Of a DNA stretch of 64,000 nucleotides, positions 1 to 64,000 are shown piece by piece; position 1 is the first letter of the stretch; every line of letters starts with the position of its first letter. This DNA is from Bugula neritina. Taxonomy: Eukaryota > Animalia > Bryozoa. The stretch lies in the NCBI GenBank assembly GCA_964035545.1, contig OZ037769.1, forward strand, positions 8,351,929 through 8,415,928. Reading direction: 5' to 3'. The notes under the pieces are model-generated. The model had not been told where the DNA came from. It saw only the letters and a program-made list of their open reading frames with translations, and did no database searches. The position numbers and the translations under genes are program-made.

Positions 1-40
1 ACAATCAATATTTAAAATAGTGTTGTTATACTAAACCTAC

Positions 41-3000
41 TGTCTATTGCTCGGTGTAATTCTCCTGTAGTAGCACTGTAATCTAACACCTCAATAGTGT
101 CTGGGTTAGAGCACTTGTTACCATCAAATGTCAAGTACCAGTGGTGACAAAAGTCAGCTCTATTATTATGTCCTCTGACAGCCATGTGGATAATAACTCT
201 CAGTCCTGATTCAGCCCTAGACTTTGGATATGTGGCTATCTGAAAATATTATTAACATAATCTGACTAACAGCTTCTTAAATCTTATAAGTCAACACAAA
301 CCTAGTTTTGTATAAATAAAGAAATATATAATATATTATATATTGACACAATTGCTGTAAATATAAATTTATTTCAGTTACTTTTTAAAAACAACAACTG
401 GATGTTTTCAACAGAATTGTGCATTAAACCTAATACAGTTGCTCAGTACAAACTATTGCTATAGTATATTTTTACAATTGTACATCTTACCATTATGATG
501 CCTTCATCTTTGATATCTTGAAGATCTGTAGACCAATAATGTCTGATGTTTGTGTATTCATTTTTCAACCCACATTCAGTTGATTCCTCACCTGCTGTAG
601 AATTATTCTCAAGTATAATTACTAGAATCAAGATGGTTGTAAAATAGACCTAATGTTATCTTACATAAATGCAATCTAACTTAGTGATTGTGCTTTTTTC
701 AAACATAGAAATTTAACTATAACTATAATCTATAATTATTGCTATATGAAACGGGAATATATATACACTGTTGTTTTAATATTGTTACTTCGGTTTTGTG
801 TACAGGCATAGCTAGACTGCTATGATATGTAAGATCTTGAATCACAGTGAATTTTACCATTGCAAAAAGAGTGAGAGATTAAAAAGCCTTAATTATTTTC
901 AGGAGAACATATTTCTACTTTATTCATAAAATAGTGTGAGTTAATTGAATGCATCGATGCTTTGTTAAAGCACAATTATTTCATAGGTCCCTGTAATATT
1001 GTATTGTGGTTAAACATGAGAATTCACCTACCTAAGCAAATCGGGTTTTCCAAGACAGTCTCTCCACATCCAACCATACAGATTTCTAAATTTGAACAAT
1101 TTCTACCACTGCAGTTTGTCAGCTATCAAACAGAAAAATAGACAAATATTTATGTACATCACAATTGACAAATATATTCAATCAGTATATTAAATCAGTA
1201 AACTAAAAATATACTTTGTGTTTAATATTTCTAAATATAACAATTATTTATAATTTATATTTGCATGCATGTTAGCAGTAGCCCACAATAAAGGACTGAA
1301 TATAGAAAAAAGTATTACAAAATATGTTTAATTACTGGCATACAGTCTTTAAATCATACAAACAAGATAAAATAATAAATTTATAAAAATACTTTTAATA
1401 TGTTTTATTATGCTGGTTTGATTTTAATTAATGTTTAAAAACTGCATAAATCAACAAGCTAAAAGATTATTTGAAATGTAGTCTGTATACTCACTACACT
1501 ACAGTTGTTCCCAATAAATTAGTAGTATAGCAGTATTTTACCCCGAAAAAGGTACCAAATAATTTTAATAAAACGAAATACAATCTAATATAAAAGTTTA
1601 AAGGCACCATCACCTCTGGAATTATTGAGGGAAATTTAGCTTATTTAAATTTGAGTGGGGTTTAAAGCTTACCTCCCCTGTTGCCATTAGCTCCATGAAA
1701 TATCCGTCAACGGAACCATTTTTAGAAGATAAATTCAAAGTAGAAGTTGACCCATTCAATTCATAACACATTCCTAAAACAGCTATGATGTGTCATAATT
1801 ATAGATATGAAATCACCAAACAAATATTTTAGGTGCATCATAAAGATGCATAATTAACCTGATTTCTTAATTGCTAGTGAAAAAGAAATTGAAATAAAAG
1901 TATCGCATTAGCATTATTCTCATTTGTTTATTTACTATAATTATTTTAAGCTACACTTTAAAATATTTTGTTAAGTGCTACATATTTTATTAAATGAATC
2001 CATTGGACCCTAATATTAAAATTTCTTAGTTCACAATTTACACATTTCACACAAATTGCTACTTAAGTAACCGCTAACATAATATGCTACATTTATGTAA
2101 TATAATAAATAATACATATATTACGTAATATATTAAAATAATATTTATTGTATGATGAATTTGTAGAAAATTCTGAAAACAAAGTTCTAGGCAGCTGGCA
2201 ACATACTTTTGTGCCATTTCATGTTAAACTATAAATCATTGAGTGACGAAGACTTTTTGCATTTGCAAATATAAATATTTAAATATTATTATGAACTTTG
2301 CTGATGAAAATATGTGTGTGATTTAATAAAAGTAAGCTTATAAAAAGGTCTACAAAAGGCAAAACATGTTCTTCTCAAATCACAATGCAAATTTAGTTTT
2401 TTTATAGAACTCATTATATATAGTCACAATGTATGCAACAATTCAACGCACATAATATTTTATTACATGCTTATATAATAACAAACACTGTTGTTATATA
2501 TGTAGTTATTGACTTGATATAAATAATTGATGATTATTTTATATAATATGAAAACAAAATTGCTTTTTAATGCAACCTTAGACATCAAACAATATTTTAT
2601 TAATGCAGTTAATGTAGAGAAAAGTGATTATATGACAAAGAAATTAAAACTAAAATAATGATCCATTAAGCATAAATTAGATGTCAATTGTTGTCAAACT
2701 TAATTGCAAAGACAAAGACAGCAAAGCATATATTTGAATTATTGATTTGTTCAAAAGTTTAAGCATTTGTTATAGTATCATGTAACAATTAAAAATAGCT
2801 ATAGGCGATTTGACTTACATGCAGACGCAAACAATCCACTACCACGTGTGTCTATATACACACGCGGTAGGGGGTTGCTTGAGTCTGTAAGTCAAAATTC
2901 CTAGCTTTTCTTAATTGTTGCATGATATTATTATAACAAATACTTGAAATATTAGCAATTGTATCAGTAGCTATAATATGCGCTACGCTAATTTACTGGT

Positions 3001-3835
3001 TGGAAAATAATATTTTGAACTTCCTAGCTTATAGAAGAAAATAATTTTATTTCTATTACATAGCATGATTTTTCATTAACATATAGCTTCTATAATAAGC
3101 AAGTTAATATAACTGCTATCTTTCACCTGCATTGCTTCTAAAAATAGCATTACATTGCAAAGGGAAATTTCTCCAGCAGTTGACTAAACACTCTGTAAGA
3201 CTTCTGGTTGATGATTTTCTGGTTATAAGAGAGCTCTTAGGGTTGAAGTACTGGTCTTTTGATACACTGACAGAGTTTCCACAGTCTGGTAAATCTACAA
3301 AATATCATGTGCAGGATACCAGGCTTAGCATTATCACAGTTTTATTTGATAGGATTTTATTATTTTTAGAACATACAATGTATTATACTGATAGGTGCAA
3401 TCAATCTACCTGAAAATAATATGATTTTCTAGATTCAGCAGAATAACTATACAATAGGTTGCCACATAATACATTCAATGCTTAAACATTTTTAACAGCA
3501 ACTGCAGTATTACTTGGAGTGAGTTAGAAAGTTATGTTGATTCATATGTTACTGAATCTAATCTTGTAGGAAATAATTATTTAATTATGCAAGTGAATTC
3601 TGTAGTCTGGATGGCACAAAAAATACCAGTAAATCTAACTTTTTAGACTGTTTAAAATTTACAATGAAAACAAAACCTAAATTTTAAAACTCATATTGAG
3701 CTGCTTTTCCCATTGATAACTTTATAAGTGATCTATAATGACAGAAACACACTGACCTAATATACCCGTCATAGCTAAATGAAACGATGATGAACATAAC
3801 CAACTGATGAACAGTGTCGTACTGTTCAACTTCAT
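41..3835 (-). CDS. Paralog A (partial, 3' end outside window): secreted PAN/apple + Cys-rich + CTHRC1-C-terminal-domain protein
   Basis: Phase-compatible GT-AG exons: 3835-3757 (MKLNSTTLFISWLCSSSFHLAMTGIL, signal-like); 3294-3127 (DLPDC...SLTECLVNCWRNFPLQCNAIF, PAN-like); 1773-1673 (GMCYELNG...); 1122-1032 (LTNCSGRNCSNLEICMVGC..NPIC); 591-491 (NIRHYWSTDLQDIKDEGII); 239-41 (YPKSRAESGLRVIIH..FCHHWYLTFDGNKCSNPDTIE..LHR). The last resembles CTHRC1 [33 protein letters not shown]..IHR. Confidence 0.85.
2757..2947. repeat. Foldback/palindromic MITE-like element in an intron (second copy ~44762-44947)
   Basis: Nested inverted repeats: ATTTGTTATA/TATAACAAAT, AACAATTAA/TTAATTGTT, TTTGACTTACA/TGTAAGTCAAA, centre CTACCACGTGTG-TCTATATA-CACACGCGGTAG. 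Confidence 0.7.
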
Positions 3836-4423
3836 CCTAAAATGCATGAGTCAACTATTTTAGGTTATGTTATTCAATATAAAAGTTTACATATATTATG
3901 TTGATAATTGCTTATAGTGCTATAATTCTTTTTTGTATAATATTTTAGTAATAACATATATGAACATTTTAACATAGCTAGAATTTTGAATAAATTTATA
4001 TATAGATGTTAATAACTCATTTTCTTTTTAGGATAACTTGGAGCAATTGAGCATAGTTTAATTTGTTTGGTTATGCATAATTTATCTATTTATATTTTTT
4101 TAAATATAATAGTGGTTTTGGAACATGAGAAAAAACATTAGAATTTAAATTTGTTACAATAATTATGATATTTATATCATAACAATTTATGTTATAATTA
4201 TTTTCTAAACTAGCTACTATAAAATTGATTGAATTATTACAGTATCAATATAAGGTTTGAAATTTAACAATAAAATGACAATGATAGAAATTTTCAAATT
4301 TACTTTACAGAAATTTTTTGCAATATATTGAATATTTCAATGCATAAATTAAACGAAAGCTGACCTTTATCCAACAAACCTCTCAACTTTAATTTATTTG
4401 TTATAACTGATATGTGCTAGTTC

Positions 4424-4508
<85 letters not shown>
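4424..4508. repeat. (TA)n microsatellite; empty site for the Penelope-like insertion at 46430-48358
   Basis: Near-pure TA run; its flanks match 46400-46429 and 48411 onward. Confidence 0.95.
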
Positions 4509-4515
<7 letters not shown>

Positions 4516-6357
4516 GTGTCTAATAATGCAACAGTATATAATTGACAGAAAATTGCCTAATAGTTTTTTTTCAATCATATTAAACAATAAATTCATCTTA
4601 ATGTACTATGCAAAAATAAAAGGCTTTAATAAAAATTGTTCAATCTGGTAATTTTTCTATATTTTGAAAAATTCAATGTTTTACAAAATATATGACTCTA
4701 TGATATATCAACAAGAATGTGAAGAAATAATGCGCTTGTTGCTTACTTATGTATAATGAAAAGATACAAACACAAAAATTAGGTATAAATAAGACACCTA
4801 AATATTAAACTAAGCAATGGATAATAAAAGAAATTGTTTATAAAACAGTTTAAAGAAGTTTATAGATTGTAAACGCATAGTGAAATACCTGACTCGACAA
4901 ACAAGAGAAGGCAGATAAAGAGCTGGTTTAATGTGTGTAGACCAACTGCAAGCACCTTCACCAAGAAACTGTGACAGGAATATTGATTTCTATCTGCTGT
5001 CGTAATTTCATTATCTATTGATTGTTTGCATATTTTATAACAACGTTACTCAGCAGTATAATATTGCAATAGCATAATATTTATATATACATACATACCA
5101 TATTCTTTCATGTTTCTGTATTCTGAACAATTAATATTGATGTGTAATATTTTGCTAGTAAATGATTTTCTTTTGAAGATTTGCAGTTATTATAATGACT
5201 GTATTTGATGTCTTATACTCACTAACCACTAACACTGTGATTAACTGTGATAAACCGTGCGGCTAAAAATGTTACTCTCAACAAACCCAACACTACCTCA
5301 CAAGACGGAAGAGGTAGAGAAAATATATGTCATTGACACATTTAAAGTTAATATGAGATGTTTCGGGGGGGGGGGGGGAGTATTTGTGATCCAAAATTAA
5401 AAGATATAACTGCTGATGAGAACAGCATGTGCGCAGCTGAAACTTTTAACTTGCACAAATTTCAGAAAAAAAACTGTTGAAACTATTGATTCAAAAATGT
5501 CTCTGAATGTTTCATTTAAAAATAATCAAGTTTTCAAAGATGAGTTAGGTCTATTAAAAAATTAAACTTGCATACACCAGCTTTCCATAGATCACTCTCA
5601 GACCTTGCATAATATCCTTACCGTCTAAAGCCTAAACCACATGATAAAATAGTGTATTTTTGATTAATAAAACTCTTCATAGCTTGTAAAAGGAATGTCA
5701 TATAATCAACCGTTGTTATATGTAATTACATTTGCTGATTATTAAAACTGCATAGTAATTTTTAAATGATTTATAGCCTTCGCTAATCAAAGTTCTATAA
5801 CCTGTGAACATTGCATTGCATGAACTCTGAGCATGTAGATTTTTTTAGGACTGACATAAACAGTTCTAAACATTGGGTTCAGCCATCAAAGAAAAAAACT
5901 GACAAAACAAACTTAACACAGAGCTGAATGCTGACTATATGATCTCACAGAAAACTAGTACGTGGAATGAAACAAAGAGTACAAATGATCTTATAGCGGC
6001 TTTTTACCTAATTCTTTACTAAAGCATATCTTATAAGAAAGAAGCTCCATATGTTAAAAGTAGTCTGCACCTAGAGGAGAAAAGACAACATTATATGTAG
6101 CAGCTAAATTGGTTTTTATACCAATTTTTTGATGAGATAACTTACAGCAAAATATTATAGCAATGATAAGCAAACTGTCCTTAGTCCTATAAAGATGAGA
6201 AAATAGTAACGTCTTTATCTAAACCACATTATAATTTACTTTTTTAATAAATTTTCCAAACATATTTCATAGATTTAAAAAAGAACAAAATGCTATCGAA
6301 ATTCCCAAATGTTTTGTGTTGGAATTTGAAAAAACCAACTGTTCTTTATGCATGGTA

Positions 6358-7690
6358 GGGGTAACGGGGGGGGGGGGGCACAACGGGCTGAATTTTGCAT
6401 TTGTTGCTCTCATTCGTCTGTTTTTCAAGTTACTAGTTCAATAATTTCTAGTCCTAATGCTGCATCTGTTTTCCATTACAGGTATCAGTTTGTTGTTTCT
6501 ATCTCTTTCACAACTTTCAGAATAATGAAATTTTCATGACGAAAAAATTGGCCCTTTGTGCCCCGATACCGGGGTTCAATGGGCCACTGGGTGGGATGCA
6601 ACAAATATATTGAAATTTTGCGTATTATGTTACATCTGATCTTTATTTATTTATTATTACAAATAAATAAAGATACTCTTTCAGATCTACAGCAAAATTC
6701 ATGTTTTAGCTGTACAGTTTGTGCCACTACGGATAGCAGAGGAAAGCAAAATCAAACGCACATCACTCGGTTCTGCAGTGCCATTATTATTACTGTTTAA
6801 AACTAAAAATGTTGTTTTTTTCACCTAAGAGGAAAGTTTATCAAAAAAAACTTTAGTAACATGCTACAAAATTCCGAGTGGACTTTTTTATATATGAACT
6901 GTAGCTAAGGTGCATGGCTGAGGTTTGTGATTGGAGTACAGAAGAGAGAGGGAGGAGCAAATGAGCAAATCACAATTTATTTTAGTCAAATACATCTATA
7001 TTCCCTCAATGGTGTAATATGTAATGAGTATCATGACTATTTAATAGTAGCAAGTAGCAACAGCAGAGTGTTTTGTATTATGTATAAAATGGCAAAGCTT
7101 TAACTTCACCAGATCTATATATTAGGGGAGCTTCAACTTGTAGTTTTGTAGTCTTACCATGATGCCTTTGATATTTTACAAAAAAATCAGAAATGGCTCT
7201 ATCTATAGATTTTAGTAACATTTCAATGAATTTTTTGGGCAAACAAACTAATAACAGTGATCAGGGTGCAATAATCAGGTGGCCCATTGTGCCCTGGTCA
7301 GCGTGACCCATTGTGCCCCGTGTGGCCAAATTGAAAATAAATGTGCCTCAAGGAAAATCTATTTCAGAGTTTGCTGTTATACTAGTTAAGTAATGTAGAG
7401 ACAAGCAATTGCAACAATATTAGTAAAATATAGGGTTCTTGCCTTTGAGTGTAAAAAGTTATAAAGCTTTAACGACGTCCTAAAAAATTTACAAAAAGTA
7501 GGTAAAGACAGTTTTTTACTCACCTTTTCAACACGTATGCTCCGCAAATGTTGAAACTACAAAGACTGAATAATTATGTCAATATCATTTCATGAAAAAA
7601 AATCACAATTCTAAGTCAATAAGTTCTCTCACAATTTGGCCGGCTTTTTGTACCCCTATGACCGTTGTGCCCCCCCCACCCCGTTACCCC
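6358..7690. mobile_element. Non-autonomous TIR DNA transposon, TA TSD (Tc1/mariner-pogo/Fot1-like), ~1.33 kb
   Basis: TA|GGGGTAACGGGG..GCACAACGG ... CCGTTGTGCCCC..CGTTACCCC|TA. Internal GCCCATTGTGCCC motifs. Absent at the paralogous site (~50240). Second copy at 18169-19486. Superfamily call is inference. Confidence 0.88.
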
Positions 7691-8728
7691 TATCATATAT
7701 CATAAATCAAGACATATAATAATTTGATTAGCATGCAACTTTAAAAAGTAATGAAAATTATATTAATATTTTGAAAATTCAATTTTAAAAAACTGTAGAA
7801 TTAAACTCAGGAACAGGCAACCCCAAACCTAAAACAAACTACCAACACCTGGACTTATTTACCTTTGTGACATCAACACTGCACCAAATCAATCAAAAAA
7901 TAAGACCAACATATTTATGAAAGCTTTTTATAAAAAAAAGATACAAAGTAAAACAGTTGTAACACAGCTGCCACAGTATGGTACTACTCAGACAGCTGTT
8001 ATGACATATTTTAAAACTACTAATAACACATAATCTGAGCATTTTGTTGAAGTTAAGAGCAAACTTGTTTTTTAATAATTGAATTCTAAAATATTATTTT
8101 TTAGTTTAAAATACTTTAACAGCATAGAAAAGATTTGCCATTTTCTATTTGTATAGAGAAGCTTTTTTAGAAAAGATTGAAATGATAATTTATATGTGTA
8201 ATGTTTGTATTTGTTTACTAAAGCTATGTTTATATTATATCCCATGACTTATACCTGCTAGTAGCTTTATATTGTGGAATGTTATAGCGATACAATTATG
8301 CTGTCAAAGTGATTATGTTGTGGTTTTAAAAGTGCTATGTAACTGTTGTGACATACTGTTTGTTTATCAAGTGGGTCAGTTAGCTTCGAGATTTGAGATA
8401 AAAAAGTGTGGTGACAGTAAGAAAGTCGGTAGTAATTTATTGCAGTACTTATCTATACAACACAACAAGCTATTTCGGCCTTTAGTGAAGTGTAGTTGTA
8501 GTACTCCGAGGGAGTTGAGTGGCCAGGAGAGCCTGATGACTAAAGGAGTAATAGTGTAGTAATTCGTGCAATTACTGTGCGTGAGTTTTCTACTTGCGTA
8601 TTTAATTGGCTATTCTACTAGCAATTACTAGGGTAGCTGTCGAGTAATTTATTTTTATTATTCACAATACAATACAAAACGAACATTACATCAAATTACA
8701 CTATAACATCAGTCACTACTAACACATG

Positions 8729-11291
8729 CACAGTTAGTTTAAGGTCATTACTTTCCACATTCAGGCACTGCTTTATGTTATATATAAACGGTTTCCAGGG
8801 GATAGCTCGAACAGTTTTTGTCTCACATTAACAAATTTTACATGAAAAGATAGCTCTTGCATTCCTCTTTCATATACTTTTTTAATTTTTCAATAAAAAA
8901 TTTTCTGAGAAAGTTGTTGCATAATAAGTAAAATTTTACACCCTCCATGTTCCACTGCTGTAGCACAGGGGATTCATTTTATAAAGTCTAAAAGTTAAAC
9001 TTGACATTCCTTAATATGTTTTCTCTAATATACTTTCTTTGTTTTTTGAAATTCTGTTTATGCTCTTCACAATTTGGTAAAAACATACACCATTTTGCAA
9101 GTTTCACTGCAATTATCTAAATTCTTCATATGGTGGTTCTAGCTACGCTCCTGTGACTAATTATAACATTCCTAGTACGTTTGCCGCTCTGCGCTATCAC
9201 AATAACATATAGTACCCTCTCGCACAAATTGGCAATCTATTGGATTTCTGCCAATATAATGTTCCCTGTTTTACATTAGCACTTAGCTGAATCATCTCAC
9301 TATGTTACAATCTATTGACAATGCCTCAGCACAACATAATTCTTTGTTTGTTTGGCAGAGTTAATTTCGGCTAAATCACTTCACTTTGCAGTCTTGTCAG
9401 TAAAGGTCTGTCTATAGTGCAGCAGTTGTACTTCCAGTTTCTCTAATTCACATATGATTATTTTAAGTACATTGTATTCTATAAGATCAATTTAAAGTTT
9501 AGCCCAGTGTTCAGTAGCTAAGTATTATGCATGTATGTTGTCTTACTGTTGAACAAAAGTTAAAAAAAACTTTACAATTATAGCCATATTTATTATACAT
9601 GCGTAGGATTTGCATAAATTGACAAAAAAAAATGCAGCATAATAGGATTGAACCATGACCAACCAGCTTCTCGCTGACGCCTTTAACCTCTGGACCACGC
9701 AGTCGTCGTTAATAAATTGTCAAATATATGAGTAACTATGAGTACATAAATATTTTGCGCGCAAATGGGTTATAATTATTAGGCTGTCAATTCATGTTGA
9801 TAGCAGTCAACTGTTGCAATAGTCTCGGGTTACTAGCAAAGCTAATGGTTTTGAACAAATAACCCAAAAGTTTAAAAATAAGTAGCTTGCGTATTACTAG
9901 CTACAAAAACAGGTCTGAAATAGACTGGTAAAGCAAGCTCTTATTGTAGAGTTTGCAGATGTGCTCTAAAATAAAACTCAAACTGTATGCTATTACATAA
10001 GTATTTGTATGCGAGAGATATAAATGGACATTACTGAGTTTCTGGAAAACAACATACTTGAAGTTAACTTTGACAATGGTGTTTTCTTTTCATCATAGCT
10101 AGCCTATAGCATAAATCTCTAATCATATGAATCTTTATGAAGCCCACAGCTCATGTAAGGGTGGCAATGTAATTTGAAACGAACAATTATGTTGCTGCAT
10201 TGTGTCTAAGGTATATTAGAGAGCAGAATTTGGTTTTACTAGCCTACCCCAACGGCATTCTACAATGCAGCTTATATGCTGGCAGTTGTAATAAGTACAG
10301 CCGATAGCAAGGTTACTATCACTGCTAGCTCTGTGCAGTATGTAACCTCTTGAATAATTGCACCAATTTTAAACTCTTGGAAGTTGGCCAAGTTATCATA
10401 TCGCAGCCAGCCACCGGAGACAAAGCTTCAGAGCTATTCATATAATATTATACTGATGCACTTGGTAGCAGAGTGGCTAATCTAATATAGTTCATAGTTC
10501 AACACCCTTTACTTTGGGAATACAGCCTCTTTTTTTAGGTTTACCTTACAAAGCATGAACATATCTAAACTGATATTCTGATAATTTAGAGGTACATTTT
10601 GAAAACTAGGTTAATTGCACTTGTTTGCACAACAACAATAATAAAATAGATATTATGCAGTATAATAAAAACACACATAATACTATATAATATATTATAA
10701 TGATAATAATATAATATTATAAGTACCATTACTGCATTTTATAAATCACATGGTTGCCAAAAAAATGTATCACAAATTTTGTAATTATACATCAAAAATA
10801 GAACTATAGCTAGGCAGCAGGTTAGAATAGAGTAAATTTTTAAAACATGAAATCATGATTTGACTATTGTTTTATTTAGGCCAACCAACCTAGGAATACA
10901 AGATTGGGTTTTAGCTGACAGTTTATAACATTTAGCTTTTGAGCCAGCAGCACTGGCACTTGTGAAGTATAGGCAAAGTTAGTGAAGCGAGACTAACAAG
11001 CACTCAAATACAAGGCATATTGAGACACAATAACAAGTCAGGAGCGTATAAATTGAAAAGAATGTGGAAGGGGGACTATGTTTTTCAACAAGCTATAACT
11101 TAAACATGAATTGGCTTTTGAAAAAAATAAAAAAGTATATTGGAGAACATAAGTTTCTTTATCTTTTCATATTTTTTTTGTTCCTGTGACATTCAACCTG
11201 TTCGAGCTATCAGTGGAACATTGTTCATATAGAACATAAAGCACCTGGCAAAGAGCCAGAAAATGAAAAGTGTGACCTTAAACTAACTGTG
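8729..11291. mobile_element. Non-autonomous CAC..GTG TIR DNA transposon (CMC/EnSpm-like) inserted in the gypsy 3' LTR
   Basis: Perfect 19-bp TIR CACAGTTAGTTTAAGGTCA / TGACCTTAAACTAACTGTG, with further symmetric motifs (TGCTTTATGTT, GATAGCTCGAACAG). 2-bp TSD TG defined against the intact LTR. Confidence 0.88.
9633..9704 (-). pseudogene. tRNA-like Pol III cassette inside the DNA transposon
   Basis: GACTGCGTGGTCCAGAGGTTAAAGGCG...GGTTCAATCC...TGCA then T9: A box, B box and terminator; cloverleaf degenerate. Confidence 0.5.
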
Positions 11292-11830
11292 TGTTTACAC
11301 TTCAAGCCCTCGCTTACAACAGCGTGATGATTGCTAATTGCCCGGGAACTGTCACATGAGTCGGGAGCATATCTTCCGGTTCTTCTGATTAGGTAATACA
11401 TTGGGGCCTTAGTATTCCCAGAACGGAGAGAGGACGATTTTTATATTAGTACATTGCGTGACCCACTACACCGCCCCCCAGCAGAAAGCCCTACTTTCTG
11501 ATAACACACAAAAAAAACATACAAAAAACAATACAATAATCCAAAAAAATACATACTTAAACCCACAAAAAGAAAGAAGAGAAATATTAATTTATACACA
11601 AGCATATATATAGAAGAAGTAGACGGAGTGGTCGAGTACACACAGCTGGTCAGCTATAGAGAGAGAGGGTGCTATACAGCACGCGGGCCAATGGTCGGGG
11701 AGCTCGTCGCCTCGCGACGATAATACATTCCACCGAAAGGGTGCCTTTCCCAGACATGCTCATTGGGTGAGCTCTGATTCTTGTAGCGAGCGCGATCTGT
11801 GTCGAGCCTGTCAGGCATGTAGCCTCCGCT

Positions 11831-12472
11831 TTAGTTGCCCACTGAGTCCTTCAGCTGGTATAGACCTGTTGTTGTATCCAGCAGGTCGGGAGCAAGTTGT
11901 GTAAACTTGGCTTGTAGTTTTAAAAGCCGCTCTTCTACAGTAGCCAATCGGCTGGGTCCTGGTGAGGTTGTGGCAGTCTCTGGGGTGGGTGGTATCGTGG
12001 TTTCTTCTAAATCGGGGGTATAGCTAAAGTTGGCGGGGGTGGTCGATGGGGGTTTAACCATAGGAGATTTGTGGCGGGCAGACAGTGGTAATACTTGGAA
12101 CCCTGACGCTAACGCAACCAGGGTTATAGCCTTCTTGATGACCGGCTTGACGATGTCCAGATACTGTGGGAAACTGTCCTCGTCTACGATATGGCCCTCT
12201 CCGGCGAAGCAGCTCATTTTATGGACTATCACAGGGTACGGGTATACATCGTGAAACCCGCATGGGCAAAAGTGTAGTAGAAAGTGTGCGTCTACATTCA
12301 GACGCAGGGAGTGGTGTGACAGGCACTCCTCGAAACAGACCTGACAGGTCCGATGGGGTCCACTTGGTCCCCAGGCTTCCTCAATCCTCCTTTCCGTCGC
12401 TGGTTACACCCATCGGTGTCGTCGACGAAGCACCACGGGTAGGCCATTTTCCATCACTGGTTCTTCTTCCAT
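11831..12472 (-). pseudogene. Extra 3' ORF of the gypsy element: tandem Zn-finger-like motifs, Pro/Thr linker, coiled-coil-like tail (one internal TAA)
   Basis: MEEEP..WV*..RTCQVCFEECLSHHSLRLNVDAHFLLHFCPCGFHDVYPYPVIVHKMSC..PPSTTP..RLATVEERLLKLQAKFTQL; single frame, stop at 12404-12406. Confidence 0.6.
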
Positions 12473-13189
12473 GGGTAAAGGGGTTGGCTGGTCCCGTGAC
12501 CGGGAGGTGGTCACTCGAGTGTTATCCTTCGATCCAGAATAGTAAGACATTTTGGAATGAGAGCGGTAAATGATTAGTGTTTAGTGGCACGTCTACTCTT
12601 GACTGCATCAACGTAGGAAAAGACCGGGCAGCGTGGTTGTGAAGCGTGACTAGGGCTTTTTACTTCCAGCGGAAGAATCTCATTCATGATTCTGCCGAGA
12701 CAAAAGTTGATATTTTCGTTGTGTTCACAATTCCCACGTTTCTTTGCCTGTTTTCCCATATGAGACCTCGCTAGACTTTCATAACTGCCGCTTGTTGCGC
12801 GGTCATGTACGAAGTCTCCGAGGAAAACTGGGGGTTGCCTAGTGTGTGGTCCTGAAGGTGTCGTCACTGTGGGAGGCGGTGTGCTCACCCGTGGATTGTT
12901 ATGTCTCACGGGTGGTTTTTCTAGCCTGTTTGTGACGGTTGTTCCTACATTGGTATCTCCGTACGGAGCCCCTCCCACGGGGGGATTTTTGCACTTCCGG
13001 ACCCGTTTCTGGTTCCGGAAGTGGTGGTGGTGGCAGGCCTGTTGTTGGGGGCGGTGGGCACGCTTCCAAGGACGGAAGTGGCCTTTCCTGCCTTGCCAAG
13101 TCTTCCTGAGGGGTCATGGGCGTGTTTCCGGCCAGGACGACAGTCTCCGCTTGCCAAGACCTTCTAGCACAATGCGTCGGCCACCCCGC

Positions 13190-13600
13190 TTCACCAGGGA
13201 GACGGCTATGCTTGTTGGTCTGGCAGATTTCGCACTGTCTCACTCTGCGCCGGATGTCCCGCTTCATGTTTGGCCAGTATCACCGGAGTTGTAGCTTGGT
13301 GACTACCCCCTGGACCCCTGCGTGAGTCTGCTGGTGGGTGTCCCGTATCAACTCTGGTTGTCTGCTGTTGGCGGCCAAAGTCATGGTCAGCAGACCATAT
13401 GGCCCGATCCGCAGGGAGTTCCAACGTTGACAGTACAGCCGTAACTCGGCGCATCCCTGTTTCCGTTGTCTACCACTAGGTCGTCGCCCTTCTTGTTTCG
13501 CTCGGTACACGTCGGCTACCACCCCAGAAAGGTTTTTTTGGAGTTCCGGTAGCTCCCTAAAATTACCAGACCATACAGGTGTGGCGCGGAGGCTCTGGAC
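13190..13600 (-). pseudogene. Pol remnant: connection region and integrase H2C2 zinc-binding domain, no catalytic core
   Basis: LIRDTHQQTHAGVQGVVTKLQLR*YWPNMKRDIRRRVRQCEICQTNK (HHCC pattern, one TGA), followed by unrelated Pro-rich sequence. Confidence 0.8.
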
Positions 13601-13767
13601 GGCCTCCGGGGGCGTGTCAGCCCTCTGTTGGAGTTGGCCCGAGTCCCGTGCTGGCAACGGGGACCGCGGCAGAACTCTGTTCTTCTTCTTCGGGCCCAAC
13701 CTCCTTGTGGGCTGCGGAGTAGGGGCGGTCTCCGCCGCCCGTGGTACCTCACGACGGGCCGCTCTAT

Positions 13768-14943
13768 TTAGGCGGGTGTCATGGTTTGTGCACCGGTACA
13801 GTGGGGCAACCTGGCCATGACATGGCGCTTTCTATTGCCCGCATAGCCACGCCTCCCTGGAGGATGGGAGGCATGGTTTGGGACGGTCCTCCGCCCTTGA
13901 GACAGGCTCTGTTGAGGACCTTCCGTCGTAGCCGCCAACGACGGCCCAATGTCTTCCTCTTGGACAGGATGGAAGCGGGCCAGCATGGACCTGGATGGTA
14001 GGTCTACCGTCTCTGAGGAGGGGTTGACGCACTGCACCAAGATCTCTCCTTGTCCCGTAAACCGGCTAAAGCTGTGGGCAAGTTGGATTCTTGAGTGCGT
14101 ACTTTCAACAACTCCCAACCTAGAGGTCTGGCCATCGTCTACTTTGCAGCGGACGGTAGCCCGGGAGTGGCCTGGTATCGTACAGCTCCGTACTACCTGC
14201 ACTCCTCCCGCTAGAGGACGACCAAACTTATCGACACAGGCGAGCTCCCTGCTGCCCATGATCATCGCAGATTTACTGAAATTGATGCGACATCCGTGTC
14301 GTTGTAAGAATGGCATCCCGAGGATAGCATCCTCGTTGAGCTGTTTGACAATAAACGTCTCCTTGATGGTCTGGTTGCGGACGCACCCAGTAAGCTCAAT
14401 AATGCCGTAGAAGGGAATGCACGACCTGTCTGCCAGGGTGCCATGATCCCTCTCATACGGTGCCAGCCCGTCCCTGACCTTAGCGCTGAAGGTGTCAAAG
14501 AACTGACGGCTAAAGAGGTTGGTGGTGCAGCCCGAGTCCAGAAGGAAGTTGGCAGGCTTGCCAGCTAGCTTTCCTGGCAGGAAGTAGCTACTCCCGTGTG
14601 GTTGCATTTGTGTGTGCCGTGGTTGCACCTCCCTTGCTGTGGGTCGAGGGGTCCATGGTTGGCAACGACTATTGACCAGCCGCCGAGGTTGGGGCGGTAC
14701 GCCTTGCAGCGCCTGTACCGTTTCCCTCGCAGGCTCTGAGGTCAACTGTCCGTCGGATCTGTGCCGGAGTGGCATAGAGGGCCCAGGTGGCGAGTGGCTT
14801 GGACAGCCTACTTGCCGTAGGGGTCGCCACTCCACAGTATCCTCGCGTGGCGCCCAGCGGGGCGGCAGACGTTTTGTCCTCCCTGGGTGATTTACCGGCG
14901 GCCCGCAGAAGGTGGGAACACCTGCGGGCCGTGGTAGTTTAAC
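13768..14943 (-). CDS. Gypsy aspartic protease plus downstream beta-rich (degenerate dUTPase-like) region; pol truncated before RT
   Basis: FLLDSGCTTNL catalytic motif and DAILGMPFL flap motif; no YxDD anywhere downstream. Confidence 0.82.
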   Translation of the reverse strand, partial: VKLPRPAGVPTFCGPPVNHPGRTKRLPPRWAPREDTVEWRPLRQVGCPSHSPPGPSMPLRHRSDGQLTSEPARETVQALQGVPPQPRRLVNSRCQPWTPRPTAREVQPRHTQMQPHGSSYFLPGKLAGKPANFLLDSGCTTNLFSRQFFDTFSAKVRDGLAPYERDHGTLADRSCIPFYGIIELTGCVRNQTIKETFIVKQLNEDAILGMPFLQRHGCRINFSKSAMIMGSRELACVDKFGRPLAGGVQVVRSCTIPGHSRATVRCKVDDGQTSRLGVVESTHSRIQLAHSFSRFTGQGEILVQCVNPSSETVDLPSRSMLARFHPVQEEDIGPSLAATTEGPQQSLSQGRRTVPNHASHPPGRRGYAGNRKRHVMARLPHCTGAQTMTPA

Positions 14944-15839
14944 CTTTGTTGGAGTTGAGGGCAGTTCTTCTAGAAATGTCCAAGCCTTCCGCATCCCTAG
15001 CAGAATATATGCCCCGTGCCTGGTGATTGTGCCTGCGGCCCGCGAGGCTCACGGGCAGTATCTACCTGGCTTGGGGGAGCTAACGTGGTGACCAGTTTGG
15101 CTAGCATGTCAGTCATCTGAGCGACTTTCGATGCTACTGTCATCTGGGTCACATTAGCCACCGCGGAGGGTTCCGCATTTGGTTCAGTATGAGTAGTAGT
15201 GTGCTTCGTGGCCACCTGGTGGTAGGCCACGCGGTTGCGGTGCATGTGAGTTGCCAAGAGGTAGGCTTCTCCTACCGCGAGTGCATCCTCGACCGTGGTG
15301 ACTCCCCTCGCTTGGAACTGATGGTGGAGTTCCAAGTCGTTGATGGACTGCCTGAAGGCATCATAAGTATACCTCTCACGGTTCGCTTGAGGCAGATCGC
15401 GGAACGCGATCTGCGCCAGCGTCATCACCGTGGTAGCGTGCTCCTGCAGCGGCGTGTGAGGATCACGCCGCAGCCTTTGTAGGCGGGCCCGCGCATCTAT
15501 GGCAGAGATACCAAAACGGGCCCGCAGAGAAGCGAAAATCCCGTCTATGTCAGGTCCCGCTCCGTATGGCTTAGGCTTGTCCGTCAGCGCCATCCTGAGT
15601 TTGAGCAACGCCACCCTTGGTGGCCACCGTGCAACTTCCATCACATCTTGGAATTCCTGGATAAATTGCTCTACGGCTTCCTCGCCTGTGAAAGTGGGCG
15701 CCTTCAGCCGGTATCTGTCTTCACTGGGCTCTCTAGGAATTCTCACTTCTTCTAACACTACTGGTTCCACAGGTATATCAACATTATCTTCCTCACCTTC
15801 ATTCAGTGGAATGGGTCGCTCCGTACCGTTTTCTGCCAT
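14892..15839 (-). pseudogene. gag: Gypsy Gag (capsid-like region + CCHC knuckle broken by two TAG stops)
   Basis: KAPTFTGEEAVEQFIQEFQDV..W..L and LRARFG motifs; knuckle reads C*GCGRLGHF*KNCP (stops at 14997-14999 and 14970-14972). Confidence 0.82.
14899..14943 (-). promoter_or_regulatory. Candidate -1 programmed ribosomal frameshift signal (gag->pol)
   Basis: Heptamer G_UUA_AAC in gag frame (14943-14937), 5-nt spacer, then a perfect 10-bp stem CGGCCCGCAG/CUGCGGGCCG; the protease ORF is in the -1 frame. Confidence 0.72.
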
Positions 15840-15855
15840 GACTGTTATACGCAAG

Positions 15856-15873
15856 ATCCCACCGCTGCCACCA
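15856..15873 (-). promoter_or_regulatory. Primer-binding site complementary to a tRNA-Leu 3' end
   Basis: TGGTGGCAGCGGTGGGAT lies 1 nt inside the 5' LTR; it is the complement of the metazoan tRNA-Leu end ATCCCACCGCTGCCA-CCA. Confidence 0.85.
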
Positions 15874-16285
15874 CTGTAGTAATTCGTGTAATTGCTGTGC
15901 GTGAGTTTTCTACTTGCGTATTTAATTGGCTATTCTACTAGCAATCACTAGGGTAGCTGTCGAGTAATTACTTTTATTATTCACAATACAATACAAAACG
16001 AACATAACATCAAATTACACTATAACATCAGTCACTACTAACACATGTTTACACTTCAAGCCCTCGCTTACAACAACGTGATGATGGCTAATTGCCCGGA
16101 AACTGTCACATGAGTCGGAAGCATATCTTCCAGTTCTTCTGATTGGTTACTACATTGGGGCCTTATTATTCCAAGAATGGAGAGAGGACGATTCTTATAT
16201 TATTACATTGCGTGACCCACTACAATAGATAGGCCAGTGGAGTTCAGAGAACTGGGTGGGATGCAGTGTTGTGTTTCCGCCAATA

Positions 16286-16356
16286 GTCTCCGTGGTGTAA
16301 TGGTAGCACACTTGCTTGCAAGCCAGAGGACTTGGATTCGATTTCCAGTGGTCGCA
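16286..16356 (+). pseudogene. tRNA-derived sequence within the solo-LTR-like element
   Basis: GTCTCCGTGGTGTAATGGTAGCAC (A box, D arm) ... GGATTCGATTTCC (B-box-like T arm) ... GGTCGCA; 71 nt; acceptor and anticodon stems pair poorly. Confidence 0.62.
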
Positions 16357-17404
16357 GTTATTTTACAATATGTTTACGGACAGCTACTAAAATAATATGA
16401 CATTTCTTTGAGGAAAATAATATTATAATATGCATTAAAAAGCAAGTACATTTTTAGTCACTTACCCAGTCAGTTCAACGGATCAAACAATAAACAGCAA
16501 GCCTTTCAGTGTCACAAACTAAGATGAGAAAAGCTAATACCCAACCCTTCCTATAGCACCACTAATTTATATGTTTTGTCCAGCAGCAAGACAACTGTTG
16601 CAGTAGCTTTTTGGCAGCTTTCCAAAAACCATTGTGTAACGAAAGCTATTTGTGAAAGCTTTTGCTCGGCGAATTAATGTGGCTCAATTTTCCTCCTGCT
16701 AAAGATGCAGGCAATCTATACTTAATTGTTAAAATAATTGTAAGTATCAAGAATTATATTATCTTTTGTTTTGAACTTCATTAACTAAATGTTTTGTCAG
16801 CTATGTAATTAAGGTTAAGTTGACAATATGTTTGTAATTTTCATGGTTATAGGTTACAGTATGGGTATGAGTCTAAGTATGAATGTGAGCTCAAGTCTAA
16901 GTCTAACTGAGAGGTTATACTGTTGGCAATAGACAAAAATAGAGTTGTGACCTGCTTCTGTGTCCTCCATCCATTCACCTTTTATTAAGTGAATCACAAT
17001 ACATAGGCATCTGTGCCAAACAGCACCCGTGCTGACGCAGCAACAATTATCAGCTGATACAGTAACCATTATCGGCTGTCAAAATACAGTGTCACAAAGT
17101 TCCGAAATAACAAATTCATCAGATTTGAATGTACTAAAGTACTAATGTACTAATGTTATAAGATTCCAAAAAAGGTAAATTAATAACCTCACCTAAACAG
17201 CTAATTATTACTTCAAATTGCCATGGGGAGAGCTATTATTTATTGAAATGTCTTTTAAAGCTCAGAATATAAAAATTATATATTTTGATTTCTATGAAGA
17301 GACGTTGAATATTTGAAGCTAATACTAAGGCATAGAATGCTTTTTTGTCACATATTCTTTTGCAAGTGCTATATACAGCTAAAATGTAATACTAAAGTTT
17401 ATAC

Positions 17405-17552
17405 CTTGTCGAGACTCCAAAATGTAAGATTCTGAACCAACGTTCCTTGAGATATTCTTCACACAATACATTTGCTGAGTCATGTTTATAGTTAAAGCCA
17501 AAGCTGGCGCAAGTAGTAAAGTCAGCAGTGTGTAAACCAGTGGCAACGCCAT
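17405..17552 (-). CDS. Possible first coding exon of an unrelated secreted protein
   Basis: AAACATGG start context; MALPLVYTLLTLLLAPALA|LT signal-peptide pattern; CAG|GTATAA-type donor; upstream TTTTAAG acceptor near 17590. No convincing downstream exons. Confidence 0.33.
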
Positions 17553-18168
17553 GTTTGAGAAAAACAACTGTCTCAGAGGAGCACAGCAGCTTAAAAGTTT
17601 TAATTTTAATAAGCTGATGCAACTTGTATTAAACGACTTTCTAATTCAATTAGCAAAGTTTTGGTTTATTTATTTAACAAGAAGAGTTATTCATGTTTCT
17701 TTGAAAATTACCGAAAGAAGCCTATTAATTATTCACTAATATTAAACAGTGCGTCAATAAAAGTTAGTTTCTGTAATATGCAGCTATGTATTTAGCGGGT
17801 TATTTGCTTAGGTAACCTATAAGACAATATACTTTTATATTGATGAAAATAGTTTTTGCTCCCACTCAAAATTTAATATAAAAAATGGATTATATATCTA
17901 TATATAATATTAGAAAAACTAGATATATATTATATGTTGAACCTATAAATAAAATCAAATAAATTAAAATTTGACTTCTTTTTTTTAGGTAGAAATGAGA
18001 AATCAACAAGAGAAATAACTGTGGATAAAAACAAAAATATATCACTTTAGTGTGGCTCATGTTAAAAATTTGCTTTACTTTCTTCACCTGTAAAATACTG
18101 TCCAGTGTCTTTGCAATCTTACACGGAATGAATTATGGTATTTTAATGTCTATTTCAAAATTTTAATA

Positions 18169-19486
18169 GGGGTAACGGGGGCCCAACGGTCATAGGGGTA
18201 CAAAAAGCCCGCCAAATTGTGAGAGAACTTATTGACTTGGAGTTTTGATTTTTTTTTCATAAAAAGATATTGACATAATTATTCAGCCTTTGTAGTTTCA
18301 ACACTTGCGGAACAAACGTGTTGAAAAGGCGAGTAAAAAACTGTTTTTACCTACTTTTTGTAAATTTTTTAGGATGTCGTTAAAGCTTTATAACTTTTTA
18401 CACTCAAAGGCGAGAAGCCTATATTTTACTAATATTGTTGCCATTGCTTGTCTCTACATTGCTTAACTAGTATAACAGCAAACTCTGAAATAAATTTTCC
18501 TCGAGGCACATTTATTTTCAATTTGGCCACACGGGGCACAATGGGTCACCCTGACCGGGGCACAACGGGCCACCTGATTATTGCACCCTGATCACTGTTA
18601 TTAGTTTGTTTGCCCAAAAAGTTGGTTGAAATGTTACTAAAATCTATAGACAGAGCTATTTCTGACCTTTTGTAAAATATCAAAGACATCATGGTAAGAG
18701 TACCAAACTAGAAGGTGAAGCTCCTCTAATATTTACATCTGGTGAGGTTAAAGTTTTGCTATTTAATACATAATACAAAACACTCTGCTGTTGCTACTAG
18801 TAAATAGTCATGATATTCATTATACATTATATCATTGAGGGAATATACATGTATCTGACTAAACTAAATTGTGATTTGCTCATTTGCTCTCCCTCCCCTC
18901 TCCCTTTCGTACTCCGGCCACAAACCGAAGCCATGCACCTTAACTACAGTTCATAGAAAAAAGTCCACTCAAAATTTTGTAGCATATGTTACTAAAGTTT
19001 TTTTTCTGATGAAAGTTTCTCTGAAGTGTAAATAAAAAAACATTTTTAGTTCCAAACAGTAATGATAATGGCACCGTAGAACCCAGTGAGGTGCGTTTGA
19101 TTTTGCCTTCCTCTGCTATCCGTGGTGGCACAAACTGTACAGCTAAAAGATAAGTTTTGCTTCAGATCTGAAAAAATGTTTTTATTTATTTGTGATATTA
19201 AATAAATAAAGATCAGATGCAACAAAATCTGCAAAGCTTCAATATATTTGTTGTGACGAAAAAATTGGCCCATTGTACCCCGGTACCGGGGCACAATGGG
19301 CCGATTTTTTCGTCATGAAAATTTCATTATTCTGAAAGTTGTGAGAGAGATAGAAACAACAAACTGGTACCTGTAATAGACAACAGATGCAGCATTAAGG
19401 CTAGAGATTATTGAACTAGTAACTTGAAAAACAGACGAATGAGAGCAAAAAATGCAAAATTCGGCCCGTTGTGCCCCCGTTACCCC
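18169..19486. mobile_element. Second, inverted copy of the 1.3-kb TA-TSD TIR element
   Basis: TA|GGGGTAACGGGG ... CCCCGTTACCCC|TA; reverse complement of 6358-7690 along its length. Confidence 0.88.
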
Positions 19487-20030
19487 TATCTATTTTAACA
19501 TTTATTTGCTCAATTGTGAAAATGAGTTTTCTTTTTTATTGCTAACCTCTGCTGGTCAGCACAATTTTTAACTTTTATTAGAAACCATGGCATTGTCTTA
19601 TTTTGCTCAATTTAAAGTTATGCTCTGATTTTTAAATTTTTATTGAAATTATTCAAATTCCTGAATGTATTATGATATCTTTAGCCACAATAACAATGAC
19701 ATCACAATTCAAAATACCAAATGTGAAACCAAAAAAAATTTATATCAGTATAAATATTCATTTCAATTTCTCTTTTCACAAAACAAAATATCATACATGG
19801 CAACCGAAGTATGTTCGAAAAAATGAATGCAGAAAACAGATAAACAGCTCTTAGGACAGTTGTAGTGTCCCAGAATATACCCAAGATTCAGCTTCCATGT
19901 AAGGTTATTCTTAATTTAAATACAGAGGTGAATTTTCAAGAACTCAAAAGTACATTGAACTCATGAAAAAATTATATCTAGGCACCTGAGTATAGTCATT
20001 AGGTGCCCAGAAAGCATTGCTACTATACAC

Positions 20031-20560
20031 TGCAGGGTTGTGGTCAATTACATATGAGAGTAATTAATTACAATTAAAATTAAATGAAAATTTGTTAATT
20101 GCAATTAAAATTATAATTACAGTTAAAATTAATGTAATTATTTATAATTACAATTACATAGCAATGTAATTAATTACAATTACAATGACTTTTGTTGTCA
20201 CAGGAGACAAATAAAAGTTATATGATGTCACTTCTGAGGTCCAACTACCCAGGGCAATTTTGACAACTGGAAACCTCTTTTGTTCTCCACAGTGATTAGT
20301 ACGGTGATACAAAACTACATTTTATTGATATGAACTTTTTAATAACTAGTAGGCATGCATGGTAGGAATTGTATAAAATTTAAAAATTTGAAGTCTTTGT
20401 TATGTAATTATTAACTAGTTGGAAAAATTAATTACATTGGCTATGTAATTAATTACAGTTACAATTAGATTTTTATACATCAATTACAAATTACATTCAA
20501 TTACTTGAAAAAATTTAAATAATTACAACCAATTACAATTACAATTATCTCAACCCGCTG
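20031..20560. mobile_element. hAT-like MITE, 530 bp
   Basis: 8-bp TSD CTATACAC (20023-20030 / 20561-20568); imperfect GGGTTG/CAACCC termini; dense subterminal AATTAC repeats. Confidence 0.78.
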
Positions 20561-20599
20561 CTATACACAGTAGGTGATAGTGCAGCTAGAATTGTAGAC

Positions 20600-21790
20600 T
20601 CGTCTGCAAAGTATGAGGAAGATCAAAGACTTGAGTCCATACTAATACTTTAGACCAGCACTGCATTAGAGAGAGCAATGTGGCCTGTGATAGATACAAG
20701 CTCAATACGAGGAACCAGCTCACAGAAGTGACTTTAGATACTTTTTATGCAGAATTGAAGTCATTAACTGCCAAATACAAATTTAACTACCAAAGGGGTT
20801 ATGCTGACGCAACAACTCCATTAAATGAGATACTTAGACACAGAATTACCTTGGGTTGCTATGGGATAATGCAAAAAGAAAAACCTAATATCACAAGGTT
20901 ACACCCTGACCTTTGAGGACATATTTTAAATCGGCAGAAGCAGTGAGGCCACTTCTACAGTGATGAAGTCAGTAGAGAAGGTTATAGAAAAAATGTTGAT
21001 GCAGTACATTATCGAAACTGCCAGCTAATCAGAGAAAAACTGTGTTTAGTAAATAAACTTAATATCTGGTAAAAAGTGAGCTATAGTGTCTCTTCACAGT
21101 CTCATTTATAAACGTAGTGACTGTCAGCACAAATGAATTAAAAAATTTCACTGGGAGGAAAGAGTATCTCAAAAGACACTATAAGTCAATAAAGCAAATT
21201 TGAGAAAAATGAAAGTCTGCTACATGCTAGTACCACTAGTAAAACATAACTGGGAAAATGTGCATTTGAAAGACGACTGTGCATGCAGCTAAAAGGCAGT
21301 GTGGCACAAATATCATAAAAAAGACCACTATATAGTAAAGGCGGTGGGTCTAAAGTTGTCAGTGAAATAAAAAATCAATAGGATGACCTCCAGCTTACTG
21401 GCAAACTAAAAATAGGTCTATTTGACTCCTGAACAGCAAAAATCTTTGCAAATGGTCATGAAACGTCGCTATTCAAGGTAGAAAATGTTGCAGGTAGCGC
21501 TGTGATGAGCTGTGATAAAGCATGGCTAAAGCATGTTAACCACAACAAACCTGACAAGAGACAAAGAGAAGAGAGAAATAGAAGTTATCGTCACATTAAA
21601 AGCTGATATGAGGTACAGCAATGAGACATGCTTTAAAGTGGTATATATTTGCAGTGATCCAACATTAAAAATATCACTGTTTAGCAGCAAAGCATGTACA
21701 GAGCTTATAACTTGTAAAATTTCAGAAAATAAGGCGGTAGAAGTCATTTACTCGATCGATGAAGTTTTTGCATGTTGTATTTAAAAGTGA
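20600..21790 (+). mobile_element. Highly decayed Ty3/gypsy gag-protease relic
   Basis: RYKLNTRNQ..TLDTFYAELKSLTAKYKF..NEILRHRITLG gag-like motif; knuckle-like remnant ~21270-21330; ANGHETSLFKVENVAG in place of FKVDTGA at ~21450; many stops and frameshifts. Confidence 0.55.
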
Positions 21791-23934
21791 GCTTCCAAAG
21801 ATTGGTTTGGTCAATTAAAAGGTTATACTTACAAAACATCCTTCTGGCTAAGTGCTCAAACCACATAGGAAAAATAAGGCATTTTTAATTATTAGTCTTT
21901 ATATAGTTTGAAAGGGAATTGTTATGTAATAAACAAATGCATACATAATTATTATATTTAGCTATTTGTTTAGTTTTAGTTAAATACAGCTATATAAAAT
22001 CATAACATAAAGATACTTTAAGAATGACATACATTGAGTTTAGTAGTTAAAGAATAATATTCTTTATTATGAGTCACAATACACATTTGACATGGCAAAG
22101 ATATCTTTATCAAAAAGGCAGTGGGATTTGAAACAAAGCTCCCAGCTAAAACTTATTTTTTATAAACGTCTTCATTGAATTAAGTCGCAACAAAAAAAAA
22201 GTTTAATGAAAAATTAGCCAACTATATTAGAGAAGAAAAGATATTAAATGTAGCAGAAAGCTATAGGGTAAATTGCTATAAAAGGAGCGGTAGATTGAAA
22301 AAAAATATTACAGCTGACCTGGTGAAAATTATACACACACAGCAAGCCAGTTGTGACACTGAGTCAGAATATGGTGCTGATGAAACACTTGCCTTTAATT
22401 AGTTGTTTTAAAAACAGACTTAAGAGCATAGCAAATGTTTGACACTTTTTGTTTATATAGAAAAAGCATTTCAAAACATTGGAAGAAGTTGTGAATAAAA
22501 CTGAAAAAAGTGAATATGTTTAGGAACAGTTAAAATTAGACTGGGTTTTTTTTTTGGGTATTGATATATTTTACTCTTCAACAAGTAATTAAACATCCTA
22601 CATATATACCTTTATATATTATCCTTATGCTTAAAGTTTACACATATGGCCACATACACCAACTTTGGCAGCTGTCACCTTCTATTATCCACACACTCTG
22701 CTGCTGACAGTTAAATCATCAGAAGACAATTCAAAAGTAAACAGGTGAATGCGACTGCAGTATTTTATCTGATTTACTTAATTGATAATAAAATATTTAT
22801 TAGAATGAAAAACAGTGTGATGGTTTGTATAATATAAAACAGAAGAGAGAGTAAACAAGTATACAGCGATTATAGTAAAGCAATTAGTTAGCATATTGTC
22901 ACGTGATTGTCATGAATGTGATTAGCGATAGGATCGCATGATTGTTTCTCAACACGCCCTCTCAAGCATGTGATTCGATAGCTAGTAACTCCAGTGCAAT
23001 TCTGTGATTGGTTTTAGGCAAGCTTTTAGTCATGACATCGGCAGGGTTCTCTGCTCCTCTGATGTGTTGGTACGCTATGATGGTTTGCTCTCTGACAAAG
23101 TGGAATCTTATGTCAATGTGTTTGCTCCTCTGATGTGAGTATGGTTGTCCCTTGGTGAGGGCAATGGCTCCAAGGTTGTCAGTGAAAAGTGTGTTAGGGT
23201 TAGGCTGTTTCATCTTGAATGTTTTGCACAAAGTCTGTAGGGATAGCATCTCCTTTGTAGCTTCGGCTAATGCTATGTATTTGGCCTCGCATGATGATAA
23301 GGCCACTGTGGGTTGTCGTCGGCTGTTTCAACTTATAGGGGCTCCACCCAGTGTGAACACATATCCTGTTGTTGATCTTCGTGTAGAGGTTTCTCCGCCC
23401 CAATCTGCATCCACATAGCCCACTAGTTCTTGTTGATTGGGAGTGAATCTCAGATTGAATCCTTTTGTACCTTTGGGGTATCGTAGCAGCCATTTCAAGG
23501 CAGCAATATGTGCAGGTCCAGGTCTTTCTAGGTGTTGGGAAAGCTTCCCAATGATCCATGCTAGGTCTGAACGTGTGGCGGTCATTAGGTATATGAGAGA
23601 ACCTATAACTTGTCTGTAGGGGTAGTCCTTCGAACGCTCATATTCGTCGTCTGTTGCTTTTTCTAGTTGTAAGTCCTTTTCAGCAGGAGTATATACAGGG
23701 TTTCAATCTGCCATATTGTAGGTGTTCAGCAGCGTGTCTATGTAGCGCTCCTGTGACATAGTGTACTGGTCCTCATGTCTCCTGAAGTCTATCCCCAAGA
23801 ACCAGCTTAATTCTCCTCTATCATCCATGTTGAATTTTAGTTGCATCATAAATTTGGTTTGTGTGATTCTGTTGTCGTCTCGGCAGCAGAGAAGGATGTC
23901 ATCAACCCAGAAAAGAATGATGATGTTGGCTGAT

Positions 23935-25710
23935 TTATCTGAAGGGTCCTCTTTTGAGTATAAGCAAGGGTCTCCAGCACCAGGTGTGAAGCCTTGCTCC
24001 TTGAGGAAAGGGGTCAGTGTTTGGTGCCAATTGCGTCCGCTTTGTTTGAGGCCATAAATGGATTTGTTGAGACGACAAGAAAGCTTGTTTGTTGGTTTCT
24101 TCGTACCCTTCAGGCTGTTGTAGATAAATTTCCTTATCGATTGGTGCGTTTAGGTAGGCTCCTTTAACACCTAGTTGATGTATTTTCATGTTTTCATTTG
24201 CTGCTTTCTGTAACAGCAATCTGATCGATGTGAATTTGGTGGTTGAACTGTAAGTTTCTTCATAGTCAACTCCTTGTATTTGTGAAAATCCTTTTGCTAC
24301 ATATCTAGCTTTATGTTGAGTTTCACCTAGCGTTTTTCCCTGTTTCAAGGTATAAACCCATCTGCCCTTGGTCTCCGTCCTGTCTTCAGGTAGCGGCTGG
24401 ATAGACCAGTTGTTTGAATCACGTAGGGTGTTTATTTCCTTGTCCATGGCTTTCTTCCAGGCTTTTTTATCTTTTGAATTTACAGCTTCTTGGTAGGACT
24501 GTGGTATGTTTGCCATCAGTGAGCAAGCATAGTCAGTGTCTTCTATGTCATAGTCCTGTAGGTATGTAGGACGCTTTTGTTTCCGTTCCGATTTACGTGG
24601 TCCAGGTTGGTTGGTGGCCTTTGCCGGATCTGGTGCAGGTTCTTGTAGTATGGTATTCTGAGTACCATTTCTGCTGTTTAGTGCGGGTCCTTTTGGCATG
24701 ACGTTCATTGCAACATTTCCGCATGTTTGTGCAGGTTCTTGTGGCATGGTATTCTGGGTACCATTTCTGCTGTTTTGTGCGGGTCCTTGTGGCATGACGT
24801 TCAGTGCGTCATTTCCGCATATTTGTGCAGGTTCTTGTGGCATGGTATTCTGAGTACTATTTCTGCTGTTTTGTGCGGGTCCTTGTGGCATGACGTTCAT
24901 TGCGTCATTTCCGCATATTTGTGCAGGTTCCTGTGGCATGGTACTCTGAGTACCATTTCTGCTGTTTTGTGTGGGTCCTTGTGGCATGACGTTCATTGCG
25001 TCATTTTCGCATATTTGTGCAGGTTCCTGTGGCATGGTACTCTGAGTACCATTTCTGCTGTTTTGTGCGGGTCCGTGTGGCATGACGTTCATTGCGTCAT
25101 TTCCGCATATTTGTGGTATGACATTTCTGGATGTAACAATTTTCTGATTAGGGGTAAGTATAAAGTAGCCTTGGGCCTTTGTGTTGACATCAAGATATAT
25201 GCCGCTTTGTCCGCGGTCACTGAGTTTAAACTTATTTCCCTCTAAGTAGAATGTGCATTGAGATCCAAAATTGTGAATTTTCCTCATGTCGGGTGGCGTG
25301 CCTGTGAATAACTCATAGGCTGTCTTTCTCGTCCGTCTCTGGTAGCTTCGGTTTCTTAGGTACTCGGCATGGTCAGCGGCAAAACTCCAGAAAGTCTTGG
25401 GGAGATTTGAATCTTTGAGTAGGCATCGTGCTGTGTCCATGATGGTGCGCCAAGTCCTCTCTGATTTACCATTCTGGTAGGATGAGTAGGGGGCTGTAGT
25501 GGTGTGTTTGATTTCCATCCCACGTAGCACAGCTTCAAATGGCTGTCCAAGGTACTCCATGCCGTTGTCAGTATGGATCTCCTTCACATTTCCTATAGGT
25601 GCCACATCTGCAATGAATTGCTTAAGTGCAGTGGTGGCATCACTTTTGTGGCGAATATTGTAGGTGAACAACATACTGGAAAATTCATCTATGAAGTTTA
25701 TTATGTAGTT
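23935..25710 (-). CDS. Copia pol fragment: integrase core, repeat linker, N-terminal RT
   Basis: Most of the 597-aa ORF in the track; rve and RT motifs; frameshifts near 24090. Confidence 0.85.
   Translation of the reverse strand, partial: NYIINFIDEFSSMLFTYNIRHKSDATTALKQFIADVAPIGNVKEIHTDNGMEYLGQPFEAVLRGMEIKHTTTAPYSSYQNGKSERTWRTIMDTARCLLKDSNLPKTFWSFAADHAEYLRNRSYQRRTRKTAYELFTGTPPDMRKIHNFGSQCTFYLEGNKFKLSDRGQSGIYLDVNTKAQGYFILTPNQKIVTSRNVIPQICGNDAMNVMPHGPAQNSRNGTQSTMPQEPAQICENDAMNVMPQGPTQNSRNGTQSTMPQEPAQICGNDAMNVMPQGPAQNSRNSTQNTMPQEPAQICGNDALNVMPQGPAQNSRNGTQNTMPQEPAQTCGNVAMNVMPKGPALNSRNGTQNTILQEPAPDPAKATNQPGPRKSERKQKRPTYLQDYDIEDTDYACSLMANIPQSYQEAVNSKDKKAWKKAMDKEINTLRDSNNWSIQPLPEDRTETKGRWVYTLKQGKTLGETQHKARYVAKGFSQIQGVDYEETYSSTTKFTSIRLLLQKAANENMKIHQLGVKGAYLNAPIDKEIYLQQPEGYEETNKQAFLSSQQIHLWPQTKRTQLAPNTDPFPQGARLHTWCWRPLLILKRGPFR
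24634..25113 (-). repeat. Coding minisatellite, 5 x 96 bp (32 aa)
   Basis: Unit QICGNDAMNVMPQGPAQNSRNGTQ(S/N)TMPQEPA; TGCAGGTTC recurs every 96 nt. Confidence 0.95.
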
Positions 25711-27658
25711 TTGTGGGAAAGAAAACACTAAAAACTATTCCAAGCTTTGCAGCATTTAACCTAAGTATTGAACTATGGACAGACTACGAATCCAGGTTTA
25801 TGATGTTAATTGAGGCTAGTTCCTAATCACGGATGACAAAATATTGCAAATAGTTTTGAGGAGTCAGTTGGCAGTTATCTTTAAGCATTTCACTGATTGC
25901 GCAGCAGAATGCAGAGATCATAAAAACAATTAGCCGGCTCTCAATAGACAACATTCAAAAATACATAATGACCCTGTATCAACCATAGTCTTTTTTGTTT
26001 GCACCACAATAGGTATATTATATAAATTTGCATATTATTTTAGTATGACAATATTCTTGGATAAACATATTATTTATGTAACATATTATAGCAAGCATAC
26101 TTAAAGGGTAAATGGTGTGAACGACAAAGACTACCTCGTCAACAAACAATGGAAAACTGCTCCTTCAGTAACGTGTCATACTTCAAACACCTGGCGAGTT
26201 ACCAAGAATTGATCCACTTTTGCTACTAATACTGAATAATAACAGAGAAAAAGGCTTTGCTTTTTAAAGTCAAGTTGGATCTTTTTTTATGTATTTTCTA
26301 GACTGGACTAAAAGAGCCCTGAGTATTAGCACTAATTTTTGTTGTGTATTGATAGACCAGTATACAACAAAAATGATAAATTTCACATAAAAGCAGCTTT
26401 GTAAAAGAGTAACCAACTATGGGAGAAAAAGGGATATTAGCTAAAGTAGCAAGTTAAAGGGTTTTGTTAAAAAAAGCAGTTATAAAATGAAAATGATAAA
26501 AGATTGATCTGGTGAAAATGATACACACGCAGCAAGGCAGTTATAACACTGAGTCAGAAGGGTACTACTCAATCTGATTTTAAAACTATTATCATTTATT
26601 CTGAGTATTTTGTTGGATCTGATGAATAGCATGTCTTTCATTAGTTGACTGGCTTTACATGTCTTTAAAAAACAAACTTATATAGAAAAATTATTTAAAA
26701 AAATTGGAAGAAATTGTGAATAACATTGAAAAAATGAAAATGCTTTGGAACAGGACTTCAGCAGCTAAACCTAAAATATCATTTTTCTGTTTTCAGAAAA
26801 AAGACTGAAAAATAATTACGTGAATTGAAAAGCTTATGTATTTTCAGTCCCTGACCTAGTCAGCTCAACGTATCAAACACCAGAAAGTAAAAACTATTGG
26901 GTTTAAAAAAATTAGGGCAAAAACTAATATCCACCCTGTCCTAGTATATCATCAGTTTAGGCTTCTTCAGGAAGCAGAGCAACTCTAAAGATGCATTAAG
27001 GTAAAGGAAAAACTAATGTGTAAATATCTTTGTGGGAAATGTGTATTGACATATTTTACTTGCAGATAGAGTAATCAAACAGTTCTATACATACCTCAAT
27101 ATATTATTATCACAATGCTAGAAATTTACAACTCTGGCAGCTGTCAAATTTTACTATCTACACACTCCCTGTTGATAGTTAGAGGTAGACAGGTGAATGT
27201 AGCCGCCGTATCTTATCTTACATTAAGTAACTGCAAAATTACTTTCTTACAATAAATAAACAAATTTTCTAGTAACAATTCAAATGGTAAATTAATATAA
27301 TTGTCAACAATTTTTATTCTAACAATACGAACATATGAATATCAAACCATTGTTGAAAAACAATTTAAATAACCTCAATTGGATGCTATTTTATAAAACA
27401 TTGTTGTCTACTTTACTTGTGATAATTTTATGTATAAAACTAATATATAGTTATATGTTCTTTTAACATGTACAAAACTGTTATATATAATAGATGATTA
27501 TATTGATGCGAATGACATTTTAATTATTATCTAATATGGATTGGTGTGTAAACAATACACTCCGCTGTTCTGTATCTTGAACGGTGTACTTAACCTAGAA
27601 GATTTGGGTAATGTATGTTACATTATTCCAAATTGTTCAATGAATAGAATTATTGGAG

Positions 27659-29065
<1,407 letters not shown>

Positions 29066-30784
29066 CATGTTTCATCCTTTAATTTCAAAAATTAGTTGAA
29101 TACAACAAAGTTTTATTTCCTGTTATTGCAGTGTTATCTCAAACCAATACTTTGCTTCAGTAAATATGAAACACTATTAAGCCTTTTTTCTCAGCATGTT
29201 GATGTTCACATAACTTTACGATTACCATAATATCATAAACTGAATAAAGTACAACTATTTAAGCATCACATTTGACAGGTATAGATGAGCAAGTCTTTAC
29301 AAGATCTACTCTTAGTTCTTCAACAAAGATGTGGAATGAAGATTGCCAGCCGGTGTAGGCATCAGTGTCACCATACCCAGAGCATTGACCAACAGCATAG
29401 GTGATGTTGTGACTTCCCAAAGATATCCCGTGACATATTCCACTCACTGAAATATTTAACAAAAATCTGTATGAAGCTTGTTTCAGTTCTTCTTATAATT
29501 ATTTGCAAATACCTATTACCAATAATAAAAAATTACATGATATGGTTGTATAGATAGTTGACATGTGAGCCTAAAAAAATAAAGAGCTCAGAAACGAAAA
29601 AGTTGAAGCCTGTTCGGAATGAGCATACAGTTCATGTTGTGTATAAGCAACGTATAATTTGTGCCGTCTAAAACCATTTACCTTGCATTGGATGGTGCAT
29701 ATCTGTGTGGTAGTTGAAGTAGTGTACCCCTTCTATTCTCCCTGGTGAAGAACATTCAGCTTTGTCAATTTTAAAATACCTGTAATCAATACATATATTG
29801 AGTTAACATGTACAGCTATTTTACAATAACTGAAATCTTTTATCATTGAACTATTATTTTCATAAGCTTACCATCTCCCACATAATGAGTACCCATTACC
29901 AGGTACAATCCGATGATCTCCACTAGCAGTTAGTCTGAGTCCAGTCTTTGCATATTCCTTCACATAAGTTATGGTGTACAGATCTGCCACATCTTCATCT
30001 TTATTACTTGCCCAGTAGTGAAATCTCTCTAGATTTCCACTGTGACTTCTGTACATCTGATGATTATGAGATATTACTAAAATATGCAATTCTTTTGAGT
30101 AAACATCAAAAAAGCCTGTGATAATAATTTCATTTAGTACAGTTTGAATTTGGATTATAGATTTGAGACAGCAATTAATGTCATATATGCTGAGTGTTTT
30201 CTGCAGTATAAATTTACTTCAAATATACAAGTTTTTCATTGTGGCAACAAGAAAGCTTGCCTTGTTAATTTCGAGTTAAATAAAGTTTTTGGAAACTTTC
30301 ACGTTCTTAGCAGCTTAAAATTTTATACTTACAGAGCAAATTTTAAAACATTTGTTTTGTTGGCTATATGCATGCATATTTACAGAAAATAATTTTGATT
30401 CAAAAATGCTTCTCAATTATAGCGAGAAGTTACATTTATTTAAAGTCAAAGCCTATAAACTTAGTTATATAGTGCATTTAATAAAAGAAATATGCTGTTA
30501 ATAAAAACTCATGTTGTTGATTAAGAAAAGCAAATATTTCTACAGAGATATATTAGAAAGTTGTATTCAAACATGTTTGGTATGACAACTATATTATGTG
30601 ACTTATAACAAAAATTGATTTCCACTGCATTGACTTCGTGCATGGTCTCTTCTCACTTTTTAATATGTATACTTAGAGCCTTGAATGCACTATATATAAC
30701 ACCAATTGGAGCTCATTAAATTCAGAGCACTTGCATGAACAATTTTACTTTGTTATCCGTATTATATAGGAACTAAAATCTTAA

Positions 30785-31554
30785 AGGATTGCTCTATCTT
30801 GTCTAATAAATGGCCATTTAGGTCAAACACACATAATATTGTGTTTTTCTAAGCATGCATTGACAAAAAGCATTTGACCAAAGGTAGAAAAAGTTAGTTG
30901 AAGTTGAGGGTGTAGATTGGTAACAGCCAAAACGCTGATTTTGAAATGAGCTGGGAAATGTGACGTAACAGCGCCAGCATTCCTGCTGGTCACGTGACTA
31001 TACAAATGAATAACTATATAGAAATATGACTGTGAAATGTGATCTTTCAGCTCGTAATTTGTATATTTATAGAAGTGCAAATGTGAATTATCTCAATCTA
31101 TAGTTTTTTGACATGTTAAATAACATGTATGTGATAACATTAGGCCATATTTTGCTTGTAAACATAGAAAAAAGCATTGCAAAAACATGCATTCTGTAGG
31201 ATGAATGCCTGCGATCGATCTAAACTAGGTCAGATTGTGCAATATTACGGGCGCACCAAAGCTGACCTATATAGCGCACTGTAACTGCTTGAGCGTTATT
31301 GGTTGATGTTGCGCTCTGCAACCTTGAATACTAGCGTTATAGTTAGCACGTGCAGCATAGTTACTGGCGTTCACACGTCACATATTAGGCTATTCTTTTT
31401 CATGGCTGAAAATTTTACCTCCCTCAAAATTGGAATTTTGAAAAGCTGTTTTCTAGGCATATATCCCTTTGCAAAGTCACAATTGTTTGCATACACATTA
31501 GATTATAGTTCATAATTATAATGTGATTGTAATAAACTAAGATAGAGCAATCCT
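30785..31554. mobile_element. TTAA-TSD MITE (Kolobok-like) in an intron of paralog B
   Basis: TTAA|AGGATTGCTCTATCTT ... AAGATAGAGCAATCCT|TTAA, 16-bp perfect TIR. Confidence 0.82.
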
Positions 31555-33318
31555 TTAAAGTTATATTTATATACATATTAACTATATCCTCATTAGGAAC
31601 TTTATTAGCACCTCCATCAACTGCAAGACCTCTCCTCACTTCTTCAATGTGCAGACGTGAAGGAGAGTTAAATCCACCAGTAATAGTTCTTGTGGGTTGA
31701 CTAAAACTATCAATGCATCTCCCAACGTATATTCTAATGGTGTGTGTTCCTTTAGGCATTATGTTGTCACATATTCCTTCCACTGAAGCAAAAAGTTATG
31801 CAAAATGCATATTTATACTTACAGTTATATAAAATGCTGGTAAAAAATAGTTGATGATTAGTGCTTGTCATACAAGTTACCAAAAATGAAATTCTGTCTA
31901 GGCTTTTATAATTGAAATATTTTAAATGACTTGCATATGGGTCTGATTTTGACTCATTAAATGCTTTTTTAAATCAAACAGTTGCAACAAAAAATGACAT
32001 GTTCACAACCATTATACAGAAATTTAGTGAAAAGCATAATCCATAGTCAATTTTTTAAAAAAAAATTTTATGAAACACGGTACATATAATTGCATTAAAA
32101 TTTGTATAAATTTGTGTTGCATATCAAAAACAAATAGTTCCTAATGGCTAACATAGCACCTTTTGTGGCTAGAATGAATTAATCTCCAGTAACAGCTTAA
32201 ATTAGTAATCAACTAACTAGTCGTTCACTCAAACATATAGCTTATGTAGTTGCTATACGAAACATAGCTTGATTACTGAGTATGCATACAATGTCTCCCA
32301 TGGCTGATCCGGTACTGTAAACAAGCACTGATAAAAACTTAGGACGCATTACTATATAAACTACGGATTCAAAGCCACAACAACACCCCTTATACCATTA
32401 AAGAATTTGCCAGGTTTAAAAGCAAAGTTAGATCCATGGTTTAAAATATCAAATTTTCAAAAGTACGCTGCTAGTTTCATAAAACGATAAAACAAGACCT
32501 AGCCCAGACGACCGGTAGCCTACTAACTATAGTTTTATTATATACGTGAACTGACAAAAAAAGATGTTTACCGTATGAAAATTACCGAAGAAGAGCTTAT
32601 ACTGCACAACAACATTGCTAGGGATTACAAAAAAAGATCAAAGGAGACCTCAAGAAATAAACTTAAAAGCTGAACATCGTTGCTTTGAAAAAAAATTATG
32701 TAATATTTACAAGTTCCGCTTTTCCTATGGTGCCTCCAGTATTTATAGTTATTAGGTGAAGTGTGAGGTATTACATAATCAAGTTGGGGAAAGCACTCAC
32801 TGTCTTCTATCTTCACAAACCTGTAAAAATGTGAGCAGTATCTAAGAATAATATGTTAAAACCACCAACACACATATAGAAATTGAAAAGTGTTGAAATA
32901 CAGCTATAAGTTTTTAAAGTCAAACTGCTAAATTTTTTAAGTGACATTTGAAGCTTAAATAGTGCTTGTTAAATGGCAAACTTTCACCAGCTACTTTTTA
33001 CACTCGCCATGCATGCAACATGTTTTGGTCACAGTCCGTGCGGCAAATCAGCACTGTGTGATTTTACAGTGACTTTTAGAATACTTTCATTACAAAATAT
33101 GAATAGCTTAAAAGTGGTAAATTCTCAAAAACCTCGGGTAATCACCTTGACAATTGAAATTTTTGTTTAATTTAGACATAATATAGAAATAAATATTGTA
33201 CCAAAAAAATGTAATATAGTAGTTTGTTTTTTATGCAAGAAAAAAACAGTTATTTATAAATTTTTAAAAAAGTGTAATAGGCCAAACTATTTATTGTTTA
33301 AAATTTTGTGTGACCTAA

Positions 33319-36300
33319 TATGGAGTGCCAAATGGTCAAAAATTGCTTATTATTGCATCTCATATGCTTATAATAAAGTATCTAACCATTATTCTCTCTC
33401 ATGTGCTCACAAAACACTCTCATTGGTCTATAATTTGCTCTCATACCCTTATTATTTGTGCTCTTAGGTCTATTATTTGGTCTCACACTGTCATTATTCA
33501 CTCCCATACCCTTATTTCTCTTTCTTTTATGCTCATTATTCAGTCCCATACCTCCATTATGCACTCTCATACATTATTCATTCTCTTATGCTTATTATTC
33601 TCTCTCATACCCTTATTACTGTCTTGCTTTTGCACCTGATTCTGACTCACTAGTATTCGTGTACACGTCACAATAGTTGAGTATATGCCAGTCTATTCGG
33701 GTCACACTACTAAGCTCCACCCCATTTATCAAATCTGATTGGATAACTGCAATGACACTAAGAGTAATAATAAATGCTGGGTGGGTGCCTAGGTTTAGTT
33801 AGCCATTCTTCATTCATAAGTATCAGTCTAGGAGTGAACAACTTATACCAGTTAGATTCTTATCTCGATATTAACTGGTAAGCTAAATCACCCTTTGCAA
33901 ATTTACAGATTGGTTGGGCTTTCGAGTTCCTATAACTATTCAAACAGAATAGAGTTTGCTTTAAACTTCTAGTTTGAGGTAGAATTGCTCACATTTTTAT
34001 AAGTGGTGTTCAAAATGCAGCCTAGCAGTTTACAGATGATTGTAGTTAAAAAATATTATTAAATAGATAGCTGACAAGCTAAATATTTGCTTTTTAATTC
34101 AATGCCAAAATACTAAAATTAGCAGTTGGTTATTTTCACAAACCATTATTAAATTATGAGCTGCCAGTCGATTTTATCAGGTTTCGTAAGTGTAACTGCC
34201 CGTCTAGATTTACATGAAGTTTCATACAGGTGTATTTTTTAGTGTAGTTTATTTTCCACCAAAGTTGTTCACACCATTTACATCGTGAAACTCTTTTACC
34301 TTTTCTAGGAGAGAGTTGATATAAGTAAGAAATATTTTACACCATGCAATTGTGAGAATAGCTAATATATATGAAAGTAGATGTGGATATCTGAATAGAA
34401 CCCTGCCACCTAAGGGTTCTTACTGTTGTGACCTGGTTAAGTGTCTATATCTGTTTTACTCATTATGTGAAAAGTTAAGGTATTTGTTTTCTCAGTCATC
34501 ATTTTGAGTGCAATATTAGATAGAATGTGCTTGATTGTAAAGCAGTCAGCTAGTTGTTATAGTGAGTGCAGTCAGTGCAGAATAAAACATTTTACTCTTT
34601 CACATACACGCAATCCACCTTGTTACACTTACTAGAATAGTCGCGAGGATAAAAAACAGTAACATTTTAATGTGAAAAGTGACAAAACAAGTGCTAAAAA
34701 TATGAGAAAATTTGGTGACTCATCACTGTTGAAATGTGTGACAACACAAAGGCAGCGATGGTTTTATACTTAGCGTGGCAATGTTTGTAAAATTTTATAA
34801 TGGTTTTTGCAAATGATGATTGACCTAAATGAAATATTATAACAACAGGTTGAATTGCTCTGCGGTTACCTTTGTTGCTATCAATAAATTGGCAGCCATG
34901 CAAGTGTCAGTAAGCTAACTAGGTAACGGAACTAAATTTATGAAATTTTATTATTATTATCAAAGACGCTACAATAAATACAGCACAGCAGCCAAAAGCT
35001 GTTCCAAGTAGCAAGTAGCAACAGTTTTATGATTTCATTCTGAATTTTTAGATTATAAATTATAGCTGCTATATGAAATATATAAGGCTACTTATATGAA
35101 ATGGTTTACGAGCTGAATTTGTGGTCCCCTGTCCCTTTAAAGTGCCTTTAAAAATAGAAAATGCTAAAAAAATTTTATTAAATAATCTAATAATGCAGCC
35201 CAAAGTCTTTGTAGCAAGTAAAAAATACAACAAAACTAATGTCAAAAGCTAAAAGGAAATTTTAGGATTAGCTACAACAGCTCAAATGTTAGGTGACTTT
35301 AAAGTTGATCTAGTAATTTTTTCTTTGTATTTCTCAGCCAGTTCGGGCAACTTATTAAAAATTACTGTTATCAGCTCGTCATTTTTTTCAAAAAGTCATA
35401 AAAGATCTTTTAAAACTATCTAGCCAAGTACTTTCTACCGGCAGCGCATTCGGAGGTTGTCAGATTATAACTGCTCATTGGGGTAAAACTGTGTATGCCC
35501 CAGTAAACCTAAAATTTTCCTAATGCTTGTGTACTGTTCTATTAATAGTCAGGTGCTTTTCCTTATAATATTAAGTATAATAACCAGCTACTAATGCATG
35601 CCTTCCTATTAATAGCCATTGCTATCTTACTGATTATGTAAAATTGACTGTTACTCTGTGGTATTTCTGATTACATAATTTATATGAGGTGGGTTTTCAT
35701 TGCGAAATGTAGGTAACTTGTAGCAAACATAATCTCGCAACACTCACCACGATGCTTCTGGTGTGAGGCAGCTATAGAGAATTGGTTATTTCAAATATTG
35801 CATTTATTATTTCACTATTTTGCATAAAATAGTTACAACTTCTAAACTTCATTCTGTGCAATGCAGTCGTATAAGCCTGTAACCAACCATTTTCTAATCA
35901 TGGCACAAAAAAAGTAAAAACAAACTTATATTGAACTGGTTCCAAAAGTATGAACCAGCTATATAAGCCGAATTTATAATACTTGAGCTTATATTTACTA
36001 TCATTCAATTTTCGTGGGAACCTGGTATCAGTGAAAGTAAATTGAAACTTGAATGTAAACTTGGCTGCAAACTGTCAAACGGTTATTGTTGATTAGTTTA
36101 CAAAATATTACTATTTAAACAAATGAACCGATATTACATAATATTGCAAGAAAATACTTCTAATTTTTGTTGCTTCAAATCTCTTGTATAGAATAATGCA
36201 GCAATAACCTCTGAAGCGTAAAACTTTTAAGAGTAACTACTTAAATGTGAAGCAGTAATTTATAGCAGTAATTAGCTCAAGTAAAATAGGAATTGCTTTA

Positions 36301-39082
36301 AAATTAAAAGCTATTTTTGGACAGAGTTTCCCTTTTAAATTATGCTAATCTAAGATTATACTGTATGTAAGCACACGTAAAGTACTTTGACTGTCTACGT
36401 CAGGCTGTTAAACAATTACATATAAAATTATTTTTTTATGTATATGAATTGTAGAAGGAAAAACCTTACTGTAATTAATGCTTTATATCTACACGTGCTA
36501 AGAAACGTGCAGCCTGTAATAGTTATTGGGACACTGTTGTGTAATGATTAATAGGAATTTGGGGTAAACTAACTTGAAAAAACCTGATGCTGTAGCCACA
36601 AGCTCAAACTGAATTTTACAATTTGTGGCCTCCACAACAGAATATTCTACCTCTTTAGTCCTTGCTCTGAAGGCTTGGACACTCTTGTTCTAAGCCCTAA
36701 GATATTTTATTACTTTCCAACACTGGCTTTGGCAAAAATTTGTTTAGCTTTACATAATGTCCCTCTAGATATTCAAATTAGTTAAAAGATCGGTGTCAAC
36801 AAACTATTTTTGTTTATGTATAGTAAGTTTAACCTAAACTTTAAAGGCATTCTACTACACATTTATAAATTATGCAAAACACTAAATTTTGACGTTGAAT
36901 GTTGCAATTATCGTTTAATGGAGAAAAATTATTTAGGGATTACCCTAGTTTTATCAGACTAGCTACTATTATTTTGGTGTTCTATTTTATTTATAGTCAA
37001 TATTAACTGTAGCTTACGTATTTAAAATTACTGATAATGTCAGGAATTGCTTCTCCTGTGATTATCTCATAAGTTTCAAGTGACACAAACCAAGCCCATT
37101 ATATTGTTTTGCTCATATAACTAAGTTCTATAAGATCTATATAGCTAGTTTTAAAAGTATGAATTCTTCATTTTATTAACTTCAGAAATATTTTTGTTAC
37201 ATCTATACAATATTGAGATTAAGATAGGAATCTTATAGCTCCCACAATATGAAGTAGGTGCAGATATAAGAATTTACTATACAACATACAACTATACAAC
37301 CATTAAAATCTAACAATTCTACAAAGTATTAGGAAATACTAACAGCTCTGTCTCACACTGCCAACAAACACAAAACACTAGTCAGTCCTTGTCTAACACT
37401 AACAGCTATATCCTTAGCTTTCTACACTTTCAAATATTTTGGTAGCCGGTAGGGCTCATCTAACAAAAACTAAGAGTTTCTAACAAAATTTTATTAATGA
37501 GGAATTTTCTGTCAAAATCTCCATTTCTGCACAATATTCTGGTAAAACTTGTTCACTCCTAGACTGATACTTATGAATGAAGAATGGCTAACTAAACCTA
37601 GGCACCCACCCAGCATTTATTATTACTCTTGGTGTCATTGCAGTTATCCAATCAGATTTGATAAATGGGGTGGAGCTTAGTAGTGTGACCCGAATAGACT
37701 GGCATATACTCAACTATTGTGACGTGTACACGAATACTAGTGAGTCAGAATCAGGCACAAAAGCAAGACAGTAATAAGGGTATGAGAGAGAATAATAAGC
37801 ATAAGAGAAAGAATAATGTCTATAACAGAGCAAATAATAGGGGTATGAGAGTGCATAATGGAGGTATGGGACTGAATAATGAGCATAAAAGAAAGAGAAA
37901 TAAGGGTATGGGAATGAATAATGACAGTATGAGACCAAATAATAGACCTAAGAGCACAAAAAAAAGGGTATGAGAGCAAATTATAGACCAATGAGAGTGT
38001 TTTGTGAGCATATGAGAGAGAATAATGGTTAGATACTGTAGCGTCGCCACTAACTATAGATGAGTTGTACTGGTGTTGGTTTTCGTAACTTTATTTTTAC
38101 GTATTCCAACTGCCGTAAGAAACTATAAAAGTAGGTTAATATATACAATTATAATAGGTTTTTAAAACAAAACAAAACAAAAATTATTTATGACATTGTA
38201 AAGTATTCAAACATATATGCGGATTTTAGATTAATCACCTCTTGCCTTCTTTTAGTGGCTAGCTAGGGTGAGTTTGACTCTAGGAAATGACATTGTAGGT
38301 CTACTAAAAATATCAAAGTTTATAAGAAAAATGACAACAAATGATAACTGCCATAGACAAAGTTAATTAATTATCAGTTAAAGCAAGTATTAGTGCATGT
38401 ATCATATAAACAAAGATTGAACTTGTATTCAAAGTTGACTTGAATTAGTATAGTTGCAGTGAATTACTGTTATGAGTAAAAGTAAAACTTTTAGATATTT
38501 CAAACTTGTTAAACTCCTAAACATGTTAAATAAACCAAATATTTATTATTAAGTTGAAATAGATAAACAATACTTAAGGAAAGCTTCAAATCATACAAAT
38601 ACTGAAAAACAAAACTAACCTGTGCCTCTTGAAGTTAATTCCAATTCAAATTCATTTATATTTTGCTAATTATATCATTAAAATTTATTGCTATTTATGC
38701 GATGGAACTTGCATTGCCAGCGGCTACTATTCTACTAACTGTAGGGTCAACGTCTGCACTGAAACATCCGGGCTGCCAAGACGTAAGGCTACAGCCAATG
38801 GGCGAGGGCGTGCTGTTATCTAATTAATGAATTGACAACTATTGCAGTCGTTGCGTTGCGTATGTAGGCAAGAATCACGTGATGTGATCATCTATTTGAG
38901 TAGAATGTTGCGCTAAGCACAACGTTGAATGCTTAATAAACTGTTGGATATTCATTCCGTTATGCTGCTTTTACAACTTGAAATAATTATGCTCTAGAGT
39001 ATATGTGATAACTTCACAATACTTTATTATAAGCATATGAGATGCAATAATAAGGGAATTTTTGACCATTTGGCACTCCATA
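33319..39082. mobile_element. Long-TIR non-autonomous DNA transposon, IS3EU-like, in an intron of paralog B
   Basis: 6-bp TSD ACCTAA (33313-33318 / 39083-39088); termini TATGG..CCATA; ~520-bp TIRs (33319-33841 vs 37549-38036 + 39019-39082) built from ~21-bp CTCATACCCTTATTATT-like units. Confidence 0.85.
38037..39018. mobile_element. Solo LTR (~980 bp) inserted in the right TIR
   Basis: TGT..ACA ends; 4-bp TSD ATAC (38033-38036 / 39019-39022); absent from the left TIR. Confidence 0.8.
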
Positions 39083-42000
39083 ACCTAAAGCCTGAAACAT
39101 GCATGAAACTGAGTTTGCTTTAACGGTATAATGCACTGGCAAAAAACTGCCATCTTTGATCTATAATTATGAGAAACATATTATATGCATATTTTTGAGG
39201 AATTTCCTGAAAACAAAACTTTTTTTCAGATTGTAAGATTACTATAATGAGAAAGAGGTTACTTGAAATTTTCCTGAAAAAGTTTTTAAACTAATCAATA
39301 AAAGATGTATATAGCAGCTCAACAAGTCATGAAAATTAAGCATTGTAAAATAACTAAAGAAAACTAACATATCTATATAAAATATATAAGTAATAAATTA
39401 TGCTAGTAAAATTACCTAAGAGTGTCAACTAAACTTTCTTACTACTTCAAGTTCAGTGTGAAAGTCAGTGTCTGAAAATTATTACTTAATACATAGAACT
39501 CACCACCTGGCGCAGTGAGTTACTGCATTTGTATCAAGCACTACAGATGCCAATGCGCTGTACTTTATTCTTAGACTTGTGTCGTCTGAAACTTTGTCAT
39601 ATGTCACTTCCTGTGTAAAGAAATGCTAGCTTAGCAAATAAATGCTCGATTGATACTATATGTTTTTGTTTGATTATAGGATATTTAATTTTTATTCATA
39701 GTTTAAAAATCTCAACATATATCATAATACATGTTTCAGACACTCTGTAAATACTTTATTCATAAAAAATATTGTATTATAACTAATCTGATAAAAAATC
39801 AGTCATGTTTCTTTCTCATCTTGGAGAGCAGTTGCGATGCTAATAGCTAAACTACTGGGATAGTAAATACATGGTAGTATAGTTTAGGTCTTAGTAAAGA
39901 TGATTGGTGTTGCCAAAAAAAGCATTAACCATCATTTCCCATTTCTCACAATAGAAGTGAGATTTTAATCTCTTAGGAGTTGTTTCATTGGTGATGACTT
40001 TAGAAATAAGTATAGAGATAAATAACAAATTGTTTAAAACAAAAATTAAGATCTAATTAAAGTCTTTTTAGTTGCCTATAGTTAAGATAATTTTAGCACT
40101 ATGGCTTGCCTTTAATAACACAATCTGAGGTCTCAAAAAACAAATTGTGACTTTTGAAAATAAGTTTGCCAAAATTAAATTGTTAAAATAGCTGCCACAG
40201 CAAAAAACGAAATATATTGTTGGGTACAGAATCACACGTTCCTTTGACAACTGTTTATGATGTTATAGTTTAATCTTTACTATCAAATTTGACTTAAAAG
40301 CTGAAACTAGAAAAATGGTATTATTCAGACATAGTTCATATTTGCGTGTGGTACGTTAGCTTTAGTGATTCAAGGTTGATGCTGGCATATAGAGATTGTA
40401 TGGTACCTCAATGAGAAGGTTCTCAGCATCAAGATCAACCGTCTGATCAACTTCTTCATTCCAAGTTTCATACTTGTAGTTGAACCCATTGAGGAGAGGG
40501 CAGGAAAGAAGGTTTTCATCTAAAAAATATTGGTGAAGGATATTTATCTACAATACTTGATTTTCATCAAGCTGATAGATACAACTACTTAACATTCATT
40601 ATAAAGTTGCCACAGCAGCTGGCTAGTCAGCTGAGTGAACTCGTAAATTAATTGATTGCATAAAATATTCTTAAAATTTATCATCGGCCTGCAATACTAG
40701 AAAAGCTGTATGTGGCACATATTTTATTTGTTTTAGGTAAAAGGCTGAGCAATTTATAAATAATTAATCTGCTGCTGGAGGTTGAAATCAATAACAATAT
40801 CAAATTTATTTTTTTAAGATATTTGCAGCGTTCCAAGTGAGTTTTACCACAATGTATATACACTGAACAGTTATTGGTACAAAGAACAAAGAAACACAAG
40901 TTTCTGTCGCTGATAATCATAGAGCTCAAACTCACTACATCTGTCATGGTAATGTTGGGAACTTGATGTATTATTGTTATTTATGATAATTTCCCAACTA
41001 AAAATTATAATTGATTTTGATTTTGCTAAAGTTCAATTACGAATTTTTTGTAAAGTACTTTTAAGAACTGTGATGCTAAAAGCTAGAAAAAAGTTTTAAT
41101 TTGCTTTATCTCAACACTTTAGAGACTAATTAGAACTAAATCAAAGAATTCTTTGTCTTCACAGCTTTATATTAAATTCAGAAAGCTGCTGCAAACCTAG
41201 AGTTACTTGTGGTGGCACCATCTCTATAATCAACATCGTTCTTGCAGAGTTCCATCCAGAGTAAGCATCACTGGATCCATAACCATCACATGGGCCGACT
41301 ATACTAACTCTACTACTCTGTCACCAGCATCTAGTCCATAGCATGTACCATCAACTAAATATTAGTAAGTTTTGATGGCACTAATATTATTATAAAAAAA
41401 TTATAGAAATCAACATCAATTCAAGTTAGTCTCTGCTCCGACAAGTTATAATGGATTTTCGTTTATTAAATAGCATATTGTAGGTACCGTATAATATCTC
41501 AACAATAAAAATTGGCATTAAACATCTTTAAAAATATTATCTTGTTATAACATTAGGTAACAAAGGTTTGATCCATAGGCATGTATTCTAAGAAGTTGTT
41601 TTTTAGAAGACACTCAATATCTAAAAGAGTGTTTATACTAAGCCTACTGTCTATTGCTCGGTGTAATTCTCCTGTAGTAGCACTGTAATCTAACACCTCA
41701 ATAGTGTCTGGGTTAGAGCACTTGTTACCATCAAATGTCAAGTACCAGTGGTGACAAAAGTCAGCCCTATTATTATGTCCTCTGACAGCCATGTGGATAA
41801 TGACTCTCAGTGCTGATTCAGCCCTAGACTTTGGGTAAGTAGCTGTCTGAAAATATTGTTGACATAATCTGACTAGCAGCTCATTAAATCTTGAGTCAAC
41901 ACAAACCTAGTTTTGTATAAATAATGAAATATATATATTATATATTAATGCAATTGCCTTAAATATAAGTTTATTTTAGTTACTTTTTAAAAACAACAAC

Positions 42001-43697
42001 TGGATGTTTTCAAAAAAATTGTGAATTAAACCTAATACAGTTGCTCAGTACAAACTATTGCTGTAATATTTTACAATTGTACATTTTACCATTATGATGC
42101 CTTCATCTTTGCTATCTTGAAGATCTGTAGACCAATAATGTCTGATGTTTGTGTACTCATTTTTCAACCCACATTCAGTTGATTCTTCACCTGCTGTAGA
42201 ATTATTCTCAAGTATAATTACTAGAATCAAGATGGTTGTAAAATATACCTAATGTTATGTTACATAAATGCAATCTAACTTGGTGATTGTGCTTTTTTCA
42301 AACATAGAAGCTTATTCATAACTATAATCTACAATTATTGCTATATGAAACGGGAATATATACACTGTTATTTTAATATTGTTACTTCGGTTTTGTGTAC
42401 AGGCATAGCTAGACTGCTATGATATGTAAGATCTTGAATCACAGTGAATTTTACCATTGCAAAAAGAGTGAGAGATTAAAAAGCCTTAATTATTTTCAGG
42501 AGAACATATTTCTACTTTATTCATAAAATAGTGTGAGTTAATTGAATGCATCGATGCTTTGTTAAAGCACAATTATTTCATAGGTCCCTGTGATCATGTA
42601 TTGTGGTTAAACATGAGAATTTACCTACCTAAGCAAATCGGGTTTTCTAAGACGGTCTCTCCACATCCAACCATGCAGATTTCTAAATTTGAACAATTTC
42701 TACCACTGCAGTTTGTCAGCTATTAAACAGAAAAATAGACAAATATTTATGTACATCACAATTGAAAAATATATTCAATCAATATATTAAATCAGTAAAC
42801 TAAAAATATACTTTGTGTTTAATATTTCTAAATATAACAATTATTTATAATTTATATTTGCATGCATGTTAGCAGTAGCCCACAATAAAAGACTGAATAG
42901 AAAAAGTCTTACAAAATATGTTTAATCACTGGCATACAGTCTTTAAATCATACAAAAGAGATAAAATAATAAATTTATAAAAAGACTTTCAATATGTTTT
43001 ATTATGCTGGTTTGATTTTAATTATTGTTTAAAAACTGCGTAAATCAACAAGCTAAAATATTATTTGAAATGTGGTCTGTATACTCACTACACTACAGTT
43101 GTTCCCAATAAATCAGTAGTATAGCAGTATTTTACCCCGAAAAAAGGTACCAAATAATTTTAATAAAACGAAATACAATCTAATATAAAAGTTTAAAGGC
43201 ACCATCACCTCTGAAATTGTTGAGGGAGATTTAGCTTATTTAAATTTGATTGGGGTTTAAAGCTTACCTCCCCTGTTGCCATTAGCTCCATGAAATATCC
43301 GTCAACAGAATCATTTTTAGAAGATAAATTCAAAGTGGAAGTTGACCCATTCAATTCATAACACATTCCTAAAACAGCTATGATGCGTCATAATAGCTAT
43401 GAAATCACCAAACAAATATTTTAGGTGCATCATAAAGATGCATAATTAACCTGATTTCTTAATTGCTAGTGAAAAAGAAATTGAAATAAAAGTATCGCAT
43501 TAGCATTATTCTCATTTGTTTATTTATTATAATCATTTTAAGCTATACTTTAAAACATTTTGTTAAGTGCATACATATTTTATTAAATGAATCCATTGGA
43601 CCCTAATATTGAAATTTCTTAGTTCACAATTTACACATTTCACACAAATTGCTACTTAAGTAACCACTAACATATGCTACATTTATGTAATATAATA

Positions 43698-44106
43698 GGG
43701 TCAGTTTACTTCATTTAGTACACACCAGCAAATTATGACCTAACATTAAAGTTTGCTCCAAATCCATTGAAATTTACTATACATGGTATTTTTATGTGCT
43801 GGTTTTAATTACGCATAACAGCAAAGGCTGGGAGGGGATTCCCCAACATTAAAGCACAGGTCATTGTCATATGCACTTAATATTCTATATGCATGGATCG
43901 TTACGAAAAAACCGTAACGGTCCGTAACCAAAACTAGCTGAATAATTAGGGAAAAACGTGGGAAATGAAACAAAATTAAAAAGAACTTTGATTATTTAGG
44001 TGTATTTATTGGTGCTTAACTAGTTTTGGCTCATTACCAGCTAAATTGTGAAAAATAGCTAAAAACTGAAGATTTCGAGTGTGTACTAAATTAAGTAAAA
44101 TGACCC
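43698..44106. mobile_element. MITE with 4-bp TSD (Sola-like), 409 bp
   Basis: AATA|GGGTCAGTTTACTTCATTTAGTACACAC ... GTGTGTACTAAATTAAGTAAAATGACCC|AATA; empty site in paralog A at ~2107. Confidence 0.85.
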
Positions 44107-46550
44107 AATAAATGATACATATATTATATAATATTTTAAAATAATATTTATTGTATGATGAATTTTTAGAAAATTCTGAAAACAAAATTCTAGGCAGCTG
44201 GCAACATACTTTTGTGCCATTTCATGTTAAACTATAAATCATTGAGTGACGAAGACTTTTTGCATTTGCAAATATAAATATTTAAAATTAATATTATTAG
44301 GAACTTTGCTGATGAAAATATGTGTGTGATTTAATAAAAGTAAGCTTATAGAAACGTCTACAAAAGGCAAAACATGTTCTTCTCAAATTACAATGCAAAT
44401 TTAGTTTTCTTATAGAACTCATTATATACATAGTCACAATGTATGCGACAATTCAACACACATATTTTATTACTCGCTTATATAATAACAAACACTGTTG
44501 TTATATATGTAGTTATTGACTTGATATAAATAATTGATGATTATTTTATAATATGAAAACAAAATTGCTTTTTAATGCAACCTTAGACATCAAACAATAT
44601 TTTAATAATGCAGTTAATGTACAGAAAGTGATTATATGACAAAGAAATTTAAACTAAAATAATGATCCATTAAGCATTAATTAGATGTCAATTGTTGTCA
44701 AACTTGATTGCAAAGATAAAGACAGCAAAGCTTATATTTGAATTATTGATTTGTTCAAAAGTTTAAGCATTTGTTATAATAATATCATGTAACAATTAAA
44801 AATAGCTATAGGCAATTTGACTCACATGCAAACAATCCACTACCACGTGTGTATATATACACACGCGGTAGGGGGTTGCTTGAGTCTGTAAGTCAAAATC
44901 CCTAGCTATTCCTAATTGTTACATGATATTATTATAACAAATACTTGAAATATTAGCAATTGTATCAGTAGCTATATGTGCTATGCTAATTTACTGGTTG
45001 GAAAATAATATTTTGAACTTCCTAGCTTATAGAACAAAATAATTTTATTTCTATTACATAGCATGATTTTTCATCAACATAGCTTCTATAATAAGCAACT
45101 TATTATAACTGCTATCTTTTACCTGCATTGCTTCTAAAAATAGCATTACATTGCAAAGGGAAATTTCTCCAGCAGTTGACTAAACACTCTGTAAGACTTC
45201 TGGTTGATGATTTTCTGGTTATAAGAGAGCTCTTAGGGTTGAGATACTGGTCTTTTGATACACTGACAGAGTTTCCACAGTCTGGTAGATCTACAAAATA
45301 TCATGTGCAGGATACCAGGCTTAGCACTATCACAGGTTTATTCTATATGATTTTATTATTTTTAGAACATATAATGTATTATACTGATATATGCAATTAA
45401 TTTATATGAAAATAATATGATTTTCTAGACTCAGTAGAATAACTATACAATAGGTTGCCACACAATACATTCAATGTTTAAACATTTTAACAGCAACTGC
45501 AGTATTATTTAGAGTAAGTTAAAAATCTATGTTGATTAACATGTTACTGAATCTAATCTTGTAGGAAATAATCATTTAATTATGCCAATGAATTCTGTAG
45601 TCTGCATGGCACGAAATGAATACCAATAAAACTAACTTTTCAGGCTGTTTAAAATTTACAATGAAAACAAAACCTAAATTTTAAAACTCATATTAAGCTG
45701 CTTTTTCCCATTGATAACTTTATAAGTAATATATAATGACAGAAACACACTTACCTAATATACCCGTCATAGCTAAATGAAATGATGATAAACATAACCA
45801 ACTGATGAACAGTGTCGTACTTTTCAACTTCATCCTAAAATACATGAGTCAACTATTTTAGCTTATGTTATTCAATATAAAAGTTTACATATATTATATT
45901 GATAATTGCTAGTGCTATAATAATCTTTGTTTGTATAATGTTTTAGTAATAACATATGAACATTCTAACATAGCTAGAATTTTGAATATATTTATATATA
46001 GATGTTAATAACTCATTTTCTTTTTAGGATAACTTGGAGCACTTGGGCAAAGTTTAATTTGTTTGGTTATGCATAATTTATCTATTTAATTTTTTTTAAA
46101 TATAATAGTGGTTTTGGAACATGAGAAAAAACATTAGAATTTAAATTTGTCACAATAATTATGATATTTATAATTATATCATAACAATTTATGTTATACT
46201 TATTTTATAAACTAGCTACTATAAAATTGATTGAATTATCACAGTATCTATATAAGGTTTGAGATTTAACAATAAAATGACAATAATTGAAATTTTCTAA
46301 TTTACTTTACAGAAATTTTTTGCAATATATTGAATATTTCAATGCATAAATTAAACAAAAGCTGACCTTTATCTAACAAACCTCTCAACTTTAATTTATT
46401 TGTTATAACTGATATGTGCTAGGTCTATAAGGCCCCGTAAGGAAGTTGACAGATGCCTGCTGGTTATTTTGGAGGTCTAGCAGAGGCTTGTTTGTTATCA
46501 GTGCCACCAGACCATCCTCGTCTTTACTGTTTGGTATGAAGCTGTATCCC

Positions 46551-48191
46551 ACCAGAATAGAAGTACTAGCCCAGAAAGAAGCTTTTATTACTTTAAAAGA
46601 TCACAAACCTAACTTCAATAACAAACCATCCTGCAGACTAATAAACCCCACCAAATCCAACATCGGTATAATCAGCAAACAACTATTGGATAATATAAAC
46701 ACAAAACTCCTCCAGCATATAAAAGTCAACATATGGAAAAACTCCCACTCAGTAATAAATTGGTTTGAAGACATCAAGAACAAAAGCAGTAAGTCATTTA
46801 TTACTTTTGACATATGCAATTTCTACCCATCAATAACCGAAGACCTCCTTTACAAAGCCCTTTCCTTTGCGTCACATTTTACCAGCATACCAACTGAACA
46901 CCAGGAAATAATTTTACACTCTAAAAAGTCCATTCTTATCTCCAATGGTGAACAATGGACAAAAAAACACAACAGCAACTTTGATGTCACTATGGGAAGT
47001 TATGACGGCGCCGAAACCTGCCAACTAATTGGAATATATTTGCTTAATCTATTAACTACTGAAATGAATATAGAATGTAATTTAGGCCTGTATAGAGATG
47101 ATGGACTCATAGTTTGCGAAGGAACACCTAGACACATAGAACAGAACAAAAAACAAATTTGCAACTTTTTTAGAAAATTTAATCTCTCAATCACAATAGA
47201 AGCCAATAAGAAAGTTGTAAACTTTCTAGATGTAACATTCAACTTGACTAACCAATCCTATAAACCCTATACAAAACCTGGAAACACTATCCTCTACGTT
47301 CACAAACAAAGCGACCACCCACCTGCAGTATTGAAAAACATACCAGAAAATATAAATAGAAGACTTAGCTCACTATCCTCCAATGAAGAAGAGTTTAAAA
47401 CCACCATACAACCGTACCAAGAAGCACTATCAAACAGTGGATATGACTATAAATTAAAATATAACCCGACACCCAAATCCAACAACAATAATAGAAATAG
47501 AAACAGAAACATATTGTGGTACAACCCACCTTTTAGTTCAGCAGTAAAAACCAAAATAGGGAAGAAATTTCTTCAAATCATCGACAAATGCTTTCCACCA
47601 TCCAACCAACTAAGTAAAATTTTCAATAGGAAAACTATAAAAATTAGCTATTCATGCATGCCCAACATGAAAAATATTATTGATGGCTCGAACCATCACA
47701 AACTTAAAACCGCACACACCCCTACTACCGCTACTAAACTAAATGACACACAATGTAACTGCAAACAACCTTCCCACTGTCCACTAAATGGTAAATGCTT
47801 ATACAAAGACGTAATATACCAAGCAACTGTAACAAGACAGGACAATAATTCCAGCCATTCATACATAGGACTCTGTTCGACTACCTTCAAAACCAGATTC
47901 AATAACCACAAAGCCTCTTTCCTACATGCAGATAAAGCTAACAGCACGCAACTCAGCAGACACATCTGGAATTTAAAAGACAACAAAACGAAATTCAGCT
48001 TAAAATGGAATATTTTAAAGATTTGCAAATCATACTCAAACCTAACCAATAGATGTAATTTATGCAACTATGAGAAGTATATAATTTTAAAACAACCGGA
48101 ATTATCTTCCCTCAACAAACGAAAAGAGCTTTCCACCACGTGTAGACATAAACGCAAATTTTTACTTGCGCACTTAACAGACGCTAGTTAA
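46551..48191 (+). CDS. Penelope-like reverse transcriptase + GIY-YIG endonuclease (N-truncated, uninterrupted)
   Basis: FITFDICNFYPSI, FDVTMGSYDGAE, LGLYRDDGL, NFLDVTF, WYNPPFS, CNC..CPLNGKC, VIYQATV..YIGLC..FKTRFNNH, CNLC. Confidence 0.92.
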   Translation, partial: TRIEVLAQKEAFITLKDHKPNFNNKPSCRLINPTKSNIGIISKQLLDNINTKLLQHIKVNIWKNSHSVINWFEDIKNKSSKSFITFDICNFYPSITEDLLYKALSFASHFTSIPTEHQEIILHSKKSILISNGEQWTKKHNSNFDVTMGSYDGAETCQLIGIYLLNLLTTEMNIECNLGLYRDDGLIVCEGTPRHIEQNKKQICNFFRKFNLSITIEANKKVVNFLDVTFNLTNQSYKPYTKPGNTILYVHKQSDHPPAVLKNIPENINRRLSSLSSNEEEFKTTIQPYQEALSNSGYDYKLKYNPTPKSNNNNRNRNRNILWYNPPFSSAVKTKIGKKFLQIIDKCFPPSNQLSKIFNRKTIKISYSCMPNMKNIIDGSNHHKLKTAHTPTTATKLNDTQCNCKQPSHCPLNGKCLYKDVIYQATVTRQDNNSSHSYIGLCSTTFKTRFNNHKASFLHADKANSTQLSRHIWNLKDNKTKFSLKWNILKICKSYSNLTNRCNLCNYEKYIILKQPELSSLNKRKELSTTCRHKRKFLLAHLTDAS

Positions 48192-48260
48192 AACATTCCA
48201 GCGTAGTAATACACTAACAATACTAATTTCAAAACAAAATCACTCAAGCGTACACACAAC

Positions 48261-48305
48261 GACCTGATGATCGTAGCTCGCACTACGTGAAACAATATTG
48301 TAGTC
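48261..48305 (+). ncRNA. Minimal type I hammerhead ribozyme
   Basis: GAC-CUGAUGAU-CGUAG cucgca CUACG-U-GAAA-CAAUAUUG-UA-GUC; helix III region is the palindrome ACAAUAUUGU; GUA triplet. Confidence 0.82.
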
Positions 48306-48355
48306 AATAGAATGAAGATCTAAGTTTATTTTTATATCCAAAATTATATTAGTAC

Positions 48356-48414
<59 letters not shown>

Positions 48415-50829
48415 TCTAATAATGCAACAGTACATAATTGACAGGAACTTGTTTATTAGTTTTTTCTCAATCATATTAAACAATAAATTCACCTTAATGT
48501 ACTATGCAAAAATAAAAGGCTCTAATCAAAATTGTTTAATCTGGTAATTTTTCTATGTTTTGAAAACTTCAATGTTTTACAAAATATATGACTCTATGAT
48601 ATATCAACAAGAATGTGAAGAAGTAATGCGCTTGTTGCTTACTTATGTATAATGAAAAAATACAAACACAAAAATTAGGTATAAGTAAGACACCTAAATA
48701 TTAAACTAAGCATTGAATAATAAAAGAAATTGTTTATAAAACAGTTTAAAGAAGTTTATAGATTGTAAACGCATAGTGAAATACCTGACTCAACAATTAA
48801 GAGAAGGCAGACATAAGAGCTGGTTTAATGTGTGTAGACCAACTGCAAGCACCTTCACCAAGAAACTGTGACAGGAATATTGATTTCTATCTGCTGTCGT
48901 AATTTCAGTATCTATTGATTGTTTGCATATTTTATAACAACATTACTCCGCAGTATAATATTGCAATAGCATAATATTTATATATACATACATATCATAT
49001 TCTTTTATGTTTCTGTATTCTGAACAATAATAATTGATGTGTGATATTTTGCTAGTAATTTTTTTTATTTTGAAGAATTGCAGTTTTTATAATGACTTTA
49101 TTTGATGTCTTATACTCACTAACCACTAACACTGTGATTAGCTGTGATAAACCGTGCGGCTAAGAAATTGTTACTCTCAATAAACCCAACACTACCTCAC
49201 AAGACGGAAGAGGTAGAGAAAATATATGTCATTGACACATTTAAAGTTAATATGAGATGTTGGGGGGGGGGGGAGTATTTGTGATCCGAAATTAAAAGAT
49301 ATAACTGCTGATGAGAACAGCATGTGCGCAGCTGAAACTTTTAACTTGCACAAATTTCAGAAAAAAAACTGTTGAAACTATTGATTCAAAAATGTCTCTG
49401 AATGTTTCATTTAAAAATAATCAAGTTTTCAAAGATGAGTTAGGTCTATTGAAAAGTTAAACTTGCATACACCGGCTTTCCATAGATCACTCTCAGATCT
49501 TGCATAATATCCTTACCGTCTAAAGCCTAAACCACATGATAAAATAGTGTGTTTTTAATTCTCCATAGCTTGTAAGAGGAATGTCATATAATCAACAGTT
49601 GCTATATGTAATTATATTTGCTGATTATTATAACTGCATTGTAATTTTTAAATGATTTATAGCCTTCGCTAATCAAAGTTCTACAACCTATGAGCATTTC
49701 ATTGCATGAACTCTGCGCATGTAGATTTTTTAAGACTGAAATAAACAGTTCTAAACATTGGTTTCAGCCATCAAAGAAAAAAACTGACAAAACAAACTTA
49801 ACACAGAGCTGAATGCTGACTATATTATCTCACAGAAAACTAGTACGTGGAATGAAACAAAGAGTACAAATGATCTTATAGCTACTTTTTACCTAATTCT
49901 TTACTAAAGCATATCTTATAAGAAAGAAGCTCCATATGTTAAAAGTAGTCTGCACCTAGAGGAGAAAAGACAATATTATATGTAGCAGCTAAATTGGTTT
50001 TTATACCAATTCTTTGATGACATAACTTGCAGCAAAATATTATAGCAATGATAAGCAAACTGTCTTTAATCCTATAAATATAAGAAAATAGTACTGTCTT
50101 TATCTATAACTACATTATAGTTTATCTTTTTATTAAATTTGTCAACCACATTTTATAAATTTGAAAAGAAAAGAAAATGCTATCGAATTTCCCAAATGCT
50201 TTCTGTTGGAATTTAAAAAACTGACTGCATGTTCTCTATGGTTTCATATATCATAAATCAAGAAATATAATAATTTGATTAGCATTCAACTTTAAAAATT
50301 AATTAAAATGCTATTAATACCTTAAAAATTCAATGTTAAAAAACTGTAGAATCAAACTCAGGAACAGGCAACCCCAAACCTAAAACAAACTACCAACACT
50401 TAGACCTATTTATCCTTGTGACATCAACACTGCACCAAATCAATCAAAAATAGGAACAAAATATTTATGAAAACTTGTTTTTAAAAAAAAGATAAAAAGT
50501 AAAACAGCTGTAACACTGCCACAGAATAGTACTACTCAGACAGCTGTTATGACATATTTTAAAACTACTAATAACACATAATCTGAGCATTTTGTTGAAG
50601 TTAAGAGCAAACTTGTTTTTTATTAATTAAAAAGAATAACATTTTTCAGTTTAAAATACTTTAACAACATAGAAAAGATTTGCCATTTTCTATTTGTATA
50701 GAGACGCTTTTTTTGGAAAAGATTGAAATGATAATTTTTTATGTTTACGGACAGCGACTACATTAGGCCTAATATGACATTTCTTTCAGGAAAAATATTA
50801 TAATATTCATTAAAAAGCAAGTATACACT

Positions 50830-51570
50830 TGCCCAAAGTTTGCATAACCATACAAAGCACCACAGATCACTCAACAGAGTAGAGGTAATGCCTCAATTCC
50901 GTTTTGAATTTACCAAGTAGCTGTATAATCTTTAAAAATTTAGGCAACTTACTCCACAGTGCAGATATTACAAAATTGGAGGTGCGATGACCAGCAAATG
51001 AGGAATAAAATGAAACAGGAAGATATTGCAACTGATGACGAGTAGTATAGTGAGAGGGTGTTGAAATGCTTCCTGAATAGTAGATTTTATGAGCTTTAAT
51101 TATCAGTTTGTACTTGTACAACTTGTCAACTGGTAAAATGTCTGATTTTCTAAGCGAGTCTTTAGAATGGTATCCAATAGGTTTGCGGTGAGTTATACAT
51201 ACAATTTTCATTTCAAAAATTTTATCACTTTATCAAAATGGATTCTGGATGCATTCTCCATGATTCTATAGGGTAGCACAACCTGGACTGTATAAGTGAA
51301 TAGTATCACATAATCAAAACTTTTCTAGAAGCAAATGAATTTAAACGATAAAAAAAATCCCGAAATCGGTCGAAGATTTAATAATATTTTCTGAATGTGG
51401 GATGACCAGTTTAAATTTCTATCAATTATCACACCTAAAGATTTTACTTCGTCAACTGCTGTTATTGGTTTGTTGTTTATTGTTAATTTTAAACCAAATT
51501 GGAATTTATTTTGATAGTTCTTAAAAATAATGGAAGATGTTTTTTCATACTTAATTGTTAGCTTATTTAT
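50830..51570 (-). mobile_element. Decayed CR1/L2-group LINE 3' fragment
   Basis: VKSLGVIIDRNLNWSSHIQ and ALWSKLPKFLK..LGKFKTELRHYL ORF2 C-terminal motifs, frameshifted. Confidence 0.75.
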
Positions 51571-51797
51571 CTGTACAATATTGCTATATATAAATGGGTA
51601 TATTTATCCAAATGACATAATAATTATTATCATACTTAACCTAGAAGGTTTAGGTGAGCATATGTTGCATTACTCCAGATTTTTCATTAAGTTATAGTTG
51701 TTATAACTATATATCACTACTAGAAAAAACAGTGTTAATGGTACACAATAAAGTAAATGTTTAAAATGGTAATAATATATATTTTAGGTGAATAGTC

Positions 51798-51877
<80 letters not shown>

Positions 51878-51959
51878 AATATATCTTTATGAGCTAGCAA
51901 TTTGATTATAAATAGGTATACGAGAAACATTGTTATTTATTACTTTATTAGGTAAAGTA

Positions 51960-52007
51960 ATTGCACTGATATTTCGGGTACCATTGTACCCATCTTCAGA
52001 GTCGCAA
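51960..52007 (-). ncRNA. Minimal hammerhead ribozyme in the inverted arm
   Basis: ACU-CUGAAGAU-GGGUAC aaug GUACCC-GAAAUAUC-AGU, with perfect helix II. Confidence 0.72.
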
Positions 52008-52891
52008 TGAATGAAATTCAAAAATTAATATGTTACGTTAGACGTTATGCATGACACAAAGAATAGAGAGTGGCAGTTATTGTAAATTATTGAAACTTAG
52101 GGAGATAATCTTATTTTATATATTACGCAGGTCAAAAATTATACTGATTTTTTTGCATAAAAAATAAATTAGAGTTGGCAAAAAATAAAATAGATATCCA
52201 AATATAAAAACAGCAAGAATTAGTGAAACTATGTGAGAGTTGAGTAGTGTGGAGCTATTGATATAGTTTTAGTGGTATGGAGTAATTTTGTTTATTGAGT
52301 TGCGGTTTTATTTGTTTAATGTAGAGAGCTTCGGCTACTTTTCGATGGTGGATTCCTTTAAATGAATGATTTAAAACTGTTACATTGTCTATTGATATGT
52401 TTCCATGATTAGTGGTAGAGATGTGTTGATAAATTTTGGAATTGATGTCATGGCAGTGTTCATGTATCCTGTGTAATAGGCGACGTCCGGTTTCGCCTAC
52501 ATATGTTTGTTGACAGGTAGCTTCAGGGCAGGTTATTTTGTAGACTAGGTTGTGAGTGTGTTCTTCATTGGTTTTATCTTTGAGATTAAAATATGAACTT
52601 AAGGGGGTTCCTTTAAATAAAATCCGGGCATTGAGTTCATTTGAAAAAGAGTCTGTAATTAATTTATTGAGGGAGCGGATTAGTTTTTCTCCTGTTACTC
52701 CTTTATAAGGCAGCTGGAGTAAAATGTGTTTCCTGTTGTCTTTTTCACTGAGTAGTCCGTCACCAATGTTGGTAATAGTTTTCTCTATTACATATTTAGG
52801 GTAACCATTTTTATGTTCAAAAACATTTCAAATATAGTTTAGTTCTTGGGTCTTAAGTGCTGGAGTAGAACAGATTTTATTAGCCCTTAAA

Positions 52892-54027
52892 TGATATTTA
52901 TGAGAAACAACGAATCCAAACAACTATACCAAAGAAGAAAATGATAAACTTACTCAACCTTTGTACAAAACAAGTTCACTTTACTTTCAACGACATCATT
53001 TATACACAGACGGATGGTGTTGCTATGGGATCTCCTCTAGGACCAATAATTGCGAATATATTCATGACAAAACTAGAACAGAAAGTAATACCAAAATTGA
53101 ATTCAATGTCACCTTGGGTGAGATACATAGATGACACATTTGCAACAATAGACCCTGATTATATTAACACAACACTCAACACACTTATTAATTTTCATCC
53201 TAACATAAAATTTACTCACAAACTAGAAACCAATAAATCACCTTCTTTTCTAAATGTTACAGTTTTGCGACACAATAGCTCAGTGGAAACCACAGTATTC
53301 CGCAAACCAACACATAACGATACATATTTACATTGGAACTCTTTCTCACTAAAAGCGTGAAAGCTAAGCACACTCAAGTCACTAGTATTAAGGGCTAATA
53401 AAATCTGTTCTACTCCAGCACTTAAGACCCATGCAAGAACTAAACTATATTCGAAATGTTTTTGAACATAAAAATGGTTACCCTAAATATGTAATAGAGA
53501 AAACTATTACCAACATTGGTGACGGACTACTCAGTGAAAAAGACAACAGGAAACACATTTTACTCCAGCTGCCTTATAAAGGAGTAACAGGAGAAAAACT
53601 AATCCGCTCCCTCAATAAATTATTTACAGACTCTTTTTCAAATGAACTCAATGCCCGGATTTTATTTAAAGGAACCCCTTTAAGTTCATATTTTAATCTC
53701 AAAGATAAAACCAATAAAGAACACACTCACAACCTAGTCTACAAAATAACCTGCCCTGAAGCTACCTGTCAACAAACATATGTAGGCGAAACCGGACGTC
53801 GCCTATTACACAGGATACATGAACACTGCCATGACATCAATTCCAAAATTTATCAACACATCTCTACCACTAATCATGGAAACATATCAATAGACAATGT
53901 AACAGTTTTAAATCATTCATTTAAAGGAATCCACTATCGAAAAGTAGCCGAAGCTCTCTACATTAAACAAATAAAACCGCAACTCAATAAACAAAATTAC
54001 TCCATACCACTAAAACTATATCAATAG
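52892..54027 (+). pseudogene. Poseidon-type RT + GIY-YIG, 5'-truncated, with one stop and one frameshift
   Basis: ORFs 52941-53360 and 53431-54027; TGA at 53358-53360; 4-bp ATGC insertion near 53431 that is absent from the inverted arm. Confidence 0.88.
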
Positions 54028-54274
54028 CTCCACACTACTCAACTCTCACATAGTTTCACTAATTCTTGCTGTTTTTATATTTGGATATCTATTTTATTTT
54101 TTTTGCTAACTCTAATTTATTTTTTATGCAAAAAAATCAGTATGATTTTTGACCTGCGTAATATATAAAATAAGATTATCTCCCAGTTTCAATAATTTAC
54201 AATAACTGCCACTCTCTATTCTTTGTGTCATGCATTACGTCTAACGTAACATATTAATTTTTGAATTTCATTCA

Positions 54275-54321
54275 TTGCTACTCTGAAGATGGGTACAGTG
54301 GTACCTGAAATATCAGTGTAA
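54275..54321 (+). ncRNA. Minimal hammerhead ribozyme (CUGAAGA variant)
   Basis: ACU-CUGAAGAU-GGGUAC agug GUACCU-GAAAUAUC-AGU. Confidence 0.7.
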
Positions 54322-54373
54322 TTACTTTACCTAATAAAGTAATAAATAACAATGTTTCTCGTATACCTATTTA

Positions 54374-54587
<214 letters not shown>

Positions 54588-54599
54588 AATAAACTATAT

Positions 54600-54964
54600 G
54601 GGTCATTCTACTTAATTTAGTACACACTTGAAATTTTCAATTTTTTTAGCTATAAATTGTTTCCAATTTAGATGCCAATGTATATGGGTTTTTGTCCGAA
54701 ACTAATAGCATATCATTAATAAATACAACTAAATAATCAATGTTATTTTTAATTTTTCCTAATTGATTAGCTAATTTAAATTTGTGCGCTCTCACAGCTT
54801 TTTGTGATGGTCGCACATATATAATATTTAGTACATATGACAATCTTGTGCACTTCAAATGTTGCACATAAAAATTTCACGAATAGCAAATTTCAATGGA
54901 TTTTGAGCAAACTTTAATATTAGGTCATAATTTTCTGATGTGTATTAAATGAAGTAAAACACCC
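54600..54964. mobile_element. Diverged, inverted relative of the 43698-44106 MITE
   Basis: GGGTCATTCTACTTAATTTAGTACACAC ... GTGTATTAAATGAAGTAAAACACCC; shared internal blocks; TSD not evident. Confidence 0.7.
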
Positions 54965-56475
54965 GCAAAGTATCTACTCACCATATGAAGATTTTTAACT
55001 ATTTTTTCCCTGTGTAAAGCTTATTTTATTATATTCAAACCAGTGATATAGATTAGAGTAATATTGGAAAATATTAATTGTCATATTAGAACAAAACAAA
55101 ATGAATGAAATCAATTAAAATACTGGCTCTAAAATTTAACTAGACTGATAACACTGAAAATTTCATTTGTAATTATGTCATGAAAGCATAACTCCAAAAG
55201 GTGAATAAACAAAAATATGAAGAGCTGCTTCCTAAACTTACCAGTATCAATTATTAGATACATTTGTTAAAATCTTTAAATTAATGACATTAACAAAAAA
55301 CTTATATCAATCAACTACATGAAATAAGGATGAGTAAGAATTATAAGTAATTGCTGTGGTTGCATGGTATAATTTGTGCTATTATTGAACAGTTGATTGT
55401 TTACAGTAGTTTTTGTGGAGAGTTGTCATGGCATCTTTGGTGTTATCAGACTGAAGAAATGCACCATTTTTTCTCATTCATGTCAAACCTGTACTCATCG
55501 AAATTGTTCATTTGTATACAAAAGTTTATTTTTTTTCTATCTATATTTTAGTAATGCATGTTGGCTACCTCTTATTTTAACCAATCAGGGTAAAGCTTTT
55601 AGTTAGCTCATGTGCTCATTTCAATGTCAAACACAATCTTTAACTTTGTAACTTGAATTCATTGCATTCAAAAAAAAGGAAATCAAATCGATATAATTTG
55701 TACCAATACCATAATTAAATTACAACATTATTCTTCTGTTGAAATACTAAAAACTCTGAGATAGCAGGATACATATGAGAAAAAAAAGTTTATTTTCTTT
55801 CTTTTTATTTTGTATAAGGTTTGCTTTGTGCTGGGTAAAACCTTATTATTTTCTATATGGCAATTTTTTTAAGGAATGTTCTACCTACTGTAGTATAGCC
55901 TGTATATATCGATGTGTATGTGTGTTTGTACTTGCGTGAAATTTTCATCATATACATAGAACATATATTATTAGTTTTGTTTTAAATAACGATAATTTAA
56001 ACTTGAATAAAAGAAATTTTTTTTTGATGTGGCTATAAATATAAACTGTTGTGCAAAAATAATTTTATAGTTTGGTTTGCAAATAAAAATGTAAGAAGAC
56101 CAAAACAAAGTGACTATATATCATCAATTGAAAGTATAAGCATGTTTGAAGTAAAAATTAAAAATTAAAATGCCTGCACTAAACAATACTACAACATGTG
56201 AAAATTAGATCCGCCTAAACCATTTAGCATACTGTGATGTGTGAACGTTATTCTTATAAAATATAATTGATCAATAGCATGTATAGTACATCTATGTCAT
56301 TGAAATTGACTTAAATTGTTTTTTCTTTTATTCTATCATTTTTTGCTAACCATTTAGAATACCAATGAGTGCTTCACCAATATAACGTTTGCAATATATT
56401 ATAGGTGTATGTCTATTGTTTAGATATACTAGCTTTCACCTTTCACTACTATGCCCTGATTATGTGGTGAGTAAG

Positions 56476-56478
<3 letters not shown>

Positions 56479-56560
<82 letters not shown>
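56479..56560. repeat. (TA)n microsatellite (another at 57531-57566)
   Basis: Pure TA run. Confidence 0.95.
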
Positions 56561-56561
<1 letters not shown>

Positions 56562-56736
56562 GCATGATTTTGCCTACATGCAGCCTATAAAAATACAGAA
56601 GAATGAAACATGTACGTATAAATGATATATTTTTTCAATATTATACTGCACGAGGGGTGATTCTATTATAACATATTCAAACAATCAATAAATATTAAAA
56701 CTACGACAGCAAATAAAAATCAATATTTGAGTTGCA

Positions 56737-56818
56737 GTTTCTTGTTGAAGGTGCTTGTAGTTGGTCTACACACATAAACCAGCTTTTGTGTAATTCCTTA
56801 TGTTCTGCTTCCACTCAG
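56737..56818 (+). other. Putative non-coding 5'-UTR exon of paralog C (homologs at ~4889-4968 and ~48785-48867 on - strand)
   Basis: CAG|TTTCTTG-TGAAGGTGCTTG-AGTTGGTCTACACACAT ... CAG|GTATTTCACTATG is conserved in all three paralogs amid diverged flanks; the ATG-bearing exon begins at an acceptor. Confidence 0.55.
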
Positions 56819-57528
56819 GTATTTCACTATGAAATTATTATCTATAAAGTGCTTTTAAAACTGTTTGTTTAAGTTTTGTTATTATTCAATATTGTGTTAA
56901 ATATTAACTTATTTATAATTGGTTTGTGTATTATTTATTTATTACAGAAATACACAACAGACGCAATAAACCAATTATTTCTTCACATTCCTGGTCATAT
57001 AGAAAGTTTAAAGTAAAATGTTTATTTCCTTTTTATATCTTGCATTCTTTTTATTACATATCCATAAAAGTTAAAAGGCTTTTCAATGAAGATTTAATTT
57101 TTTTTGTATTATGCAATCAAATATTGAGTAGACCACAATGCAGAGAAATACTTTAAAGTAAATTAGAAAAGTTTGAGTATAATGTTACATTATCATAAGA
57201 GTTCAAACCTGGACACTGCAATAACCATTCAGTTTATATATAATGCTAACTATATAGTTTAAAATATGATTACACATGCAACATAATTTTTTATGATGTG
57301 AATATCACAATGCAACAAACTATATTATTTTCCTATCGTACTTTCATATTCCAAAACAAATACTATTTAAAGAACTTTCAATCAATAAATCAAGCATAAC
57401 CAAATGAATGAAGTTATGCCCAAGCGCATACTAGATGTTTTTACAAATATTCCTCAAAACAAAATTGAGTTGCATTAAAATTCATAAAAATTTGTTAGAA
57501 TGTTTATGAAATGTGATCAAACTATTAT

Positions 57529-57574
<46 letters not shown>

Positions 57575-57653
57575 TTGTGCAAACAATTGTAGATTTAAAA
57601 TATGTAAACTTTGCCATGTCAAAAACATATCTTAAAATCTTGCTAATTTTAGG

Positions 57654-60600
57654 ATGAAGCTAAGAAGAGTGACGCTGCACATCATATGGCTGTGTTCATC
57701 ATTCCAGTTAGCTATGTCAGGTATTTTAGGTAAGTGCGTTTCCTCCATTATAAATAACCTTTAAGGTTATATAAGAGGTGAAAGCAGTTTTCTTTCAGCT
57801 ATAAAATTTAAGTTTTGTTTTAATGTAAGTAGAGATTCAATTCTCAGCAAGAAATGTTAGATTTATGTATTTGTATTGTATCATTCAGACTACAGAGCTC
57901 ATTTAATTAAATATTTTACTTACTTCCCAGCATGAGATTAGATGCATTGAGCGATGAATCAACATAACTCTTTCTCATACCAACAGATTCTGTAGTTGCT
58001 GTTAAAAATAGTATATCATTAAATATTGTGTGGCAACTTATTGTATAACTATTCCACGGAGGCCTTTCATATAAGTTGATTGTATATACTGGAATAACAT
58101 ACTTTCTAAAACTAACGAAAAGTTATAAACTGAAACGTTATAATTAGCAATGCAACCACCATGTGCTACATATTTTGTAGATTTACCAGACTGTGGAAAC
58201 TCTGTCAGTGTATCAAAAGACCAGTACTTCAACCCTAAGAGCTCTCTTATAACTAGAAAATCATCAACCAGAAGTCTTACAGAGTGTTTAGTCAACTGCT
58301 GGAGAAATTTTCCTTTGCAATGTAATGCTATTTTTAGAAGCAATGCAGGTAAGCGATAGCAGTTGTAATGCATTGTTTGGTATTCAGAAGATACATATAT
58401 CTTGGTGACAGGATTTTCTGTATAATACAAGTAAAGTGATTTTGTGATAAATATAAGCTGATACAATTTAAAATATTCCTCTCAACAGCCATTTAATTAT
58501 TATAGAATCCTTGGCAATACAATACTAAAATTTCACACTACACATGATAGCTTGTTGAATTTGTCTTTAAGCCAAATTGTATATTTCTAATTGTTGCATT
58601 ACACAAAGGTTTAAACTTTTGAACAAACCAAAAGCGCACCTTTGCTGTCTTTATATTTGCAGAAAAAATTTGTGGTAATAGGTACCTAAATATGATGCTT
58701 AATGGCTCATTATTTTCATGACAAAATTTTTTGTAACTACTTTTTTGCATTAATACTTACATACATTACTAAACAATGTTGCCTAATGTCTAGGGTGGCA
58801 CTCAACAGCAATTTTGTTTTTATATTATGAAACAATGGACAAATATTTAATCTATAATCAATAGCTACATAATAATGTAATTATTGCAATGCATGCAAGC
58901 CTCTAAAATTATGCAACATGGAGTACAATGTTGCGTGTACATTGCAATTATGAGTCTGTGAAAATTATGAGTAGTCGTGATTTAAACAATAATACATTAT
59001 GCTCTACCACTTGTCAATATTGCAATCACTTACAACGAAATTTGTAATCACCAAAATTTTTTGACAGTCAGTGAGTTATTTTTCATCCTGCAATGTTGCA
59101 AAAGTATATTGCCACTGGCAATAGTAATGTCTGAAATTTTGTCACTATAATCATAATATATATATTCATGACCCTTAGATCAACACAAAATCTTAGTAAT
59201 ATATAGAATATAAGTTAATCTTATATGGCTGCCATGCAGAAGCCTATTCTGAAATAATATGTGAGCCATCAAAGGAGTTAGATAATGCGAGTAGAAATGG
59301 TATACAGTTGGTGACCAATATGATGCAATACTATCTGTTATCTTTTTATAATTGATTTTGATAACTAAACTGTAGCTGAACATTTTATACTAATTTTTCA
59401 CTAATAAAATGACTGGGATTAAAAGTTCCAAACACAAGCAATTATTTATACATAACAAACTAATTGAATAATCAAACTGCAGTTGTCAACGTTCCAACAA
59501 AGTCTTTTAAAATAAATCTTTGATGTGTGAATAAGCAATAGTTATATAAATATTTGTTCAACTAAGCACAAATTCAAATTTAAACCACTCAGGAAATCCC
59601 ACAATTTCCTGCTTCTAACGTCATCGTCATCAGATAGTTCTAAATGCAGCTTTTTGTATGTCTGAGCAATCAATACAATTAATTAACATTTGAATGTAAG
59701 CTTTAAAGGCAAACATGCACCAACATAATTATAATGATGAAAAGAAAACTTTTAGATTTTCAAGTATTCAAGATAATATGACTTTGAACACATGACTTTG
59801 ATTTCTTTCCTGTAAGTGTGTCAGCATTATAAAATCAATAACAATGTATTAATTGGTTTTTATAATGGAGTTTCATGAAAAGACTTTGATGTTTGGTCCT
59901 AATTGGTAAAGTATAGAATTTTGTAACATATCAACTGATGAAAGAGATTAAAAACACAGTTCATCAACCTTTTAAACAGCAGCAAAAAATTAAACAGCAA
60001 AAGAGATTAAAACACAGAATTCATCAGGTTTTCAAATAGCTGCAAAAAATGAGAAAGCCTAACTCATATTTTTTTAAATATATTTGATGGTGTTTGACAA
60101 TCCATGCTAAACCATCAAGGGGCACATTTTGTTACCAGAGTAATAATATGTATGTCTTTTATACTGAAAGATAATATACTGTACATACTGTGCATGCAAT
60201 TTCTGTAGCATGCATCAACCATATTATTTGCTTATTTGTTATTTTGTTGTTAACCAAAATAAGCGTTATTATATTTTTTCAATAACCAACATGTTACCTT
60301 GAGTTTGTATTTAGCTGATATATATGCATTATTATTTTAATATAAGTAATATAAATGTAGAATGTGTCAGTGATTATTTAAATAAAAATACTTGGGCGTG
60401 TAATGTATTATTTACAGACTGAGACAATGTGGTTTTATTGTCAAACAAAATAGTTTAGTAAAATATGTAGCTCTTAATTAACATAAAATTCTTAGTTTAG
60501 ATTATAGAGAGAAATGTAGTATATAAATGAATACAATGAAAATTTGGATGCATGACATGTTTTTTAAACCTTTATTCTTTTCTAGCCCCATGCAACTAGG

Positions 60601-63600
60601 TTATCCATGTATATTTATGATATATTTAAAATAACTTTGGGGTATTTTCATATCTTTTATGACTCATCACAGCTGTTTTAGGAATGTGTTATGAATTAAA
60701 TGGTGCCACTTCCACTTTGAATTTATCTTCTAAAAATGACTTGGTTCACGGATATTTTATGGAGCTGATGACTACAGGAGAGGTGAGAAGTAACATTTTC
60801 ATCAAATATTTTATAGGTGGAGATGGCTGTCAACTTGTTCAATAGATTGTGTTTGCTTTATGAGGATCATTTGGCAGTTTTTCTCATTTAGTCACAGAAA
60901 AAAACTGCTGCCGGTAATACATTGAAAATATAATAATTGACTGCAAACAACATTTTAAAAAAACTTCAGCTTGCCGACTTATACGGTATTTTATACAATA
61001 ATTAGAATTAAGCAAACACAAAAATAAACATAAAAAACTATTCTATATAGGTTTATTATGTTATCCGCTTTGTATGATTTATAAAGACTTTATATGTCAA
61101 AAATTTAGCACATCATGTAAACTAGCCAATATCAGACCATTGTTAACACAGATACAACTTGTTGTGACTAAATCTTATAATTATTTAGATTTATTAAATG
61201 TAAAGTCTCTCGTTAGTACTTTACTATAAGTAGGTTTACTTATTTGATATATGCTTGCCAGTTGCCAATTGTAATTATTACATGTACCTACATGTATGCT
61301 TTAAAGCTATCAAGCTGCAATGGTAGAAACTGTTCAACTTCAGAAATCTGTATGGCTGGATGTGGAGATACTGTCTTAGAAAACCCCATCTGCACGGGTA
61401 AATAATGTATAGTGTTTCATCAATACAAAATCGCAAAAGGCATATAAAATTATTGTATTGTAACAAAGCATAGACACACACTCTAATTAGCTCACACTTT
61501 GTTTTATGAAGTAGAAACATGTTCACCTCAGTTATAATTATAACCTTCTAACATCTCACTATTTCTACAATGCTAAAAGTTACGTGATTAAATATTTATG
61601 TAACATTTCATAGCAGTCAGTTTAAGTATACATAACATCAAAGGGGCATTAAAAAAACAAATACATTATAGTTATATTACAGCACCAATTTTTACTAGTA
61701 GTAGGTTATAGCAATAAATTGATCAAATTTAGTTTGTTCTGTTTCCCTGGTTATATGATAAACCAAAATTTACCTGATAAAATAATTTCAATTCTGAACT
61801 TTGAATAATTTTACAGCAGGTGAGGAATCAGCTGAATGTGGGTTGAGAAATGAACACACAAACATCAGACATTATTGGTCTACAGCTCTGCAAGATGGAA
61901 CAGATATAGGTGTTGTAATGGTCAGATGTACAAATTTAAAATATTATAGCAAAAGCTTACAATGAGCAATTGTATTGGGTTTTATTTGTAATGTTGTTGA
62001 AAATTACTAAGTAAGTTATAGTTTTACAAAATAACTAAAAACCCACAGAGTGAAAGCACTTGTATTAATATATATGTCATTATTTGTGAAGAATTAAGTT
62101 TTTGTTGACTTAAGATTTAAGGAGCAGCAAATCAGATTATGTTAATAATATTTTCAGATAGCTACTTACCCAAAGTTTAGGTCAGACTCCGGACTCAGAG
62201 TCATTATCCACATGGCGGTCAGAGGACATCATAATATAGCTGACTTTTGTCACCACTGGTACTTGACATTTGATGGTAACAAGTGCGCTAACCCAGACAC
62301 TATTGAGGTGTTAGATTACAGTGCTACTACAGGAGATTTACATCGAGCAATAGATAGTAGGATTAGTATAACAATACTCTTTTAAATAATAATTGTCTTT
62401 TCAAAAACAACTCAGTAGAATACATGTGCGTGCATGGATCAAACTTTTGTTACCTAATGTTATAACAAGATGTTGTTTTCAACATGTTTATTGCTCATTT
62501 TTATCAATAAGATATTAGATACCCACAAAAGGCTATTTAATAAATTCAAATCCGTTATGCTTTGTAAGAGCAGACACTAACTTGAATAATTGATGTTGAT
62601 TTTTATAAATTTTTTATGTTAATGTTAGTGCCACCAAAACTTATTAATATTTAGTTGATGGTACATGCTATGGACTGGAGGCTGGTGACAGAGTAGTAGA
62701 GTTAGTAGTCGGCCCATGTGATGGTTATGGATCCAGTAATGCTCGCTCTGGATGGAACTCTGCGAGAACGATGTTGATTATGGAGATGGTGCCGCCACAA
62801 GTAACACTAAGTATGCAGCAGCTTCTCAGCCATATTCACTTATTTATGATGAGTTTTGAGGATGAAGTAAACACAGAAAATATAAAGCTATGCAGATTAA
62901 AAAAAATTTTGTGACAGATCTAATCAAGCTTTATAAGGTGTTTCGATAATTGGGTGTGTGAAAGATTTTTTTACTGGTTGTCAGCGTTGCTGTTTTTAAA
63001 AACGATATACAATAAATTCATAACTTATCTTCAAAAAAATTAAAATTCCTCATATTTAAACTGTGAAATTATCATACAATTGTAAGTAACAACTACAAAT
63101 CAAGTTTAAGATGTTATCACAAATATAATGAGTTTGAGCTTCATCATTATCACCATCGGGTTGCGTTCGTACGTACTTCTTAGTCCTATTTATTAGTAAC
63201 TATTCAGTGTATATCATACAGTTAGTGTGCTAAAATAACCTTGCGTGCGGCAAATGTCTTAAAAACAAATACATTTTATAAAGGTATTGATCTCACACAG
63301 TAGATTAATTCTCCATAAATTTATAGTTTTACAGGCCCTACTCTAATAAATTCTAAAAATATATATTATGCGAGTACATTCAAAGTTAGTTTGTTCACTT
63401 ATATGGTAAGCGAATTTCCAACAATATACTAGCTGCCATAGTAGTTTTAATATAAATATATGTCAACTGGTTGTATCTATTAGGCTACTTTGGTTAAAAT
63501 CAAAATTTATAGATCATTATCTTTTACCAACCTGCTTTAGAAGAAAACCTTCTTTCCTGCCCTCTCCTCAATGGGTTCAACTACAAGTATGAGACGTGGA

Positions 63601-63653
63601 ATGAAGAAGTTGATCAGACGGTTGATCTTCATGCTGACGAAATCCTCATTAAG
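57654..63653 (+). CDS. Paralog C (partial, continues past right edge): secreted PAN/apple + Cys-rich + CTHRC1-C-terminal-domain protein
   Basis: Exons: 57654-57729 (MKLRRVTLHIIWLCSSFQLAMSGIL), 58181-58348, 60682-60782, 61307-61397, 61820-61920, 62158-62356, 62655-62810 (DGTCYGLEAGDRVVELVVGPCDGYGSSNARSGWNS), 63541-63653. All open, GT-AG, same phases and near-identical sizes to the matching A/B exons. Confidence 0.87.
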
Positions 63654-64000
63654 GTATTATATGATCTACATATACCTGAATGAAACTGGATTCACTAAAG
63701 CTAATGTGCCAAAAGAAAATATGAGCTATATCTAAGTCATACTACTTGTACAGTTTTGGCGCCTAAGTTAACCTTAATATAGCAAATATTAAATTATAAT
63801 TACTATAAACAAAGGGTCAAAATGACCTATGATTTTATGATTCCCAACAACATTTTGTGTTTTCTGTTGTAGCAGCATGCTGATCAAGGAATCTTAGCCA
63901 AATTATTTTTATGAATCACAAATTGTTTATGAGCTTTTAAAAACCAAAGATTTCATTTCAAAAAGATAAGCCTTATTATTAAAATTACCTTGACTAAAAG

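What the first reader, a model, noticed from the sequence alone, without database searches (positions are those of the whole stretch)
29259..45833. Collagen-less secreted protein family: signal-PAN-Cys-rich-(CTHRC1 C-terminal domain)x3
Seen: 14 phase-compatible exons splice to about 620 aa (after repairing one frameshift), with three diverged copies of the CTHRC1-like domain, an N-terminal PAN/apple-like Cys pattern, a FOLN/EGF-like module, and no Gly-X-Y run. Established: canonical CTHRC1 has a short collagen helix plus one such domain, and is a secreted modulator of Wnt/PCP and TGF-beta signalling; PAN domains mediate protein or glycan binding. Inference: three domains in one chain could form a single-chain pseudo-trimer that makes the collagen helix unnecessary, with PAN as a targeting head. 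This is the best candidate for an undescribed system here. I cannot confirm novelty without a search.
Basis: partly seen in the sequence, partly recalled or inferred. Interest (0 to 1): 0.85.

Follow-up and report, generated by a model that had tools for sequence, protein, structure and literature searches.

The report
Collagen-less triple CTHRC1-head secreted protein gene
This is a real 14-exon gene, broken by a 2-base insertion in this copy, from a large bryozoan family of secreted proteins whose three linked CTHRC1-type domains probably fold into one C1q-like "trimer" on a single chain, a design that sits unnamed in databases and that no paper I could find describes.

Summary
On the minus strand, 14 exons (45833 to 29259) join through 13 GT-AG introns with matching phases. 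They give 632 aa if two extra bases in exon 7 are skipped. As assembled the frame stops at residue 263.

The order is signal peptide, PAN/apple-like module, 6-Cys linker, then three diverged CTHRC1_C domains (26-39% alike). There is no Gly-X-Y run.

- Pfam CTHRC1_C matches all three domains exon by exon.
- PAN is supported only indirectly.
- A FOLN/EGF label is not supported.

At least 20 loci in this 216-Mb bugulid-bryozoan-like genome keep the same order. One nearby paralog is fully intact. Lingula anatina "uncharacterized" proteins and an uninterrupted 611-aa ORF on one public contig share the design.

An AlphaFold model of that relative's three domains (pTM 0.87) superposes on engineered single-chain adiponectin, C1q and TNF-family trimers (Z 20-25). 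No splice junction was confirmed by RNA. The spliced model itself went to no search or fold tool.

The scan already found this family on eight other pieces of this genome. I class it as a new variant of a known kind.

The parts
45764..45833 (-). Exon 1: start codon (45833-45831) and predicted signal peptide of about 23 aa. Phase-1 donor.
   Evidence: One search gives the splice sites and phases. The ATG at 45833 is the Met kept in all paralogs, whereas the upstream Met is not. The signal peptide is read by eye (basic start, hydrophobic core) and was not tested with a predictor.
45123..45290 (-). Exon 2: first part of the PAN/apple-like module, with 4 conserved Cys.
   Evidence: No Pfam hit on the exon alone. 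A profile of 14 paralog exons aligns to the PAN_1 segment of the Lingula/Logan proteins at hhalign E 1.3e-4. The Cys columns are shared with a true PAN_1 domain. The genome holds 23 paralogous copies. RNA-like contigs cover 45118-45293.
43268..43368 (-). Exon 3: second part of the PAN-like module, holding the last PAN Cys.
   Evidence: It is the only island between E2 and E4 that is about 90% conserved in two diverged paralogs. Acceptor, donor and phases are canonical. An RNA-like contig lies at 43312-43395.
42629..42719 (-). Exon 4: Cys-rich linker. The sixth Cys lies in exon 5.
   Evidence: It aligns collinearly with the Lingula/Logan linker (E 0.024). No Pfam family matches at E up to 10.
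42090..42193 (-). Exon 5: start of CTHRC1_C domain 1.
   Evidence: The acceptor is conserved in three copies.
41648..41846 (-). Exon 6: middle of domain 1.
   Evidence: Pfam CTHRC1_C, 34 bits, E 4e-8, profile positions 25-83.
41207..41354 (-). Exon 7: end of domain 1. It carries two extra bases (TATA at 41300-41303 where paralogs have TA) that shift the frame.
   Evidence: Alignment with three paralogs. Pfam CTHRC1_C positions 113-137 match downstream of the shift. The one DNA-run contig over the site lacks the 2 bases but carries the sister copy's letters nearby.
40407..40547 (-). Exon 8: D1-D2 linker and start of domain 2.
   Evidence: It is conserved in paralogs and collinear with the Lingula/Logan linker.
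39504..39610 (-). Exon 9: domain 2, second part. Phase-2 donor inside the Trp codon, as in domain 3.
32711..32820 (-). Exon 10: domain 2, third part.
   Evidence: A paralog matches it.
31612..31782 (-). Exon 11: end of domain 2 and D2-D3 linker.
   Evidence: Pfam CTHRC1_C, 28.4 bits, positions 95-136.
29872..30076 (-). Exon 12: start of domain 3.
   Evidence: Pfam CTHRC1_C, 24 bits, positions 1-57.
29682..29779 (-). Exon 13: middle of domain 3.
   Evidence: Pfam CTHRC1_C, 23 bits, positions 53-84.
29259..29446 (-). Exon 14: end of domain 3, a short two-Cys tail and the stop codon (29261-29259).
   Evidence: Pfam CTHRC1_C, 54 bits, E 2.8e-14. The two-Cys tail is kept in paralogs and in a Bugula neritina protein.
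33374..38040 (.). Inserted element of about 4.7 kb with terminal inverted repeats, inside intron 9. It explains the 6.7-kb intron.
   Evidence: Inverted arms 33374-33851 and 37539-38040 are 95-98% complementary. The intact compact paralog has a 1.2-kb intron here.

Best explanation
The locus is one copy of a tandemly expanded gene family in a bugulid-type bryozoan. The family has at least 20 full-architecture loci, and about 36 by its last exon.

The encoded protein is secreted. It has a signal peptide, one PAN/apple-type module, a conserved 6-Cys linker and three non-identical CTHRC1_C domains. It has no collagen stalk.

The three jelly-roll domains most likely pack around a pseudo-threefold axis into a single C1q/TNF-like head. 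One chain would then do what three collagen-tied chains do in ordinary CTHRC1, with three different faces, as in the C1q A/B/C head.

The likely job (inference) is extracellular binding of a glycan or protein ligand. The PAN module would add a second binding site, and the C-terminal Cys pair could allow covalent pairing.

This copy carries a 2-base insertion in exon 7, so as assembled it is a pseudogene or holds an assembly error. A paralog 45 kb away is intact.

Shown: exon structure, domain content, family size, relatives in Lingula, purifying selection.
Shown on a relative's model only: the trimer-like packing and the PAN fold.
Inferred: secretion, ligand binding, biological role.
For: Gene model and family:
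- 14 exons with GT-AG introns and matching phases give 632 aa with no inner stop once the 2 extra bases are skipped.
- The homologous 14 exons of the paralog at C5:8452878-8442520 give an uninterrupted 632-aa ORF.
- Pfam CTHRC1_C matches all three domains.
- In the own genome, PF25815 gives 117 or more exon-level hits. There are 23 PAN exons and 36, 35 and about 26 exons of D3, D2 and D1 type. Twenty loci show PAN>D1>D2>D3 in order on one strand.
- dN/dS against the intact paralog is 0.34 overall and 0.11 for PAN.

Relatives:
- Lingula XP_013395411.1, XP_013395410.1 and XP_013399537.1, and a 611-aa uninterrupted ORF on one Logan contig, show PAN_1 above Pfam's cut-off plus three CTHRC1_C domains.

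Packing:
- The AF2 model of P0017:150-611 has pTM 0.87 and pLDDT 79.5.
- Its top matches are the single-chain trimers 4DOU, 5HZF, 5HKJ, 5KCA and 4ZCH, at Z 25.1-20.5 over 337-350 residues spanning all three domains. The next matches reach only Z about 7.

PAN:
- hhalign E 1.3e-4 onto the PAN_1 segment.
- The model of the Lingula N-terminus, built with our exons as alignment rows, matches only PAN/apple structures.

Expression:
- Contigs of three runs of the same organism lie only on predicted exons plus a repeat. They are 95-97% alike, so they probably come from paralogs.
Against: - No splice junction was seen in RNA. The contigs were too short and come from paralogs.
- This copy is frameshifted. 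Its sister copy has a 1-base loss in a T-run of exon 8.
- The fold tests used relatives (P0017, P0005) that are only about 30-45% identical to this gene over short stretches. The MSA had 11 rows. AlphaFold may lay C1q-like domains into a trimer from memory.
- The PAN exons have no Pfam hit of their own, and the PAN model has low confidence (pLDDT 63).
- No functional or expression-site data exist.
Confidence: 0.78

Rival explanations
1. This locus is a dead copy. The TA insertion in exon 7 is real, the gene makes no full-length protein, and only paralogs are functional.
For: As assembled the frame stops at aa 263. Three paralogs lack the insertion. RNA-like contigs over the exons are only 95-97% alike, so they probably come from other copies. 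The sister copy also has a frame-breaking indel.
Against: All 13 splice sites and the rest of the ORF are intact. The copy differs from its sister by only 20 coding changes, with pN/pS 0.5, too few to tell. The only DNA-run contig across the site lacks the 2 bases (table 4), so an assembly error or a private allele is possible.
Confidence: 0.45
2. The domains are beads on a string. Each of the three domains trimerises with the same domain of two other chains (or with other family members), giving multivalent networks rather than one intrachain head.
For: Ordinary C1q/TNF/CTHRC1 heads are intermolecular trimers (PMC7058181). Relatives exist with 2, 4, 5, 8 and 13 tandem domains, which cannot all be single pseudo-trimers. 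The published view of multi-gC1q bivalve proteins is higher valency (PMC10672478).
Against: pTM 0.87 for the three-domain chain, and Z 20-25 to single-chain trimers over the whole length. Three is the commonest multi-domain count among hits, with 8 of 15 multi-stretch proteins. The inter-domain linkers are short and conserved.
Confidence: 0.17
3. There are two genes: a PAN + one-domain gene (exons 1-7) and a separate two-domain gene (exons 8-14).
For: No RNA junction links exon 7 to exon 8. GenBank's Bugula neritina model KAF6026444.1 has only two domains.
Against: Exon 8 has no start codon or signal peptide, and it follows exon 7 in phase 0. Lingula and Logan relatives carry all parts in one ORF. 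The order and spacing recur at 20 loci. The intact paralog reads through as 632 aa.
Confidence: 0.04

Closest known systems
CTHRC1 / Cthrc1 family (vertebrates, cnidarians and others; Leclere et al. 2020, PMC7058181)
   Same: It shares the C-terminal globular domain (Pfam PF25815), it is secreted, and it shows lineage-specific tandem expansions. That paper models the domain as a C1q-like jelly roll that trimerises.
   Different: This gene has no Gly-X-Y stalk. It has three diverged copies of the domain in one chain instead of one, and an N-terminal PAN module and Cys-rich linker are added. It fails the paper's own definition (collagen repeat plus C-terminal domain). I found bryozoans nowhere in the paper's text and no passage describing tandem domains (term searches).
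Lingula anatina LOC106162620 and LOC106165752 (XP_013395411.1, XP_013395410.1, XP_013399537.1), 'uncharacterized protein'
   Same: The architecture is the same: signal, PAN_1, 6-Cys linker, three CTHRC1_C domains, about 600 aa. Our exons align to them collinearly.
   Different: They are only about 30-45% identical over short stretches. They lack the two-Cys C-terminal tail. They are predicted models with no study behind them. Position-by-position orthology of D1, D2 and D3 is neither shown nor rejected.
Bivalve C1qDC proteins with three tandem gC1q domains (HcC1qDC6, PMC5519582; HcC1qDC5 and CfC1qDC-2 in review PMC10672478)
   Same: They are secreted invertebrate proteins with three C1q-fold heads on one chain and no collagen stalk. 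They belong to large, tandemly expanded families and act as lectin-like pattern-recognition proteins.
   Different: Their domain family is true gC1q, not CTHRC1_C. They have no PAN module. The papers discuss valency, not an intrachain pseudo-trimer.
Engineered single-chain trimers: adiponectin (4DOU), C1q globular head (5HKJ, 5HZF), Cbln1 (5KCA), APRIL-BAFF-BAFF (4ZCH)
   Same: They are the best structural matches to the three-domain model over its whole length (Z 20.5-25.1, 337-350 aligned residues).
   Different: They are man-made fusions of chains that are naturally separate. Sequence identity is 6-10%. The match is to a model of a relative, not to a solved structure of this protein.
TNF-like trimeric lectins (Burkholderia BC2L-C N-domain, Photorhabdus PLTL), Chlamydia Pgp3 C-domain, Bacillus BclA/ExsFA
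   Same: They are the best single-domain structural matches (Z 5.4-7.2). Several of them bind glycans as trimers.
   Different: They are bacterial, single-domain and intermolecular trimers. Scores at this level may reflect only the shared jelly-roll fold.

Membership tests
Cthrc1 sensu Leclere et al. 2020 (collagen repeat + C-terminal domain) | CTHRC1 C-terminal globular domain | tested here: met
   Pfam PF25815 matches exon by exon. E14 scores 54 bits, E6 34 bits and E11 28.4 bits, all above the 27-bit cut-off. E12, E13 and E7 score 22-24 bits.
Cthrc1 sensu Leclere et al. 2020 (collagen repeat + C-terminal domain) | Short collagen triple-helix (Gly-X-Y) repeat before the globular domain | tested here: not met
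   The 632-aa reading has no run of three or more G-X-Y triplets. No Collagen profile hits any exon or the Lingula/Logan relatives.
Cthrc1 sensu Leclere et al. 2020 (collagen repeat + C-terminal domain) | One globular domain per chain, trimerised between chains | tested here: not met
   There are three domains per chain. The oligomeric state itself cannot be tested here.
Cthrc1 sensu Leclere et al. 2020 (collagen repeat + C-terminal domain) | Modulates Wnt/PCP and TGF-beta/BMP signalling | not testable with these tools
   This needs experiments. Nothing in the sequence speaks to it.
PAN/apple domain (Pfam PF00024 PAN_1) | Profile match to PAN_1 or a related PAN model | tested here: inconclusive
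   Exon 2 alone gives no Pfam hit at E up to 1. The Lingula/Logan relatives pass PAN_1 at 21.7-25.8 bits against a 21.4-bit cut-off. A profile of 14 paralog exons against those relatives gives hhalign E 1.3e-4 on the PAN_1 segment. The joined E2+E3 was not searched because it has no reference.
PAN/apple domain (Pfam PF00024 PAN_1) | PAN fold: a beta-sheet packed on one helix, pinned by conserved disulfides | tested here: inconclusive
   The model of Lingula P0005:25-135, with our exons as alignment rows, has pLDDT 63 (core 77-87). Its order is strands, then one helix, then strands. All top Foldseek hits are PAN/apple (HGF N domain, SML-2 lectin, plasminogen, factor XI), but only at E 3e-3 to 0.1. 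Four Cys columns are invariant across our exons and true PAN domains.
C1q/TNF-type trimeric head formed within one chain | Three jelly-roll domains packed around a pseudo-threefold axis | tested here: inconclusive
   The feature is met on a model of a relative: pTM 0.87, and Z 20.5-25.1 to five single-chain trimers over all three domains. It was not tested on this gene's own protein. The separate-chain complex test gave no verdict. No solved CTHRC1_C structure exists by sequence.
Follistatin-N (FOLN) / EGF-like module | Profile match to a FOLN or EGF family | tested here: not met
   No Pfam family matches at E up to 10 for exon 4 or for the equivalent segments of two relatives (P0005, P0017). 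The third relative (P0024) gave only a chance-level hit to an unrelated family, not FOLN or EGF. The module is a conserved 6-Cys linker of unassigned type.

The most novel reading that the evidence does not exclude
The PAN + triple-CTHRC1 proteins are a natural single-chain mimic of a C1q-type heterotrimer. On this reading it arose once before bryozoans and brachiopods split, and was then multiplied in bryozoans into a repertoire of 20-36 secreted recognition proteins. These would serve innate immunity, symbiont handling or colony self/non-self recognition, with the three unlike faces of the head tuned separately.
Probability: 0.22. Interest if true: 0.75.

Novelty: new variant of a known kind. 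Interest (0 to 1): 0.55.

Why it matters
CTHRC1 is studied as a collagen-tied trimer in vertebrate repair, fibrosis and cancer. By sequence search, the PDB holds no structure of its head domain.

A natural protein that builds the same kind of head from three different domains on one chain would show that the collagen stalk is dispensable for assembly. It would offer an easy monomeric target for the first structure of this fold. It would also parallel what engineers built on purpose for adiponectin, C1q and TNF ligands.

The size of the family in a bryozoan, and its presence in a brachiopod, point to an unstudied class of lophophorate extracellular binding proteins. This resembles the C1qDC expansions of bivalves.

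For this one locus the practical message is smaller: it is a frameshifted copy, and the intact neighbour is the one to study.

Tried and rejected
- **RNA junctions.** Read laying on 40300-46000 found one DNA-like run covering everything. Three runs of unrecorded kind covered only predicted exons E2, E3, E5-E8 and a high-copy repeat. Their contigs are 65-123 nt long and 95-97% alike, so they come from paralogs. No exon-exon joint was seen. E1 and E4 had no cover, probably because these exons differ too much between copies to pass the 95% bar.
- **Complex prediction.** The three domains of P0017 as separate chains gave no verdict: score 0.44 against 0.32 for one control. This is neither for nor against.
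- **Wrong exon rejected.** A small 'PAN second half' exon next to E2 (45098-45058) would need a 24-nt intron and is not conserved in diverged copies.
- **Word-index searches.** The search for homologous proteins with the family alignment and with the Bugula protein returned almost nothing new.
- **PDB sequence searches.** Profiles of the PAN exon and of the three-domain alignment gave no hit.
- **Domain trees.** The first tree used a faulty domain mapping. The second leaves positional orthology across phyla unresolved, with AU p 0.32-0.45.
- The spliced 632-aa model has no reference, so it was sent to no search or folding tool. Searches ran exon by exon and fold tests ran on relatives. The joined reading was used only inside scripts: ORF check, dN/dS, domain identities and tree.
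Full report
**What is there.** The window is AT-rich (about 30% GC). It is C5:8351929-8415928 of a 216-Mb, 321-contig assembly.

On the minus strand between 45833 and 29259 I rebuilt a gene from three sources. These were stop-to-stop frames, splice-site tables and conservation against paralogs.

The result is 14 exons (coordinates under 'parts'). All 13 introns are GT..AG and all phases are compatible.

With two extra bases in exon 7 skipped, the reading is 632 aa with no inner stop, 27 Cys and no run of three or more Gly-X-Y triplets. As assembled the frame stops at residue 263.

The one place where the obvious reading is wrong is the second PAN exon. An open frame next to exon 2 would need a 24-nt intron and is not conserved. 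The real exon is the 90%-conserved island at 43368-43268.

**Domains.**
- *CTHRC1_C.* Pfam PF25815 (137 positions) matches exons of all three domains. D1 scores 34 and 22.5 bits, D2 28.4 bits, and D3 24, 23 and 54 bits. The three domains are 26-39% identical to each other.
- *PAN.* Exon 2 has no Pfam hit of its own. A profile of 14 paralogous copies of that exon aligns to the PAN_1 segment of the Lingula/Logan relatives at hhalign E 1.3e-4. Four Cys columns are invariant across our exons, those relatives and a bona fide PAN_1 domain.
- *PAN fold.* A model of the Lingula N-terminus, with our exons as alignment rows, has modest confidence (pLDDT 63, core 77-87). Every top structural match is a PAN/apple domain: HGF N domain, Sarcocystis SML-2 lectin, plasminogen and factor XI.
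- *Cys-rich exon 4.* It is conserved with the relatives but matches no FOLN, EGF or other Pfam family, even at E 10.

**The frameshift.** Exon 7 reads TATA at 41300-41303 where three paralogs read TA.

The single DNA-run contig over the site lacks the two bases. Its nearby letters (41461, 41489) are those of the sister copy, so it may be that copy.

The sister copy (C5:8224805-8209679) is 98-100% identical per exon and is part of a tandem duplication of about 170 kb. It has its own 1-base loss in a T-run of exon 8. Ours and the sister differ by 20 coding changes, with pN/pS 0.5, too few to judge.

Whether our insertion is a mutation or an assembly error stays open.

**A family, not a single gene.** The own genome holds:
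- 117 or more exon-level CTHRC1_C hits, clustered on C5, C9, C3 and C6;
- 23 PAN exons;
- 36 exons of D3 type, 35 of D2 type and about 26 of D1 type.

Twenty loci show PAN, D1, D2 and D3 in that order on one strand within a few kb. These are lower bounds.

The window itself also holds the N-terminal half of the upstream paralog (9-3850, minus strand). It also holds the first eight exons of a head-to-head paralog (57639-63677, plus strand).

The paralog at C5:8452878-8442520 keeps all 14 exons and splice sites and reads through as 632 aa. It is 82% identical to ours. dN/dS is 0.34 overall: PAN 0.11, D1 0.61, D2 0.42 and D3 0.27. The family is therefore under purifying selection.

**Relatives elsewhere.** A profile of 14 last-exon copies, searched against 1.84 billion representatives, gave 484 hits. 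Proteins with the same architecture are:
- Lingula anatina XP_013395411.1 and XP_013395410.1 (LOC106162620) and XP_013399537.1, all labelled 'uncharacterized';
- two MetaClust entries;
- a 611-aa ORF uninterrupted on one 2.6-kb Logan contig.

All have PAN_1 above Pfam's cut-off plus two or three CTHRC1_C domains.

KAF6026444.1, 'CTHRC1 [Bugula neritina]', is a two-domain model. It matches C9:10.205-10.211 Mb of this genome at 81-85% identity. The host is therefore a bugulid-type bryozoan, close to that record but not identical to it.

Tandem CTHRC1_C domains also occur in other settings:
- an Oscarella protein with collagen, four domains and fn2;
- a mosaic protein with laminin-G, fn2, PAN and pentraxin domains;
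- metagenome proteins, probably bacterial, with 3, 5 or 8 domains.

In a domain tree the three domains of one such metagenome protein (P0001) form their own clade. One origin for each of D1, D2 and D3 across bryozoan, brachiopod and the Logan protein is neither supported nor rejected (AU p 0.45, 0.32, 0.35).

**How it probably works.** By sequence search, no CTHRC1_C structure is solved. Leclere et al. modelled the domain as a C1q-like jelly roll that trimerises (PMC7058181).

I folded the three-domain part of the Logan relative (P0017:150-611, 11-row alignment). The model is all-beta, with pLDDT 79.5 and pTM 0.87. A pTM this high for 462 residues means the three domains are placed with confidence relative to each other.

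The best matches in the PDB are the engineered single-chain trimers of adiponectin (4DOU), C1q (5HZF, 5HKJ), Cbln1 (5KCA) and APRIL-BAFF-BAFF (4ZCH). VIA-align gives Z 25.1, 25.1, 24.5, 23.5 and 20.5, with 337-350 residues aligned at 3.3-3.8 A, spanning model residues 5-458. The next rows are single-domain matches at Z about 7: TNF-like lectins, Pgp3 and BclA/ExsFA.

The caveats:
- it is a relative, not this gene;
- the alignment is shallow;
- AlphaFold knows C1q/TNF trimers;
- the separate-chain test gave no verdict.

Ligand binding, the role of PAN and the role of the C-terminal Cys pair are inference.

**Expression.** Three runs from the same organism and study, of unrecorded kind, cover only bins holding predicted exons plus a very high-copy element at 43547-44119. 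The contigs are short and 95-97% alike, and they show no joints. This suggests the family is transcribed. It says nothing firm about this copy or its junctions.

**Known or new.** I found no paper that names the Lingula or Bugula accessions, the domain architecture, or CTHRC1 in bryozoans. The key family paper defines Cthrc1 by collagen plus head. In its text I found collagen-less heads mentioned only outside animals.

On the other side:
- the proteins already sit in RefSeq/UniProt;
- Pfam holds the domain;
- bivalve proteins with three tandem gC1q domains are published as immune lectins (PMC5519582, PMC10672478).

The scan's own notes show eight earlier findings of this family on other pieces of the same genome, with the same reading. 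I reached mine before reading them, and my tests agree.

**Limits.** The spliced model has no reference, so it went to no search or folding tool. Searches were exon by exon. The joined reading was used only inside scripts for the ORF check, dN/dS, identities and the tree.

**Verdict.** This is a new variant of a known kind (CTHRC1 / C1q-fold heads). This copy is broken as assembled.

Noticed in passing
window 9-3850 (-) and 57639-63677 (+): Two more family members lie partly in the window. One is the N-terminal half (signal, PAN, Cys-rich, D1) of the upstream paralog. The other is the first eight exons of a paralog that sits head-to-head with the studied gene, about 11.8 kb from its start.
   Followed up: partly
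G000:C5 8.176-8.222 Mb vs 8.346-8.398 Mb: A tandem segmental duplication of about 170 kb carries two family genes in each copy, with exons 98-100% identical. The sister of the studied gene has a 1-base loss in a T-run of exon 8. It could be a real recent duplication or a haplotype kept twice.
   Followed up: partly
window 43547-44119: A very high-copy element lies in intron 3. Summed contig depth is 10^4-10^5 or more in all four runs, including the RNA-like ones, with many loose ends at 43700 and 44108-44110 marking its edges.
   Followed up: no
window 33374-38040: An element of about 4.7 kb with terminal inverted repeats of roughly 480-500 nt (95-98% complementary) lies inside intron 9. The compact paralog lacks it.
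   Followed up: partly
window 12000-16000 and 23935-25728: GC-rich islands (43-56% GC in a 30% GC background) hold retroelement ORFs. A 597-aa ORF has integrase, retroviral SH3-like and RVT_2 (copia-type) domains. A 408-aa ORF has a weak aspartyl-protease hit.
   Followed up: partly
window 46446-48191 (+): A 581-aa open frame lies just upstream of the gene's start. It contains a YRDDG motif typical of reverse transcriptases but has no Pfam hit at E 1e-3.
   Followed up: no
window 16286-16356 (+): This tRNA match (32 bits, just over the gathering score) is the only Rfam hit in the window.
   Followed up: no
P0001, P0012, P0040 (metagenome proteins): Metagenome proteins (JGI/IMG), probably bacterial, also carry exactly three tandem CTHRC1_C domains. 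In the one included in the second tree (P0001) the three domains form their own clade, which suggests an independent triplication.
   Followed up: partly
window 40333-40375: One contig of the DNA-like run skips 41 bases here, with GT..AG ends, inside intron 8. It is probably an indel between copies or alleles, not splicing (table 5).
   Followed up: no
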